Assembly (NCBI GenBank): GCA_045635585.1
Contig: JAZTWA010000020.1
Location: forward strand, 2,426-66,425
Direction of reading: 5' to 3'
From: Candidatus Enterousia sp.
GTDB taxonomy: Bacteria > Pseudomonadota > Alphaproteobacteria > Rs-D84
DNA length: 64,000 nt
Shown here: one piece after another, positions 1-64,000 of the stretch
Layout: each line of letters begins with the position of its first letter
How positions within the stretch are numbered: the first letter of the stretch is position 1
Program-made: the position numbers and the translations under genes
Notes under the pieces: model-generated
What the model was told of the DNA's origin: nothing
The model's input: only the letters and a program-made list of their open reading frames with translations
The model's database searches: none

Positions 1-1590
1 ATACATAAAACTGGGGTTAAGCGAAAACTCATAGGCGTCATTGATTTCATGTATTCCAAGCTGACCCGCACGATAGTATGGGGTATAGGTCGATCCACCA
101 ACAAAGCTTGACTGGTATGCACCACTTGGGATTTCATCTGCAACATATGCCGTATCCAATGCAAATTCCAATGGAATTGGCCCATTGTCGCCAAGTGGTT
201 CAGTTACCATTGGCAATATCGGTCCTTGTGCCCTGGAATATAATTGATATGCGATACTATCTGGTGTTACAACAAATACGTCAAACGATACATAGGGATC
301 CCAGTAATCGTCTGATTGATGAAATACGATTTTATCAACATTTACTGGGTTGGAAAACATCAGATCAATGTAATCATTGTGGGAAAACGCATCTGCATGA
401 CTATTATAAATATCATCTGACAATGCATCGATTTCTAAATCATGGCTGCCTGTGCGACATTCGACACCGTCCGAAGTACATAAATCTACAAGAGACACAT
501 TTTGACCATTGATAAACACTTCTATTTCAGACAAAGACAGTTCTGCACCGTTTTCCTGGTTGATCAAGAATATAATTCTGTTTTTCTGTCTTAAAGGAAC
601 CTGACGTACGGTCCTTTGTTCAGCATAAACCAAAGACCAAAGATCGTATGCACAGGCATCTTTTCCTGCATATGCCATAATTTCACCCGGCACCAAAGTT
701 GCAAATTGCAAAGGTTCAATATACGGTATTGGATCGGATGAAACAATGCCTTGCAGATATTCTGGTATTCCTTCTTCAAATTTATCATACCCCATATTGG
801 ATAGCTCTAGCTTCGCCATAGTAAGAATTGGACAACCCACAATGGGTTGACGCAGTACAAATTCTTGCAAACCTGCCCTATTAACAGTATTTGTATAAAT
901 TGGTAGTTCAGAACCGATTGCATCCTCTAACGGAACACAACCATCGCCGTAATACCAAAATCCCGCAGGACATTTTTGGATATTTTGCGCCCTACCACAG
1001 TCGCTTGCGTTGGCTTTTGATGTATCTGCACTGCTCATATTATAGGGACATGACAAAACACCAATATCATGATTTGGATAATACGTTTCCTCGTTTTCAG
1101 GGTCTTTAAACGTATATAACAAAAATCCACCCGGCGCATATGCATCATCCCACACTTCTGTACATAATCCACTGGTACCAGCTTGGTATTCAGAATCGTC
1201 ATAACCAGAGTAATAGCTTTCAAGGACGTAGTCATACGCAACTGTGAACGGTATATAGGTCCCAGAATCACAGAACGCACCAACCCCAGCAAAACATTCA
1301 TCACGACTACCCGCAAATGGTTGTGACGTCGTCAAAACCGGACATGGGTATATACCTGCGTCGGTCTCATTTTCAAGCGCGGCATCAATTTCTATAAAAC
1401 CACCTGGACAATAATATCCTGATTTACATAAAGAATAACATTCAGCAATCTCAAGATCACCGTTTTCGTATGAAGCATAGTATCCAGGGGCGCATTCAAT
1501 AACTTCGCCCCCCGCAAATGCGGATTGTGATACAAACACAACCATAAATAATGTTGATAAAAAGCCCAGAATTCTGCTGATTTTTTTCAT
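1..1590 (-). CDS. Secreted Cys-rich / EIEVF beta-sandwich family protein, N-terminal 530 codons; the gene runs off the left window edge
   Basis: Absent from the ORF track because it has no stop in the window. Manual translation from ATG (complement of 1588-1590) gives MKKISRILGFLSTLFMVVFVSQSAFAGGEVIECAPGYYASYENGDLEIAECYSLCKSGYYCPGG... The frame is open where I checked it (1261-1590, 511-600, 1-60). No complete ORF in this frame is listed in the track, which is consistent with the frame staying open to position 1. The signal peptide is nearly identical to that of the 18456..20207 ORF. An SD-like aagagggga lies upstream. A LSLSEIEVFI motif lies near 511-540. Confidence 0.7.
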   Translation of the reverse strand, partial: MKKISRILGFLSTLFMVVFVSQSAFAGGEVIECAPGYYASYENGDLEIAECYSLCKSGYYCPGGFIEIDAALENETDAGIYPCPVLTTSQPFAGSRDECFAGVGAFCDSGTYIPFTVAYDYVLESYYSGYDDSEYQAGTSGLCTEVWDDAYAPGGFLLYTFKDPENEETYYPNHDIGVLSCPYNMSSADTSKANASDCGRAQNIQKCPAGFWYYGDGCVPLEDAIGSELPIYTNTVNRAGLQEFVLRQPIVGCPILTMAKLELSNMGYDKFEEGIPEYLQGIVSSDPIPYIEPLQFATLVPGEIMAYAGKDACAYDLWSLVYAEQRTVRQVPLRQKNRIIFLINQENGAELSLSEIEVFINGQNVSLVDLCTSDGVECRTGSHDLEIDALSDDIYNSHADAFSHNDYIDLMFSNPVNVDKIVFHQSDDYWDPYVSFDVFVVTPDSIAYQLYSRAQGPILPMVTEPLGDNGPIPLEFALDTAYVADEIPSGAYQSSFVGGSTYTPYYRAGQLGIHEINDAYEFSLNPSFMY

Positions 1591-1688
1591 ACACTTCCCC
1601 TCTTTTGTGTTTAGTGTAGAAAAAAACATTTACTAATACAAGCAGAAACGTGTATATACAATGCAAATTTTTTATTTGACGGGTTTTT
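1591..1688 (-). promoter_or_regulatory. Conserved promoter/5'UTR block of the giant-protein family (copy 1)
   Basis: On the minus strand: GTCAAA, 16 nt, TATATA (plus-strand tatata at 1653-1658, tttgac at 1675-1680), then a ~60-nt leader ending in an SD. The same block with the same spacing occurs at 20208-20305 and 30389-30500. Confidence 0.5.
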
Positions 1689-1711
1689 ATACAGAATTGT
1701 GTGTTTTTCTT

Positions 1712-1874
1712 TTGTCATTGCGATGGGAGTGTAACGACCGACGCAATCCAGATTATATGGATGATTACTGGATTGCCGCGCTTCGCTCGCAATGACAAGA
1801 GGGGTTGGATTGCCGCGCTTCGCTCGCAATGACAAGAGGGGTTGGATTGCCACGCTACGTGTGCGGTGACAAAG
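1712..1874. repeat. Cluster of palindromic intergenic repeat units (family: TGTCATTGCGA...GCAATCCAG and its inverse CTGGATTGC...TCGCAATGACA)
   Basis: One unit, ttgtcattgcgatgggagtgtaacgaccgacgcaatccag (1712-1751), is followed by three inverse-orientation units: ggattgccgcgcttcgctcgcaatgacaag at ~1769-1799 and ~1805-1836, and a degenerate copy at ~1842-1874. The same family occurs at 30525-30763 and 50929-51253. Confidence 0.85.
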
Positions 1875-1878
1875 GGGG

Positions 1879-2820
1879 TTATTTTCTGGATGCGCGGGGG
1901 TGCGCAGATGCGTATATGTTTGATATTTCAGACATGTTTACGCGTGTATATAACTGGGTCGTGGACAAGGATGAATGGCCCAATAATTCTTGCAAACTGC
2001 GTAAGTCCGCCCCACCCGCCAATAATGACGTTGCAAATGTATGGCGTAGTGCGTGCGGGGTTACGTAATCGGGTAACTGTAAATAATGACGCAGGTTTTC
2101 AACAACCTTTTCCGCCATGCGTGCGGACATGGGCAGACCACGAATGCTGCGAAATAATGGATCGGGGCCATCGTTGCCAAATGGACGCAATTTTATATAT
2201 TTATCAACCGATGTCCAAACAATCGGTAATACCGGCACCAGACGTTCTTTGTTACCCTTGCCCGTAATGCGCAATACGTCGGGATGATCGCGCACATCCA
2301 TGTTGCGTAATGATAGCGCTTCGGATATACGAAGACCACACCCAAATAGCAATACAACCAATGCCCAATCGCGCGCAGCAATCCATGGTTCATCCATGTC
2401 AATCGCACGTATCGCGTCTTGCATGTTTTCAACATCAATTGGATCAATCGCCTTGGACAATTTGCGCGGAACCTTGGGCGAAGATATTAAACCGATTGCG
2501 TCGTTCTTGATACCATGATGTTTTGCCAGATATCGATAAAAACCACGTAATGACGATAATGTACGCGCCGTAGATTTGTGCGCCAAGCCACGACGACCAC
2601 GATCCGCCAAAAATGAACGAAAACATATTGTGTCCACGCGTTCTAAATCACGTGGACGGGGCGAAATGCCCGCAAAATTTTCATAAAAACGGATAAAATC
2701 ATAAATGTCGCGTTCATATGCCATTGCCGTATGTTCAGAATAATTCCGCGTTTCACGTAAATATTCAACAAATTCGGCAATAGTGTCTTTCATAACGTAT
2801 GTACCATCATTTGATTTCAA
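1879..2820 (-). CDS. Tyrosine site-specific recombinase, XerC/XerD family
   Basis: 313 aa. The C-terminus HALRHTFATSLLAGGADLRSLQELLGHSSLSTTQLYTRV...HPRA is typical of the Xer catalytic domain (R..H..R/H..Y). The N-terminal SAM-like domain reads FVEYLRETRNYSEHTAMAYERDI. Confidence 0.9.
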   Translation of the reverse strand: MKSNDGTYVMKDTIAEFVEYLRETRNYSEHTAMAYERDIYDFIRFYENFAGISPRPRDLERVDTICFRSFLADRGRRGLAHKSTARTLSSLRGFYRYLAKHHGIKNDAIGLISSPKVPRKLSKAIDPIDVENMQDAIRAIDMDEPWIAARDWALVVLLFGCGLRISEALSLRNMDVRDHPDVLRITGKGNKERLVPVLPIVWTSVDKYIKLRPFGNDGPDPLFRSIRGLPMSARMAEKVVENLRHYLQLPDYVTPHALRHTFATSLLAGGADLRSLQELLGHSSLSTTQLYTRVNMSEISNIYASAHPRASRK

Positions 2821-3538
2821 ACACCGCAGATACAGTTACCGTTACATCGGTGTCTTTGGCAACAAGACCAGCAACAGCCCCATCGGCCATCGTCGATGCC
2901 GTAACCATTTTTGTGCGTAACAAATTTTGTGGTGGCATGGAATCGTTTACATCGGTGCCGTATGAAATACTTAATATCCGCCCCGCATGTTTGTTGTCGC
3001 CCGATGCCAATGCATCTGCGCGTGTGCGTGCGTTTTCAACCGCAACAGATAAACAGCCTTCGATTGCCGGTGCCAATGTTTCAGGACCAGTGTACATGCG
3101 TAAATTTTCCGTAAAAACATTTGGACGTGATGCAAAACGTGTTAAAACTTCTTCAATTGTTGCCATTTCATTCGCAGATACTTCGACCGCAATCGTCGTT
3201 TCATAGCCCAATGTTTCGGATTTTTGAAGTTCGCGATTCCATTCGCTTTTTTCATATGAATTAAACTGGGTCGTTTGAATCTGGACCGGCATGGTTTTTA
3301 ATACGTCGGTTATTCTGTTTATTTGGGTCGTTGCAGATTGCATCGATTCCAATGTCGTTGGTGCCAAAACCGTTACACGTAATGTGATTGCAATTTTGTC
3401 TTTTTTAACACTGGTCAAACATTCGCCATTTACCGCAATTGTGCGTAATGTATCTGTTTTTCGAAGCGCATCAATCCCCAATGCCAAAATTGCACCAAAG
3501 GCAACAACGCCCATGCACCATGTTAATGTTTTCTTCAT
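2807..3538 (-). CDS. SIMPL-domain (DUF541 / BP26-like) periplasmic protein
   Basis: 243 aa with an N-terminal signal/TM segment. The overall pattern (IAVNGE...TQFNSYEKSEW...GYETTIAVEV...AVENARTRADALA...VTVTVSAVFEI) matches SIMPL family architecture as I recall it. Confidence 0.65.
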   Translation of the reverse strand: MKKTLTWCMGVVAFGAILALGIDALRKTDTLRTIAVNGECLTSVKKDKIAITLRVTVLAPTTLESMQSATTQINRITDVLKTMPVQIQTTQFNSYEKSEWNRELQKSETLGYETTIAVEVSANEMATIEEVLTRFASRPNVFTENLRMYTGPETLAPAIEGCLSVAVENARTRADALASGDNKHAGRILSISYGTDVNDSMPPQNLLRTKMVTASTMADGAVAGLVAKDTDVTVTVSAVFEIK

Positions 3539-3571
3539 AATCCCCCCTGTCCTTTATATATCAATTAAACT

Positions 3572-4570
3572 TTATCCCAACATTGCCGCACGAACCCGCG
3601 CAAGCGTTTCAGTTGCAACCGCGCCAGCACGCATGGCCCCATCCGCCAATATCGCGTCGATTTCAGCACGATTTGACATTAAACGTTCATATTCAGCACG
3701 CGCAGATGATAATACGGAATTTATTTTTTCAAATAATATTGTCTTGGCCGTACCGTATCCCATGCCACCACGACGAAACATGTCCGCGAATTCGGCACAT
3801 TCAGAATCTGTGGCAAAATGTTTGTACAAATGGTATATCGTGGATTCATCGGGATTCTTGGATTCATCTGGCGTCTTGGAATCTGTGATAATGCGCATGA
3901 TTTTCTTTTTTAATTCAGATTCCGGTGCCAATAATGGAATGGTGTTGTCGTAAGACTTGCTCATCTTGCGGCCATCCAACCCAGGAATCAATCCAGATTC
4001 GCGACCAATTACCGGTTCGGGCATCTTGAATACAGGGCCGTATATATGATTAAAGTATCCCGCAATATCACGCGCAAATTCAACATGCTGCTTTTGATCC
4101 GAACCAACCGGTACAATGTCGGCATTGTATAATAAAATGTCCGCAGCCATTAATATCGGATATGTGTAAAGCCCCATGTTTACACCCGCATCAATATCCA
4201 CACCATTTGCAATATTTTTATCCATTGCGGCCTTGTATGAATGGGCGCGGTTCATTAAACCCTTTGGGGTTATGTTCATTAATAATGTATTTAACTGGTA
4301 CACTTGGACAATGTCGGATTGTCTGAACAACACTGTGTTATTCATATCCATACCCAATGCAATCATCATCGCCGCCGCTTGGTACGTATGTTCGCGAATT
4401 ATATTCGGATCGTGAATTGTATTCAAGGCATGCAAATCAGCAATAAACATAAAGGTTTTATATTGCTTTGAACGTTCAATTAACGGTTTTAACGCGCCAA
4501 TATAATTGCCCAAATGTGGCATGCCGGTTGGCTTTATACCCGTTAAAACAATCGTATCTGTATTTGACAT
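3572..4570 (-). CDS. trpS: Tryptophanyl-tRNA synthetase
   Basis: 332 aa. HIGH-like motif TGMPHLGNYIGA, KMSKS motif present, and class I TrpRS length and layout. Confidence 0.95.
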   Translation of the reverse strand: MSNTDTIVLTGIKPTGMPHLGNYIGALKPLIERSKQYKTFMFIADLHALNTIHDPNIIREHTYQAAAMMIALGMDMNNTVLFRQSDIVQVYQLNTLLMNITPKGLMNRAHSYKAAMDKNIANGVDIDAGVNMGLYTYPILMAADILLYNADIVPVGSDQKQHVEFARDIAGYFNHIYGPVFKMPEPVIGRESGLIPGLDGRKMSKSYDNTIPLLAPESELKKKIMRIITDSKTPDESKNPDESTIYHLYKHFATDSECAEFADMFRRGGMGYGTAKTILFEKINSVLSSARAEYERLMSNRAEIDAILADGAMRAGAVATETLARVRAAMLG

Positions 4571-4766
4571 AATAATTATCCCTTTAGATTCTTTTTAGGT
4601 TATTTTAATATTTTTTATGAAAAATTCCAAGCCCAATCTTAAACGCCGGGCAACGCGTAATGTAAAAAAGTCAGGCGGCAATGCGCCAACAAAAAAATCC
4701 AGAAAAGATAAAGTATTTTCTTAACATGTGTTGTATTGTATCAAAATAAATATTTTTTTCAATTAT

Positions 4767-4794
4767 AAAAAAAACACGCGCCCATAGACGCGTG
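4767..4794 (-). terminator. Intrinsic terminator downstream of rnpB
   Basis: On the minus strand: CACGCG-tctatggg-CGCGTG followed by a T8 run. Confidence 0.7.
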
Positions 4795-5131
4795 CCGCAG
4801 ATGAACATATAAGCCGGATTCTGTCATGCCATGACCCAGTATGTTTCGCATACCACATCATGGTATTGGGCATGATTAATCTGCATACTATATTACTATG
4901 GTATGTCAAGCCTTCTACCCGCCCCCGGTCTGGGACAAACATAGGGGGCCTATTTGAAGTTGCTGCGCGTAGAGATTGCCCGTTTCACTCGAATTTAATC
5001 GTTTACGTCACTGTTGCTCTGATCGTCGGGTTGCCCCGCCCGGTATATTAGCCGGTACGCTGTCCCATGCAGTCCGGACTTTCCTCCAGCTATCCTGTGG
5101 GATAACCAGCCATGCCCTGTGCATCTTACGG
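4795..5131 (-). ncRNA. rnpB: RNase P RNA (bacterial type A-like)
   Basis: The minus strand contains the universal P4 halves GGAGGAAAGTCCGGAC (complement of ~5073-5088) and ACAGAATCCGGCTTAT (complement of ~4811-4826). P1 pairing is CCGTAAGATG / CATCTGCGG. The ends are approximate. Confidence 0.85.
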
Positions 5132-5180
5132 TCTGGCAGTTTAACATCATTTATTAATAGTTGCAAGATTTAATATAAAT

Positions 5181-5207
5181 AAAAAAATCCGCCACATGGA
5201 CGGATTT
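5181..5207 (-). terminator. Hairpin plus T-run between tRNA-Met and rnpB
   Basis: On the minus strand: AATCCG-tccatgtgg-CGGATT followed by TTTTTT. Confidence 0.6.
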
Positions 5208-5215
5208 TTAAACCT

Positions 5216-5292
5216 TGGTGGGTTAGGTAGGACTTGAACCCACGACCAAAGCGTTATGAGCGCTCCGCTCTAACCAACTGAGCTACTAACCC
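5216..5292 (-). tRNA. tRNA with CAU anticodon (elongator Met or lysidine-modified Ile2; not an initiator)
   Basis: Minus strand GGGTTAGTAGCTCAGTTGGTTAGAGCGGAGCGCTCATAACGCTTTGGTCGTGGGTTCAAGTCCTACCTAACCCACCA folds as a cloverleaf. The anticodon loop is CTCATAA, CCA is encoded, and the 1-72 pair is G-C. Confidence 0.9.
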
Positions 5293-5377
5293 ACGAGGCT
5301 ATATTATATATATTTTTCATTTCAATGCAAGATAAAAATTATTTTATTTTTGTCGGTCTTTGTGTAATGATACGCGT

Positions 5378-6649
5378 ATGCAAAATCTGAAACCAATTTT
5401 AAATACAACGCAAATGACGGCTTTTAATACAATAGAATACACAAACTCTAATGTGTTAATATTGGGGCCGGCCGGAACAGGAAAGTCAACCTTTGTTAAC
5501 TTTTTGAAATCCGCATCAAAAAAGCGAATTGTGTGTGCGTGTCCAACGGCTGTTTCGGCGTTAAATGTTGGTGGGCAGACTATTCATTCACTGTTTCAGA
5601 TTCAGCCACGTGATTTTATATTTCCAGAATTCTTGAAACTGAAAGCAAAACCGCGAAATATATTAACCGCAACGGATGTGTTAATTATCGATGAAATATC
5701 AATGGTGGCACCTGATTTATTAGATGCAATTGATATTCTGGCACGTATGGCACGACATAACAATGAACCTTTTGGCGGAATTCAAATTGTTGCAATCGGG
5801 GATTTGTTTCAATTGCCACCTGTGATAACACGTGATGCAATGACATATTATGAATCAGAATATGGTTATAAAAACGCATATTTCTTTGATAGTAATGTTT
5901 ATAAACGGTCTGAATTTGTAAAGTTTAATTTCGACTTTGTATATCGTCAGAATGATGTTGAACTATTGGAAAACTTGGTACGACTGCGAAACAATGATGT
6001 GGGTGCGTTGGGGTTCTTTAATCAGTGTAAAATCGAAGATCAAAATCGTCGCGATAATGCGGTATTAATTACACCCTTTCGTGCGGTGGCTGAAAGAATA
6101 AACGCATCGCGATTGGCCGCAATACCAGAAACAGAAGTTACGTACAATGGTGTTTTATCCGGTAATTTTTCTGAACGTGATGTTCCTGCGCCGATGGAAT
6201 TAACACTGAAAGTTGGCGCATTGGTTGTTTTTGTAAAAAACGGCGATAAATGGCATAATGGTTCGATGGGAATTATACGTGCATTAACCGCACGAGAAGT
6301 AATTGTTCAATTGTTGTCTGATTCACGTGATTTGGTTGCTGTAAAACCTGAAAAATGGGCAAAAATTGAATATTCACGTGATGAAAATGACAGACTGGTT
6401 GAAAATGAAGTGGGATCATACAAACAATTTCCATTAAATCTGGGATATGCGATGACAATTCACAAAGCCCAAGGAAAAACATTGGACGCGGTCGTTATTG
6501 ATATTTCGCGTGGCGCATTTGCGCATGGACAAACATATGTCGCCCTGTCCCGCACACGACATAGTTGCGATATACATATTTTATCACCATTAAAATCACA
6601 AGATATTATTTTTGATAAACGTGTACTGGATTTTGTAACTGATTTATAA
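5378..6649 (+). CDS. PIF1/RecD-family (SF1B) DNA helicase
   Basis: Walker A GPAGTGKST, Walker B IIDEISMV, QLPPV motif, and C-terminal AMTIHKAQGKTLD and YVALSRT motifs. I prefer the ATG at 5378 to the TTG at 5360. Confidence 0.85.
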   Translation: MQNLKPILNTTQMTAFNTIEYTNSNVLILGPAGTGKSTFVNFLKSASKKRIVCACPTAVSALNVGGQTIHSLFQIQPRDFIFPEFLKLKAKPRNILTATDVLIIDEISMVAPDLLDAIDILARMARHNNEPFGGIQIVAIGDLFQLPPVITRDAMTYYESEYGYKNAYFFDSNVYKRSEFVKFNFDFVYRQNDVELLENLVRLRNNDVGALGFFNQCKIEDQNRRDNAVLITPFRAVAERINASRLAAIPETEVTYNGVLSGNFSERDVPAPMELTLKVGALVVFVKNGDKWHNGSMGIIRALTAREVIVQLLSDSRDLVAVKPEKWAKIEYSRDENDRLVENEVGSYKQFPLNLGYAMTIHKAQGKTLDAVVIDISRGAFAHGQTYVALSRTRHSCDIHILSPLKSQDIIFDKRVLDFVTDL

Positions 6650-6656
6650 CATGTAT

Positions 6657-6688
6657 GAAAAAAACACCCCGATGCGGGGTGTTTTTTT
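6657..6688. terminator. Bidirectional intrinsic terminator between the convergent helicase and giant gene
   Basis: aaaaaaACACCCCGatgCGGGGTGTtttttttt: a perfect 9-bp stem flanked by an A-run and a T-run. Confidence 0.8.
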
Positions 6689-9600
6689 TACCATGATTGA
6701 TATCCAGGATTACATATATTGTCACATTTGTTTGTTTCTGGATTCCAACGTCTTGTGCCTGTTTCATCGTCCAAGTCTTCGCATATTGATATACATTCGT
6801 TATTTTCCAACCAATACTTTTCACCATGGAACATACATGCACCAATTTCGCATTCACGGACATACGAACTGACTAATTGTTCGCCAGATGCGTCATATTT
6901 ATTGTTGCATTCGCCACATTGTTCGTAGTTCATGGAATCCGTTAAATTAGGGTCATTGGTGTAACCAGGGAAACATTCTGTTGCAATACAATCGCCCCAT
7001 TTACCAAGACTTTCATCCCATTCGCGTTCACCGATACCATGTGGCAACGCGCACGTTGTATCGTCCTGTTTACAAATGTTTCTTTCAACGTGATAACCGC
7101 CAACACATTCTTGGATAATACATACACCAAAAGCACCTTTTTTATGATCCCATGTTTGTGTTGCAACAATTGCATTTGAAGCTTCACAAGAACGAACATC
7201 TTCTGCACACTGTTGGCCTTCTGGATGATATCCCGATACACATGATTCAATTACGCAATTGCCGCCTGGTTTATACGATAATGCGTTTTCACGATCACAT
7301 TCTTGACAGATACCATTAACCTTTTCCCAACCGTCACGACATTTAAATTCATAACATGTGTTTCCAACAACTTCACATTCATGATCTGTCATTGTTTTAT
7401 ATTTACACTGTTGTAAATATGGCGCTTTGGTATCAACAGGTGTTATTATGCCATTTTCCACATTACGTATTTCGCATTTTGCATAGCAGCCTGTGATGCT
7501 AGATGCACCTTCGTCTGAATAAGGATACGCGCCACCTGTACGTTCTGTACAAGTATATGGTTTTCCGCCATCATATTTTGGATCGCAGACATAACCCGCA
7601 GGACATGGAACACATTTGTCACCGTCTATGACAAATCCTTTGCCGCATGCAAATGCCGTACATTCTGAACATTTTTCAGTATATGCATTTGTCCCATAAT
7701 AACATGTCTGTGTTCCTTCACCGATTTTTACACCGTCTTCGATGACATCACATACGATGTTCGAGTCAAAACAATCAGATTTATCATTTTTACCCCCAAC
7801 AGAATCACCCTTGCCGGGACATGTATAACACATGTTACCATCAACGTATGCACCTTGGTCAGCAACAACTTCTGTTGCTGTTGGATAACAATCAGTTGCA
7901 GAGTCACATGTTTCGCCTTCTTGGCCGTAATAGTCATTGTATGTACATGTTGTTGGGTTACAAGACATAAACTTTTCAACATCCGAGCAATTTTTTGGTG
8001 TTATTACATCCAGTTGTTTACCAGACTTTTCAACAACCGCATAACAATTATCTTTTGTCTTGGTGCCTTTAATAGAATTTGGGTATTCTGATGGACAAGA
8101 TTCAATACCTTCGGATTTGCCACTATTCTTTTCAAATATTGTTTGACTGCCGTTACAGAATGATTTTGGTGGACATTCTGTACATCTATCCCCTGTTCCG
8201 GAATAATATGTTCCAGCAGTACATTCGATAGCATTTGATACCCATTGTGCTGTAAATGTAACATCTGTGTCTTCTGACAACGTATAGCGTGCACCGCCGT
8301 TATATGCGCGACCATCACTTGCGACCCAACCACTAAATGTATAGTACTTTCGTTCGCATATGTCGCCAGATTCAATTGTGATTGTAGAACCAAACTGATG
8401 TTGTGAAACATTTTGTAATTCCATTCCGTAATCACATTTATAACCAACATTATAAGTCTTTGGTTCACATGTTGGATTTGATGTACCAGAATCTTTTGCT
8501 TCATAACCAGTATTTGCCGTTACAACATATGTTGTTTCTGGGTATGTAGTACCATTATATGCGACTTGCTGAACTTCTACAGTTGCACAACCGTTAATTG
8601 CTTTATTTGGCGCAGTGTATCTGCAATCTGTGTTTGTTGCATATGGCGACACAGAAGAATATGTACCACCATCTGGATTTGCACCAGATAATTCTGAGCA
8701 CGCATGTCTATCTAGTTCATCTTTTGCAGAATAGTACCCTTTTTCCACAAACTTACAATTATTACCAACTTTGTAGTATCCAGAATTACACGATAATACA
8801 TCTGTTACAACACAATTTAGATCATACTTTGTAACACTTAGATAGCACTTTTTCGTTCCTGTACCATTTAAAATTGAAGTATCTGTTTTATAACAATCGC
8901 GACTTTGACTTGCTGTTTCAGATTCTGTGAGTCCCCCATCTGGACATTGGGTCTTTTTACCTGCAATGCAGTAATGATTTTTACCACAGTTTTCAAGTGT
9001 CGTATCAGAAACTTTGATATAACCACCTTCAATAACTTTACAAGATGTTTGTCCTGTCTGTGGTTGATATTCATTTGCTTTGCTGCATGCTGTTGCACCT
9101 TGGGAATCTGTTGTAGAATACGTATATATTTTGACCGTATCTGGACATTTAAACCCGGCATCGCAAGGTTGGCATAATTCCGCACTGGCTGGTAAATATT
9201 CCCCAACTGCACATTCAATTGATTTAATCTGGTATGTTGCAACAAAAGTTTTGTTGAAATCAAATACATAATCAATTTCTGCGCCCTTTTGATATTCTGC
9301 GTTATTTGTCATGTCTGTCCAGCCAGCAAATTCATAACCTTGTAATTTACAGGTTCCAGCATTTTCTGGTAATGTCAATACACTATCATATTTAACAGAA
9401 TCCGCATCTGGGGCATTACCATTTACATCGTCACCACAAGAATAAGTTACATTGTATGTATTTGCCTCCCATTTGGCTGATAGGGTTGCACCGTTTTCGC
9501 ACATAGCGCTATCAGTATATTCAACGACGTTACCATTCCATAACCAACCATTGAATGTATATCCTGTTTTTGACGGTATTGGTAATTCAATCGGGTCGCT

Positions 9601-12600
9601 TTCAACATTACATGAAATTGGTGTATAATTTTCTATTTTACCACCATTGGGTATCAAATCGATTGGTTTATTGCCTTCTAAAACCCATACTGCTTCGAAT
9701 TCGATATTAGATGCTTGGTTCCAAACAATTGTTTGTCCGGCTTTGAAATTTTGACTAATGCCTTTCCAACCATCAAACACATAGCCAGCTTTTGTACAAT
9801 CTTGATTGTTTGCAAGTGTAAATTCTTCGTCATATGTTGCCGTATCGGATGCTGGTGCAGTACCTGTTGCACCCGTACCACAAGAATATGTAACAATATA
9901 TTCATTTGGGGTCCATTGGGCATACAAATCTATGACAGTGGCATCTGTTGATGTTAAATTTTTAACATTTGCGTTATTTGCATACGTTTCGCCTTGGCCA
10001 TCAATAGATGTGTTCCAACTATTGAATGAATAACCCGTTTTTTCGAATGTATTTGTATTCAACACTTGTTCTGTGTCATATGTAAATGACTGAGATGCCG
10101 TTTCATTACCAACAGTGTTCGAATAATACTTGATTGTATATGAAATTGGCTTCCATTGGGCATAAAGCATATATTTTTGCTCTGCTTCTGTTGTCCAATT
10201 ATCGACAACCGCTTCATCACTATAGTCGATTCCGCTGCCATCGCTTTCTGTGTTCCACCCTGTAAATCTGTAGCCAACCAATGTATACGCATTTTTTGGC
10301 AAATTCGACTTTTGATTATAATAATATTTATTTGGGTTCATTTGTTCGCCAGATACATTCGCAGTCGCGTTTTCAGGTTTGTTTTTGTTAAACGATACCG
10401 TCCAAACATTAGGTGTACAAGCGGCATTTACTGTTCCAGAGTTAATTGCTTCATATCCCAGTTTTGGTGTCACATCATACACAAGTCTTGACCAAGTATT
10501 GCCCTTAAAGTTTTGTGCTTGCGGAACCGCAGTTTCACAATTTTCTTTTTCAAACACCGTTGAATCAAACCAACAATCTGTATTTGCGCTACGTGGCAAT
10601 TCAGAACGATAGTTTCCGCTGCCCAAATAATGTGCCCCGGGTAACGTGCTACAATTTGTCTGGGTCAAATCCCCATCAGCAGAGAAATATCCGTTATCAA
10701 CTGGTATACATTCACTTGTATTTGTATTTCTATAATACCCTGCATTACAAGTCTTGACCGTTACAACACAATCCGTATCGTAAACAGCACTATCGCCTTT
10801 ACCACTGGTGTAATTACATGACTTGGTTGCTGTTCCATTTTCAATCAATGCAGGTATATCCGACAGATAACATTGGGTGATAGATGTCGATTGTTGCCCT
10901 TTTGTGTAACCAGAACGAGGACATTCGTTTTTAACACCGGCATCACACCACGCATTATATGGACATTCAATTATTTTTGTATGTGTAGAATTTGTGTAAT
11001 GACCCGTTGGTACTTCTTTACAATCCGTTGCGTTTGTTTCGTCTTGATATGTTGCGCCGCCACAGAAAGTACGTCCGTGTTCTTGTCCGTCGTATTCATA
11101 TTTTATGGATTCAGCAGGACATTTATAACCCTTTGGACAATCCGTACATGTTACAGAATCTTTTGGCAGATATTGTCTTGCAGGACATATTATCATTTTT
11201 TGTTTCCAATTAACTGTAAATGTTTGATCAGATAAATAGTCCCATACAATAGATTCACCAGAATCAAAAATGTTACCAATTTCATCAGTCCACCCGTCGG
11301 CTTCATATCCTTGTCTTTGACAAGTACTGATTGTATCAGCAAGTTCAAACGTACTGTTATACGAAATGCGTGTGGTAACAATTGGTGGTGTACCTGTTAC
11401 ATCGTTGGTATTGCCACAGGAATAAGTAATTTCATATTTATTTGGCACCCATTTTGCATATAAAGTTACATCTTCTAAATATGAGTTCGTACGCAAATTA
11501 TCGGTCAAAATCATACCCGTTTCGTTAATCATTTCAACCAATGTTCCACCAACCCCAGTCCAATATCCATCGAATTGGTAGCCATCACGACTTGGGACGT
11601 CAACATTAGTATATTCGCCACCCAATGTATGCCAGTTACCACTTGCGTCACTGACTTGGATTTCTGTTTCATATATAATTTGCAACGCACCTTCATTCAA
11701 AGTGCCATCACCATTATCCAATTTGATAGAATATATTTTTGGTGTCCACTGGGCTTCAAACGTTAATCCAGTGGTACATGTTCCCTGTTCTACTTTGTCA
11801 ACAATTCCGCCGGCACTGTTCAACCAACCTTTAAATTCGTATCCTGCTTTGACGATATCAGGTAACATAAACGTTGGTGTTATAACATTACAAGATTTTA
11901 CATAGTCAGCGGATATTATATTTCCACCTTTTGTATCATATGTAATTGTTTGTGCATTACCCGCAATCCAAGCAGCATACAAAGTAATATTATCTGTCTG
12001 TGCATATTTCCGCATAGACACACCGGTATTACTATAATATTGAACCTGATTTTCATCAAACCACCCGTTGAACTTGTATCCCGACCATGTTGGTACAGAT
12101 TCTAATTTTGGCATATCGTTATCGTATTTTACAGTAACATTTGCAGGATTTTGACCATCCGCACCATTTAAATCAAATGATATTGTATATTCAATCGGTA
12201 AACATGCAGATAATGTTACCTGTTTGCCGCCTTGTTGTGTTCCATCAGCACTATATCCTGTGTCACATACACATGACGCAGATGCCGCTTTATCCAATGT
12301 TGTAGAATGACTTGGACATGCTGTACACGAAGTTGTTTGCCCCCCTAAACTAAATGAGTCTTTTGGGCAACTAGAACAAGATGCATTTGTAGTATAATTA
12401 CCAATTACAATGTGTCCAGATTTTGCCAAAACTTCGTAAACAAAGGACTCCCAACCCGCTTGGGTATATGCAATCGGACTTACTGTGACACTGTTACACC
12501 CAGACAATTCAATTGAATCTTTTAATGTATATCTACAGTTAATTGCCGCGTTGCGTGGTGACACAGAAGAATATTCGCCACCCAAAATTGATGGTGAAGG

Positions 12601-15600
12601 TGTCAAATCTGCGCATTTATTTGCCGTTGACACATCACCATATGTAACGTAATGTTCTTCTTTATATTCGTCTTCGGCCACAGATACACATTGGGCTTTT
12701 GCAGTCTTGACATATGTACCACCCGCGCATAGGGCCACACATCCATTTTCAAAACTTGTTGCGTTACCATTTCTATAACCTTCTGGACATTGAACGCGTT
12801 CAATTGAATCCGCCGCAGACCAATAGCCCGTACCAACGGTTATACATGATTGAACATCCGCGTCCGCTTGATAATACGCAGCGTCACAATGTGTTACTTT
12901 TTGATTCACACAACCAGATGTATATTCTGCGCTATTACCGTCACCACTGGAATAATAACATTCTTGGGTTCCGCCACCATTTTTTGTTGTCCAAGTTGTT
13001 TGTTTGCGACATTGTGTTTTTTGTGTTGCACCTTCTATGCCGGTTGTACCGCCATTTGGACACGTATATGCGACACCATCGATACAGTATTTTCCCATTG
13101 GGCAAATTTCACATGTTTGATTATCTTTTTTATACTGATTTGCCTCACATGATGAACACTTTGTTTTGCCTTTTTCCATCGAAACTTCGTTTTGACCACT
13201 GCATTCAAATATACCCTGGGCCGCACCTGTGTATGTGTATGTTGTTTGGTTTGGACAATAAAATCCTGCTTCACACGTCGTGCATGTTTCAGAATTTTTT
13301 GGCAAATAATTTCCTGCACGACAGTTGAATGATTTTGGATTCCAACGTGCAGTTAACATTTTAGATTCTGTACATGTACCGCCGTATATATATGTGTATG
13401 CCATGCCGGATGCATCATACCAACCAACAAAGTTGTATCCAACACGAGTTGGGGTCGGTAATTCAATGTCTTCTGTTGTTTCTTGTGTGCAGAAAAATTG
13501 ATTTTCCGATAACGTTACATCTTCGCCAGGATTTAACTGTATAACAAATTGTCCGTCCTTGCCCCACAAAGCTGTAAATGTAACATTGATTGTATGATTC
13601 CATTCAAATGTTTGTATATCATCTGGCTTATATAATTTTACACCATCTGACCAACCCAAGAAATCATATCCATCATGCTTGCATGTGTTTTCTGGCAACG
13701 TAAATGTCTGGCCATATGTAATATTTTGTGTGGCAGGCACAACACTTGATGTATCGGCATCTGCGCCACAATTAAACGTTGCAGAATATGTTACCATACT
13801 GCATTCTTCAGTGGTTGTGGCTGTATTTCCATCAACCGTTCCACCCACAGTATAACCAATTGTACATTCACATGTAGAATCAGTGTTTCCTTTGGTTGTT
13901 GAACTGTTTGATGGACATGCAGAACATGTATTATCTGATAAATAATATCCCGCTGCACATGTTTTTAATGTACATGAATTTACGACCGCAGTTTTGCCTT
14001 CATCATACCACTGTGGGTTAATCCATTCATAAACAGATTCTGCATCAGGACATGCAAGGCATTGGGCATCGCCATTATTTGCGGTGTATGTGCCATTTGA
14101 ACACAATTGACATGTTGCACCTGCAACACTATAAGAACCCGCAGGACATGCAGCACACACGTTTTCTTGGTTTGGAACATATGTTGATGCGCCAAGTGAT
14201 GTTCCGGCCGCACAATTGTGTGCTTTATAGTAATAGAACGGTATTACATATTTTGAACCTTGTGTCACAGCTGTATCTTCGACCATGGTTTGATTTACAA
14301 CAATTGATTGGAATTGAATCAATTCAGTTGCATTGGAATCAGAAATATTCAATCCCAAAACGGCATTATTTAATGTTTGGTTCGGATCTAAAATAATTGT
14401 GATTGCACTTATAATTCTATTGTCGTTGGAAGGGTGGTCTAACTCCCATGCCACAGTACTATCATTTGTTACTTCTGCGGACGACCAAGAAATATACTTC
14501 CCAGTCTCTTGACCTTGAATTTCATACACACGCCCATTTGGGGCTAATAGAGTTACTTCAACACCCGCAATCTTGATTGGTGTATTGGACGATGTGGTTA
14601 AAACCAAATATTTATTATTTTTATAATCAAAAGTTTCTTTGGTTATATATTGACCAGCAGGTCTGTTGTAAACACATGCTGTTTCCAGTGTTCCATGAAT
14701 CAGAGTCGTACCTTCAAAGGAAACATTGGCGTTTTCACCACCATTAGGTAATGCAATCTTTGGGCACATATATAATTTTGACGTCTGACCATATTTTACA
14801 TATTCGTCCTGTGTCCAATATGTCTGATCTGTTTGATTAATCTGCATAATATCTTCTTTTTCACCGAATGGAACCAATATTTCGTACCCTGGGGAAACAC
14901 TCACTGCACAATCAGTGATGTTGACTGCATTTGTTGCCGAACGATAGAAATCTGGGCATTTTTCGCGACAGCCTTCGATATTATAATTGGTTTCACCAAT
15001 CCCTGGACAATACCACCCCTGTGGGCAATCTTGATGTTGTTGACCATCAAAATATTTTCCAGATTCACATGCCACAGGTGCACCAATATATTTTGCCGTT
15101 AATGTCAAATTTGCAGCTGTTTTGTAAATCAACGTTTGGTTTGCATCCGCATATTTTTCATTTTCGTTAATATACCAACCCATAAATTCATAATTTTCAT
15201 TTTGACATGTATTGGCCGCGGTTGTAAATTCGGAATTATATGTAACGGTCTGGGTTTCAATTGTTCCAGTGCCTTCACCACACGAATAAGACACAGTATA
15301 TGTTGCCGGTTCGCAAGATGCGGTTAGTTCCGTTTCATTTTTGTTCGATGTAATGAAGAATGATGTACTTCCATTGTTTATATATCCAGGATTGCAGATA
15401 AACTTGCACTGGAATTGATTTGCACCTAAATCTGTCGGTCTGGAGATACGATTTGTGTATACATTTTCGCCAGACACACATTGTGCAGCCGTCCAAACGA
15501 CATACAGTGTTACATTATCACCATTTGGCGATAAATCCTTGCCATCTGTACCCGCATCATAGCATGCACCCGTACCATCAGCATTTGTGCACCATTTTGT

Positions 15601-18516
15601 ACCTGCGATAGACACAGAGTCTGAACTATATTTGACGTATTGTGTTGGATCTGGCAACCAATTATTACATGTATCTTGACCAAAGACGCATTTAAATACT
15701 GAAATACTGTTGTTGTTATCATTCGGCATTAATGTAACAGTATATTGTTTTGCAGAATATATTGCAGTTAATTCTTTATTACCATCACACAAGATAGATG
15801 CATCTGCGGTTGCGTTTGTGTAATATTGCCTGCCGTTCATATCAACCCAATAATTAAAGGTATAACCATTTTTAATTGGAACATATTCAGACAAGTCAAC
15901 ACCATTATTGCGTACATTACATGAAAACACACTGGTTCCAATGGTGCCACCATCTGGGTTCAAAGTAATTGTTGCATCGCCCTGTTCTTTGTATTGTGCC
16001 ACAAATTTTACATCTGAATCTGTGTTCCATACAATATTTTCACCCGCCAAATATGTTGATGTGCCTGTTTCAGATTTCCAATTCAAAAATTCAAACATAT
16101 CTGGTGCGACACAAGAATTTTCCGGCATTTGATATGCCACACCATAGTCTATGGTAGTTGCCGCAGGCGCGGTTCCTGTACCGTTGCCACAATCAAATGT
16201 TATATTGTATGTCTTGGCAACACATGCATTTGTGGTTGTTGTGTTTGCGTCACCGTTTATATATCCGGTATCGCATGTACAGAATTGATTTGCGGTTCCT
16301 GTGTTATTTGAATATTCTGGACAGACGTTGCATTGTGTTGCAAAATTTGCGTTATCAGTAAATGTTCCAGCCGCACATGGTGAACATGTTGTGCCATCAA
16401 CAAAATATCCCGCCGCCGCCTTTAAGTCCTTTGCAACAGGTGTGGTGGACCAGTCGCTATTCGCGCTTTTCGACGGTGATTTTGTTAATGTACCAGATGT
16501 ACAAACATTTGCAATTGGACTGTTTGCAATTGTTGGGTTTGTTATCATTTGGCATTGTGAATATGCACCTAAACCATCGGCGTCGCTGATTTGCCATCCT
16601 GTTTCTGCACTGGGGCATGGGTTCTGGGTCGCACTGGTGGAATGTGCGGGACAATAGTACCCCGGCGAACATTTACCAGAACATGCAGATGTTGTTAAGC
16701 CGCGTGTTGCACCATAAGTACCCGCCGGACAGGGCTTTTGCTCGGTCGCCATTGGCGCATCTGTATAATATCCCAAATCAGTCAATGTACATGTTGGTGT
16801 TTCTGTACCCTGATAATATGTTTTTTCTGTACTGGAATATTCGCCCATTGCGCATGATTCGATTGTATATGGAACCAATGGCAAAGATATGCTTGTAAGT
16901 TCGTTAGACCCTATGACTGTGTCAAGTAACGTATATGTTGTTTTGTATGATCCGACGGTCAATTCAACCGCAGGCGGTCTAGTTCCTTTTGTGTATAATT
17001 CTATGCGTGACAAGTATCCATTTGGTATTTCTTCTGGCATAAAATAAATTTCCAGGGGGTTGCCTTCTTCAAAATACATATAATTTTCACGATTGTCGAA
17101 ATTAATATATAAATCTTGGGCATAATCTGTGTTATCTGTGTCGTTTTGTAGTACCATATGGTGAATAACACCGTTATGTGTACGTGGATCCAACATTATT
17201 TCTTCACCAGCTTCTGTCATCATATATATGCGTATGCCTGAAAGCCCAAAACTATTTCCGATTGATCTTAATGAAAAGGATTTAATATCTTTCCAAACAC
17301 GTTGTCCGTCTTGAACAATGTATGCACCTGCAGGCACTGTTGTTTGACACGCCGTTTCATATGATATGTGATTTGTGCCGGCGCGTCCCTGAAATGGTGT
17401 GCCTGCGCCATTCGCACGTGCATATGCCGCACAATAGTTAAGATTGGAAACAGCGCCATAATAAACCAAACTGGCCGATGTCCAGAAATTGTATGGTTTG
17501 TCTTTCCATCCGATTGCAGAATTTATTGGTTCACAAGACTTTCCGGATTCTATGACCGCATAACCAGCCGGACATACGATACATGATGTCCCCCATTTGT
17601 TGTTGTTTCTTATTTTATCAATAAAATCAACCAGATCTTCCCGTGAATTTGGGGCTGGTAAATTTTTATCAGAAAAATAATTAATAAATTCGTTTAAATC
17701 CGCAGGTTCGGTCATTGTACCGTATGTTCCTTGGACATAATTTGACCCAGAACACAATGCGAGATACGCATCAAACGTCAATTCAATACTGCCAATGCGT
17801 TCCCATTGGGCATACAAAGTTACGCTATCATCCGTTGTTAAATTACTGACCATTTCTTTATCAGAAAACAGAACATCATTAGCTGTTCTCCTCCAACCAG
17901 CAAATGCATATCCGTCACGCGTAAATTTGTTTGCCGGCAATTCGGACTTTGTGCCGTATGTATAAACCTCAGGGTCCATGGTCCCCGAACCACCGTTGGG
18001 ATTAAAATTAACCGTATATTGATTAGCATTCCATACCGCGTACAAGGTTATTTCTGTATCTGTGGTCAAATTTTTAACAGTTTGACCGGGGGTATATGAA
18101 GTTCCTGTGCCATTTGTTTTTGTATTCCAGTGTGAAAAGGTATAACCAGGGCGTATGGGGGTTTTTGTTGTTAAATTCTCTAAAGTCCCGTAAGTCATTG
18201 TTTGTGCCGATGGGACACCATATGAATCACTGCCATTTCCTGCATACTTTACAGTATATTGCTTGCCAGTGTATTGGGCATATAATACAAAATTACCACC
18301 ATTTGTTGCGACAAGGTTTAATACAGTTGATGCATCATCATAATGTGTGCCACTGCCATCGGCCGCAGTATTCCAACCGTTTGCATTATATCCATCAAGT
18401 GAAAATTCATTTGCTTTTAACACACAATCCGAACCATATGTACATGGTGTATCCGTTATGTCACCCGAACCACCATTGGCATCATATGTAACCGTATAGG
18501 TATTTTGAATACACAT
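6688..18516 (-). CDS. Giant Cys-rich mosaic surface/secreted protein, downstream 3942-codon part of a frameshifted ~4506-aa gene
   Basis: Uninterrupted 11.8-kb ORF. N-terminal Listeria-Bacteroides-type repeats (YTVTYDANGGSG...GYNANGW...LYAQY, nt ~17797-18501). Dozens of C..G.Y....C..CP.G.YC modules, further YxVxFxxNGG repeats, two Cys-free beta-sandwich-like inserts (~16867-17304 and ~14225-14650), and C-terminal EGF-like C..GY...C repeats (~6691-7400). It has no signal peptide of its own, and the frame stays open upstream of the listed Met. Confidence 0.85.
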   Translation of the reverse strand: MCIQNTYTVTYDANGGSGDITDTPCTYGSDCVLKANEFSLDGYNANGWNTAADGSGTHYDDASTVLNLVATNGGNFVLYAQYTGKQYTVKYAGNGSDSYGVPSAQTMTYGTLENLTTKTPIRPGYTFSHWNTKTNGTGTSYTPGQTVKNLTTDTEITLYAVWNANQYTVNFNPNGGSGTMDPEVYTYGTKSELPANKFTRDGYAFAGWRRTANDVLFSDKEMVSNLTTDDSVTLYAQWERIGSIELTFDAYLALCSGSNYVQGTYGTMTEPADLNEFINYFSDKNLPAPNSREDLVDFIDKIRNNNKWGTSCIVCPAGYAVIESGKSCEPINSAIGWKDKPYNFWTSASLVYYGAVSNLNYCAAYARANGAGTPFQGRAGTNHISYETACQTTVPAGAYIVQDGQRVWKDIKSFSLRSIGNSFGLSGIRIYMMTEAGEEIMLDPRTHNGVIHHMVLQNDTDNTDYAQDLYINFDNRENYMYFEEGNPLEIYFMPEEIPNGYLSRIELYTKGTRPPAVELTVGSYKTTYTLLDTVIGSNELTSISLPLVPYTIESCAMGEYSSTEKTYYQGTETPTCTLTDLGYYTDAPMATEQKPCPAGTYGATRGLTTSACSGKCSPGYYCPAHSTSATQNPCPSAETGWQISDADGLGAYSQCQMITNPTIANSPIANVCTSGTLTKSPSKSANSDWSTTPVAKDLKAAAGYFVDGTTCSPCAAGTFTDNANFATQCNVCPEYSNNTGTANQFCTCDTGYINGDANTTTTNACVAKTYNITFDCGNGTGTAPAATTIDYGVAYQMPENSCVAPDMFEFLNWKSETGTSTYLAGENIVWNTDSDVKFVAQYKEQGDATITLNPDGGTIGTSVFSCNVRNNGVDLSEYVPIKNGYTFNYWVDMNGRQYYTNATADASILCDGNKELTAIYSAKQYTVTLMPNDNNNSISVFKCVFGQDTCNNWLPDPTQYVKYSSDSVSIAGTKWCTNADGTGACYDAGTDGKDLSPNGDNVTLYVVWTAAQCVSGENVYTNRISRPTDLGANQFQCKFICNPGYINNGSTSFFITSNKNETELTASCEPATYTVSYSCGEGTGTIETQTVTYNSEFTTAANTCQNENYEFMGWYINENEKYADANQTLIYKTAANLTLTAKYIGAPVACESGKYFDGQQHQDCPQGWYCPGIGETNYNIEGCREKCPDFYRSATNAVNITDCAVSVSPGYEILVPFGEKEDIMQINQTDQTYWTQDEYVKYGQTSKLYMCPKIALPNGGENANVSFEGTTLIHGTLETACVYNRPAGQYITKETFDYKNNKYLVLTTSSNTPIKIAGVEVTLLAPNGRVYEIQGQETGKYISWSSAEVTNDSTVAWELDHPSNDNRIISAITIILDPNQTLNNAVLGLNISDSNATELIQFQSIVVNQTMVEDTAVTQGSKYVIPFYYYKAHNCAAGTSLGASTYVPNQENVCAACPAGSYSVAGATCQLCSNGTYTANNGDAQCLACPDAESVYEWINPQWYDEGKTAVVNSCTLKTCAAGYYLSDNTCSACPSNSSTTKGNTDSTCECTIGYTVGGTVDGNTATTTEECSMVTYSATFNCGADADTSSVVPATQNITYGQTFTLPENTCKHDGYDFLGWSDGVKLYKPDDIQTFEWNHTINVTFTALWGKDGQFVIQLNPGEDVTLSENQFFCTQETTEDIELPTPTRVGYNFVGWYDASGMAYTYIYGGTCTESKMLTARWNPKSFNCRAGNYLPKNSETCTTCEAGFYCPNQTTYTYTGAAQGIFECSGQNEVSMEKGKTKCSSCEANQYKKDNQTCEICPMGKYCIDGVAYTCPNGGTTGIEGATQKTQCRKQTTWTTKNGGGTQECYYSSGDGNSAEYTSGCVNQKVTHCDAAYYQADADVQSCITVGTGYWSAADSIERVQCPEGYRNGNATSFENGCVALCAGGTYVKTAKAQCVSVAEDEYKEEHYVTYGDVSTANKCADLTPSPSILGGEYSSVSPRNAAINCRYTLKDSIELSGCNSVTVSPIAYTQAGWESFVYEVLAKSGHIVIGNYTTNASCSSCPKDSFSLGGQTTSCTACPSHSTTLDKAASASCVCDTGYSADGTQQGGKQVTLSACLPIEYTISFDLNGADGQNPANVTVKYDNDMPKLESVPTWSGYKFNGWFDENQVQYYSNTGVSMRKYAQTDNITLYAAWIAGNAQTITYDTKGGNIISADYVKSCNVITPTFMLPDIVKAGYEFKGWLNSAGGIVDKVEQGTCTTGLTFEAQWTPKIYSIKLDNGDGTLNEGALQIIYETEIQVSDASGNWHTLGGEYTNVDVPSRDGYQFDGYWTGVGGTLVEMINETGMILTDNLRTNSYLEDVTLYAKWVPNKYEITYSCGNTNDVTGTPPIVTTRISYNSTFELADTISTCQRQGYEADGWTDEIGNIFDSGESIVWDYLSDQTFTVNWKQKMIICPARQYLPKDSVTCTDCPKGYKCPAESIKYEYDGQEHGRTFCGGATYQDETNATDCKEVPTGHYTNSTHTKIIECPYNAWCDAGVKNECPRSGYTKGQQSTSITQCYLSDIPALIENGTATKSCNYTSGKGDSAVYDTDCVVTVKTCNAGYYRNTNTSECIPVDNGYFSADGDLTQTNCSTLPGAHYLGSGNYRSELPRSANTDCWFDSTVFEKENCETAVPQAQNFKGNTWSRLVYDVTPKLGYEAINSGTVNAACTPNVWTVSFNKNKPENATANVSGEQMNPNKYYYNQKSNLPKNAYTLVGYRFTGWNTESDGSGIDYSDEAVVDNWTTEAEQKYMLYAQWKPISYTIKYYSNTVGNETASQSFTYDTEQVLNTNTFEKTGYSFNSWNTSIDGQGETYANNANVKNLTSTDATVIDLYAQWTPNEYIVTYSCGTGATGTAPASDTATYDEEFTLANNQDCTKAGYVFDGWKGISQNFKAGQTIVWNQASNIEFEAVWVLEGNKPIDLIPNGGKIENYTPISCNVESDPIELPIPSKTGYTFNGWLWNGNVVEYTDSAMCENGATLSAKWEANTYNVTYSCGDDVNGNAPDADSVKYDSVLTLPENAGTCKLQGYEFAGWTDMTNNAEYQKGAEIDYVFDFNKTFVATYQIKSIECAVGEYLPASAELCQPCDAGFKCPDTVKIYTYSTTDSQGATACSKANEYQPQTGQTSCKVIEGGYIKVSDTTLENCGKNHYCIAGKKTQCPDGGLTESETASQSRDCYKTDTSILNGTGTKKCYLSVTKYDLNCVVTDVLSCNSGYYKVGNNCKFVEKGYYSAKDELDRHACSELSGANPDGGTYSSVSPYATNTDCRYTAPNKAINGCATVEVQQVAYNGTTYPETTYVVTANTGYEAKDSGTSNPTCEPKTYNVGYKCDYGMELQNVSQHQFGSTITIESGDICERKYYTFSGWVASDGRAYNGGARYTLSEDTDVTFTAQWVSNAIECTAGTYYSGTGDRCTECPPKSFCNGSQTIFEKNSGKSEGIESCPSEYPNSIKGTKTKDNCYAVVEKSGKQLDVITPKNCSDVEKFMSCNPTTCTYNDYYGQEGETCDSATDCYPTATEVVADQGAYVDGNMCYTCPGKGDSVGGKNDKSDCFDSNIVCDVIEDGVKIGEGTQTCYYGTNAYTEKCSECTAFACGKGFVIDGDKCVPCPAGYVCDPKYDGGKPYTCTERTGGAYPYSDEGASSITGCYAKCEIRNVENGIITPVDTKAPYLQQCKYKTMTDHECEVVGNTCYEFKCRDGWEKVNGICQECDRENALSYKPGGNCVIESCVSGYHPEGQQCAEDVRSCEASNAIVATQTWDHKKGAFGVCIIQECVGGYHVERNICKQDDTTCALPHGIGEREWDESLGKWGDCIATECFPGYTNDPNLTDSMNYEQCGECNNKYDASGEQLVSSYVRECEIGACMFHGEKYWLENNECISICEDLDDETGTRRWNPETNKCDNICNPGYQSW

Positions 18517-20207
18517 TGTGCGGGCATTATTTGCATGTGTTCCTGTATCACATGTTTCACATGATGTTGCCCCGTATTTGGCGCAATTGATGTCGCATCA
18601 CAACTAGGGCACGAAGTGGTCCCAAATGTATTGGAATATGTTCCTGCTGCGCAACTTTGTTGGGCAATATTGCCAGTGGACGATGTATATTTTCCATAAT
18701 CTGTATATACAGGCAATGGATTTAAAATAATGCTTTCCGCGATTAATGAATCTCTGTTCAATATTTGTCTGTTATCAGTATGACTACGCATGCGTTCGTC
18801 AGAAAAAAGAACACCATCAGAATCAACCATATACAAAAATTCATATTCTGGCTGATACATACCTTCAGGAACAGGAACAATCTGACGCACAGCGGTCAAA
18901 TCATATGCACGGGCGACGCCATATAAAGCGTTATAGCTAAGATTTTTATTTGCCGCATAGACAACCCCCTCATAAGACCCACCTAAAACAAAAATCGTTA
19001 CATCACTGGCATTTAAATTGGCAGCCGCCATGGTATTCGAATAATGTAAAACAATCTTGTCAATTCTGCTGATAGGCTGTTTGAATTCAAAGGTTAACCG
19101 AGTCCCTGCAGGATATATCTTCGAATTGTTCGTGCCAGCAGGGTATGCATTTTCATCAAATAACACCCCGTTATTATAGATAAATTCTGGATCTTTGGCG
19201 TAGTATAATAAATCTGCTGTGGAAAAGCGGCCTGTTGTACCATCACTTTTTGAACCATAAATCTCTATTTCAGTTAATATAACATCTGCTTTATTTTGAT
19301 TTTCCAAGATTAAAGTTAATATTTTTAAGTTACTTAATGGGACTTTTCTAACCATATATCCCGCCATATTGGCGTCTTTACCAATATCGACCCCATCTTT
19401 ACCAAAGAATATGCCACATTTGTATTTAGAATCGTGCAATACCCCAGGATAATTTAAATGGGTCCCCCACACTTCATACCCCGTTGGATAAGTAGTTTCA
19501 CGATCAAGTGCGACAATTTGTGGGCATAAATCAACAACCTGTGCTTCATCAGACCAATTAACTTGATTATCTTTATAAAAAGGCTGTTCGGGTCCAATTA
19601 ATGGAACGCAACTATTATTATTCGCATCAAAATAATAACCCTTTTCACACACAATACATTCGCCAAATTCGTTACCGTTTTTTATCGCAACACCCCTGAT
19701 TCCATAACCATCGGCACGACATTCTTTTAAGATTAAACTTGAATTAGCTGGTGCATTCGAACAATTCATCCAAGTATTCAGTGGCAGCGACAAACAATCA
19801 TCCGTCAAGTACGTACTTTTTGTTAAATTCTGTGAACAGTCCAACAGACTTGCGGTCCTGTCTACACTGGTAGTACCGTACGGACATGCATATGCCCCGA
19901 TTACAGGAGCATCAAAATCTAGGGCACCTGGAACAAAAGAACCAACTTTATTTAGGTCTGCAGCAGAGAAACGGTATGCACCACCAGGACAATAATAACC
20001 CGCAGGACATCTTTCACATCCATGTCCAGCAACGGCAGCAAAACCAGCATCACAGACATATTCTATACCTGGCATACAGATATCCTGTCGCAAAATATTT
20101 TGTGGTGCATATGGTGCCGAACACGTCACCGCAAATGCGGATTGTGACGCAAATACAACCATAAACAACGTTGATAAAAAGCCCAGAATTCTGCTGATTT
20201 TCTTCAT
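18456..20207 (-). CDS. N-terminal 583-codon part of the same giant gene (signal peptide, Cys-rich modules, EIEIYG beta-sandwich module)
   Basis: MKKISRILGFLSTLFMVVFASQSAFA signal peptide; CERCPAGYYCPGG modules; ILTEIEIYGSK module (~18963-19361). After ...CPSCDATSIAPNTG the last ~37 residues turn nonsense-like, and the ORF overlaps the 3942-aa ORF by 61 nt. Confidence 0.8.
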   Translation of the reverse strand: MKKISRILGFLSTLFMVVFASQSAFAVTCSAPYAPQNILRQDICMPGIEYVCDAGFAAVAGHGCERCPAGYYCPGGAYRFSAADLNKVGSFVPGALDFDAPVIGAYACPYGTTSVDRTASLLDCSQNLTKSTYLTDDCLSLPLNTWMNCSNAPANSSLILKECRADGYGIRGVAIKNGNEFGECIVCEKGYYFDANNNSCVPLIGPEQPFYKDNQVNWSDEAQVVDLCPQIVALDRETTYPTGYEVWGTHLNYPGVLHDSKYKCGIFFGKDGVDIGKDANMAGYMVRKVPLSNLKILTLILENQNKADVILTEIEIYGSKSDGTTGRFSTADLLYYAKDPEFIYNNGVLFDENAYPAGTNNSKIYPAGTRLTFEFKQPISRIDKIVLHYSNTMAAANLNASDVTIFVLGGSYEGVVYAANKNLSYNALYGVARAYDLTAVRQIVPVPEGMYQPEYEFLYMVDSDGVLFSDERMRSHTDNRQILNRDSLIAESIILNPLPVYTDYGKYTSSTGNIAQQSCAAGTYSNTFGTTSCPSCDATSIAPNTGQHHVKHVIQEHMQIMPAQCVFKIPIRLHMMPMVVRVT

Positions 20208-20305
20208 ACACTTCCCCTCTTTGGTGTTTAGTGTAGAAAAATTTCATATGTATGTCTAGTAAAAACGTGTATATACAATGCAAATTTTTTATTTGACGGG
20301 TTTTT
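20208..20305 (-). promoter_or_regulatory. Conserved promoter/5'UTR block of the giant-protein family (copy 2)
   Basis: Plus-strand tatata at 20270-20275 and tttgac at 20292-20297. The spacing (16 nt) and the distance to the ATG (63 nt) are the same as in copy 1, and the sequence is close to identical to 1591-1688. Confidence 0.5.
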
Positions 20306-20341
20306 GAAATGTTAAAAATTGAATTAATTCAACCTGCTTAT

Positions 20342-20370
20342 AAAAAGACCACCGAACCGGGGTCTTTTTA
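20342..20370 (-). terminator. Intrinsic terminator after the 3337-aa gene
   Basis: On the minus strand: GACCCCGG-tt-CGGTGGTC (imperfect stem) followed by TTTTTAT, just 3' of the stop at 20375. Confidence 0.55.
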
Positions 20371-20374
20371 TTAG

Positions 20375-23300
20375 TTACATCCAGTCATCAACAACCGAAT
20401 ATTCTTTGTTGTTATATTTTACCCTAAGTGTTTCTTCTTCGATGAACAGATGATTTGCCAATGTCGATTCCGCGGCGCCGGCCCCAATCTGTACCACCAA
20501 ATATGGAGCAACAGCTTCAATCGTTGCAGATGGTGTACTCTGTGGCGATGTACGAACAACGCCTTGTAACTGCTGGCTTGCAGGACTTGGGTTGTCTGTA
20601 AAGCCCCAGCGGAATATTGTACCAACAACACTTGAACTTGTAGTATCAAATGTCAATGTATACTTTTTACCTACTTCTACTGGATAAACCACAGAATAAC
20701 TATCACTTGATTCGACCCATGCGTTACTTGCGTTAATCCATGCAGAAATACGTTCTGGATCTGTCATAAATGCCTTACGGTTTGTTTCTGACATGTTACC
20801 ATATAACGTCAATCCACCAACATTTGCATGGAACGCAGGTGCCGTTCGTTTGCCACTGCGCAGGAAGATTGTTGAGCCACCCGCGTGCAGTTTACGTCCG
20901 CAATCGTCGGCTTCGTTCGCCCCATAACCATAACCAATTGTAGTTAAACCGGTTGTACATGCGTGACGTTTGGAAGTTTCTGTTTGGGCAACGTCGCCGC
21001 CAGTGCCCCAGAAACCCGCACCAACGTTTATACATTTTCCACCCGCGGTTTCAACATACGAACCCGCCGGACATGATACTACACACGATTTGATGCCTGC
21101 ATGCTGACTATATTCGTTGCCGCTGTTACCGTATCCATCTTCGGTATCACATGCCGTACATGCGGATGCGCCCGCATCAGAATATGTATTCGATGCACAT
21201 ACAGTGATGCCACCTGTTTTATCGGCATATATCTTGGTACCACCCGCACAATATCCACCAGCAACACAGTCTGTTAAGCCCGCACCAGCCGTTTCAACAT
21301 ATTTGCCCGCAGTTGTTGATAAATAACATGCGTTTACAGATGTTGCAGATGTGCCACCATCAGAATTTGGATATGGGTTTACACATGAAGTTTGGCCCAA
21401 CGTGGCGTTGTATGTACCAGAACTGCACAATGGCATCGCATCCAAACCAGAACAGTAATGATCCTTTGGACATGCCGCAGCATCACTGTACAACATCGCG
21501 CGTTTTGGATTATTAACGATATCATCACACCATGTTGCACTTAAACGTTCTGTGAAGTAGTACCCCGGATTTAATGTATCATAGAACAAATCACCACCGA
21601 TATCATACTTGCCGTTGCTGCTGTTATATGTTGTGCCATCAACCAAGAACTGACCATATTTATTGGTAAATTCGTATGTTACCGCACATTCTGTTATCTT
21701 GGTTAATCCGGTTAAATCGGACTTGTTTTCAACAAAAACAAGTGTTGGATTGTGATACTTTTCAGGATACGTTACACGTTTATGTGATTCTGCATCTGGA
21801 CATTTTTCATTACCACCAACATTATCCCAATACAGAGTGCCACCTGGGCAATAATATGTACCAGAACATGTTGTTTGAACTTCGTCTGCTTTAGTCTGGA
21901 TATAATGTCCAGCAACAACTTTTGCATAACAATCCGTATCTTGGGTTGCCCCAGATGCACTGTGTGAATACAAACCACCACCTAATTTGCTGCATGCGGT
22001 TTGTACAGTTGAACCCGCCGGACAGTAATTACCCGCAACACATGTTGAACATGTCGATGTTTGTGGATAATTTAATGTATGTTTGCCCAAATATGTACCG
22101 CCCGCACATTCTGTTGTGGACGTATCAGTCGATTTACCAAGGTATGCGCCGCTGATTTCATCAGTATAACAATCTTCGGCTTCGTCTGATTTTGCTGGAC
22201 TGTTTTTATACAATCCGCCACCCAATGTTGAACATGCCGTACGCCCACCCACAGAACCATAGTGAACATCAATACCACCAGTACAATAACCGTTTGCAGC
22301 ACAATCTGATTCTGTTTGATCTCCCACGGTCTGGATATACTTTTTGGACGTTGTTGTGCCATAACACGCCGTATCCGTTTTTGCGCCAGCAAGTGATTTT
22401 GTATAGAACGAACCCAATGTTGAACAAGATGTTTCAGCAGATGAACCCGCCACACAATAATTACCCGCCGTACAGGTATCGCATGTTGATGTATCACCGT
22501 AATGCACGCTGTGATTACCTTTGAATGTTCCAGCCGCACATTGTGTTGAGGTCGCATCATTTGGCTTGGCAATGTATGCGCCACTGATTGTGTTGGTATA
22601 GCATGCAGATGCACCACCGGTGTTGCCCACCACAGAGTTTGGATAGCCGCTTGGACATGCAGTACATGTTGTGCCGGCATCATAGAAGCCCGCTTGTGCA
22701 CTTACAGCTTTTACGGTCTTGGTACATGATTCTGCATTGGTTTCACAGCCAGATTTTACAGTACCGTCGCCTGTACCCGCTGAATTTGCATATGCTGTAT
22801 AATCACAGGCAGCAACAGAACATGCATTCCAGTCCGTTACAGCTGAACAATTTGTTGGTATCGCACCATCTAGCTGACTGCCGGTCCATGGGCGCTGTTT
22901 CGTGTTACTGAAACATGCGGTTACACCACCAGTGTTGCCCACCACAGAGTTTGGATAGCCGCTTGGACATGCGTCACAGGTTTGACCATTTACATAGTTG
23001 TTTGCCTTGGCCGTTAATGCCGTTGTTACGGTTGGGTCGTTCCAGCTGGTACTGTCTTTGGCGGTTTTGGTTAATTTACCCGCACTGCAGTTGCCCAATG
23101 GTGTACCACCGTACGATACATCGGTCATCGCCGTACATTGTGTTACATCGGTAAGCCCATCTGGCCCGTCGTAATACCAACCATCCCCGGCCGCTGGACA
23201 TGATGAACATGTGGATGTGTCACCCAATACAACTGTTGTTGTGCCTTGGTATGTTCCGGAATCACAATCGATGGATTCGCCGTTCAGAACAACCATGGTT

Positions 23301-26300
23301 GGTGTAGAGACACCCACTTTTGTATAATTTTCTTCATAAAATACAGGTATCCAGTCACCATACATACCACCCAATACGTATATTCCAAGGCTATCAAATA
23401 TGGGGGTAAGTGTATTAAACATTATTGAACCAATTTCATAACTGCCACCCAATTCAAATACGAATTCACCGTCCGCAGATGCAGTTGGTTTTTGCCCCGC
23501 AGGCATACTAAAATTACCATCGGTGGCACCAGCACAGTTAGCGCCAACAGAACAATTTTTGCCGGCCAATATATTTGTCCCCGTACCATCGTGTGATTCA
23601 AATGCCTGGATTTCATTCAGCATAAAATTCAACGTAGTGCCGCTTGGAATGCCAACGATTTTGATTTTGGACGCCGGGATTGTGTTTTGTTCGATGTATT
23701 GGCCCGATATAGTGGTTGTACAATCACGTGCGGCATCGTGCGCAGATGCGGTTGTGCCATTTGATGTATAGCCTGTCATACAATAGTCCACAGCTGATAT
23801 TGAACCATAATTGACATCTTGTGCCGCTGATGTGAACCAATTTCCCGCCGGTGATGTGCATTGTTCGCCCGCAGATACAACGCGCTGACCCGCAGAACAT
23901 GTGGTTTTACATGATGATTCGCCCGCGTGTGCCGTTGCAGTATCACCAGAATTACCGTATTCTGATGGGCATGCTGTGCATGATGTCGCGCCAGTCACAG
24001 AATACTGATTGTCACCACAAACAGAACATGAAGATGTCGAACCATAGTTCACAGTATGGTCGCCCTTGAATGTGCCGGACGCACAGCTGGTTGTGCTGCT
24101 TGCATTTGCAGTGGCAATGTATGCACCACTGATTGTGTTGGTATAGCATGCAGATGCACCACCGGTGTTGTCCGCCGCAGAGTTTGGATAAAAACCACCC
24201 GCCAAGCCAGAACACGCTGAACATCGTGTACCATTTACATAGTTATTCGATTTGGCCTTTAATGCCGTTGATACGGTTGGGTCCTTCCAGTGGGTGCTGT
24301 CCAATGCGGTTGCGGACAATGCGCCCGCGCTGCAGCTGGACAATGGTGTGCCACTGGTCGATGTTGTGGTTACCATTTTACATTCCGCCCAAGACCCCAG
24401 ACCAGTTGCAGTGTCATACTTCCAACCGTCGACAGGTGCAGGACATGAATCACATGTTTCCAATGTGTTGGCAAAATATTGCCGATCGCTTTCTTTGTAT
24501 GTGCCCGCACCGCAGGCTTTTGGGGCGGTTACATACAGTGGGAAACGGAATGTCGCACCCAACACCGGCATATTATCGCCCGCTTCCCCGGTTTGTTCGC
24601 CCGTTCTGATTAAGCTACGCGCAGTTTCAGCAGCATCTTCAACCATTACACGTATACGAGCCTCTCTGGAATCTTTTTCTGTTACCGGAATGATTTCGAT
24701 ATGTGACAGTGCAGGATCTTTAATATCCGTATTATTACGGATCGCACCATACAAACCACCGGAATCAATGTCGATTCTTATTCTATCACCAGATTCAAGC
24801 CAGACCGCATCTATAACATCACCATCAAGCAATGACATTGTCGGAACCACATGGCCATCGGCATCCAGAATAGTCATAAATCTGTCAACCATTTCTGCGG
24901 GTAACTGCGTGGTGCTGATTTCAAAGCTGCCCGCGTCCAATGCATCCGCCAATTCCAAGAAATAGAAGCGTATTTCGGCAATTTCTATAAAGGAGGAAGT
25001 ATCAGCAAATACTTCGATACGCCCTGGTATAGGATATCTTACGGGGCGCGATTGATATATGCCGCCGGATGGTGTAATTGGTGCAATACACGCGTGTTGC
25101 GATGAATCATGCGGCATGTTGGGGGTTGGTGCAAAATTACCAATCAAGCCATTAGTCATCGTTTTATCACCTGCAACATTATTAATTGTTGAACAGAAGT
25201 TCATTGGTGATACAGACTGATAATATACAGAATGTTCGTCCGTCCATGCAGATGCAACCAAATTGTTGCCGATTGTGTCCAAATTAACCGGTGCGGCCAT
25301 TGGTGTTAAAACCGCGCCACCCGCATGAACGTTGACATAACAATCGCGTATAGAATCTGAGCCAAGTTCACTGAACGGGTAATTGCCTTCTGTTTCTTTG
25401 TCACAAGAAAATCCCCCATTAGCAGAACCATAATTGACCTTTTCTGATGGACAGTATTCACCCGTTGGACATTCTGTTTCGTCCTTGTCTTCTTTGTCGG
25501 CAATATATTTGCCCGGTGTTGTGTTCAAATAACATGCAGATACACCACCGGTGTTGCCCGCCGCAGAGTTTGAATACGGCGCAGGACATACATCACATGA
25601 CGATGTGCCAGATACATAATTACCCGCCGTTGCCGTTACAGATGCGATTGTTTTTGTACAACTTGACGCGGTACATGTTTCATCGGTTGCACCGTTATAG
25701 TCGCGATATGTACATGACCCAGGTGTACATGCATTATATGTTGCATTTGAACAGCGGTCAGGTATGTCAGGATTCAACTGGGCACCGGTTTTGGTTTTTG
25801 ATACATAGCAATATTTTTCATCGGATGTACCAACATCAGAATTTGGATATGCCGTCGGACATGATGAACATGTTAATGTTGATGTCAATGCCAAAGCTGT
25901 ATTGCCCGCACGATATGTGTTTGCGGCACATGAACGTGGAATATCAGACACAACAACCGTATTGATAATTATCTGATCTATATAGCTGTCGCTGGTTTCG
26001 ATATCTGTTGGTTGCATCACAGGTATCCAATTGTTTGGTTCGTCCGCCGTTGCAACAAATATTTGAACATTTTTATATGTTTCACGATATCCATAGTCAA
26101 CAGAGAATACGAATGAACCAATTTCTTGGTTTGCCCCCATGTCAAACAGGATGCTGCCCTGTTGTCCCTGTTCAAAACTTATATAAGTGTCACTGACGTC
26201 GAAATAGCCATCTGTGGCACCATAACCGACTTCATATGCTTCTTCCCCATTTATATCAGGAATACCGAATGCCAGCAACCCATCCAATAAATTGGTGCCG

Positions 26301-29300
26301 GTTGCATTATTTGATGTAAATGCCTGAATTTCATTCAGATAGATAGATGGATCCATGTCACTTTCACTGCCACTTCCGTATAAATAACCATCGGATGCAA
26401 AGCGTACATAACGGGCGGTTATTGTGTTTTTGTTCACCGCCTGGCCCGCAGGAACTGTTGTTTTGCAATCGGTTGCCGCGTCGTGATCCGCCGCAGTGGT
26501 GCCAGATGCCGTATAACCATCCATACAATAGTTAACCGCCGATACATTGCCGTAACTTACTTCTTGGGATTCGCCATAGAACCAATTTCCCGCCGGTGAT
26601 GAACATGTGGCACCCGGTGTTGTGACACGTTGACCCGCAGAACATGTGGTTTTACATGAATAAGCGTATGCATGGTAAAGGGAGGTGTTACCAGAATTGA
26701 CATATCCAGATGGACATGTTTCACATGCAGCCGCCCCACTATCAGAATATTGATTGATGCCACAAACAATACATGATTCCTGTGTTTCAACCTGACCATA
26801 GCCTACCAGATGTTCAGCTTTGTACGATCCGGCCACACAAGGCGCTGTGTTGGTAGAATATTTGGTTCTAAGATATTTCCCCCCAGGAACCAAGATTTTA
26901 CATTGGGATGCGGCGGTTTTACGTTCGGACAAATCATCCACATAGCCTGTAGGGCAATTTTCTTGCACGCCGCCCGAACAATATGTTGCGCCAGTACATT
27001 TTGTTTGGCTTGTACATGCCTCGTTGTCACTGTTACAGCCTGTTACATAGTATCCGGAATTTGTATTTTTACATGCTGTTTGACCAGTCGCATCTTGATA
27101 TTTGCCCGCCGGACATGGGGTTTCCTGCGAATTACCTTCGCCGGCCGCATAATGCCCCGCAGATGCAGGATTACATGTTGGGTGTGGACCACCGGCATAA
27201 TATCTATATTCAGGTAAATAGGTACCAGGTTGACAAAACATAAGTTCATATGCAACCAATGGAAATGAAAATCCAACACTGGCAAATTCGCGAGTACCCC
27301 AATAATCCGTTTCTGCCGAGTCGTAGGCCATATCAGAATAATTATATTCACCATTGGTTCCATTCTCAATAGCATTGAACGGAACATATGAGGCAACTAT
27401 GCTGGAGTTTAAACTATCATTCACATAGATTGACATAATAGCTTGAGTATGTGATATTGCCATATATTGGGATGGACGTAAAACAATACGTGTGTATTCA
27501 AGCCCCGATGGCAAATCCAGATCTATAAAATAATTAAAATCATCCGTACTCAGAGAAGTGGTTACATCGCCATCAAATAAATCCCAGTAGTATTCCGCAA
27601 ATCCACTGATGCTATACATTGTATCAGGATCCAGCTTTGTATCACCAACATAGACTTCGATTTCAGAAATTTCGGCCCATTCATAAAATTCGATACCAAT
27701 TGCATAAATCGAAGCGTTTTCAATGATATTATCGGTGTAATGTTCAACACCCGACATATCCAAGTAACAAGTGTTTAACCCGGCATGGAGACCCATATTA
27801 TTACCATCGAATGAATATATCTGCGTGTCGTAATCGCTAATGGTTGGACAAACCGTGTAATTGGATATCTGGCCCAACTTTACGGTATGCGCGTCTAAAT
27901 AATATGGCATATTTGGCACCGCTGTCAATGGAATACATGTGTCTCCTGGAATGAATACCCCGTATCCAGGATCACAGTCAATCTGACAATCCATGTCAGA
28001 TGTGGCGCCATCTGGTGCATAATAGCCGGTGGGACACTGAACACCAACATATTTCCAATGGGCGTATAATGTGAATGTCGTCGATGTTGGGTAAAGCGTC
28101 AAAAGCGCAGTATCAGATGTTAATCTACCCACAGCGGTAATCACTTGCGTTCCACCAGTTTCCGCAGTGTAATATCCCATAAATTCATGTAAATTACGGC
28201 TAGGTAATGAAAAATTATAGGGTTTGGCTGACGCCGTAATCAAATTACCCGCCGCGCTAGATGTAGAACTGATTGAAACATTGGTGTTATACTTACGATA
28301 CAATGTTGTTGTACCACCGGTTCCATCGTTTTTATCCAATGTAATGGTGGCCTGTATCGGATTCCATTTGGCATACAGGGTTATATTAGATGTGCTTACC
28401 GTGTACAAATTATTTGTTGTTACACCATCGGCCTTGACATACTGGGTACCAGAACCGTTTTGTCCCGTATAATATCCACCGAATGTGTATCCTGTTTTTG
28501 TTGGTTTGGTGATAGTATCACCACTGTTGCCGCCAATACATGTTGTCAAGGCAGATGTTGTATAATAATAACATGTGCCCTTGGTATTATATTGATAATA
28601 GTATTCTTTTGTTCCCGCAGTTGTTGCGCCTTGGTTATTCAAGGTTACTTTGATTGTATTTGGTGTCCATTGTGCATATAATTTAACGGATGTTGGGGTG
28701 CCGTTACCACACGTACCGTTCCATGATGAAATCGACTGGCTCTTGCTGTATGATGTACCCTTGCCATTCGCCTGGGTGTTCCAGCCCGACAAAGTATATC
28801 CGGCGCGGGACAATCCAGATCCAGAATTCAATGTTAATGCCGTACCATATGTCAGGGTTTGAGATGATGGCGTTGTTCCAGTACCACCATTCAAATCATA
28901 TGAAATTGTTGTTTTGCATACTTCCCACTTGGCTTTCAAACTATAATCACCCATACTTTGTGTCAGCGAGAAATTCGATGTTGTAAACCCGTTTGCATCA
29001 ATAATCAGGGGCGCCGTTCCAGTTACAACATTTAATTCAAACCCCGCAAAGCGCGAACCACTTTTTGTGGCAATCGCAGACCCATACGTATCAATCCCGG
29101 CACCACCAACATTTGACCAATCTTCCCAGGACCCACCAGCATCCCACGAAACCTGAAGTTTTTCGCCGTAAATGACGCGCATTCTGAAATCCGCATCTGC
29201 CAAGGTACCACCATTTGAATTTAACGTGATATTAACCGTATAACCGGTACAAGAACCACCATTTTCAACAGGTTTTACATACTGAACGCCGCCTTCGCCA

Positions 29301-30388
29301 CCAGTGTTGGAAGTAAAACCGCTGTTACAAACACAATTGATGCCTTGCAATGTAGAGTTTTTCGGACAGGTATAACAATCGTATTTCTTTTCTCCACTAT
29401 GATAAACATATGATTTGCCGGCTGGACATGCAGAGCACACCATGCCTTTATCCGCAGATGTAGCGCCGTATTCAACAGTATGTTCTTCTATTTTCGGTTT
29501 ATCAGATGGACATATTTCAGGGTCACCGCCCGCGCTGGCGATATAATAACCAGATTCAACCACTGCCTTACATTGACTACTTGATGTCCAGCCTGTGCCA
29601 GTTGCATCCCGATAATACGACGGACATGTCATTCGCTGGCCACCAGAACAGTAATAATAACCAGAACACTGGGTTTGTCCCGTACAGCCCGTACCAGATG
29701 TTCCGCAACCAGTCGCATAATATCCAGATGTTACAGGCGTACACGATGTCGCAGTACTGCCGTTCGTGCCCTGATACTGATAATTGGTACATGACACACA
29801 TTTTTGTGATGCACCAGTTCCCGACAGATATTTACCCTTGCCCGCCTTCAATGTTGTTGTAACAGCGGAAGTAGAGCCATACCATGATGCGTTTTTTACT
29901 GATACATATTGTTCATAACCATTAACATTTGGATTATTTGGATTCCATTGAGCGCTCTCAATCATAGTTGCATAAGGGAGGATAGGTTGCGTTAAAGTAC
30001 CGCTATAACAGCCGGCGGCACTGGCCGACAGGGTTTGGGTACATTGGGTTATGTTCGTCATACCGGTTTGGGTACCCATGGTCCAACCCGATGTTACGGT
30101 TGGACATTTCAGAGATTCACTGGTCGCTTTCATTCTCTTATTTGGACAGATATATCCCGCAGGACATGCCGTACGCGCGGAATTCGGGTTGGTTGACGCA
30201 TTATATCCGGGACAGATATATCCCACCTCGCACATCTTACAAGTAGTGCCCGATAGGTAATAACCCGCGTTACACTGCGTGTACACCTTGGTCGCACTGG
30301 TCGAGCAGGTATAACCCGCCGCAAATGCGTTATTTAATGTGAATAATGAAACCAATAAAATCGCGAAAATACGCAAAAATTTGAACAT
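20375..30388 (-). CDS. Giant (3337-aa) secreted Cys-rich mosaic protein with four EIEVY/EIQAF beta-sandwich modules
   Basis: I prefer the start at ATG 30388 (MFKFLRIFAILLVSLFTLNNAFA signal peptide, GGGAAAG SD) over the upstream Met at 30451. CxxC/GYYC modules run throughout. Listeria-Bacteroides repeats lie at aa ~400-800. Cys-poor modules lie at nt ~27242-27739, 25952-26425, 24527-25054 and 23267-23689. The Cys-free C-terminal ~180 aa map to 20375-20920. Confidence 0.85.
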   Translation of the reverse strand: MFKFLRIFAILLVSLFTLNNAFAAGYTCSTSATKVYTQCNAGYYLSGTTCKMCEVGYICPGYNASTNPNSARTACPAGYICPNKRMKATSESLKCPTVTSGWTMGTQTGMTNITQCTQTLSASAAGCYSGTLTQPILPYATMIESAQWNPNNPNVNGYEQYVSVKNASWYGSTSAVTTTLKAGKGKYLSGTGASQKCVSCTNYQYQGTNGSTATSCTPVTSGYYATGCGTSGTGCTGQTQCSGYYYCSGGQRMTCPSYYRDATGTGWTSSSQCKAVVESGYYIASAGGDPEICPSDKPKIEEHTVEYGATSADKGMVCSACPAGKSYVYHSGEKKYDCYTCPKNSTLQGINCVCNSGFTSNTGGEGGVQYVKPVENGGSCTGYTVNITLNSNGGTLADADFRMRVIYGEKLQVSWDAGGSWEDWSNVGGAGIDTYGSAIATKSGSRFAGFELNVVTGTAPLIIDANGFTTSNFSLTQSMGDYSLKAKWEVCKTTISYDLNGGTGTTPSSQTLTYGTALTLNSGSGLSRAGYTLSGWNTQANGKGTSYSKSQSISSWNGTCGNGTPTSVKLYAQWTPNTIKVTLNNQGATTAGTKEYYYQYNTKGTCYYYTTSALTTCIGGNSGDTITKPTKTGYTFGGYYTGQNGSGTQYVKADGVTTNNLYTVSTSNITLYAKWNPIQATITLDKNDGTGGTTTLYRKYNTNVSISSTSSAAGNLITASAKPYNFSLPSRNLHEFMGYYTAETGGTQVITAVGRLTSDTALLTLYPTSTTFTLYAHWKYVGVQCPTGYYAPDGATSDMDCQIDCDPGYGVFIPGDTCIPLTAVPNMPYYLDAHTVKLGQISNYTVCPTISDYDTQIYSFDGNNMGLHAGLNTCYLDMSGVEHYTDNIIENASIYAIGIEFYEWAEISEIEVYVGDTKLDPDTMYSISGFAEYYWDLFDGDVTTSLSTDDFNYFIDLDLPSGLEYTRIVLRPSQYMAISHTQAIMSIYVNDSLNSSIVASYVPFNAIENGTNGEYNYSDMAYDSAETDYWGTREFASVGFSFPLVAYELMFCQPGTYLPEYRYYAGGPHPTCNPASAGHYAAGEGNSQETPCPAGKYQDATGQTACKNTNSGYYVTGCNSDNEACTSQTKCTGATYCSGGVQENCPTGYVDDLSERKTAASQCKILVPGGKYLRTKYSTNTAPCVAGSYKAEHLVGYGQVETQESCIVCGINQYSDSGAAACETCPSGYVNSGNTSLYHAYAYSCKTTCSAGQRVTTPGATCSSPAGNWFYGESQEVSYGNVSAVNYCMDGYTASGTTAADHDAATDCKTTVPAGQAVNKNTITARYVRFASDGYLYGSGSESDMDPSIYLNEIQAFTSNNATGTNLLDGLLAFGIPDINGEEAYEVGYGATDGYFDVSDTYISFEQGQQGSILFDMGANQEIGSFVFSVDYGYRETYKNVQIFVATADEPNNWIPVMQPTDIETSDSYIDQIIINTVVVSDIPRSCAANTYRAGNTALALTSTLTCSSCPTAYPNSDVGTSDEKYCYVSKTKTGAQLNPDIPDRCSNATYNACTPGSCTYRDYNGATDETCTASSCTKTIASVTATAGNYVSGTSSCDVCPAPYSNSAAGNTGGVSACYLNTTPGKYIADKEDKDETECPTGEYCPSEKVNYGSANGGFSCDKETEGNYPFSELGSDSIRDCYVNVHAGGAVLTPMAAPVNLDTIGNNLVASAWTDEHSVYYQSVSPMNFCSTINNVAGDKTMTNGLIGNFAPTPNMPHDSSQHACIAPITPSGGIYQSRPVRYPIPGRIEVFADTSSFIEIAEIRFYFLELADALDAGSFEISTTQLPAEMVDRFMTILDADGHVVPTMSLLDGDVIDAVWLESGDRIRIDIDSGGLYGAIRNNTDIKDPALSHIEIIPVTEKDSREARIRVMVEDAAETARSLIRTGEQTGEAGDNMPVLGATFRFPLYVTAPKACGAGTYKESDRQYFANTLETCDSCPAPVDGWKYDTATGLGSWAECKMVTTTSTSGTPLSSCSAGALSATALDSTHWKDPTVSTALKAKSNNYVNGTRCSACSGLAGGFYPNSAADNTGGASACYTNTISGAYIATANASSTTSCASGTFKGDHTVNYGSTSSCSVCGDNQYSVTGATSCTACPSEYGNSGDTATAHAGESSCKTTCSAGQRVVSAGEQCTSPAGNWFTSAAQDVNYGSISAVDYCMTGYTSNGTTASAHDAARDCTTTISGQYIEQNTIPASKIKIVGIPSGTTLNFMLNEIQAFESHDGTGTNILAGKNCSVGANCAGATDGNFSMPAGQKPTASADGEFVFELGGSYEIGSIMFNTLTPIFDSLGIYVLGGMYGDWIPVFYEENYTKVGVSTPTMVVLNGESIDCDSGTYQGTTTVVLGDTSTCSSCPAAGDGWYYDGPDGLTDVTQCTAMTDVSYGGTPLGNCSAGKLTKTAKDSTSWNDPTVTTALTAKANNYVNGQTCDACPSGYPNSVVGNTGGVTACFSNTKQRPWTGSQLDGAIPTNCSAVTDWNACSVAACDYTAYANSAGTGDGTVKSGCETNAESCTKTVKAVSAQAGFYDAGTTCTACPSGYPNSVVGNTGGASACYTNTISGAYIAKPNDATSTQCAAGTFKGNHSVHYGDTSTCDTCTAGNYCVAGSSAETSCSTLGSFYTKSLAGAKTDTACYGTTTSKKYIQTVGDQTESDCAANGYCTGGIDVHYGSVGGRTACSTLGGGLYKNSPAKSDEAEDCYTDEISGAYLGKSTDTSTTECAGGTYLGKHTLNYPQTSTCSTCVAGNYCPAGSTVQTACSKLGGGLYSHSASGATQDTDCYAKVVAGHYIQTKADEVQTTCSGTYYCPGGTLYWDNVGGNEKCPDAESHKRVTYPEKYHNPTLVFVENKSDLTGLTKITECAVTYEFTNKYGQFLVDGTTYNSSNGKYDIGGDLFYDTLNPGYYFTERLSATWCDDIVNNPKRAMLYSDAAACPKDHYCSGLDAMPLCSSGTYNATLGQTSCVNPYPNSDGGTSATSVNACYLSTTAGKYVETAGAGLTDCVAGGYCAGGTKIYADKTGGITVCASNTYSDAGASACTACDTEDGYGNSGNEYSQHAGIKSCVVSCPAGSYVETAGGKCINVGAGFWGTGGDVAQTETSKRHACTTGLTTIGYGYGANEADDCGRKLHAGGSTIFLRSGKRTAPAFHANVGGLTLYGNMSETNRKAFMTDPERISAWINASNAWVESSDSYSVVYPVEVGKKYTLTFDTTSSSVVGTIFRWGFTDNPSPASQQLQGVVRTSPQSTPSATIEAVAPYLVVQIGAGAAESTLANHLFIEEETLRVKYNNKEYSVVDDWM

Positions 30389-30500
30389 TCTTTCCCACTT
30401 TCGTTGTATATATACAGTTGTAGTGTAGAAAACTTTCCGTATATCGCGCAAGCAAAAAGATGTATATACAAGGCACTTTTTTTATTTGACAGGTTTTGGC
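30389..30500 (-). promoter_or_regulatory. Conserved promoter/5'UTR block of the giant-protein family (copy 3, more diverged)
   Basis: Plus-strand tatata at 30463-30468 and tttgac at 30485-30490 (16-nt spacing). It shares gtgtagaaaa and tgtatatacaa.gca.ttttttatttgac.ggtttt with copies 1 and 2. Confidence 0.45.
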
Positions 30501-30524
30501 GCAGAATTGTGGGATTTTTTTCTT

Positions 30525-30763
30525 TTGTCATTGCGATGGGAGTTTTAACGACCGACGCAATCCAGATAGTGTGTATGCTGATTACTGGATTGCCACGCTT
30601 CGCTCGCAATGACAAAGGTGTTACTGGATTGCTTCGCTGCGCTCGCAATGACAAGGAGTGTAAAGTGTTTTTCCTTTGTCATTGCGATGGGAGTGTAACG
30701 ACCGACGCAATCCAGATGGTGTGGATGATTACTGGATTGCTTCGCTGCGCTCGCAATGACAAG
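30525..30763. repeat. Cluster of palindromic intergenic repeat units (same family as 1712-1874)
   Basis: Two copies of ttgtcattgcgatgggag.gtaacgaccgacgcaatccagat, each followed by ~20 nt and then one or two inverse units actggattgc..cgct.cgctcgcaatgacaa. Confidence 0.85.
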
Positions 30764-30821
30764 GGGAGATAATTTTTATTATGGATTTATTTGTGTCGCA
30801 TATGGTATGCTGGGGCTTGAT

Positions 30822-31982
30822 ATGAAAATATATGACGTTATCATCATTGGCGCAGGGGCCGCAGGACTTACAGCCGCACGTGCGGCGCTTGGTCGTAACA
30901 AGTCTGTCGCAATATTGGAAATGAAAAATACACCTGCGCGCAAAGTTGCCGCATCCGGTGGCGGCCGTTGCAATATTACAAATATGGCCGCAGGATATAA
31001 TAGATACTTTGGACAAAACAAAAACTTTGTGCGCAGCGCGTTGGCACAATTCGGACCAAACGATATATTGGACTGGACAAAAAAGCACAATATCAAATTA
31101 TTCGAAAAAGAAAGCGGACGTTTCTTTTGTGCCGATGGCGCAGATGCTGTCGTTGATGCACTGGTTCGTGATGTGCGTGGCGCAGATATTTTTTATTCAA
31201 CAAGCGTTGTCGCAATTGGTAAAAACGGCGATACTTTTGATATTGTTTGCGACGACAATCGTGTCTTTTACGCAAAATCTGTCATTCTGGCCACAGGCGG
31301 AACGTCTTTTGGGGCCCTTGGCGTGTCCGACATCGGATACAAAATCGCAAAATCTTTTGGGCATAAAATCATACCTGTGCGCCCCGCCCTTTGCGCAATG
31401 GCAATCTCACAATGGCCAAATGACCTGTCTGGAATTTCAATACCGGCACAAATTACCGTTGGTAAAAACAAAATAAATGACGATTTGTTATTTACACATT
31501 TTGGTATCGGCGGACCGTTGGCATATCGCGCATCTTTATTCGACATAACCGATGACATTACAATCAACCTGTTACCAAATATTGATTTAGAAAACATACT
31601 TTGCAACAGTAAAAAAGACAATGGCCGAAAAAGTATCACTAATGTTATTGCAGAATATCTGCCACTGCGTGTTGCACGATGGATTACAAATAACGACACG
31701 CGAAATATTGCAGATATAAAAAACACCGAAATAAAACAAATCACAACCAATATCACAAATATAAAAATTTCACGCGATGCAATTAAGTATCACAATATGC
31801 AAAGCGCAGAAGTTGTGCGTGGTGGCGTTTCAACAGATGAAATATCATCAAAAACAATGGAATCTAAATTATGTGCAAATTTGTTCATTGTTGGCGAACT
31901 GATGGATATTGCCGGCGATTTAGGTGGATTTAATCTGCAGTGGGCATGGGCCAGTGGATATGTCGCAGGTATTAACGCATAA
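30822..31982 (+). CDS. FAD-dependent flavoprotein, HI0933/BaiN (YhiN) family
   Basis: MKIYDVIIIGAGAAGLTAA dinucleotide-binding motif; GGGRCNITN motif; C-terminal GGVSTDEI...GELMDIAGDLGGFNLQWAWASG, typical of this family. Start moved to ATG 30822. Confidence 0.85.
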   Translation: MKIYDVIIIGAGAAGLTAARAALGRNKSVAILEMKNTPARKVAASGGGRCNITNMAAGYNRYFGQNKNFVRSALAQFGPNDILDWTKKHNIKLFEKESGRFFCADGADAVVDALVRDVRGADIFYSTSVVAIGKNGDTFDIVCDDNRVFYAKSVILATGGTSFGALGVSDIGYKIAKSFGHKIIPVRPALCAMAISQWPNDLSGISIPAQITVGKNKINDDLLFTHFGIGGPLAYRASLFDITDDITINLLPNIDLENILCNSKKDNGRKSITNVIAEYLPLRVARWITNNDTRNIADIKNTEIKQITTNITNIKISRDAIKYHNMQSAEVVRGGVSTDEISSKTMESKLCANLFIVGELMDIAGDLGGFNLQWAWASGYVAGINA

Positions 31983-32056
31983 TCAAATTAAGAATATCAA
32001 CCTATCAACATACTTTTAATCTTGGTGTATCATTTCATCAATACAAGGAATGATAT

Positions 32057-32926
32057 ATGAAAGAAATCGTTTTCGTGGCACGCGATAAAAAACAAATTTT
32101 CTGCTCGTTATGGGATAACACAAACGCCCCAATCGGAATCGTTGTTATTATTCATGGAATGAATGACTATGCAAATCGATATGACGACTTTGCAAAATTT
32201 TTGAACCAAAATCGATACATCGTTTTTGGCGCAGACAATCGTGCACATGGACGCACCACCAAACAAAACAAATGGGGGACAACAGACGGCTCAATCGATA
32301 TATTTGCCGATACAGTAAATGATTATGTCGATATGATAAAAATTCTGAACGATACGTACAATCTGCCAATCTTTATTATCGGATACGATTACGGCAGTTT
32401 TATTACACAGGGTGTATTAGAAAAAACAAAACTTTGTATGGGCGGGATATGTATGATGGGTACCGCAAAATTTTCAAAAACTATTCTTTGGTTTGCAAGA
32501 TTTGTCGCATGGGTTAGCATGAAAATTTATGGCCCCGACAGACACATAAAATTTTTAAAAATGCTTTTACCAACAAATAGCATGCAGCGACAAAAATCAA
32601 AATACAGAAAAATTAAAATATATAGCAAAAATCAGAACGATATAAAAGATTATTCAAGTGGATTCTATTATTCATTGTTTAAAAATTTAGTTGAAGTAGA
32701 TTATAAAATTTGCCCAGAAACGCCATTATTAATTTTATCCAGCGGACAAGATATTAACGGCATTCACTGTCGATTAGCAAAGACACTTTACAACGCATAT
32801 AGCATTTATGATTTACACAAAATTACACTGATTATTTACCCAGATGCACAACATGATTTGCTGTTCGGATTAGAAAAAAATAAAGTCCAAAATGATATTC
32901 TGGACTTTATAAATAAACATGTTTAA
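32057..32926 (+). CDS. Alpha/beta-fold hydrolase (lysophospholipase-like layout) with an atypical nucleophile elbow
   Basis: IHGMNDYANRYDDFAKFL...GADNRAHGRT oxyanion region; elbow IIGYDYGSF (Asp where GxSxG has Ser); C-terminal DAQHD His motif. Confidence 0.65.
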   Translation: MKEIVFVARDKKQIFCSLWDNTNAPIGIVVIIHGMNDYANRYDDFAKFLNQNRYIVFGADNRAHGRTTKQNKWGTTDGSIDIFADTVNDYVDMIKILNDTYNLPIFIIGYDYGSFITQGVLEKTKLCMGGICMMGTAKFSKTILWFARFVAWVSMKIYGPDRHIKFLKMLLPTNSMQRQKSKYRKIKIYSKNQNDIKDYSSGFYYSLFKNLVEVDYKICPETPLLILSSGQDINGIHCRLAKTLYNAYSIYDLHKITLIIYPDAQHDLLFGLEKNKVQNDILDFINKHV

Positions 32927-32932
32927 CGCACC

Positions 32933-33259
32933 CTATTCTTCGACCAAAACCATCGATTGACCATCAGATACAATCAGGTCAGGATCATCAGATGTCGTCT
33001 TGCCACCAGTCCAAACATAATATGTATATTGTGCGTCTGTTGGTGCCGCAATTTCAATTATATGCCTTTCAGTTTCCAAAACCAAATCATTACCAGATGG
33101 CATTGAATAGTTTATAACCGTACATTCCGAATCCGCGCATACGTATCCGACATCAGATTCATATGCAATATCAGATTCAGTAACAACCCCATTCGATGCA
33201 GACCGACAACCCGCCAGCGCCAACATCAGTACCAAAAATGGTAAACACTTCTTTTTCAT
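32933..33259 (-). CDS. Small lipoprotein, unknown function
   Basis: MKKKCLPFLVLMLALAGC: signal peptide with a lipobox (LAGC). Confidence 0.6.
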   Translation of the reverse strand: MKKKCLPFLVLMLALAGCRSASNGVVTESDIAYESDVGYVCADSECTVINYSMPSGNDLVLETERHIIEIAAPTDAQYTYYVWTGGKTTSDDPDLIVSDGQSMVLVEE

Positions 33260-33306
33260 GTGGTTAATTATATCACATTTTCACTATAAAAAAAACAAAA
33301 ATAATA

Positions 33307-33377
33307 TTCAACCCTAGGTTGAATTATGTTTAGATTCTTATTTTTTACTTGATAGTTCGATTCAAATCTGCAATAAT
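33307..33377 (+). promoter_or_regulatory. Candidate operator (7-3-7 inverted repeat) and sigma70-like promoter upstream of the HTH gene
   Basis: TTCAACC-cta-GGTTGAA at 33307-33323; TTGATA (33349-33354), 17 nt, AATAAT (33372-33377). Confidence 0.3.
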
Positions 33378-33423
33378 ATATCGCAATATAACTGGGACAA
33401 AAAACAAAATAAAGGAGAAAATC

Positions 33424-33654
33424 GTGACACACCAAATGCTGTGGAATGCGATTGAACAATTGGCAAAAGAAAACAGTATGACATGTTCAGGCATGGCAAA
33501 AAAATGCGGCTTGGACGCAACAACATTTAATAAAAGCAAACAATTTTCCGCAAATGGCACACCGCGTTGGCCATCATGTGGAACATTGGCCAAAGTATTA
33601 ACCACCCTGCACGTTTCGCCAATAGAATTTGCAAAAATGATTTGTGAACAGTAA
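33424..33654 (+). CDS. Stand-alone HTH protein resembling the N-terminal DNA-binding domain of CI/LexA-type (S24) repressors
   Basis: GTG start at 33424, 7 nt after AAGGAGA. The sequence THQMLWNAIEQLAKENSMTCSGMAKKCGLDATTFNKSKQFSANGTPRWPSCGTLAKVL matches the alphaproteobacterial repressor N-domain pattern (...TTFNKSKR...RWPS...). No peptidase domain follows. Confidence 0.6.
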   Translation: MTHQMLWNAIEQLAKENSMTCSGMAKKCGLDATTFNKSKQFSANGTPRWPSCGTLAKVLTTLHVSPIEFAKMICEQ

Positions 33655-33688
33655 TTTAATTCACTATGCACATACTTAATTTCGTGGC

Positions 33689-33773
33689 GAAAAAGTGGCG
33701 GAAGTCCGCCTAAAAAAACAAAGCCCCGACAGATATTGTCGGGGTTTTGATTATTCCTGGCTGAGTAGAATTC
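33689..33773. repeat. Direct repeat, distal copy (terminator-like hairpin plus decayed tRNA-Ser 3'-end-like segment)
   Basis: gaaaaagtggcggaagtccgcctaaaaaaacaaagccccgacagatattgtcggggttttgattattcctggctgagtagaattc aligns with 41823-41909 at ~80% identity, with a 26-nt identical core caaagccccgacagatattgtcgggg. tggctgagtagaa resembles the tRNA 3' end tggcggagtcgaa. Confidence 0.75.
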
Positions 33774-33829
33774 TGTTGCACAATTTCCCATACCCAAATG
33801 CGTAAACACAGGGTATTTACAGGGAATTT

Positions 33830-35113
33830 TTATTTCGTATGTTGTGGTTCGGCAAATCGACGCATTGCATCGTATGCCAAGCCAAGGCCCACACTGGCCA
33901 TTTTGTTTGCTGATGATAATTCTGCATTTGGGAAATATGACTGCATAACACGACTAACATATGGAATTTCGGTCGAACCACCCGTTAAAATGACTAATTC
34001 TATATCTGTGTTTTTTATACCTGCCTGGGCAATGCACTCTTGAACAGATTTTTCAATTTTGGCCATATCGGACTTGATAGAATCTTCAAAAACGGAACGA
34101 TTAGTTTTGACCATCGGAGCATCTGCTAAAAAGTCTAAAACTATTTCATAGTCCTGCTGTGAAGATAGTGCCATTTTAGCATTTTCAACATAATCTAAGT
34201 TTTTATGCCCCAGACGATTTTCTATTATTTCATATAGACGTTTTGTTTTTTCTGGTTCCAGCCCCCAAACAGTATAACCACGCACCCTATTCAGTGTTTT
34301 ATAGTTATACACTTCGTTCACAGATGACCATGTGGAAAGACTGATATACGGACTGGTTGGGATTGTGATGTTTTTATCATATGATTTATATTCTGTCCCC
34401 AATCCAAAACATGGCATAAATGATTTCATTGATAGCGCCTTGTCAAAATCATTCCCACCAATACGAACACCTGTATTAGCCAATACATCTTCGGTTCTAT
34501 CCAACTTGAACTTGCGTTCTGGTGATAATCTGATAACGGTAAAGTCAGATGTTCCGCCACCAATATCAACAACAAAAGCAAGCTTTTCCGATGTTAAATT
34601 CTGTTCGTGTGCAAAGGCCGCAGCAATAGGTTCATACTGAAATGCGACATGTTTAAATCCAGCTGCAAGTGCGATTTTTTCCAATTCCGCCTGGGCTTGG
34701 GCATCACCAGCAGGATCGTTATCACGAAAATGTACTGGTCGCCCCATAACAACATATTCAACCTTGGTGCCTGCTGCCTTGTCAATTTTCTGTTTCAGGT
34801 GTTTTACAAAATATTCAATAATTGTATCAAAGCGGGTCATTTTTCCATTTATGACCGTCCCGCCACGCATTGTTTGTGACCCCAAAATACGCTTCATGCT
34901 GCGCATAAAACGACCAGAACCATCGCCATTTGTATATTTATCCTGTGCGTCACGACCATAATGCACACGATTGGTTTTATCTGCAAAAAATAATGCGGTT
35001 GGAATTGTGTCTTTGCCGCCTTCTACATCCACCATACGTGGTGCATTGCCATCAGAGATGGCAGCGGCAGAATTTGTAGTTCCAAAATCAATCCCTGCAA
35101 CATATTTAGCCAT
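33830..35113 (-). CDS. Hsp70-family ATPase, YegD-like (no substrate-binding lid)
   Basis: 427 aa. GIDFGTTNSAAA phosphate-1 motif, DIGGGTSDFTVI phosphate-2 motif, LTGGSTEIP adenosine motif. The length and layout are those of the short YegD-type Hsp70 homologues. Confidence 0.85.
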   Translation of the reverse strand: MAKYVAGIDFGTTNSAAAISDGNAPRMVDVEGGKDTIPTALFFADKTNRVHYGRDAQDKYTNGDGSGRFMRSMKRILGSQTMRGGTVINGKMTRFDTIIEYFVKHLKQKIDKAAGTKVEYVVMGRPVHFRDNDPAGDAQAQAELEKIALAAGFKHVAFQYEPIAAAFAHEQNLTSEKLAFVVDIGGGTSDFTVIRLSPERKFKLDRTEDVLANTGVRIGGNDFDKALSMKSFMPCFGLGTEYKSYDKNITIPTSPYISLSTWSSVNEVYNYKTLNRVRGYTVWGLEPEKTKRLYEIIENRLGHKNLDYVENAKMALSSQQDYEIVLDFLADAPMVKTNRSVFEDSIKSDMAKIEKSVQECIAQAGIKNTDIELVILTGGSTEIPYVSRVMQSYFPNAELSSANKMASVGLGLAYDAMRRFAEPQHTK

Positions 35114-35180
35114 AAAAGCACCTCTTTTTACTTGAAAAGTTTATAACAAACTGCTTAAATGTCAAGCATAAGGTTATACT

Positions 35181-35792
35181 ATGTTTATTGTAATCGAGGG
35201 TGGTGATGCCGCTGGCAAAACCACATTGATAAACGGACTCAAACAAACAATCCAACAAAATGGACTGGGGAGTTTGTCGCCACAAAACACCCATTTTCTC
35301 AAATCACCAACCGCCCCATTTGCCCCCGTATGGAAGGATTTAATCAAAACATCCAGCCCACTAACTCGATTTTATTTATTCCGTTCTATTGCACAAAATG
35401 ATGTTGATGTTGCAAAAAAACTTTTAGAAAACGGACAGCACGTTATTCTTGAACGGTATTTTTTATCCAGCGAAGCGTTTAATTGGGCATTAGATGAGAA
35501 AAACAATGTTACAGATCCAAATATACGTTCCGAAAACCACGTTAATTATTCTGGATTGCTAAAGCCCGACTTAGGCTTCTTTTTGTATACATCTGACAAA
35601 AACCGCGAACAAAGATTACAACAAAAAGAAAAACGATCAGATTGGGAAAATCGCGATTTTCAGACCATATTCAACCAAAAGCTTAGAGAACTGGCCCAGC
35701 GCGATAATTGGATTTTTATAGATACAGATAAAAAGAATATCACAGAGGTATTACAATTTGTATCAGCCAGGATTATACAATATCAACGCTGA
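35181..35792 (+). CDS. Divergent thymidylate-kinase-like (d)NMP kinase
   Basis: P-loop FIVIEGGDAAGKTT; ERYFLSSEAF at the position of the Tmk DR(Y/H) motif; KPDLGFFLYTSDKNREQRL at the lid region. The usual TREPGGT nucleotide-binding stretch is replaced by LKSPTAPF. Confidence 0.65.
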   Translation: MFIVIEGGDAAGKTTLINGLKQTIQQNGLGSLSPQNTHFLKSPTAPFAPVWKDLIKTSSPLTRFYLFRSIAQNDVDVAKKLLENGQHVILERYFLSSEAFNWALDEKNNVTDPNIRSENHVNYSGLLKPDLGFFLYTSDKNREQRLQQKEKRSDWENRDFQTIFNQKLRELAQRDNWIFIDTDKKNITEVLQFVSARIIQYQR

Positions 35793-36739
35793 CGCCAATT
35801 ATTGAAAAACAATGGATCATCACGATTAATTGTATATTCAACCCCGCATTTTTTTAATACATCTAATCTATTACTATCAATACGTTTGACGGGCGTTAAC
35901 AGCACATTCGATTCAGGGCATAGATCAAACCTGGTATGCCCCGAAAATAGTTTTAATATCTTTTGCCTTGTGTCATTTGCCCATAAATATGTTCCATGAC
36001 AAATATTATCCAGTTGCAATTTTGATAAATTAACAAAATATTCGTCATAAAGTTCGTCTTGCGTAGTTCCTGTAATTATTTCACCCGCATGCAATCCGAC
36101 ACTTGCTTTTAATCCACTGGTCTTACTTGCTTCTATTATTTCAGATAAAACACACAAATTAGATTCTAGTATGTTTTTATCAGGGTATTCATATCCAGAA
36201 ATATCAAAACCAACGCAACGCGATTTAAACGGCTCTTGTTGCAATAATTTGCAAATATCAGACAACAATTTATACGAATAATTTTTTAATTCTCCAGATT
36301 GCGTACGAATAAAGGTTATACAAATTTTACCTTTTGCGGCTTTATGTAACTTTTCGACATCTTCAAAGCCTTGAATCATACCTATATAGCGCTTATATGT
36401 ATTGTCTATGGTTATGTCAGGACCTGCAATAATTGTGTATTCTGATATTCCAAAGCGCGCCAAATTAAGAGCTAACTCACGTGTTGCCAGACGGTATGTT
36501 TGATATATTTCATTTGTATTTTTTGGTTTTGTAACAGATTGCACCAGTGAATACATTTCGTTAAACTTTTGTTGATTTAATTTATAATCGTTGCCAAACA
36601 TACTAACAAAAGTATCAGACAAACCATCAGGCGACAGAATAGAATACTTATCTAAAAACGCCTGATGTGACTCTTGTAATTTTCTGTACACGTATGTAGG
36701 CGATAAAGAACCTGTAAAATGTAAATGTTTGTCTATCAT
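35783..36739 (-). CDS. Adenosine/AMP-deaminase-fold metallo-hydrolase (short, 318 aa)
   Basis: All ADA-family signatures occur in order: DKHLHFTGSL (HxH), VGFDISGYE, GLHAGE, ICHGTYL, DLCPESNV, TINRDDPLFF. Its start overlaps the upstream gene's stop by 4 nt. Confidence 0.75.
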   Translation of the reverse strand: MIDKHLHFTGSLSPTYVYRKLQESHQAFLDKYSILSPDGLSDTFVSMFGNDYKLNQQKFNEMYSLVQSVTKPKNTNEIYQTYRLATRELALNLARFGISEYTIIAGPDITIDNTYKRYIGMIQGFEDVEKLHKAAKGKICITFIRTQSGELKNYSYKLLSDICKLLQQEPFKSRCVGFDISGYEYPDKNILESNLCVLSEIIEASKTSGLKASVGLHAGEIITGTTQDELYDEYFVNLSKLQLDNICHGTYLWANDTRQKILKLFSGHTRFDLCPESNVLLTPVKRIDSNRLDVLKKCGVEYTINRDDPLFFNNWRQR

Positions 36740-37926
36740 TTAACTTTACCAATCCAAGTACACAGATAGTCCATATGAACCAACCTTTGTGTGCTTACCA
36801 TATTTTGTTCTTGCGGGAATTCATGCTGATAGTCCTTGGGACAATATGGATCCTTGCACAAAAATGACTTATTACCTGTTTGTACCGCATTAAACAGATA
36901 AGATCTAGCCGCACATCCACCACCACACACATCTACTTTTTCACACCCCGCGCATCCACGTAACATTTCTGGATTTGCATTTCGTTGCCTAAACACCTTA
37001 AATTCATCTGATTTTATAATGTCTGATAATTCATGTGTTAACAGGTCTTGTGAAGATTTGTAATCATGCATATAAACACACGGCGAAACAAAAATTTTTC
37101 CATCTGGCGTAATAGAGTGAATCCTGAAACTAGATATTCCACATGGACAACGTTTTGAATTTTTTTGTCCTGTCACTGTTCTCAACACACTTTCACCATT
37201 TTCTACATTATCACAGTGTTGCATCAAATACTGAAACCCATAATAAAACTGTTTAATAGACATAACGTATTTCATTTGTACTGAACTTAAGGGTTTCATT
37301 GTATTAATACGAACAAAAGCATCGTATTTCTTGCATAATTCTATTAGTGCTGACAAGTGTCTTTCTGTAAAATTCCAATTCATGCCAGCCATAATGACAC
37401 TGTGCGGTTTTCCAGTTTGCTTGCAAATATCTAAACATTGAATGGCATCATCATATAAGTTATCGCCACGATTGGCATTATGTTCTTCCTTGAACGGCGA
37501 ATCCAAACTTATATCAAAATCATTTATTTTTTCATAAATATCAGGGCGATATTTATACAAATATAATAATGTATCCCCACTAGTGGTAATTCCCGCCGAT
37601 AACCCATACGAATCCAAACGTTCTATTATATACGGCAACAGAGAATCTTTAACATTTGGACCATTTGTAAAAATTGGCTCGTTACCGCCAAGATTTATCG
37701 TTTCAACATTGTTCTTGGCCAATTGTTCTACTATTCTATCTACAATTTCAGGCGTCATATTAGCACCAAGACGGCGGGCAGACATAGAATAACAATGCTT
37801 GCACTTATGCGGACAATAATTTCCCAGTGTCCAACCAACATTTTTTATTACCGATGGGGTCTCTGGGGCGTTGCCAAATTCGGTAACAGGACCACGTAGT
37901 TTGTAATGTTCAGTTGAGTTATACAT
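36736..37926 (-). CDS. Radical SAM enzyme with a SPASM-type C-terminal auxiliary-cluster domain
   Basis: CPHKCKHC (CX3CX2C) near the N-terminus; GGNEP; C-terminal Cys-rich CPCG...C...CAGCEKVDVCGGGCAARS, typical of SPASM/twitch domains. Confidence 0.85.
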   Translation of the reverse strand: MYNSTEHYKLRGPVTEFGNAPETPSVIKNVGWTLGNYCPHKCKHCYSMSARRLGANMTPEIVDRIVEQLAKNNVETINLGGNEPIFTNGPNVKDSLLPYIIERLDSYGLSAGITTSGDTLLYLYKYRPDIYEKINDFDISLDSPFKEEHNANRGDNLYDDAIQCLDICKQTGKPHSVIMAGMNWNFTERHLSALIELCKKYDAFVRINTMKPLSSVQMKYVMSIKQFYYGFQYLMQHCDNVENGESVLRTVTGQKNSKRCPCGISSFRIHSITPDGKIFVSPCVYMHDYKSSQDLLTHELSDIIKSDEFKVFRQRNANPEMLRGCAGCEKVDVCGGGCAARSYLFNAVQTGNKSFLCKDPYCPKDYQHEFPQEQNMVSTQRLVHMDYLCTWIGKVK

Positions 37927-37927
37927 A

Positions 37928-39511
37928 TCATTTCACCTTTATAAATGGGTTTACTGCCGCCCTGTATTGTAAGCGCGCTTTGCGATATAATTCGTCTGTT
38001 TTTGACTCTTGCTTATAAAAGAATCCTCTGTTGTTTTCTATTGATTTTTCTACAAAACTTGCAACCGTTGTGGCACTTGCATTACTGTCAACCAAATCTA
38101 ATATTTTGCACATAATATCTAAATCCAGTTGTCGTATTTTTAAGTATTCAGCATAAAAATCTGCCATTTCTGATTTTGTAAGTGCCTTTGGCGATGTAAG
38201 CGGGTCTATTGCCTTGTCATAAAAAGCCATATGCACTGTGTGCCAACGCTTCAAGGCATCATACGCTATTTTGGCCCTATCGTCTAATATTCTATAATTG
38301 TAATTCCCCAACACTGGATTTTCACTGGTCACAATATTATTTCTGGAAACTTTCTGTTGAAACGCCGTACCAGTCGCTGCAAACATTTCTGTAAAAATAC
38401 CCTTGCTTATAATCCAATCATATTTCCGCATATATTCATAGTTCTCTTGCAACTCAACCAATGTGGTATAAGGATCAAATAATATCTGGCCAGCTTGAAC
38501 ATAAAAGTCATGTTTCTTAAACAAATCTAACGCCATGCAATTTTGTTTAACCGATGCGCCCTTGGCCATTCGCTTCAACGCAGTTGTAGAAAAATTTTCT
38601 ATTCCGCATGAGAATGAGAAAAAACCAGCACGTTTTAATTCTGCAAGCACTTCATCTGTTACCCTGTCGGCACGTATTGAGCCACGTAAATCAAAGGCGA
38701 GACCATATTCTTGCATTTTGGTTGCAAAATCGCGACACCATTGCGCATCCCTGTCGCCGTCAACAAAGGAATCGTCAATAACTTTGATATGTTGCACACC
38801 TAAACTTTTCAAATACCGCATTTCAGATATAATATTATCTATGCTACGCCCACGCCATTTTGGAGACTTTGAGAGTCTAAAAAAAGAATTTATACTACAA
38901 AAAGAGCAATAACCCGTACAACCACGTGCCGTCAACAGGTGTATGGGCGTACGTTTATCTATTGCGATTTTTACCGTATCACGAACTGGGATTGGCAGGT
39001 CGTCCAGCGGGCTTAATAACTTTACAATTGGATTATGCGTATTTTTGCTATTTTCTTTATAACTTAGATTCTTAATACCTGAAACAGGGGTTTTATCTTG
39101 TAACGCTTGTGCTAAATCACAAATCGCCTGCTCGCCCTCGCCACGAATTACGAAATCAAATCCGCTGTCTAAAAATAAGTCTGGACTAAAAGTGGGGCCA
39201 AAACCACCTGCAGCAAAGGTAATGTTTTTTTGTTGCTTTACAGCATCCAATGTCTTTAACGCCTGATCTATATTGGATTGATACGCAGAAACACCAATGA
39301 ACAACGGTTCTTTGTCTTGTAAAATCTTATTTGCCAATTCGTCTGGCGTCCAGCCATTTAGCCAAGCATCTAAAATTTTTACCTCAAATCCATTTTTTTG
39401 TAAAACTGCAGACAAATACCCCAGCCCCAGATTTTCTTCTGCAGTTCTATGACTGATGGGTGCTGGGGTCGCTAGGATAATAAAATTATTTTTGTTCTGC
39501 GTACTTTGCAA
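37928..39511 (-). CDS. B12-binding-domain radical SAM enzyme (class B-like)
   Basis: N-terminal Rossmann-like cobalamin-binding-type domain (IILATPAP...LGLGYLSAVLQKNGFEVKILD...FIGVSAY...IRGEGE) followed by ARGCTGYCSFCS (CX3CX2C). Confidence 0.85.
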   Translation of the reverse strand: MQSTQNKNNFIILATPAPISHRTAEENLGLGYLSAVLQKNGFEVKILDAWLNGWTPDELANKILQDKEPLFIGVSAYQSNIDQALKTLDAVKQQKNITFAAGGFGPTFSPDLFLDSGFDFVIRGEGEQAICDLAQALQDKTPVSGIKNLSYKENSKNTHNPIVKLLSPLDDLPIPVRDTVKIAIDKRTPIHLLTARGCTGYCSFCSINSFFRLSKSPKWRGRSIDNIISEMRYLKSLGVQHIKVIDDSFVDGDRDAQWCRDFATKMQEYGLAFDLRGSIRADRVTDEVLAELKRAGFFSFSCGIENFSTTALKRMAKGASVKQNCMALDLFKKHDFYVQAGQILFDPYTTLVELQENYEYMRKYDWIISKGIFTEMFAATGTAFQQKVSRNNIVTSENPVLGNYNYRILDDRAKIAYDALKRWHTVHMAFYDKAIDPLTSPKALTKSEMADFYAEYLKIRQLDLDIMCKILDLVDSNASATTVASFVEKSIENNRGFFYKQESKTDELYRKARLQYRAAVNPFIKVK

Positions 39512-39893
39512 TTTCAGCCTTTAAACTGGGGTCTGCGGACATATCTGCAAATTCTGCAGGATATATCCATTTATATTCTGTATGCTCACTTGACAGTTTT
39601 ACATCTCCCCCCAGATATTTAGCTAACAAAGTAATACCAACAGTTTGTCTTTCTTTTGCAGGCGTCATAAATGACCACAACGACCATGGTCTGAATTCAA
39701 TTTCTACATCAAGACCGGTTTCTTCAAATACTTCGCGCTTGATACCATCTGTTGTTTTTTCACCATACTCAATTTTCCCGCCTGGGACATCCCATAATTC
39801 GGCATAAACATCTTCTTCGCAACTGCGCTTCAGAACTAAAATCTTATCGTCTTTATGTATAATTGCCTTCAACGCAACCTTAAATTCCGCCAT
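39486..39893 (-). CDS. Nudix hydrolase
   Basis: Canonical Nudix box GGKIEYGEKTTDGIKREVFEETGL (GX5EX7REUXEEXGU). First gene of the four-gene operon; overlaps the next gene by 26 nt. Confidence 0.9.
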   Translation of the reverse strand: MAEFKVALKAIIHKDDKILVLKRSCEEDVYAELWDVPGGKIEYGEKTTDGIKREVFEETGLDVEIEFRPWSLWSFMTPAKERQTVGITLLAKYLGGDVKLSSEHTEYKWIYPAEFADMSADPSLKAEIAKYAEQK

Positions 39894-40248
39894 TTTGCTC
39901 TCCTTGTATGGGTAGTATCTTACTGTATAAATTCACAAAATCAAGTTTTGATTAAATTTTTCTTTTACTCATAACAAAACTATATGGGAAAAATTTAAAA
40001 TTTGTTTTCAAGTAAAATATTTTCAATTTTGGCGATTTAAAAAAAGATCACATTTGAAAAAAATTCCTTTCCCGTTATTAATTAATTATAAGGAGTCCAA
40101 GCCTATCATACCTGCAAAGGCGGGAATTGGTTCGCGTTATGATTGAACGAGCAACTTATTCACAAGAACAACTGATATTCTGTATCAACATCAACGGTTA
40201 TATAATTCATTTTTATCTACATATCATATCAATCACAATAGCCGTCCA

Positions 40249-40596
40249 ATGGAATATACGGTCAACGGTGATAATGTGATGATTGTGCGACCGGTTGTGC
40301 TGCGCCGATATGCCAACACCAGATTTAGCGGTGGACGTAACGGCACGCTGAGCATGACAGAAAACAACCACCTGATATTGAAGGCCTTTGCCACCGCGTG
40401 GAAATATAGAGAATTGTATGAACGGGATGGGGACATACACCGCATATTCCAAGAAGAACACACATCGCCACGTCAGTTTTACCGGCATCTGGATATCGCA
40501 TATATGAATCCGGACAAGGTTAATGAAATCTTGTCCGGTAAAGCACATATCAATGTTAATGATTTGTTCCAGATTGCAAGAGAGAATCAGTTGTAA
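40249..40596 (+). pseudogene. Remnant: C-terminal fragment of a serine recombinase (resolvase/invertase with alphaproteobacterial-type C-terminal extension)
   Basis: HLILKAFATAWKYRELYERDGDIHRIFQEEHTSPRQFYRHLDIAYMNPDKVNEILSGKAHINVNDLF parallels the ...LxKALARAxRWxxxLExG....SYvxRxLRLxxLAPDIVEAILDGxQP..L.L..L tail of such recombinases. No catalytic resolvase domain is present. A 47-codon ORF at 40139 (MIERATYSQEQL...) could be a scrap of the N-terminus. Confidence 0.45.
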
Positions 40597-41661
40597 TTAT
40601 TTTGTAGGATTTCCTGTTTCCATCTCTGCACCGACCATAGGACCATTAAAACTATACCTCTTGTGTTTATTCAAAAATATTTCCCTTAAAACTTTATTTT
40701 CACGACGCAATACATTATCTGAGTCAGTAGAACCTTCTGGGGCCTGTGAAAAATATTCTGATAATATTTGCCATTTTAAATCAGCTTTGGCATTTTCTAT
40801 ATCATCTTTGTTTTCGAAATCAATTTCACGCCCCAGTATAATCGCAACACTTTGTTCATTCATATGTGTGATTAACGCTTCTATTGCTGATATTTTTCGT
40901 TTATCCCCATTAATTTTTTCATATACATTGAAAAGTGCATTAAATATTTTATACAAAACAAACAATGTCCCCACAAACAGTAAGGCGTTTGGAATTTTCA
41001 CAACAACAATCGAAAGCGCCGCATACACCCAATTCCAACCATTTGGTACAAGACTTGCATTGATAAGATTCAGTTGCTCTGAAAAAAGACTTAAAGTTTC
41101 AGAGATATTGCAAAGAGAAAAACTGCCAAGAATTACCGCCAACACAATTATGCCCAACATACTCCACCCATAGAAGCGCATATTTTTAACTGACTCTTCT
41201 TTGAAATCTTTAACACTGTTTATAATTTTTATATTTTTTTCGATTTTCGCCTTGTGTTTTTGGTATTTTTCATCCATTTGCTTCGTTTTGTTAGCTGTTT
41301 CTTCTTCTCGCTTTTGAGCGGTATCTTCCAACTCCACAATTCTATTTTCTAATTGTATCTTCTCATGATTTAAAGACCCAGCAGGATATTCTCCCGTATC
41401 ATCTTGGAGACCTATTTTTGTTTCTAACTGATTATGCTCTGTTTTCAACTGATTAATATCATTAACCAGCGCATCCCCCTCTGATTTATACCTGGTCAAA
41501 TTCTGTGTAGCTACAGAAATATCTGACTGTAAGGAAGCCAATGTATCTTGCGCTTGCGATATTTCATTTTGTAAGTTCTGTTTTTCTGTTCTCAATTGTT
41601 GATTTTCTTCAATAAGTTGCTGCCGATTTAGTGCTAAGGCAGAATTTGTAACGGGAGCCAT
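40597..41661 (-). CDS. Coiled-coil membrane protein, unknown function
   Basis: 354 aa. The N-terminal ~150 aa are heptad-like and Q/E/N/L-rich (QQLRTEKQNLQNEISQAQDTLASLQSD...). Two hydrophobic segments follow (WSMLGIIVLAVILGSFSL; WVYAALSIVVVKIPNALLFVGTLFVLY), then a soluble C-terminal ~100 aa. Confidence 0.6.
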   Translation of the reverse strand: MAPVTNSALALNRQQLIEENQQLRTEKQNLQNEISQAQDTLASLQSDISVATQNLTRYKSEGDALVNDINQLKTEHNQLETKIGLQDDTGEYPAGSLNHEKIQLENRIVELEDTAQKREEETANKTKQMDEKYQKHKAKIEKNIKIINSVKDFKEESVKNMRFYGWSMLGIIVLAVILGSFSLCNISETLSLFSEQLNLINASLVPNGWNWVYAALSIVVVKIPNALLFVGTLFVLYKIFNALFNVYEKINGDKRKISAIEALITHMNEQSVAIILGREIDFENKDDIENAKADLKWQILSEYFSQAPEGSTDSDNVLRRENKVLREIFLNKHKRYSFNGPMVGAEMETGNPTK

Positions 41662-41822
41662 TATTAATCCTTTTATTTTATCGCATTTTATGTAGGATTT
41701 TTTTTACTGTTTTCAAGGGGTAACACATAAAAACTGGCATCGGTGTTTTGGGCAATGTATGTAAGTAGCGGAATTATTCGAACATTTGATAATTTCGTTG
41801 TACATACCGGTAACCTTGTGAT

Positions 41823-41909
41823 GAAAAAGTGGCTGAAATCCGGCTAAAAACAAAGCCCCGACAGATATTGTCGGGGCGTTTGATTTTTGTGGCGGAGTCG
41901 AAGGGATTC
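41823..41909. repeat. Direct repeat, tRNA-proximal copy (overlaps the 3' 20 nt of tRNA-Ser)
   Basis: See 33689-33773. It contains the hairpin CCCCGACAgatatTGTCGGGG, which acts as the terminator of tRNA-Ser on the minus strand. Confidence 0.75.
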
Positions 41910-41980
41910 GAACCCTTGATACCCTTGCGGGTATACCACATTTCCAATGTGGCGCACTAGACCAACTATGCGACGACTCC
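41890..41980 (-). tRNA. tRNA-Ser (GGA)
   Basis: Minus strand GGAGTCGTCGCATAGTTGGTCTAGTGCGCCACATTGGAAATGTGGTATACCCGCAAGGGTATCAAGGGTTCGAATCCCTTCGACTCCGCCA. Anticodon loop TTGGAAA, long variable arm (class II), CCA encoded. Confidence 0.9.
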
Positions 41981-41993
41981 TGAATAAAAATGA

Positions 41994-42365
41994 TTATTCT
42001 TCGTCCAAAGCGTCAACATCAGAAGATTCTTCAACAACTTCTTCGTCTGATGACAAAACAGAATCCAATTCCGCATCAATTTCACGCAACAACGGATCAG
42101 ACGCAGCAATTTCCAATGATTCTTCACCAGGTTCTGAAACAGGCGCTTCTTTGTAAGATTGGACAAATTCATGACGGACCGCAGATACATCCAATTTACC
42201 ACTGGCGATTTCGCGCAGCGCAACAACAGTCAATTTATCATCTTTGGTATCAACCACAGGTTCTGCCCCACCGTTCAAATCACGAACACGCTGAGATGCC
42301 AACATCCCCAGTTCATAACGACTTTCTACGTATGGTAAAGTATCAGAATTTGTTGTACGTGCCAT
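41994..42365 (-). CDS. rpoZ: DNA-directed RNA polymerase subunit omega
   Basis: MARTTNSDTLPYVESRYELGMLASQRVRDLNGGAEP is the conserved RpoZ core, followed by an acidic tail. Start moved to ATG 42365, because the upstream part of the listed ORF is low-complexity. Confidence 0.85.
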   Translation of the reverse strand: MARTTNSDTLPYVESRYELGMLASQRVRDLNGGAEPVVDTKDDKLTVVALREIASGKLDVSAVRHEFVQSYKEAPVSEPGEESLEIAASDPLLREIDAELDSVLSSDEEVVEESSDVDALDEE

Positions 42366-42415
42366 TTTAATTCCTTTGTTGAAATCTTTTTTAACCAGGT
42401 TATAATGAACCATGG

Positions 42416-43672
42416 ATGGCAAAAATGCAAGAAGAAAATAATAAAAATAATATAAAAACACTATCTTTTGGTTGTCGATTAAATGCGTTGGAATCGGAAA
42501 AGATTCAGAAAATGCTGGCCCCACATATCAAAACCGCAATTGTCGTTAATACGTGCGCCGTAACAGCAGAAGCAGAAAGACAATCAGGTCAGGCATTACG
42601 ACGTATTGCACGCGAAAACCCAAACAGCCCTATTTTTGTAACAGGATGCGCTGCAACACGAAATCCAGAATTGTTTACACATATTCCAAACACTGCCGTT
42701 ATTGCCAATCGCGAAAAATTAAATCTGGAATCATATGTCGCCGCAATCCAATCAGGAAAATGTGACATTATCAATCCGACAATTGAAAAATTTAGTCAGG
42801 TTGACACAAAGCTGTCCAAACAATTCATACAAATACAAAATGGATGCAATCATAATTGTGCGTACTGTATAACACGCGCATTGCGTGGACCCGCAGTATC
42901 TTTTGAATATACAGACATATTGAACGATGTACGAACTGCGGTCCAACATGGCTTTTATGAAATTGTTTTAACTGGTGTCGATATCGCGTCATATGTAAAA
43001 AACGATACAGATGGCGTATGCACATTATCAAAACTGTGTAAAAAACTGTTAAACGATGTGCCAGAAATTCAAAGGCTACGTTTATCTTCGGTAGACCCGG
43101 CCGTACCAGACGTTCACAACATCATAGATTTAATACACAATAATCCTAGAATGATGCCGCACATGCATTTTTCAATGCAATCATGTTCTGATACGATATT
43201 AAAAAGCATGGGACGCAGACATAATGCACAAATGGTACGCGACTTGGTTACACACGCAAAAGGAAAAATTACATTCAGCTGGGATATAATTTGTGGATTT
43301 CCAGGTGAAACAAACGAATTATTTGCTGAGACATTAGCAATGATTCATGAAACAAAACCAATTAAGATTCATGCATTTCCTTTTTCACCACGTCCCGACA
43401 CCCCCGCAGCCACTATGCCAATGCAAATAAATCGCACAATTTCCAAAGAACGCGTAAAAATTATAAATACCACAGCAAATCAAAACCGCTTGGATTTTAT
43501 GCAATCCCAGATTGGCAAGACCGTTCAAGTCTTGGTCGAAGAAAATAATATGGCACGTTGCCCACACGATATTGCCGTAAAGATTACCGGACCCAATGTA
43601 CCTGCACGCACAATATGCGACGTTACAATAACTGACGTCGTTGACGACTGTTTCATCGGTTGCATGGCTTGA
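42416..43672 (+). CDS. mtaB: MiaB-family radical SAM methylthiotransferase, MtaB-like
   Basis: N-terminal UPF0004 domain (TLSFGCRLNALESE...VNTCAVT), radical SAM motif NGCNHNCAYC, ~418 aa. Confidence 0.8.
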   Translation: MAKMQEENNKNNIKTLSFGCRLNALESEKIQKMLAPHIKTAIVVNTCAVTAEAERQSGQALRRIARENPNSPIFVTGCAATRNPELFTHIPNTAVIANREKLNLESYVAAIQSGKCDIINPTIEKFSQVDTKLSKQFIQIQNGCNHNCAYCITRALRGPAVSFEYTDILNDVRTAVQHGFYEIVLTGVDIASYVKNDTDGVCTLSKLCKKLLNDVPEIQRLRLSSVDPAVPDVHNIIDLIHNNPRMMPHMHFSMQSCSDTILKSMGRRHNAQMVRDLVTHAKGKITFSWDIICGFPGETNELFAETLAMIHETKPIKIHAFPFSPRPDTPAATMPMQINRTISKERVKIINTTANQNRLDFMQSQIGKTVQVLVEENNMARCPHDIAVKITGPNVPARTICDVTITDVVDDCFIGCMA

Positions 43673-43720
43673 AAAAACACGAAATAAAACTATATAAGAC
43701 TTGAACAACAAGGAACAACT

Positions 43721-44062
43721 ATGAATTTTAATACATTATTATCAGAATGTCATAAGAAAATAGAAAGCGCAAATACATGTGCCGAAAAAACAAAAATCGC
43801 AGAAACTTATTTGCCCAGATTAAACATTCTGATGAAGAACGAAGAAAAAGAACGCGAACGCAGTTTGCTGTTTCATGGGGCACTGGCCATATCGTTTTCT
43901 GTGATCATGCTGACTATATGTATTTTCAACGCACAAAAACAAAAAGATGACGCAAAAAGCGAACAGGCGCGCACAGAACAAATAACGAACAAACCACAAA
44001 CCAAAATTACGTCTGATGCACCGCTATTACAGTTTCGCGTGCAAAATCAAAAACAAAAATAA
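43721..44062 (+). CDS. Small membrane protein, unknown function
   Basis: 113 aa with one hydrophobic helix (LLFHGALAISFSVIMLTICIF), followed by the terminator at 44065. Confidence 0.45.
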   Translation: MNFNTLLSECHKKIESANTCAEKTKIAETYLPRLNILMKNEEKERERSLLFHGALAISFSVIMLTICIFNAQKQKDDAKSEQARTEQITNKPQTKITSDAPLLQFRVQNQKQK

Positions 44063-44064
44063 CC

Positions 44065-44087
44065 ATCCCCGCCAAACGGGGATTTTT
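44065..44087 (+). terminator. Intrinsic terminator
   Basis: ATCCCCG-ccaaa-CGGGGAT followed by TTTTT. Confidence 0.7.
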
Positions 44088-44134
44088 AAATTTTTATATT
44101 GGAAATTGATTTTATTACTGCTAGTATCCATTCT

Positions 44135-45310
44135 ATGAAAAAGAATTTATTCGCGTTATTTTTATCGCTTTTGTGTCTGGGGGCGCGTGCCGCCGACTTT
44201 AAAACCAAGGCAAAATCTGCATTCTTAATCGACTACGATTCTGGCACAGAAATTATTGCAAAAAATGCAGACACATTAATGCCACCATCTTCGATGATTA
44301 AATTAATGACGTTGGCGCTGTTGTTCGACGAAGTTAAGGCAGGCAATCTGACACTGGATTCACGAATTACGGTTGGCCCAAATGCCGATTACAACAGACC
44401 AGAATGGTATCCCGCCAGTAAAATATGTCTGGTCGCCGGTCAGACAATCACTGTGCGCGATTTAATTTTGGGACTGATTGTGTTATCAGGCGGCGATGCA
44501 TCTGTGGTTGTCGCGGAAAAATTGGCAGGAACCGAAGAAGCATTTACACAGATGATGCGCGACAAAGCACGCAGTATTGGAATGAACCAATCAACATTTG
44601 GTAATGCCAGTGGACTGCCCAATCCAAATAATTTGATGACCAGTCGTGAATTAGCAATCTTGGCACAACACCTGATTACAGACTATCCAGATTTATATCC
44701 GATGTTTGCCACAAAACGATTTGAATTTAACGAACATCAAACAAACTGGTGCCGCGAATGGGGACGTACACATACACTGAATTACAACAAATTATTATTC
44801 AATATGCGTGGCGCTGATGGATTAAAAACAGGTCATACAAATGACGGCGGATATGGCATGGTCGCCAGTGCAAAAATCGGCGACAGACGATTAATCGGTA
44901 TATTAAATGGTTTTAACGGCAAAGGACATGATGCATTGGCCAACGAGATGAAAAAACTATTGGAATATGGTTTTAAAAACACTATAACCAAGACTTTTGT
45001 TCGTGCGGGCGATGTTGTTGCAAAAATCCCTGTTTGGTATGGACGTGTACCAACCGTTGATGCAACCGTTTCTGAAACATTTGCAATAACATTACCAACA
45101 GAAAATAGTATGAATGGGGTACGCGTTTTGGCACGATATGACGAACCAATTAATGCACCAATTATGGCCGGCGACGTTATCGGCGAAATAATCGCAGAAC
45201 AAAATGGCACAGTAATAAAACGCGCACCACTGGTTGCCAAAGAACACGTCAGAAAAACACAATTCTTTGGACGCGCGATTAAAAATATTCGCGTAATGTT
45301 GGGGTTGTAA
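44135..45310 (+). CDS. D-alanyl-D-alanine carboxypeptidase (PBP5/6 family)
   Basis: Signal peptide MKKNLFALFLSLLCLGARA; SxxK motif (PPSSMIKLMT); SGGD at the SxN position; KTGHT (KTG). Start moved to ATG 44135. Confidence 0.9.
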   Translation: MKKNLFALFLSLLCLGARAADFKTKAKSAFLIDYDSGTEIIAKNADTLMPPSSMIKLMTLALLFDEVKAGNLTLDSRITVGPNADYNRPEWYPASKICLVAGQTITVRDLILGLIVLSGGDASVVVAEKLAGTEEAFTQMMRDKARSIGMNQSTFGNASGLPNPNNLMTSRELAILAQHLITDYPDLYPMFATKRFEFNEHQTNWCREWGRTHTLNYNKLLFNMRGADGLKTGHTNDGGYGMVASAKIGDRRLIGILNGFNGKGHDALANEMKKLLEYGFKNTITKTFVRAGDVVAKIPVWYGRVPTVDATVSETFAITLPTENSMNGVRVLARYDEPINAPIMAGDVIGEIIAEQNGTVIKRAPLVAKEHVRKTQFFGRAIKNIRVMLGL

Positions 45311-45311
45311 A

Positions 45312-46217
45312 ATGGCACCACGAAAAAAAACATCTTTGGATTACGAATTTCCACATCCAATGGACAACGATTATATGGTTGGACATTCAGAAACACTGCG
45401 CAACTTTGTGAACGCATGGGGAAATCGTGAAACGCATCCAATACACCCTGTTTGGATGTTGACCGGACCAATGGGAATCGGCAAGGCGACACTGGCATAC
45501 AAAATTGCAAAAATGGTATATGGAAATGTTGGCGACTTTTTCATTATTGACCAAGAACGCAATATCGATAAAGACGGAAAAACAAAATCAGACAGCAAGA
45601 CAATTTCTGTGTACACAGTGCGCGCAATGATGAATAAAATGCAACTGTCTTCTATGTCGGGTGATTGGCGCGTAGTTTTAATTGATTCCGTTGATCAATT
45701 AAATACCGCCGCATCAAATGCGATATTAAAACTATTGGAAGAACCACCCGCAAAAACATTATTCCTGTTGGTTGTACACCAATTGGCAAACGTATTACCA
45801 ACCGTTCGTTCGCGTTCACGCGTTGAAAAAATGCGACCGTTGACGATATCACAACTGCGCGAACTGTGTGCCAAATTTATCCCAGAAGAAGACGTCAGCA
45901 CAGAAACACTGAAGTTGGCAAATGGCAGTTTTGGTCGTATTGCAAATCTGAAAAAATCGGGCGGTGATGCGATTTATGCCGAACTGATTGAAATTCTGAA
46001 CAACAAACACGCAACCAGTGCGGACGTTATGGGATTGGCAAAAAAAATTGCACCTGCACCAGAATTGTATGGAATCTTGTTAGACGCAATTGCTTATTTC
46101 GGTTTGGCAGAACTATATCCAGTTGCGACACATTCAATTGCCGATATAAAAAATATATATTTAGAACCAGAAATTGGTATCTTTAAGATAATTATGGAAA
46201 TAAAAAAATGTTTATAG
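45312..46217 (+). CDS. holB: DNA polymerase III subunit delta'
   Basis: GHSETLRNFVNAW...HPVWMLTGPMGIGKATLAYKIA (AAA+ P-loop-like), VVLIDSVDQLN, SRS motif (TVRSRSR). Confidence 0.8.
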   Translation: MAPRKKTSLDYEFPHPMDNDYMVGHSETLRNFVNAWGNRETHPIHPVWMLTGPMGIGKATLAYKIAKMVYGNVGDFFIIDQERNIDKDGKTKSDSKTISVYTVRAMMNKMQLSSMSGDWRVVLIDSVDQLNTAASNAILKLLEEPPAKTLFLLVVHQLANVLPTVRSRSRVEKMRPLTISQLRELCAKFIPEEDVSTETLKLANGSFGRIANLKKSGGDAIYAELIEILNNKHATSADVMGLAKKIAPAPELYGILLDAIAYFGLAELYPVATHSIADIKNIYLEPEIGIFKIIMEIKKCL

Positions 46218-46960
46218 ATACACACTGTCATTTAACAGACGCATATACCGACGGTGCAGACAAAATTATAAAACGCGCAATCGAAGCCAATGTTGGTATT
46301 ATGATTTGCCCAACCGCCAATCCAGAAGATATTGAATCCGCATTAGACATAGCAAATAAATATGACAATATATTTTGCACAATTGGAATTCACCCAGAAT
46401 ACACAAACAGCGACGCAAAACAATATTTAACAGATACTGTATTAAACAACCCACGCGTCGTTGGGGTTGGCGAAATCGGTTTGGATTATCATTATGCGCG
46501 CGAAACACGCGATGCACAAATAAAACTGTTTGAGCAACAATTAGATATAGCAAAAAAATACGCCCTGCCCGTCGCAATTCATACACGCGATGCCGAAGCA
46601 GATACCGCCGCCATCTTAACCGGGGACGTTCTTGGTGTTATGCACTGTTTTACCAGTTCATGGGATTTGGCAAAAAAAATGCTGGATCGCGGATTCTTCT
46701 TTTCCGCCAGCGGTATATTAACATTCAAAAACGCAGACGATATTCGCGAAACATTTGCAAAAATACCAAACGACAGAATTGTAATCGAAACAGATGCACC
46801 ATACTGCGCACCCGTACCATACCGCGGAAAAACATGTGAACCCGCAATGGTAATCGAAACCGCACACGTTTTGGCACAAATTAAAAATTTGCAAATGGAC
46901 GATTTAGAAACTATACTGATGCAAAACGTTAAACAATTATATCCAAAAATAAAATTATAG
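46208..46960 (+). CDS. tatD: TatD-family metal-dependent hydrolase
   Basis: FIDTHCHL start, GEIGLDYHY, IHTRDA, HCF and IETDAPY motifs. Confidence 0.9.
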   Translation: MFIDTHCHLTDAYTDGADKIIKRAIEANVGIMICPTANPEDIESALDIANKYDNIFCTIGIHPEYTNSDAKQYLTDTVLNNPRVVGVGEIGLDYHYARETRDAQIKLFEQQLDIAKKYALPVAIHTRDAEADTAAILTGDVLGVMHCFTSSWDLAKKMLDRGFFFSASGILTFKNADDIRETFAKIPNDRIVIETDAPYCAPVPYRGKTCEPAMVIETAHVLAQIKNLQMDDLETILMQNVKQLYPKIKL

Positions 46961-46962
46961 TT

Positions 46963-47433
46963 ATGGCACGACAGATTATAAAATTTGGTCAGGTTTCTGA
47001 AAATCGCAAGGCGCGATTTAATTATTCTATTGAAGACACAATAGAGGCCGGTATTTCTTTAACCGGCGCAGAAATAAAATCTATTCGATATGGATTGGTT
47101 ACGATTGTTGATGGGTTTGTGCAAAGACGTGGCGACAATTTATTCTTGGCGGGTGTCGAAATCCAAAAATTACCAACCGCGGCCCGCATTGTTAATTTTG
47201 ACGAAAGACGTAGTCGCCAATTATTATTGCACCGCAATCAAATAAATCGATTAATTGGAAAACTGCAAGAAAAAGGCGCAACAATTGTGCCATTAAAACT
47301 GTACTTTAACAATCGTGGTAAATTAAAGGTTTTATTGGGTATTGGGTATGGAAAAAACAAGGTTGACAAGCGCGAAACAATCAAACAGCGCGAATGGGAC
47401 AAAAACAAAGCCCGAATAATGAAAGGAAATTAA
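46963..47433 (+). CDS. smpB: SsrA-binding protein
   Basis: NRKARFNYSIEDTIEAGISLTGAEIKSIR...LLLHRNQI...GATIVPLKLYF: the canonical SmpB sequence pattern. Confidence 0.95.
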   Translation: MARQIIKFGQVSENRKARFNYSIEDTIEAGISLTGAEIKSIRYGLVTIVDGFVQRRGDNLFLAGVEIQKLPTAARIVNFDERRSRQLLLHRNQINRLIGKLQEKGATIVPLKLYFNNRGKLKVLLGIGYGKNKVDKRETIKQREWDKNKARIMKGN

Positions 47434-47436
47434 CAT

Positions 47437-47462
47437 ATCCCCAAATACATGGGGATTTTTTA
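47437..47462 (+). terminator. Intrinsic terminator after smpB
   Basis: ATCCCC-aaatacat-GGGGAT followed by TTTTTT. Confidence 0.75.
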
Positions 47463-47690
47463 TTATAAACTTGATTTTACGCAAAAAAGCACTATTATAT
47501 AACCAGAGAATGTTGTCATCGACACACGTCATGACAAAAAGGATTTATCCCTGTGTCTTTATTATTGAAAATAAAATACAATGGGATTGTGGGTGCACAA
47601 CCACAGATTCACTGTGTATAAAGACTTTGTTCTTTATCGATAATGAATTGGGTGGTTGTGCGGAATATTAACAAAAACAAAGGATATTAA

Positions 47691-49490
47691 ATGGTAAAAG
47701 TAAAAGAAAAAAAGACTGCACCAACAAAAAAAGGCGCAAAACCTGAAACGCCACGCGCAATTCGTGGCATGAACAAACATGAATCTGATGCAAATGACGA
47801 TAAAGTATATTTTATGGCACTGGGCGGATTGGAACACATCGGCCAGAATATGTATGTGTATAAATACAAAGGCAAATACTTAATCGTTGATTGTGGAATG
47901 GGATTCTTGGAAGAAGAAATTGGTGCTGGTGATGTTCAGTACTGTGATACAACATGGTTGGAAAAACGTAAAAAAGACGTGGTTGGCTTTGTTATCACAC
48001 ATGGACACGAAGATCATATTGGGGCACTGAAATTTATATGGCCAAAATTCAGAAAACCAATTTACTGCACACGATTCCCCGCAGAAATATTGCGCAGAAC
48101 ATTTGATGGAATCGAAATGGATTACGACAAGAAAAAAGACATTGTTGAATTCGATCATAACGGCGCAACATTGGATTTGAATCCATTTACAGTCGAAACA
48201 TTTCACGTAACACACAGTGTACCCGAAGCGCAAATGTTAATAATTAAAACAGGCGCTGGGAAAATCTTGCATACGGGCGACTGGACATTTAACGATGACA
48301 ATCCAATCGAAGCAACGACTGATTTTGCACGTTTGACCGAAATCGGTTCTGATCCAAAGTTATTGGCATGTATGTGCGATTCCACAAATTCGTCGCGTCA
48401 GGCAAAACAGGTTACAGAAACACAAGTACGTGATACTTTGACCGAAATTATGAAAAATGCCCCAGGACGTGTTTTGGTAACTGGATATTCACGCAGTTTG
48501 GCACGTATCAAAATGTTTTCACAGGCTGCGCGTGCCGCCGGTCGTGTTGCCGCAATCAAAGAACGCAGTAACCCAAATCCGGTACCATATGTTGGATTGC
48601 CCGAATTCCGCGAAATGGGAATTAAATTTGGATATTTAAATAAAGATGACGTTTATCTGCACAGCGAAATCAAAGATTTACCGGCAGAAAAACAGGCAAT
48701 CTTTTTAACTGGTTCACAGGGTGAAAAGTTTGCAATGCTGACACGTCTGTGCCATGGTCAGGTTAAAGAATTAAAACTGCAACCAACCGACACAATTGTG
48801 TTCAGTGCAATTATTATCCCAGGACGCGAACAAGATGTATCATATCTATATAACAAATTGGCGCGCATGGGCGTTAAAACACATACAATCTTTGATACAG
48901 ACAACCTGCACGCCAGTGGGCATGCCGGCCGTCAAGAATTGGAAAGATTTTATGACATGGTTCACCCCCAAGTTTCTGTGCCAATGCATGGTGATTACAT
49001 TAATGAAATGTTAAACGGCAAAATGGCGATGGAACGCGGTGGCGCAAAGCATATGATGGTTGTTCATAATGGCGAAATGGTCGCATTATCTGACGGAAAC
49101 GAACCATACGTTGCCGAAACAATCGAAACCAGTTACGTCGTTATGGAAGGTGAAACAGAACGCAGCGCAAATGACCAAGTATATAAAAACCGCAAAAAGA
49201 TTGCATCAAATGGCGCGGTGTTTGTAACACTGCCGGTTGACAAGCGCGGATTCTTAAAGGGCGTTCCCGAAGTATCCAGTGCCGGTATATTTGAAACAGA
49301 CGAAACAGGATTTATGAAACGTCAGATTCAAATTGAAATTACAAACGCAATTAACGGATTAACAAAAACCGAACGCAAAGACAAAAACAATCTGATACGT
49401 GCGGTCCAAATTGCATCAAACAAAGTTGTTCGTGCCGCATTGGGCGCCGACAAAAAGCCACAATATAGTGTGCACTTTGTTCAAAAATAA
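47691..49490 (+). CDS. rnj: Ribonuclease J (metallo-beta-lactamase / beta-CASP)
   Basis: ALGGLEHIGQNMY...IVDCG...ITHGHEDHIGAL motifs, ~600 aa with a basic N-terminal extension. Confidence 0.9.
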   Translation: MVKVKEKKTAPTKKGAKPETPRAIRGMNKHESDANDDKVYFMALGGLEHIGQNMYVYKYKGKYLIVDCGMGFLEEEIGAGDVQYCDTTWLEKRKKDVVGFVITHGHEDHIGALKFIWPKFRKPIYCTRFPAEILRRTFDGIEMDYDKKKDIVEFDHNGATLDLNPFTVETFHVTHSVPEAQMLIIKTGAGKILHTGDWTFNDDNPIEATTDFARLTEIGSDPKLLACMCDSTNSSRQAKQVTETQVRDTLTEIMKNAPGRVLVTGYSRSLARIKMFSQAARAAGRVAAIKERSNPNPVPYVGLPEFREMGIKFGYLNKDDVYLHSEIKDLPAEKQAIFLTGSQGEKFAMLTRLCHGQVKELKLQPTDTIVFSAIIIPGREQDVSYLYNKLARMGVKTHTIFDTDNLHASGHAGRQELERFYDMVHPQVSVPMHGDYINEMLNGKMAMERGGAKHMMVVHNGEMVALSDGNEPYVAETIETSYVVMEGETERSANDQVYKNRKKIASNGAVFVTLPVDKRGFLKGVPEVSSAGIFETDETGFMKRQIQIEITNAINGLTKTERKDKNNLIRAVQIASNKVVRAALGADKKPQYSVHFVQK

Positions 49491-49493
49491 AAA

Positions 49494-49523
49494 TTGACGT
49501 GGGTATGACAATTTTGGTATCAT
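49494..49523 (+). promoter_or_regulatory. Candidate sigma70 promoter for the phase-variable gene
   Basis: TTGACG (49494-49499), 18 nt, TATCAT (49518-49523) with TG two nt upstream (extended -10 type). It overlaps the hairpin GGGTATGA...TCATACCC. Confidence 0.4.
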
Positions 49524-49551
49524 ACCCACACAGTTTTATAAAGAGAATATT

Positions 49552-50151
49552 ATGAATGTTGCCCATACATACATACATACATACATACATACATACATAC
49601 ATCGCTTGATTCTTTTAATTGTGCTGTGTTGCATGGGTACAAATAATGCATTTGCCGCAAACAAATATTTGGTATATAAATCCGACAAAATATCGTGCGA
49701 CAAGGTCGAACATGATAGTGGCAATTATGTTTATGCAGATTTTGAATTTTCATGTACAATACAATATGGGGAAAATTCTCTAAAATTTCCAATCAAGGGT
49801 TTTGCTATTGTTACCGAAGCAGATACAGATAATGATACCTGCGTTCCAGGCAGTTTTCAAAAGTCGCCGAAAAATCGATACAAAGATGCTTCGACAAACC
49901 CGGAAAATATTGGTATACAGTATGTATTGAAAAATTGTTGTTATTGCAAAATTTATTATCCCTTTGCAACAGAAAGTTTTTATACCCACATTTACCAAAA
50001 CCACCCAAAGTATGACTCTTGGACTGGAGACAATAATTATAACACCAATTGTATGGCATTCTGTAGAGACAGTATATTAGATAACGATGGTAATCCAGGT
50101 ATTCTAACCAAAATTATTGAGGCAGGAAATGAAATTATTAATAAAATTTGA
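49552..50151 (+). CDS. Secreted Cys-containing protein of unknown function; tetranucleotide tract in codons 5-17
   Basis: MNVA-(HTYI)3-H-RLILLIVLCCMGTNNAFA|ANKY: a signal peptide directly follows the repeat-encoded residues. The mature part shares CxCKIxxP-(28)-NCxxxC with the 50429..50860 ORF. Confidence 0.6.
   Translation: MNVAHTYIHTYIHTYIHRLILLIVLCCMGTNNAFAANKYLVYKSDKISCDKVEHDSGNYVYADFEFSCTIQYGENSLKFPIKGFAIVTEADTDNDTCVPGSFQKSPKNRYKDASTNPENIGIQYVLKNCCYCKIYYPFATESFYTHIYQNHPKYDSWTGDNNYNTNCMAFCRDSILDNDGNPGILTKIIEAGNEIINKI
49564..49602. repeat. (CATA)n tetranucleotide microsatellite, 9.75 units
   Basis: Direct count: a perfect 39-nt catacatacat... tract starting 12 nt after the ATG at 49552. 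Confidence 0.97.
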
Positions 50152-50434
50152 CATACTGTTTCTATGTTTTAGCTTTGTATCGTCTGAAATACATGCCGCC
50201 AAAAACATAACATCCCCCACAGCAAGCGACACAACAATACGCGAAGAAATGATGGTTATCGCAGATACCAAAAGCGAAGATTTGGTTCTTATATTCGAGG
50301 ATGTACCTTCATGTGTCGATTATCCCAACAAGCCTGTTTGTTATTATTTTTTGGACGGAACATCTGAAAAGCCGCAAGAATACGTTGACCAGGATGGTAA
50401 CATATTTGAAATATCAGGGACATGTGCCTTATAA
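50129..50434 (+). CDS. Small secreted protein, unknown function
   Basis: ATG at 50129 preceded by GAGG 6 nt upstream; MKLLIKFDILFLCFSFVSSEIHA signal peptide; overlaps the end of the preceding gene. Confidence 0.45.
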   Translation: MKLLIKFDILFLCFSFVSSEIHAAKNITSPTASDTTIREEMMVIADTKSEDLVLIFEDVPSCVDYPNKPVCYYFLDGTSEKPQEYVDQDGNIFEISGTCAL

Positions 50435-50860
50435 ATTCAACAAATCTTTCAGTTTATCGGCACAAACCTGTGCGCATGTTTTATCACAATTCAACGCAGG
50501 AACATGGGCGGCCGTTTCATTAGGATCTGTCACTTCAGAAGAAAACTCTTTACCAAGTGCCCATTCTTTAATTATCGGATGTATAATTTTGCAAAAACAA
50601 ACCTTATTTCTGTACACACGTGAAGACAAAGCAATAAAACCACTATCCCCCAATTCCACCCCACATGCCGCCAGACCACGTATCGTTATACCATTGCATG
50701 CAACAGACCAATCCAGCGAAAAATCCGGTGCCGTTGCAGGTTTTCCATCACACGCCGTTTTTAACCCATCAACATCTACACGCATCGTAACGGTGGCATA
50801 AGATACATTTGAATACAATAACGATAACAAGGTTAACAAAAACACTGATTTTTTTGGCAT
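50429..50860 (-). CDS. Small secreted Cys-containing protein, paralogue of 49552..50151
   Basis: MPKKSVFLLTLLSLLYSNVSYA signal peptide. CFCKIIHPI-(28)-NCDKTC has the same spacing as CYCKIYYPF-(28)-NCMAFC in the neighbouring gene. Confidence 0.55.
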   Translation of the reverse strand: MPKKSVFLLTLLSLLYSNVSYATVTMRVDVDGLKTACDGKPATAPDFSLDWSVACNGITIRGLAACGVELGDSGFIALSSRVYRNKVCFCKIIHPIIKEWALGKEFSSEVTDPNETAAHVPALNCDKTCAQVCADKLKDLLNL

Positions 50861-50928
50861 ATTATTTCCACAATTGTTGACGTTTTGATTTTATCGCATA
50901 TCGTATTCAAATGTCAATAGCGTTATTG

Positions 50929-51253
50929 CTGGACTGCTTCGTTTCGCTCGCAATGACAAGGGTGGGGATAATGTGTTTTTTCTTTGTCATTGCGATGGGA
51001 GTGTAACGACCGACGCAATCCAGAAGATGTGGCTGATTACTGGATTGCCGCGCTACGCTCGCAATGACAAGGGGGCTGGATTGCCGCGCTGCGCAATGGC
51101 AAGGGTGGGGATAATGTGTTTTTTCTTTGTCATTGCGATGGGAGTGTAACGACCGACGCAATCCAGATGATGTGGCTGATTACTGGATTGCTTCGCTCCA
51201 CTCGCAATGACAAAGGAATGACTGGATTGCTTCGCTCCGCTCGCAATGACAAA
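50929..51253. repeat. Largest cluster of the palindromic intergenic repeat family
   Basis: Two copies of gtgttttttctttgtcattgcgatgggagtgtaacgaccgacgcaatccaga and at least five inverse units (ctggattgc..cgct.cgctcgcaatgacaa). Confidence 0.9.
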
Positions 51254-51281
51254 TACGGACGGATAAATCATGATAAAAAAT

Positions 51282-51311
51282 AAAAAATCCCGCACAAAGC
51301 GGGATTTTTTA
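51282..51311 (-). terminator. Intrinsic terminator after rpsD (structurally bidirectional)
   Basis: AAAAAATCCCGC-acaa/tttg-GCGGGATTTTTT. Confidence 0.75.
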
Positions 51312-51326
51312 CTTTCGCCTTCTCTA

Positions 51327-51959
51327 TTAACGAGAATAGAATTCGACAACCAATTCTGGGAACATTTGAACAGGATATGGTACATCTGCGAATGCAGGTA
51401 CACGTACAAATGTCGCAGTAAAGTTTGCACTGTCCACAGAAACATAATCTGCAAAGTTGCGTTCGCCAGATTCCAATGCCAATACAACCAATGGCATTTG
51501 TTTTGCTTTTTCACTGACAGTGATGACATCACCAGGTTTTACCTGATATGATGCAATCTTAACGCGTTTGCCGTTTACGTTAATGTGACCATGGCTGATT
51601 AACTGGCGTGAAGAGAATACAGTTGGTGCCAATTTTGCACGATATACAACCGCATCCAAACGGCGTTCCAACAAACCAATCAAGTTTTCTGGTGTGTCGC
51701 CCTTCATATTGGCCGCTTCTAAATAATATTTGCGGAATTTCTTTTCACCAACGTTACCATAGTAACCTTTTAATGTCTGTTTTGCACGCATCTGTTTTGC
51801 GTAATCAGATGAGTTACCACCACGTGATGTTGGACCATGCTGACCAGGTTTATATTTACGTTTGTTAAATGGAGATTTAGCCTGACCCCATAAGTTAACG
51901 CCCAAGCTGCGTCCAATTTTTAATTTGCGTGTGCTGCGCTTTGCGCCTGCCCTTGCCAT
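51327..51959 (-). CDS. rpsD: 30S ribosomal protein S4
   Basis: ...[22 protein letters not shown]...LKGYYG...[19 protein letters not shown]...[11 protein letters not shown]: a close match to the alphaproteobacterial S4 pattern. Confidence 0.95.
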
Positions 51960-52076
51960 GTTTTATCCTTTTGTTTTTGGTTTTTTATTGTGCCGGATAT
52001 TTAACAGAATCCTTATCACAGATGGGACCAAAAAGCACCACTGTTTAATCAGTTCTGGTTACCCAGCGCGCGTATT

Positions 52077-52949
52077 TTATAGTATTTTGCCCGAAAAAGC
52101 AAGTATTTTATGCAAATTCGCAAAGTTTTTTACACCATGTCCTGACGCCATTTTTTGCGCAAGATCAAAATGACGCCCAATCTGATGCATCGCATGCGCA
52201 TCGTCACTGAATATCACCGGCACATTTTGTTCCGCAAGCATGCGCATAACACGTGATGACGGATACGGTTCATAACAATTACGACGTGAAAAACCACCCG
52301 TATTAATTTCTGTCGCCACACCATTTGCCGCCAGTGCACATACAGCGCCATATTCAGCATCATGCCATTCAGGCCCACACCCCATTCCAACCTTTTTGGG
52401 CAAATCCAGATGTGCAATCCATGAAAACATACCCGATTTGGCTGCGCTTGTTACATTATCCCAATAAATCTTTAACATTTTACGCGCATCTTCGGGCGAT
52501 TCTTGGGAAGCGGTATATATATCATGAACATTGCACAGACGACCATTATATTCAATTAAATGACATGCGCCAATTATGTAATCTGGTCGCAATTCACGAA
52601 CCGCACGTTCAAAACCACGTTGCCAATTGACGTCTTGGAAAAAGTCAACTTCCATTCCGCGCAAAACGCAAATATCGCGCGACGCCGCCGACACATGCGC
52701 CAATTCATTATAATGTGGCGCAAAACGCGACATAATCTGGGGAAAAGAATGTGAATAGATTTGTTCATATCCACCCTTTTGTGCATATTTATAAAATCTG
52801 GCACGCGAAACGTCGGGATGAACAATAAAATGATTTGATATACCAATGGTATGCATGCCACTATTTTTAGCCGCAGCAACCATTCCCGCAGCACTATGCA
52901 GACCATCAAACCCCATAGTATGTGTATGTAATGTAAATTTTTGTGTCAT
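52077..52949 (-). CDS. PHP-domain phosphoesterase (HisJ-type histidinol-phosphatase family)
   Basis: LHTHTMGFDGLHS N-terminal HxH motif; internal His/Asp-rich motifs (ACHLIE, IAHLDLP, FSDDAH), typical of the PHP fold. Confidence 0.7.
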   Translation of the reverse strand: MTQKFTLHTHTMGFDGLHSAAGMVAAAKNSGMHTIGISNHFIVHPDVSRARFYKYAQKGGYEQIYSHSFPQIMSRFAPHYNELAHVSAASRDICVLRGMEVDFFQDVNWQRGFERAVRELRPDYIIGACHLIEYNGRLCNVHDIYTASQESPEDARKMLKIYWDNVTSAAKSGMFSWIAHLDLPKKVGMGCGPEWHDAEYGAVCALAANGVATEINTGGFSRRNCYEPYPSSRVMRMLAEQNVPVIFSDDAHAMHQIGRHFDLAQKMASGHGVKNFANLHKILAFSGKIL

Positions 52950-53500
52950 CAGAATTTTACCTTTGGTGCATTACGTTCAGATTCTGCAATTTCAAACATT
53001 GTCGCAGGTGTAAAACCAAACATATTTGCAATAATGTTTGACGGAAACTGTTCAATCATATTATTTAACCCCATTACAACCGTATTATAAAACTGGCGTG
53101 TGGCCTGAATCTTGGTTTCTGTATCGGTTAATTCGCGTTGTAATTCCAAAAAGTTTTGATTTGCCTTTAAATCAGGGTAATTTTCTGCAACCGCAAATAA
53201 ACTTTTTAATGTTTCAGACAATTTATTTTGCGCATCCCCACCCATCGGCCCATTTGCCGTCATCGCCGCATTTCGGGCATTAGTTACCGCAGATAATGTT
53301 TCTGATTCATGTTTTGCCGCACCACGAACAGTTTCAATCAAATTAGGAATTAAATCATATCGACGCTTTAACTGGGTATCAACCGTTGCCCACGCTTCAC
53401 GTACCTGATTACGGCGCGCAACAAGCCCGTTATATATACTGATAAAATAAATTACAAATATTGCGATTACTGCGATTGTTGTCCACATATTATCCCCCAA
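52949..53500 (-). CDS. lemA: LemA family protein
   Basis: N-terminal TM helix, then YNGLVARRNQVREAWATVDTQLKRRYDLIPNL...ENYPDLKAN..F..LQ..L...E..I...R..YN: the canonical LemA pattern. Confidence 0.9.
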   Translation of the reverse strand: MGDNMWTTIAVIAIFVIYFISIYNGLVARRNQVREAWATVDTQLKRRYDLIPNLIETVRGAAKHESETLSAVTNARNAAMTANGPMGGDAQNKLSETLKSLFAVAENYPDLKANQNFLELQRELTDTETKIQATRQFYNTVVMGLNNMIEQFPSNIIANMFGFTPATMFEIAESERNAPKVKF

Positions 53501-53559
53501 TTGTTTACGGTTTGTGCGATTATTGTAATTGTAAATCTGTAAAATTCAACAATTTATAA

Positions 53560-53588
53560 AAAAAAATCCCCAAATTGGGGATTTTTAT
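53560..53588 (-). terminator. Intrinsic terminator after the cold-shock gene
   Basis: AATCCCCAA-a-TTGGGGATT palindrome flanked by A- and T-runs. Confidence 0.7.
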
Positions 53589-53930
53589 TTATTTTTTCCA
53601 AAACGCAAATCCACGTCTGCTGGATTTTTCTTCGCGTTGTTTTCTGTCTTCGATTGCGCGTCTGCGTTCTGCGCGACGTTCTTGGAATCGACGTGCAGAT
53701 TCTTCATCACGTTGAACAACAGTAATTGTTGTAACGGACAATTTATCGTTGCGAACTTCTTCTTCGAATTCAACGATATCATTTTCGTTCAAAAATCTGA
53801 TGCCGGCATCCTTTAAAGAACTGGAATGAACAAATACATCATCTGTGTTGCCATCTGCATTTGGTGTATCAGGTGTAATAAAACCAAAGCACTTTTTACC
53901 ATTGTACCATTTTACTTTTCCTTGACGCAT
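53589..53930 (-). CDS. Cold-shock-domain protein with a basic/acidic C-terminal tail
   Basis: GKVKWYNGKKCFGFITPD (RNP1-like) and DVFVHSS (RNP2-like), followed by an RR/EE-rich ~40-aa extension. Confidence 0.9.
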   Translation of the reverse strand: MRQGKVKWYNGKKCFGFITPDTPNADGNTDDVFVHSSSLKDAGIRFLNENDIVEFEEEVRNDKLSVTTITVVQRDEESARRFQERRAERRRAIEDRKQREEKSSRRGFAFWKK

Positions 53931-54060
53931 AATCGTATCCCTTTGTTATGCTGTTATGGTTCTGTCAGACCATTAAGAACCTGATAATATTTTGACACTT
54001 TTGGCAATTTTTTGCAAGCGAATATCAAATGTATGTTTTCCCACGAATAACCAAATGATA

Positions 54061-55464
54061 TTATTGCTTTTTATAATAACGTTGCACTTCATTCATAACA
54101 AAATTAAATAATTTTTCCGCCTGGGTGGTGGCAGGCATCGCCCAATCACGCTGCATATATGGCATCGCAGAGACCAACACAAAACGCGCCATAAAGTGAA
54201 AGATTTTACTTTGCTGGTGCTTGGTCAATTTAGCCGGCGAATTAGAAACGCTGAACACTTCGTTTTCAATCGCATCATCTAATTTTTCATTAATATTATC
54301 CAGTATCTTTTGCGGATAATACAATGTGCATTCCTTTGGAAAGCCTTCGAACATTGAAATATTATCATTACGCGAATATAAAATATTCCATCCAACACGT
54401 TCAAACAAATCTTCCAAACACTGGCATATCATGCGATTATATGATTTTACACCATGTTCCATAAATGTCGCAAGACGAGCTTCTATGTTGTCTGATTTTG
54501 CACATTTCTTTTTTCGTGCTTCTTCATACGCACCATGCGTTTGACGTTCAAATTCAAAAAAGGTACGAACCTGACATATAATTTCCATCGGAACAATGGT
54601 TTCAGGATTTGGTCCAATGTTTAATATGACCTTGGCATCGCGATAATTACGCGGATTTTGCATGTTATAAAAACAGTCACGAACCGATAAAATACGTTCA
54701 GGCATAATCTCATGCAGACGTTCAATAAACAAACGCGCCTGGGGAATCAAATCAAACAGACATTTTACACGCCAAACGTCTTGTAATCTGTAACGCGGTG
54801 GTTCAACCTTGTCCAAGGCACGCACCAAATCAACCGCAATCTTTTCATGTCCGCGACCAATTATGGACAAAACCGTTTCAGACGCATTATTTGTGTAACG
54901 TTCCGCAAATCTTTGACGAATTTTATCGGAAATTGCCTTGGCTGATGCTTCGCGTTCGTGTGCAGACAATACGCTATACGCAGTGTTTGCAACGTCATTT
55001 ACATAATCGGCATAATATTTTCCGGTAATCTTTTCTAGCGCCCTGTCTATCTTTTTTTGCGCAGCGACAATAACCGTAACAATAGACGACACTGACAAAT
55101 CAATTTTATGGCCAGCAGAACTGGTAAAAAACTGATTTCGCATTGGATCCGCATCCAAACGATGATTTACAACATATGGTGTCAGCGGATTTATATCAGC
55201 GATACGAATAGGTTCATCGACGGCACAATCTGATTCATAATCATATTTCATAACCGCGGCCTTGGGCGCACCAAAAGATTTACCCAAAACATGAAACACT
55301 TCACGCAACCAAGTCATACTGTCCGAATAAAGGACTTTTAGGTAATCAGCCGCTTCTTTATTGATACGCCCCGCCGACAATGCCTTGTCAATCGCAAACA
55401 GATTCTTGCGATCGTTATCGGCGGTCATATCACGTGCATATGTTTCTGAACCAAAATTATTCAT
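54061..55464 (-). CDS. Hypothetical protein with a divergent RelA/SpoT-like nucleotidyltransferase signature
   Basis: The coding call is solid (467-aa ORF, no competing ORF). The domain call rests on aa ~195-320: IIGRGHEK..., LQDVWRVKCLF (cf. D.xG.R), NYRDAKVIL (cf. GYRSxH) and MEIICQVRTFFEFERQTHGAYEEARK (cf. EIQIRT..xHxWAxxEHxxxYK). Confidence 0.5.
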   Translation of the reverse strand: MNNFGSETYARDMTADNDRKNLFAIDKALSAGRINKEAADYLKVLYSDSMTWLREVFHVLGKSFGAPKAAVMKYDYESDCAVDEPIRIADINPLTPYVVNHRLDADPMRNQFFTSSAGHKIDLSVSSIVTVIVAAQKKIDRALEKITGKYYADYVNDVANTAYSVLSAHEREASAKAISDKIRQRFAERYTNNASETVLSIIGRGHEKIAVDLVRALDKVEPPRYRLQDVWRVKCLFDLIPQARLFIERLHEIMPERILSVRDCFYNMQNPRNYRDAKVILNIGPNPETIVPMEIICQVRTFFEFERQTHGAYEEARKKKCAKSDNIEARLATFMEHGVKSYNRMICQCLEDLFERVGWNILYSRNDNISMFEGFPKECTLYYPQKILDNINEKLDDAIENEVFSVSNSPAKLTKHQQSKIFHFMARFVLVSAMPYMQRDWAMPATTQAEKLFNFVMNEVQRYYKKQ

Positions 55465-55477
55465 ATCGATTTGTTAC

Positions 55478-56944
55478 CTATTTCATTATTGGGAATAATA
55501 TTACGTCGCGCAACGTTGGTTGGTCGAATATGATGCTGGCCAATCTGTCAACCCCCATACCAACACCAGAAATTGGCGGAAAACCATGTTCCATTGCACG
55601 AACGAAATCATTATCTGGGTTAAACGCTTCTTCATCACCATCGGCAATATTTTTTGCCTGTTCTTCAAACGCAGCCAACTGTTGTATTGGATTTACAAGT
55701 TCTGAATATCCCTTGCAGATTTCGGCACCACATACCAACAACTGGTACATATCAATTCTGCGTTCATCGGCATCGCTGCGACGGGCCAATGGCACCATAT
55801 ATGCAGGATAATTATACAAGAATGTTGGATTTACAATATTGCCACGAATCTTGCGCTTGTACACATAGTCAACCAATGCAGGTATCGATTTTAAATCTTC
55901 TAATTCTGACATTGGGAACATGCCGGCATCAACCAATTTTTGACGCAATACATTTACATCATCAAAATCCAATATATCACAACCAAAGAATTCATTCATC
56001 TTGGCCGTATAATCAATCATTTCATACTTTGAAAAGTCCAATGCGGTACCTTGGTATTCAATTTGCAGGGTTCCACGACATTTCATTAACAAATCTTGGA
56101 TTAAATCCCATGTAAACTGGATATTCTTTTTAAAGTCCCAATATGCAGCATACCATTCGACCATTGTAAATTCTTGCAAATGCATCGCATCCATACCTTC
56201 GTTACGAAAGTCTTTGGCAACTTCATAAACACGATCAAAACCGGCACCAATTGCCTGCTTTAAGAATAATTCCGGCGATATGCGCAATTGGAAATCCGCG
56301 TCCAATGCATTGTGATGGGTTGTAAATGGACGTGCCGCCGCACCCGATGCAATATTCTGCATAATTGGTGTTTCGATTTCCAAAAATCCGTTGGCATTCA
56401 TAAAATCACGCCAGTATTGAGTCATCTTGAAACGTCCCAACAATGCATTACGCGTTTCTGGATTTGAAATAATATCCAAATAACGTTGACGATAACGCGT
56501 TTCCATATCTGTCAGGCCATGGTATTTTTCTGGCAATGGACGTAATGCCTTGGCCAAGATTTCATAATTCGACACCTTGACAGTTAATTCGCCCGCAGTC
56601 GTATGATACAAAACACCAGTGATACCAATAAAATCGCCCAAGTCAACATTAGCCTTCATAAATTTATAATTTTCTTCGCCCAATTCTTCGCGAGACATAG
56701 AAAACTGAATTTCACCATTAATATCATAAATACGACCAAACATCAATTTTCCCAACCAACGCAACGCAGTTACACGCCCCGCCAATTTTACAGGCGCATC
56801 ATCGGACAATTCGCGCGCTTCTGCAATTGTATGTGAACGGTCAAATTTATCTTTCCACACAACACCATCGCGTGCACGAATATTTTCAGCCTTTTGCAGG
56901 CGAGCTGTTAATTCATTAGTTGAAATTGGTGTATTTTCTGACAT
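55478..56944 (-). CDS. lysS: Lysyl-tRNA synthetase, class II
   Basis: OB-fold N-domain (KLAGRVTALRWLGKLMFGRIYD) and class II motifs (...FLEIETP..., ...FRNEG..., ...GVGMGVDRL). Start moved to ATG 56944, with AAGGAA 7 nt upstream. Confidence 0.95.
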   Translation of the reverse strand: MSENTPISTNELTARLQKAENIRARDGVVWKDKFDRSHTIAEARELSDDAPVKLAGRVTALRWLGKLMFGRIYDINGEIQFSMSREELGEENYKFMKANVDLGDFIGITGVLYHTTAGELTVKVSNYEILAKALRPLPEKYHGLTDMETRYRQRYLDIISNPETRNALLGRFKMTQYWRDFMNANGFLEIETPIMQNIASGAAARPFTTHHNALDADFQLRISPELFLKQAIGAGFDRVYEVAKDFRNEGMDAMHLQEFTMVEWYAAYWDFKKNIQFTWDLIQDLLMKCRGTLQIEYQGTALDFSKYEMIDYTAKMNEFFGCDILDFDDVNVLRQKLVDAGMFPMSELEDLKSIPALVDYVYKRKIRGNIVNPTFLYNYPAYMVPLARRSDADERRIDMYQLLVCGAEICKGYSELVNPIQQLAAFEEQAKNIADGDEEAFNPDNDFVRAMEHGFPPISGVGMGVDRLASIIFDQPTLRDVILFPIMK

Positions 56945-57081
56945 TTTTGTTTCCTTAGCGTTTTTATTATAAAAAACGGGCACCCCAAAAGTGCGCCCGC
57001 AGTTTATATTCTGTTGGTCGCACGTATCAATAAAAGCGTTTAATAAAACATTTCATAGTGTTTGTGCACCCTGGGTTTATT

Positions 57082-57109
57082 TAACACAAAACCGCCTTTA
57101 CGGCGGTTT
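57082..57109 (-). terminator. Hairpin terminator downstream of tRNA-Gly
   Basis: On the minus strand: AAACCGCC-gtaaa-GGCGGTTT followed by TGTGTT. Confidence 0.55.
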
Positions 57110-57116
57110 CGAATTC

Positions 57117-57193
57117 TGGTGCGAGCAAAGGGGCTCGAACCCTCGACCTCAACCTTGGCAAGGTTGCGCTCTAGCCAACTGAGCTACGCTCGC
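57117..57193 (-). tRNA. tRNA-Gly (GCC)
   Basis: Minus strand GCGAGCGTAGCTCAGTTGGCTAGAGCGCAACCTTGCCAAGGTTGAGGTCGAGGGTTCGAGCCCCTTTGCTCGCACCA. Anticodon loop TTGCCAA, CCA encoded. Confidence 0.9.
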
Positions 57194-57278
57194 ATTGCGT
57201 GTTGTATATTGACATATTTTTTTACACATTGCAAGTGTTTTTTTCAAAAAAAATTACCCATCTTAAAGATGGGTGTTT

Positions 57279-57536
57279 TTACTTGGTTTTTTCGTATCTT
57301 TTCATGTGTTCAAAACGCAAAGAATCTAATTTGTATTGCTGTTTTGCGATATCCAATTGTTGACGGCGCAAATCGTTTGATTCTGACAACTCTCTTTCAA
57401 TTGATGCCGTACTGCACATAACACAGAATGTCATAATCGCAATAAAAGCAATCGCAGAACCACCAACACTGATACGGATACGATTACTGGATGGTTTTTG
57501 ATTAATATCTTTGATTTCTATATTTCTATCAATCAT
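57279..57536 (-). CDS. Small single-pass membrane protein with a coiled-coil tail (FtsL/FtsB-like layout; function not established)
   Basis: 85 aa. TM helix SAIAFIAIMTFCVMC, then ERELSESNDLRRQQLDIAKQQYKLDSLRFE. Confidence 0.45.
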   Translation of the reverse strand: MIDRNIEIKDINQKPSSNRIRISVGGSAIAFIAIMTFCVMCSTASIERELSESNDLRRQQLDIAKQQYKLDSLRFEHMKRYEKTK

Positions 57537-57556
57537 TATAATGCTCTATTTTCAAT

Positions 57557-58546
57557 TTAGAACCATGTCCATGGTTGAAAAACCTTTAACAGCCCAAGCG
57601 CCGTACGCTTGTCTGCATATGTATGACCACAGCGCGGACACACATTAAACGGCTTTAATATCGCCTTGGCTTTTTTAAAGAACAATGACCAGATATATAA
57701 TCCCAATGCCCAAGCCGCAAAAACCAACCCCCACGCGACATAACCAAAATATTTATCAACCGTATCGGTAATAACCGTAACTGTTGTTACATCAGATGCA
57801 GACAAGTCATTATATATCTTGGTTGCAACCGGCCAACTGGATGGACGCCATGGATATACGTGTTCAATTCCATAATTTGTTAACAATGTTGTCCCCAATC
57901 CACCCGATTGTTTATCCAACGCAGTTTTAATCGCAGAATCCAACATTGTATCAACTTCGGTCTGGGCCACACGTGTTAAATCGGTTTTAATCTTGTCCAA
58001 CTGTTGATTAACCTTGGCCGCAGTATTATCAACACTGGCAATTGCAGCATTTGTTTTGGCAATACCCGCATCCACATCGGCAACAGCCTTGTCCAGGCCA
58101 TCTGTTTTGGCGCCAAACTTTTTGGCCAAACCTGTTAATTTCTTGACACCTGATGTCTTTTCAGACACAGCCGCAGTTTTTTCCTTGGCAATTGCAGTTG
58201 TATCCGTAACCTTGGTAACGGCATCTTCGGCCATTTTAACCTTGTCCACCGCCAGCGCAATCGGTTTTTCAAGATTAATTGACTTTGCAACGCCATCCAA
58301 TAATGCTTCGTACTGTTTTACAATACCCTTTTGCAAATCAAAGAACATTGACACAACAATCGACTTTTTAATTGGGCCAGAATACGTATCCTTGACATGT
58401 AATGGAAACCAGGCCACCAGCGCAAGCCATACAATCGTAACAATAGATATAGTACGTTTTGTCCATGTGACAACAGACTGTTTTTTTGCAACAGTTTTTG
58501 CGCCACCCATGTCAATTACTTCGACTTGTTTTTTTGCACGTGCCAT
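57557..58546 (-). CDS. Membrane protein with an Ala/Lys/Thr/Asp-rich helical region and a C-terminal CPRC motif, unknown function
   Basis: 329 aa. One N-terminal TM segment and a C-terminal TM pair (YVAWGLVFAAWALGLYIWSLFF), then CPRCGHTYADKRT. Confidence 0.5.
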   Translation of the reverse strand: MARAKKQVEVIDMGGAKTVAKKQSVVTWTKRTISIVTIVWLALVAWFPLHVKDTYSGPIKKSIVVSMFFDLQKGIVKQYEALLDGVAKSINLEKPIALAVDKVKMAEDAVTKVTDTTAIAKEKTAAVSEKTSGVKKLTGLAKKFGAKTDGLDKAVADVDAGIAKTNAAIASVDNTAAKVNQQLDKIKTDLTRVAQTEVDTMLDSAIKTALDKQSGGLGTTLLTNYGIEHVYPWRPSSWPVATKIYNDLSASDVTTVTVITDTVDKYFGYVAWGLVFAAWALGLYIWSLFFKKAKAILKPFNVCPRCGHTYADKRTALGLLKVFQPWTWF

Positions 58547-58606
58547 AAAAAACTCCTTTTACCCATATAAGCAGTTTAGATGATTGCGATAATATTTTGC
58601 AACAAT

Positions 58607-58933
58607 TTATTTGGTGTTTTGGTCGCGATACAGTGTAGCTACCACCCTGTGAAATTTTTCAATTTCTGTTTTCTGTATCTCTTTAACTTCATTGATGTGC
58701 GTATATTTGTATTCCTGATAACGCTGAACATCTTTTATTGCTTGGATATACGTGGCACATTCTGTCCACTTGTTGCCGATTACAGCGATATCCATGCGGG
58801 GAATCAAATTCCATGAGTTGGGCTTATTCGTATCTGCACGACATACCAATGTGAATACCTTGTAATATTCACCACTGCGTATATGTGTATACGCCAGAAT
58901 TAAGTCATCTGTATTTAACTTAACATACGCCAT
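58607..58933 (-). CDS. Hypothetical protein (tandem paralogue of 59000..59368)
   Basis: 108-aa ORF. Shares L.L..D....AY.....Y..+.L...D.N.....P...I......A..Y.Q.IK.YQ with the neighbouring gene. Confidence 0.45.
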   Translation of the reverse strand: MAYVKLNTDDLILAYTHIRSGEYYKVFTLVCRADTNKPNSWNLIPRMDIAVIGNKWTECATYIQAIKDVQRYQEYKYTHINEVKEIQKTEIEKFHRVVATLYRDQNTK

Positions 58934-58999
58934 TATGGTCCCCTTTTACTTTCATATATATGTATATATATCTGTTATACACAGACGATGCAATATCTT

Positions 59000-61749
<2,750 letters not shown>

Positions 61750-61753
<4 letters not shown>

Positions 61754-62775
61754 TGGCTATCCTTTTTGAATAATAAACAGCAATCACCATAACTGAAAAA
61801 ACGATATTTTTCAGCAACCGCATGCGAATATGCGTTTTTCATTTCTGACAATCCCGCAAAGGCGGACACCAACATAAACAATGTTGATTTTGGCAAATGA
61901 AAATTGGTCAACAATACATCAACCGCACCAAATTTATACCCCGGCGTAATAAAAATATCTGTTGTATCACAAAATGGCGCAACACGTTTGTATTTCAATT
62001 GGTCTTTGTTACGCATTGCCGCACTTTCTAACAAACGTAACGACGTTGTTCCAACCGCAATTACACGTTTTGCTGAATTAATAATTTCTGCCTGGGCCGG
62101 TGTGATACACCCCCATTCACTATGCATTTTATGTTCGGACAAATTTTCGGTTTTAACAGGCATCCATGTACCCGCACCAACATGCAAAGTAATATTTACG
62201 ATTTCGGCACCACGTTCCCGTATTGCCGCCAATAATTGCGGCGTAAAGTGCAATCCAGCAGTTGGCGCCGCCATAGAGCCCAATGGTGACGAATATACCG
62301 TTTGATAACGTTCCCTGTCCGCAATTTCTGCATCACGCTTCATATATGGCGGCAGTGGCATTTTACCAACCGCATCCAAGACAGCAAAAACATCATCACA
62401 ATGAAAACGTATTTTCAGACCACTATCGCCATCAATGCCAACAATTTCAATCTGTGTACCATTGTCCAACGTCAAAATATCGCCAACATGGATTTTATTA
62501 AAACGACGGCATAATCCCCACCAACACCCATCATCGGTCGCGGTATGCAATGTAATTTCATGGTTCGATGCCATAAAGCGCGCCGGTATCACACGCGAAT
62601 TATTAAAGACAACAACATCCCCCGCTTGGATATGGTTTACAAAATCCCGAACACAGCAATCAGAAACATCATTACCATTTACAACCAACATACGCGATGC
62701 ATCACGTTCTGGCAACGGATGTGACGCAATCAATTCGTTTGGTAAATCAAAGTCAAAATCTGATGTAGTTAACAT
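61750..62775 (-). CDS. queA: S-adenosylmethionine:tRNA ribosyltransferase-isomerase
   Basis: FDFDLP.ELIA..P...RD.SRMLVV; MPLPPYMKR; YQTVYS...GS.AAPTAGLHFT; GTTS.R.LES: the canonical QueA pattern. Confidence 0.95.
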
Positions 62776-62777
62776 AT

Positions 62778-63191
62778 TTATCGTGTCTTTTGTTTTATGT
62801 TGTTACGTAACTGATTTATACGACTAACACTGGGGATTGCAAATACATTCATACCATTAACACACATCATCGCAACACCATCAGAATTCAATAAATCCAC
62901 ATCTACCCCATGATTTGGGTTATGATACAGTAACGTATCGCCGACTGATATACGTTTATACAAATTATATTCTGGGGTGTTTTTTATATCTGACAAATCA
63001 ATCAAACGGTTGACACCAGAATCTGTTACCGGGCCAACATACAATTTATCGTCGTCATGATAACGAACAACGCCAACTTCATAAGAATTATCCCAAACCG
63101 AAGAAACAAAATGCCCACCCGCACATCCAGATGCGATTATTCCAGAACCAATTACATATGGAACAACCTTTTTATAAAAATTCATATTCAT
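62778..63191 (-). CDS. Probable lipoprotein, unknown function
   Basis: MNMNFYKKVVPYVIGSGIIASGC lipobox-like start. Start moved to 63191 so that it no longer overlaps era. Confidence 0.45.
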   Translation of the reverse strand: MNMNFYKKVVPYVIGSGIIASGCAGGHFVSSVWDNSYEVGVVRYHDDDKLYVGPVTDSGVNRLIDLSDIKNTPEYNLYKRISVGDTLLYHNPNHGVDVDLLNSDGVAMMCVNGMNVFAIPSVSRINQLRNNIKQKTR

Positions 63192-63196
63192 AAACC

Positions 63197-64000
63197 TTAT
63201 TTCCCAAAATCCAAGCCTTGATCGATATAATTTTCGGCCTTTTCTTCCCAATCGGGTTCAACACGCACAAACAAATGCAAACGCGCATTTACACCCCACT
63301 GATCTTGGATATCATGACGGGCCGCCGTACCAATTTGTTTTAACTGGGCACCGCCACGACCAACAACAATCTTTTTATGTCCATCATTACGAACAGCAAT
63401 TTTTTGATATATATCCAAAACACCTTCGTCATCAACATCAACACGTTCAGTTACAACATTGATATGATATGGCAATTCTTGATGGATATACTTATACACC
63501 TTTTCACGCGTTAATTCCGACAAATACAATTCATCAGGAACATCGGGCGCATCAACAGTATCAAACAAATACGGCGATTCAGGCATAACAGACGCCAATG
63601 AATCCAACATTTTTACAACACCGTCATTCTTTAATGCAGATATCATGAATATTTCACGCCATTGTGCCATCTGGGAGATTTCAGCAACCATCGGTAACAA
63701 GTCCAATTTTGCAACCGCATCAACCTTGTTTAATGCAACAAAGATGTTTGGACGGTTTTGAATTTTTTCCGCCAATGCACGAATTGTTTCGGTTATACCC
63801 TTGGTCGCATCAATCAACAATAACACAGCATCAGCGTCCGACACCGCATCCATCGCAGCAGCAACCATCGCACGGTCCAAACGACGAGACGGCTTGAATA
63901 CACCAGGTGTATCAACAAATATCAACTGGCGCGCACCAACCATTTTAACCGCACGCAACCGTGTTCGCGTGGTCTGAACCTTGTGCGAAACAATGGATAC
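63197..64000 (-). CDS. era: GTPase Era, C-terminal ~267 codons; the N-terminus lies beyond the right window edge
   Basis: Upstream of the listed ORF the frame stays open to position 64000 (VSIVSHKVQTTRTRLRAV...). FVDTPG (G3), NKVD (G4) and a KH domain (VVGRGGAQLKQIGTAAR) are present. Confidence 0.9.
   Translation of the reverse strand, partial: VSIVSHKVQTTRTRLRAVKMVGARQLIFVDTPGVFKPSRRLDRAMVAAAMDAVSDADAVLLLIDATKGITETIRALAEKIQNRPNIFVALNKVDAVAKLDLLPMVAEISQMAQWREIFMISALKNDGVVKMLDSLASVMPESPYLFDTVDAPDVPDELYLSELTREKVYKYIHQELPYHINVVTERVDVDDEGVLDIYQKIAVRNDGHKKIVVGRGGAQLKQIGTAARHDIQDQWGVNARLHLFVRVEPDWEEKAENYIDQGLDFGK

Follow-up and report, generated by a model that had tools for sequence, protein, structure and literature searches.

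A CATA repeat in the signal-peptide region of a strain-variable secreted-protein gene of Candidatus Enterousia: a candidate phase-variable locus

An orphan secreted-protein gene next to rnj

The window, a stretch of 64,000 nt from the uncultured gut alphaproteobacterium Candidatus Enterousia (genome ~0.9 Mb), carries directly downstream of the RNase J gene an orphan gene for a cysteine-rich protein, SP199, whose 5′ end contains a long CATA repeat. An origin from an alphaproteobacterial, symbiont-like genome had been proposed from the DNA letters in a preliminary description, and the RNase J bears this out: it is 84-94% identical to the RNase J of 80 species representatives, and its relatives are labelled Candidatus Enterousia, uncultured Alphaproteobacteria or Rickettsiales and come from ruminant, horse, chicken and human guts. 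Enterousia belongs to the order Rs-D84, with genomes of 0.75-1.0 Mb that encode neither a TCA cycle nor respiratory chains (PMC12306168). The features of the locus are as follows.

47691-49490: rnj (RNase J), directly upstream of SP199
49494-49523 (+): putative sigma-70-like promoter hexamers, TTGACG-18-TATCAT, with TG before the -10
49497-49531 (+): hairpin right after the rnj stop, followed by TTTTAT, dG -18.5 kcal/mol
49540-49545 (+): Shine-Dalgarno-like AAAGAG, 6 nt before ATG1 and 10 nt before ATG2
49552-49558 (+): overlapping start codons ATGAATG, with ATG1 at 49552-49554 (in frame at present) and ATG2 at 49556-49558
49552-49656 (+): signal-peptide coding region, read from the translation
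49552-50151 (+): SP199, orphan cysteine-rich secreted-protein gene, 199 aa, secretion predicted
49558-50917: strain-variable island with SP199, SP101 and SP143, absent in strain L007 and replaced in strain L001
50129-50434 (+): SP101, 101 aa, with its own signal peptide, overlapping the SP199 3′ end by 23 nt
50429-50860 (-): SP143, 143 aa, signal peptide, convergent
50918-51260: GC-rich repeat array of 36-37-nt and 143-nt elements (CTGGATTGC...CGCAATGACAAGGG), right border of the island

The SP199 N-terminus consists of an n-region, MNVAH(TYIH)3R, an h-region, LILLIVLCCMG, and a c-region, TNNAFA/ANKY (the slash standing for the cleavage site), with an AxA motif before A36. By inspection, R18, the LILLIVLCCMG core and TNNAFA/A supply the positive charge in the n-region, the hydrophobic stretch of 10-15 residues and the AxA motif expected for Sec export and signal peptidase I, and we read the N-terminus as a Sec-type signal peptide with a long n-region. 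A lipoprotein reading was rejected by inspection because there is no proper lipobox, the two cysteines having L or C at position -1. Five cysteines do not vary, not even in the L001 allele, which is only 40% identical.

Among 5.8 billion proteins, three homologs of SP199 only were found, and a profile search of 1.84 billion representatives returned SP199's own family and one fragment only. Comparison with Pfam, NCBIfam, PHROGs and PDB sequences gave no match, and the AlphaFold2 model built from the 4-sequence alignment (mean pLDDT 53.8) was too poor for a fold search. Neither a paralog of SP199 nor a second copy of its leader is present in the window or in 80 species loci. The window's own SP199 is missing from the collection of 5.8 billion proteins, in which the adjacent SP101, sourced from NCBI, is present; possibly, the source annotation does not call the SP199 ORF.

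The promoter-like hexamers reported in the preliminary description are indeed found upstream of the gene, where they match at 10 of 12 positions and are invariant in all alleles; promoter-like sites occur in the SP199 region at chance frequency (9 found versus 7.6 expected), and an SP199 promoter at this site is plausible. The hexamers overlap the hairpin that follows rnj (z = -3.3; 0 of 200 shuffles fold as well), which is likely the rnj terminator and which a motif scan lists as terminator-like on the minus strand. The alternative to an own promoter would be read-through from rnj. An AAAGAG- or AAAGGA-type motif, such as the one in front of SP199, lies upstream of most long ORFs in the window.

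The other two genes of the island, SP101 and SP143, are also small orphans with signal peptides. SP143 is preceded by a promoter-like site, TTGACA-18-TAAAAT (50917-50888), and SP101 has its own Shine-Dalgarno sequence, GAGG. Beyond the island and the GC-rich repeat array, the next gene is rpsD. Downstream of rnj, the gene order differs among Enterousia species, and SP199 occurs in close relatives only. The GC-rich 36-37-nt and 143-nt elements (CTGGATTGC...CGCTCGCAATGACAAGGG), which are both dispersed and in tandem and recur at 1769-1877 and 30516-30766, resemble the palindromic elements of Rickettsiales, and their copy number varies between strains.

The CATA tract and the two start codons

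At 49564-49602 (+) lies a perfect (CATA)9.75 tract of 39 nt, which starts at codon 5 of the 199-aa ORF, in frame, and fills codons 5-17. Tandem Repeats Finder (49564-49602, period 4, 9.8 copies, 100% matches, consensus CATA) and the translation agree on this point with the preliminary description. The sequence at 49552-49620 reads ATGAATGTTGCC(CATA)9CATCGCTTG, that is, ATGAATGTTGCC followed by nine CATA units plus CAT and then by CGCTTGATT. The tract encodes H(TYIH)3 and precedes RLILLIVLCCMGTNNAFA/A. It lies within the signal-peptide coding region and, more precisely, wholly within the n-region. Whatever its length, (CATA)n is read as (HTYI)n in all three frames and contains zero stop codons on either strand.

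A tract of this length is far beyond chance. In 200 first-order Markov simulations of the window, in which the longest period-4 run was scored, this run had a mean of 12.4 nt and a maximum of 17, and the longest period-4 run elsewhere in the window is 12 nt. Apart from the tract, the thresholds for simple repeats are exceeded in the window by an A9 run only. Likewise, in ~1 Mb of sequence from close strains and 80 Enterousia species, no tetranucleotide tract exceeds 13 nt apart from the 15-nt ortholog of the CATA tract in strain L004. Given that no other long simple repeat was found in the window or in this related DNA, nothing points to a set of switchable genes across the genome. As a strictly alternating pyrimidine-purine run of 39 nt, (CATA)n at 49564-49602 would in principle be prone to adopt Z-DNA under negative supercoiling.

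Because the unit is 4 nt long, its gain or loss puts the start codon out of frame with the remainder of SP199. The early stops described previously for both changes are recovered when the variants are translated from ATG1: one added unit (n+1) yields a product of 32 aa and one removed unit (n-1) yields a product of 17 aa, with TGA directly after the tract. However, a second start codon, ATG2, lies exactly one repeat-unit length downstream of ATG1, and at n+1 or n-2 the signal peptide and the entire protein can be read from it in frame, beginning MLPI(HTYI)nHRLILL.... Contrary to what had been assumed, the n+1 variant is thus not necessarily off; the truncation from ATG1 stands, but ATG2 restores the frame, so that a clean off state is left for n-1 only. 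In this third frame (n-1, n+2), there is no ATG, GTG or TTG upstream of the tract. Since ATG2 is less well spaced from the Shine-Dalgarno motif than ATG1, expression at n+1 would probably be weaker. Taken together, ATGAATG and the 4-nt unit suggest that three states are allowed, namely, on, probably weaker on, and off, with ATG2 presumed to serve as a start.

Alleles, loss and selection among strains

All SP199 homologs occupy one locus, directly downstream of rnj, and the following states of the tract were found there.

Window: (CATA)9.75, 39 nt; in frame, intact, 199 aa
L004: CATACATACATACAT, 15 nt; in frame, intact, 206 aa
L001, L002, L003 (three samples): CATAACATACAT, 12 nt; in frame, intact, 195 aa, 40% identical
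L091: CATAACATACAT, 12 nt; in frame at the tract, disrupted downstream
L005: CACATACAT, 9 nt; in frame, intact, 196 aa
L007: no tract; gene deleted after ATGAAT

Among the alleles, hardly any variation is seen in the signal-peptide codons or in the 110 nt that precede the tract, and ATGAATGTTGCC is invariant in all that bear the island. The comparison of strains, proposed in the preliminary description as a check on phase variation, gave a divided answer: the tract does differ in length (39, 15, 12 and 9 nt), but none of the alleles found is out of frame. Only the 39- and 15-nt alleles differ by whole units, exactly 6; the differences among the 15-, 12- and 9-nt alleles are codon-sized, not unit-sized. 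From the tract lengths at the orthologous site, the 39-nt tract is read as having grown, in this strain specifically, out of a short CATACAT proto-repeat. The other alleles, with short or interrupted tracts, should be stable. Slippage mostly proceeds one unit at a time. If this applied here, the 6-unit difference implies that the expansion passed through out-of-frame states; only steps of three units would have spared the lineage this passage.

All four lengths are multiples of 3 and keep ATG1 in frame, as they should if ribosomes start at ATG1 and translate the tract. This bears on the possibility that translation starts downstream of the tract, at one of the in-frame codons TTG 49606, GTG 49621 or ATG 49633, in which case the tract would belong to the 5′ untranslated region and its length would not affect the frame. 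Start codons are thus available, and in the truncated L091 allele the gene caller picked the internal MGTNN methionine, giving a product of 42 aa. Nevertheless, we give this option very little credence: there is no Shine-Dalgarno-like motif at these codons, whereas AAAGAG precedes ATG1 as in other genes of the window; a start at M28 would remove the hydrophobic core and hence, as had been pointed out before, the signal peptide; and four in-frame lengths would arise with a chance of only ~1/27 if the tract were untranslated.

The codon-sized differences, together with the confinement of the repeat to the n-region, could also be taken to mean that changes of three units (4 residues, TYIH) set the length of the n-region and thereby the efficiency of export in a graded manner rather than on or off. 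To our knowledge, there is no precedent for selection on n-region length, and the n-region of signal peptides generally tolerates changes in length; moreover, most slippage events involve one unit and shift the frame, so that frame effects would dominate. We therefore regard export tuning as highly improbable.

The 39-nt allele was observed once, on what is apparently a single NCBI contig of 87,856 nt, probably from a metagenome-assembled genome. Two exact-pattern scans of JGI metagenome contigs yielded no further tract alleles, SP101, SP143 and a 172-aa SP199 form (from the internal methionine), looked up as exact sequences, gave no copy on other contigs, and the homolog searches returned no other copy of the window's SP199 allele and, for SP101, the known contigs and the window's own contig only. 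Exact look-ups of the RNase J and S4 proteins led to L001-type contigs and the deletion strain L007 only. The single occurrence of the long allele and the lack of further exact copies leave some room for an artefact of assembly or sequencing, with a true tract that is short, as in the other alleles, or of another length. An artefact is nonetheless very unlikely: an ordinary short read is longer than the whole tract, whose periodicity is perfect and which keeps the frame; clean expansions of repeats are seldom produced by assemblers; and five independent assemblies carry the same motif at the same site.

The island itself is replaced or lost among strains that are otherwise nearly identical. 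The window RNase J is 100% identical to that of L001/L006 and of L007, with flanks that are 97-98.7% identical at the nucleotide level; that is, RNase J is unchanged in strains in which SP199 is 40% identical or absent. Between L001 and the window, there is no detectable nucleotide similarity from 49675 to ~50695. L007 lacks 49558-50917, with flanks 98.4-98.7% identical to the window, and the deletion has left the promoter-like site, the Shine-Dalgarno motif and two codons. In L091, an in-frame TAA follows codon 60 (as the 61st codon), after which the sequence continues into unrelated DNA.

Several further details of these loci were noted. The L007 junction (4866-4880) lies 6 nt into SP199 (ATGAAT/ATAG), with an AAT microhomology to window positions 50915-50917, and this strain, although devoid of the whole three-gene island, has RNase J and S4 proteins identical to those of the window. 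In L091, directly after the disrupted SP199, a DNA-methylase fragment without a counterpart in the window lies on the opposite strand (1062-1298, -); the junction may be a rearrangement or an assembly chimera. At the 3′ end of rnj, window 49332-49481 and L004 151-300 are 80-91% identical, flanked by stretches of 99-100% identity, a mosaic that suggests recombination tracts around the island. An origin of the island from a mobile element, prophage or plasmid was considered; searches of phage and plasmid collections with the island gave no nucleotide match.

Substitutions in the mature part of SP199 were counted by the Nei-Gojobori method for the closer alleles.

Window vs L004: 54 nonsynonymous, 2 synonymous; dN/dS 7.2, binomial p = 5e-4
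Window vs L005: 44 nonsynonymous, 4 synonymous; dN/dS 2.7
L004 vs L005: 39 nonsynonymous, 5 synonymous; dN/dS 2.0

In the same allele comparisons, rnj and rpsD show 0 nonsynonymous changes, as does the SP199 leader among the window, L004 and L005; the leader of the 40%-identical L001 allele differs by ~1.5 nonsynonymous changes, located at the tract border. All four alleles share residues 16-41 unchanged, whereas the mature part diverges, with changes clustered in patches between perfectly conserved blocks. These counts indicate strong diversifying selection on the mature part of SP199. A second site at which alleles differ in length, again in frame, is found towards the C-terminus (50060-50100 versus L004 and L005; alignment A4, columns 527-596), and the motif GATGACGATGGTAATCCAG (DDDGNP) is present once or twice per allele, with extra codons around it. 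We also considered SP199 as the target of a diversity-generating retroelement and rejected this reading because the window contains no template copy and the variable columns show no adenine bias (13% of columns with majority base A are variable, as are 16% with C, 19% with G and 10% with T).

Possible phase variation and known contingency loci

We consider it somewhat probable that the SP199 tract is a site of real, repeat-mediated phase variation, in which strand slippage switches translation, as in autA/autB or licA. In the proposed mechanism, slippage during replication would add or remove CATA units and thereby switch SP199 heritably, reversibly and at random. With 9.75 ± 3k units, ATG1 would be in frame and SP199 on, which corresponds to the present state; with one unit more, ATG2 would be in frame and expression probably weaker; and the loss of one unit would leave the signal peptide without an in-frame start codon ahead of it and SP199 off. 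Polarity of such switching on SP101 is possible, though SP101 has its own GAGG. This account presumes slippage at a useful rate, the use of ATG2 and a benefit from switching, all three of which we infer.

Several properties of the locus are those of contingency loci. The repeat is perfect, lies at the 5′ end of the gene, has a unit that is not a multiple of 3 and exceeds both chance and background, and a change by one unit truncates the product translated from ATG1. This product appears to be exported, judging by its signal peptide, evolves with a dN/dS of 2.0-7.2 and varies in presence and absence, with disrupted alleles as well. The setting thus matches, by analogy, that of the classical loci, in which a repeat between the start and the signal peptide controls an exported, fast-evolving and dispensable protein; the expression of such proteins is sometimes a liability.

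The closest parallel is with the meningococcal genes autA and autB, in which AAGC repeats follow immediately after the start codon, inside the signal sequence, in 5-32 copies in autA and 2-10 in autB (PMC5118866). There, as in SP199, a tetranucleotide tract right after the ATG and inside the signal peptide sets the frame by its repeat number, and allelic variants are exchanged horizontally; the 9.75 units of SP199 fall within the range of autB, in which repeat number varies between isolates with just 2-10 units (PMC5118866). Furthermore, autA and autB alleles locked on by a short tract are often disrupted further downstream (PMC5118866), and the disruption of the short-tract L091 allele and the deletion in L007 parallel this pattern. 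By contrast, switching of autA and autB has been shown experimentally and out-of-frame autB alleles are abundant (PMC5118866), whereas none was seen among the SP199 alleles found. The unit (AAGC versus CATA) and the product (an autotransporter versus an unrelated 199-aa orphan) differ too, as do the hosts, Neisseria or Haemophilus in one case and an uncultured alphaproteobacterium in the other.

For the use of alternative start codons, the relevant model is licA, for which Weiser et al. reportedly described three expression levels in 1989. In the lic1 locus of Haemophilus influenzae, the 5′ CAAT repeats of licA are preceded by several start codons just upstream, and tracts comprise 5-56 units, with means of 27 in H. 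influenzae and 15 in H. haemolyticus (PMC2992063). Both licA and SP199 thus have an intragenic 5′ tetranucleotide tract with more than one ATG upstream, such that repeat number selects, or in SP199 would select, the start, and in both the start of the downstream gene overlaps the end of the upstream one. However, licA encodes a cytoplasmic choline kinase in an operon for LPS decoration and usually has longer tracts, and the use of ATG2 is presumed in SP199.

The opa genes of Neisseria, a multigene family with recombination between copies, carry CTCTT pentamer repeats in the region encoding the hydrophobic core of the signal peptide. They resemble SP199 in that the signal-peptide region of a hypervariable surface protein contains a repeat with a unit length not divisible by 3, that the switch acts, or in SP199 would act, at translation and that hypervariable segments occur in the mature protein, and they differ in the position of the pentamer, in the core, and in being multigene, SP199 being a single locus with no paralog in the window. 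Our literature search found no report of a tetranucleotide contingency locus in the Enterousia lineage or in alphaproteobacterial symbionts with reduced genomes.

The serious competitor is a neutral microsatellite, that is, an in-frame expansion of the proto-repeat in a cleaved, insertion-tolerant n-region, with SP199 simply on and slippage at ~10 units too rare to matter. According to De Bolle et al., as cited in PMC2992063, mod constructs of H. influenzae with 5-11 tetranucleotide units switched rarely or not at all, and switching rates rose only from 17 units. Given that the 9.75 units of SP199 fall within this range of rare switching, its rate may be low; they also fall within the variable range of autB, which differs between isolates at these very numbers (PMC5118866). 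The in-frame state of every allele, the restriction of the long tract to one allele among those found and the lack of further long simple repeats, both in the window and across the ~1 Mb of related sequence, all fit a neutral origin as well. Conversely, a perfect 39-nt tract is hard to build and to keep without ongoing slippage, growth from 3.75 to 9.75 units in any but three-unit steps requires out-of-frame intermediates, and the positive selection on SP199 and its repeated loss create a setting that favours switching. On balance, neutrality is possible but not, in our view, probable. As to phase-variable expression, which the preliminary description had put forward, the layout, the length differences between strains, the diversifying selection and the loss alleles speak in its favour, and the in-frame state of every allele speaks against it.

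That an Enterousia strain has evolved a true three-state (strong, weak and off) contingency locus from (CATA)n, ATGAATG and the island-borne SP199 is a tentative proposal that we would not call likely. If true, it would imply an antagonistic partner that recognises SP199, be it host immunity, a phage or a microbial host, and it would extend tetranucleotide contingency loci from the classical mucosal pathogens to an uncultured commensal or symbiont of a group, Enterousia/Rs-D84, that commonly inhabits ruminant, horse, poultry and human guts. The repeat mechanism as such is textbook knowledge; it is the combination of the repeat with the extreme dN/dS, the replacement of alleles and the deletion, against a background of identical housekeeping genes, that would mark SP199 as a protein seen by an antagonist. 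SP199 is thus a candidate locus for partner interaction or an antigen and offers a concrete target in the search for a partner or predator, and the claim of phase variation is directly testable in existing metagenomic reads.

Elsewhere in the window, two giant ORFs on the minus strand, of 3942 aa (6688-18516) and 3337 aa (20375-30388), take up about one third of the DNA. The first contains at least 10 Listeria-Bacteroides repeat domains (Flg_new, E = 6e-94) and the second at least one, and both probably encode giant surface proteins.
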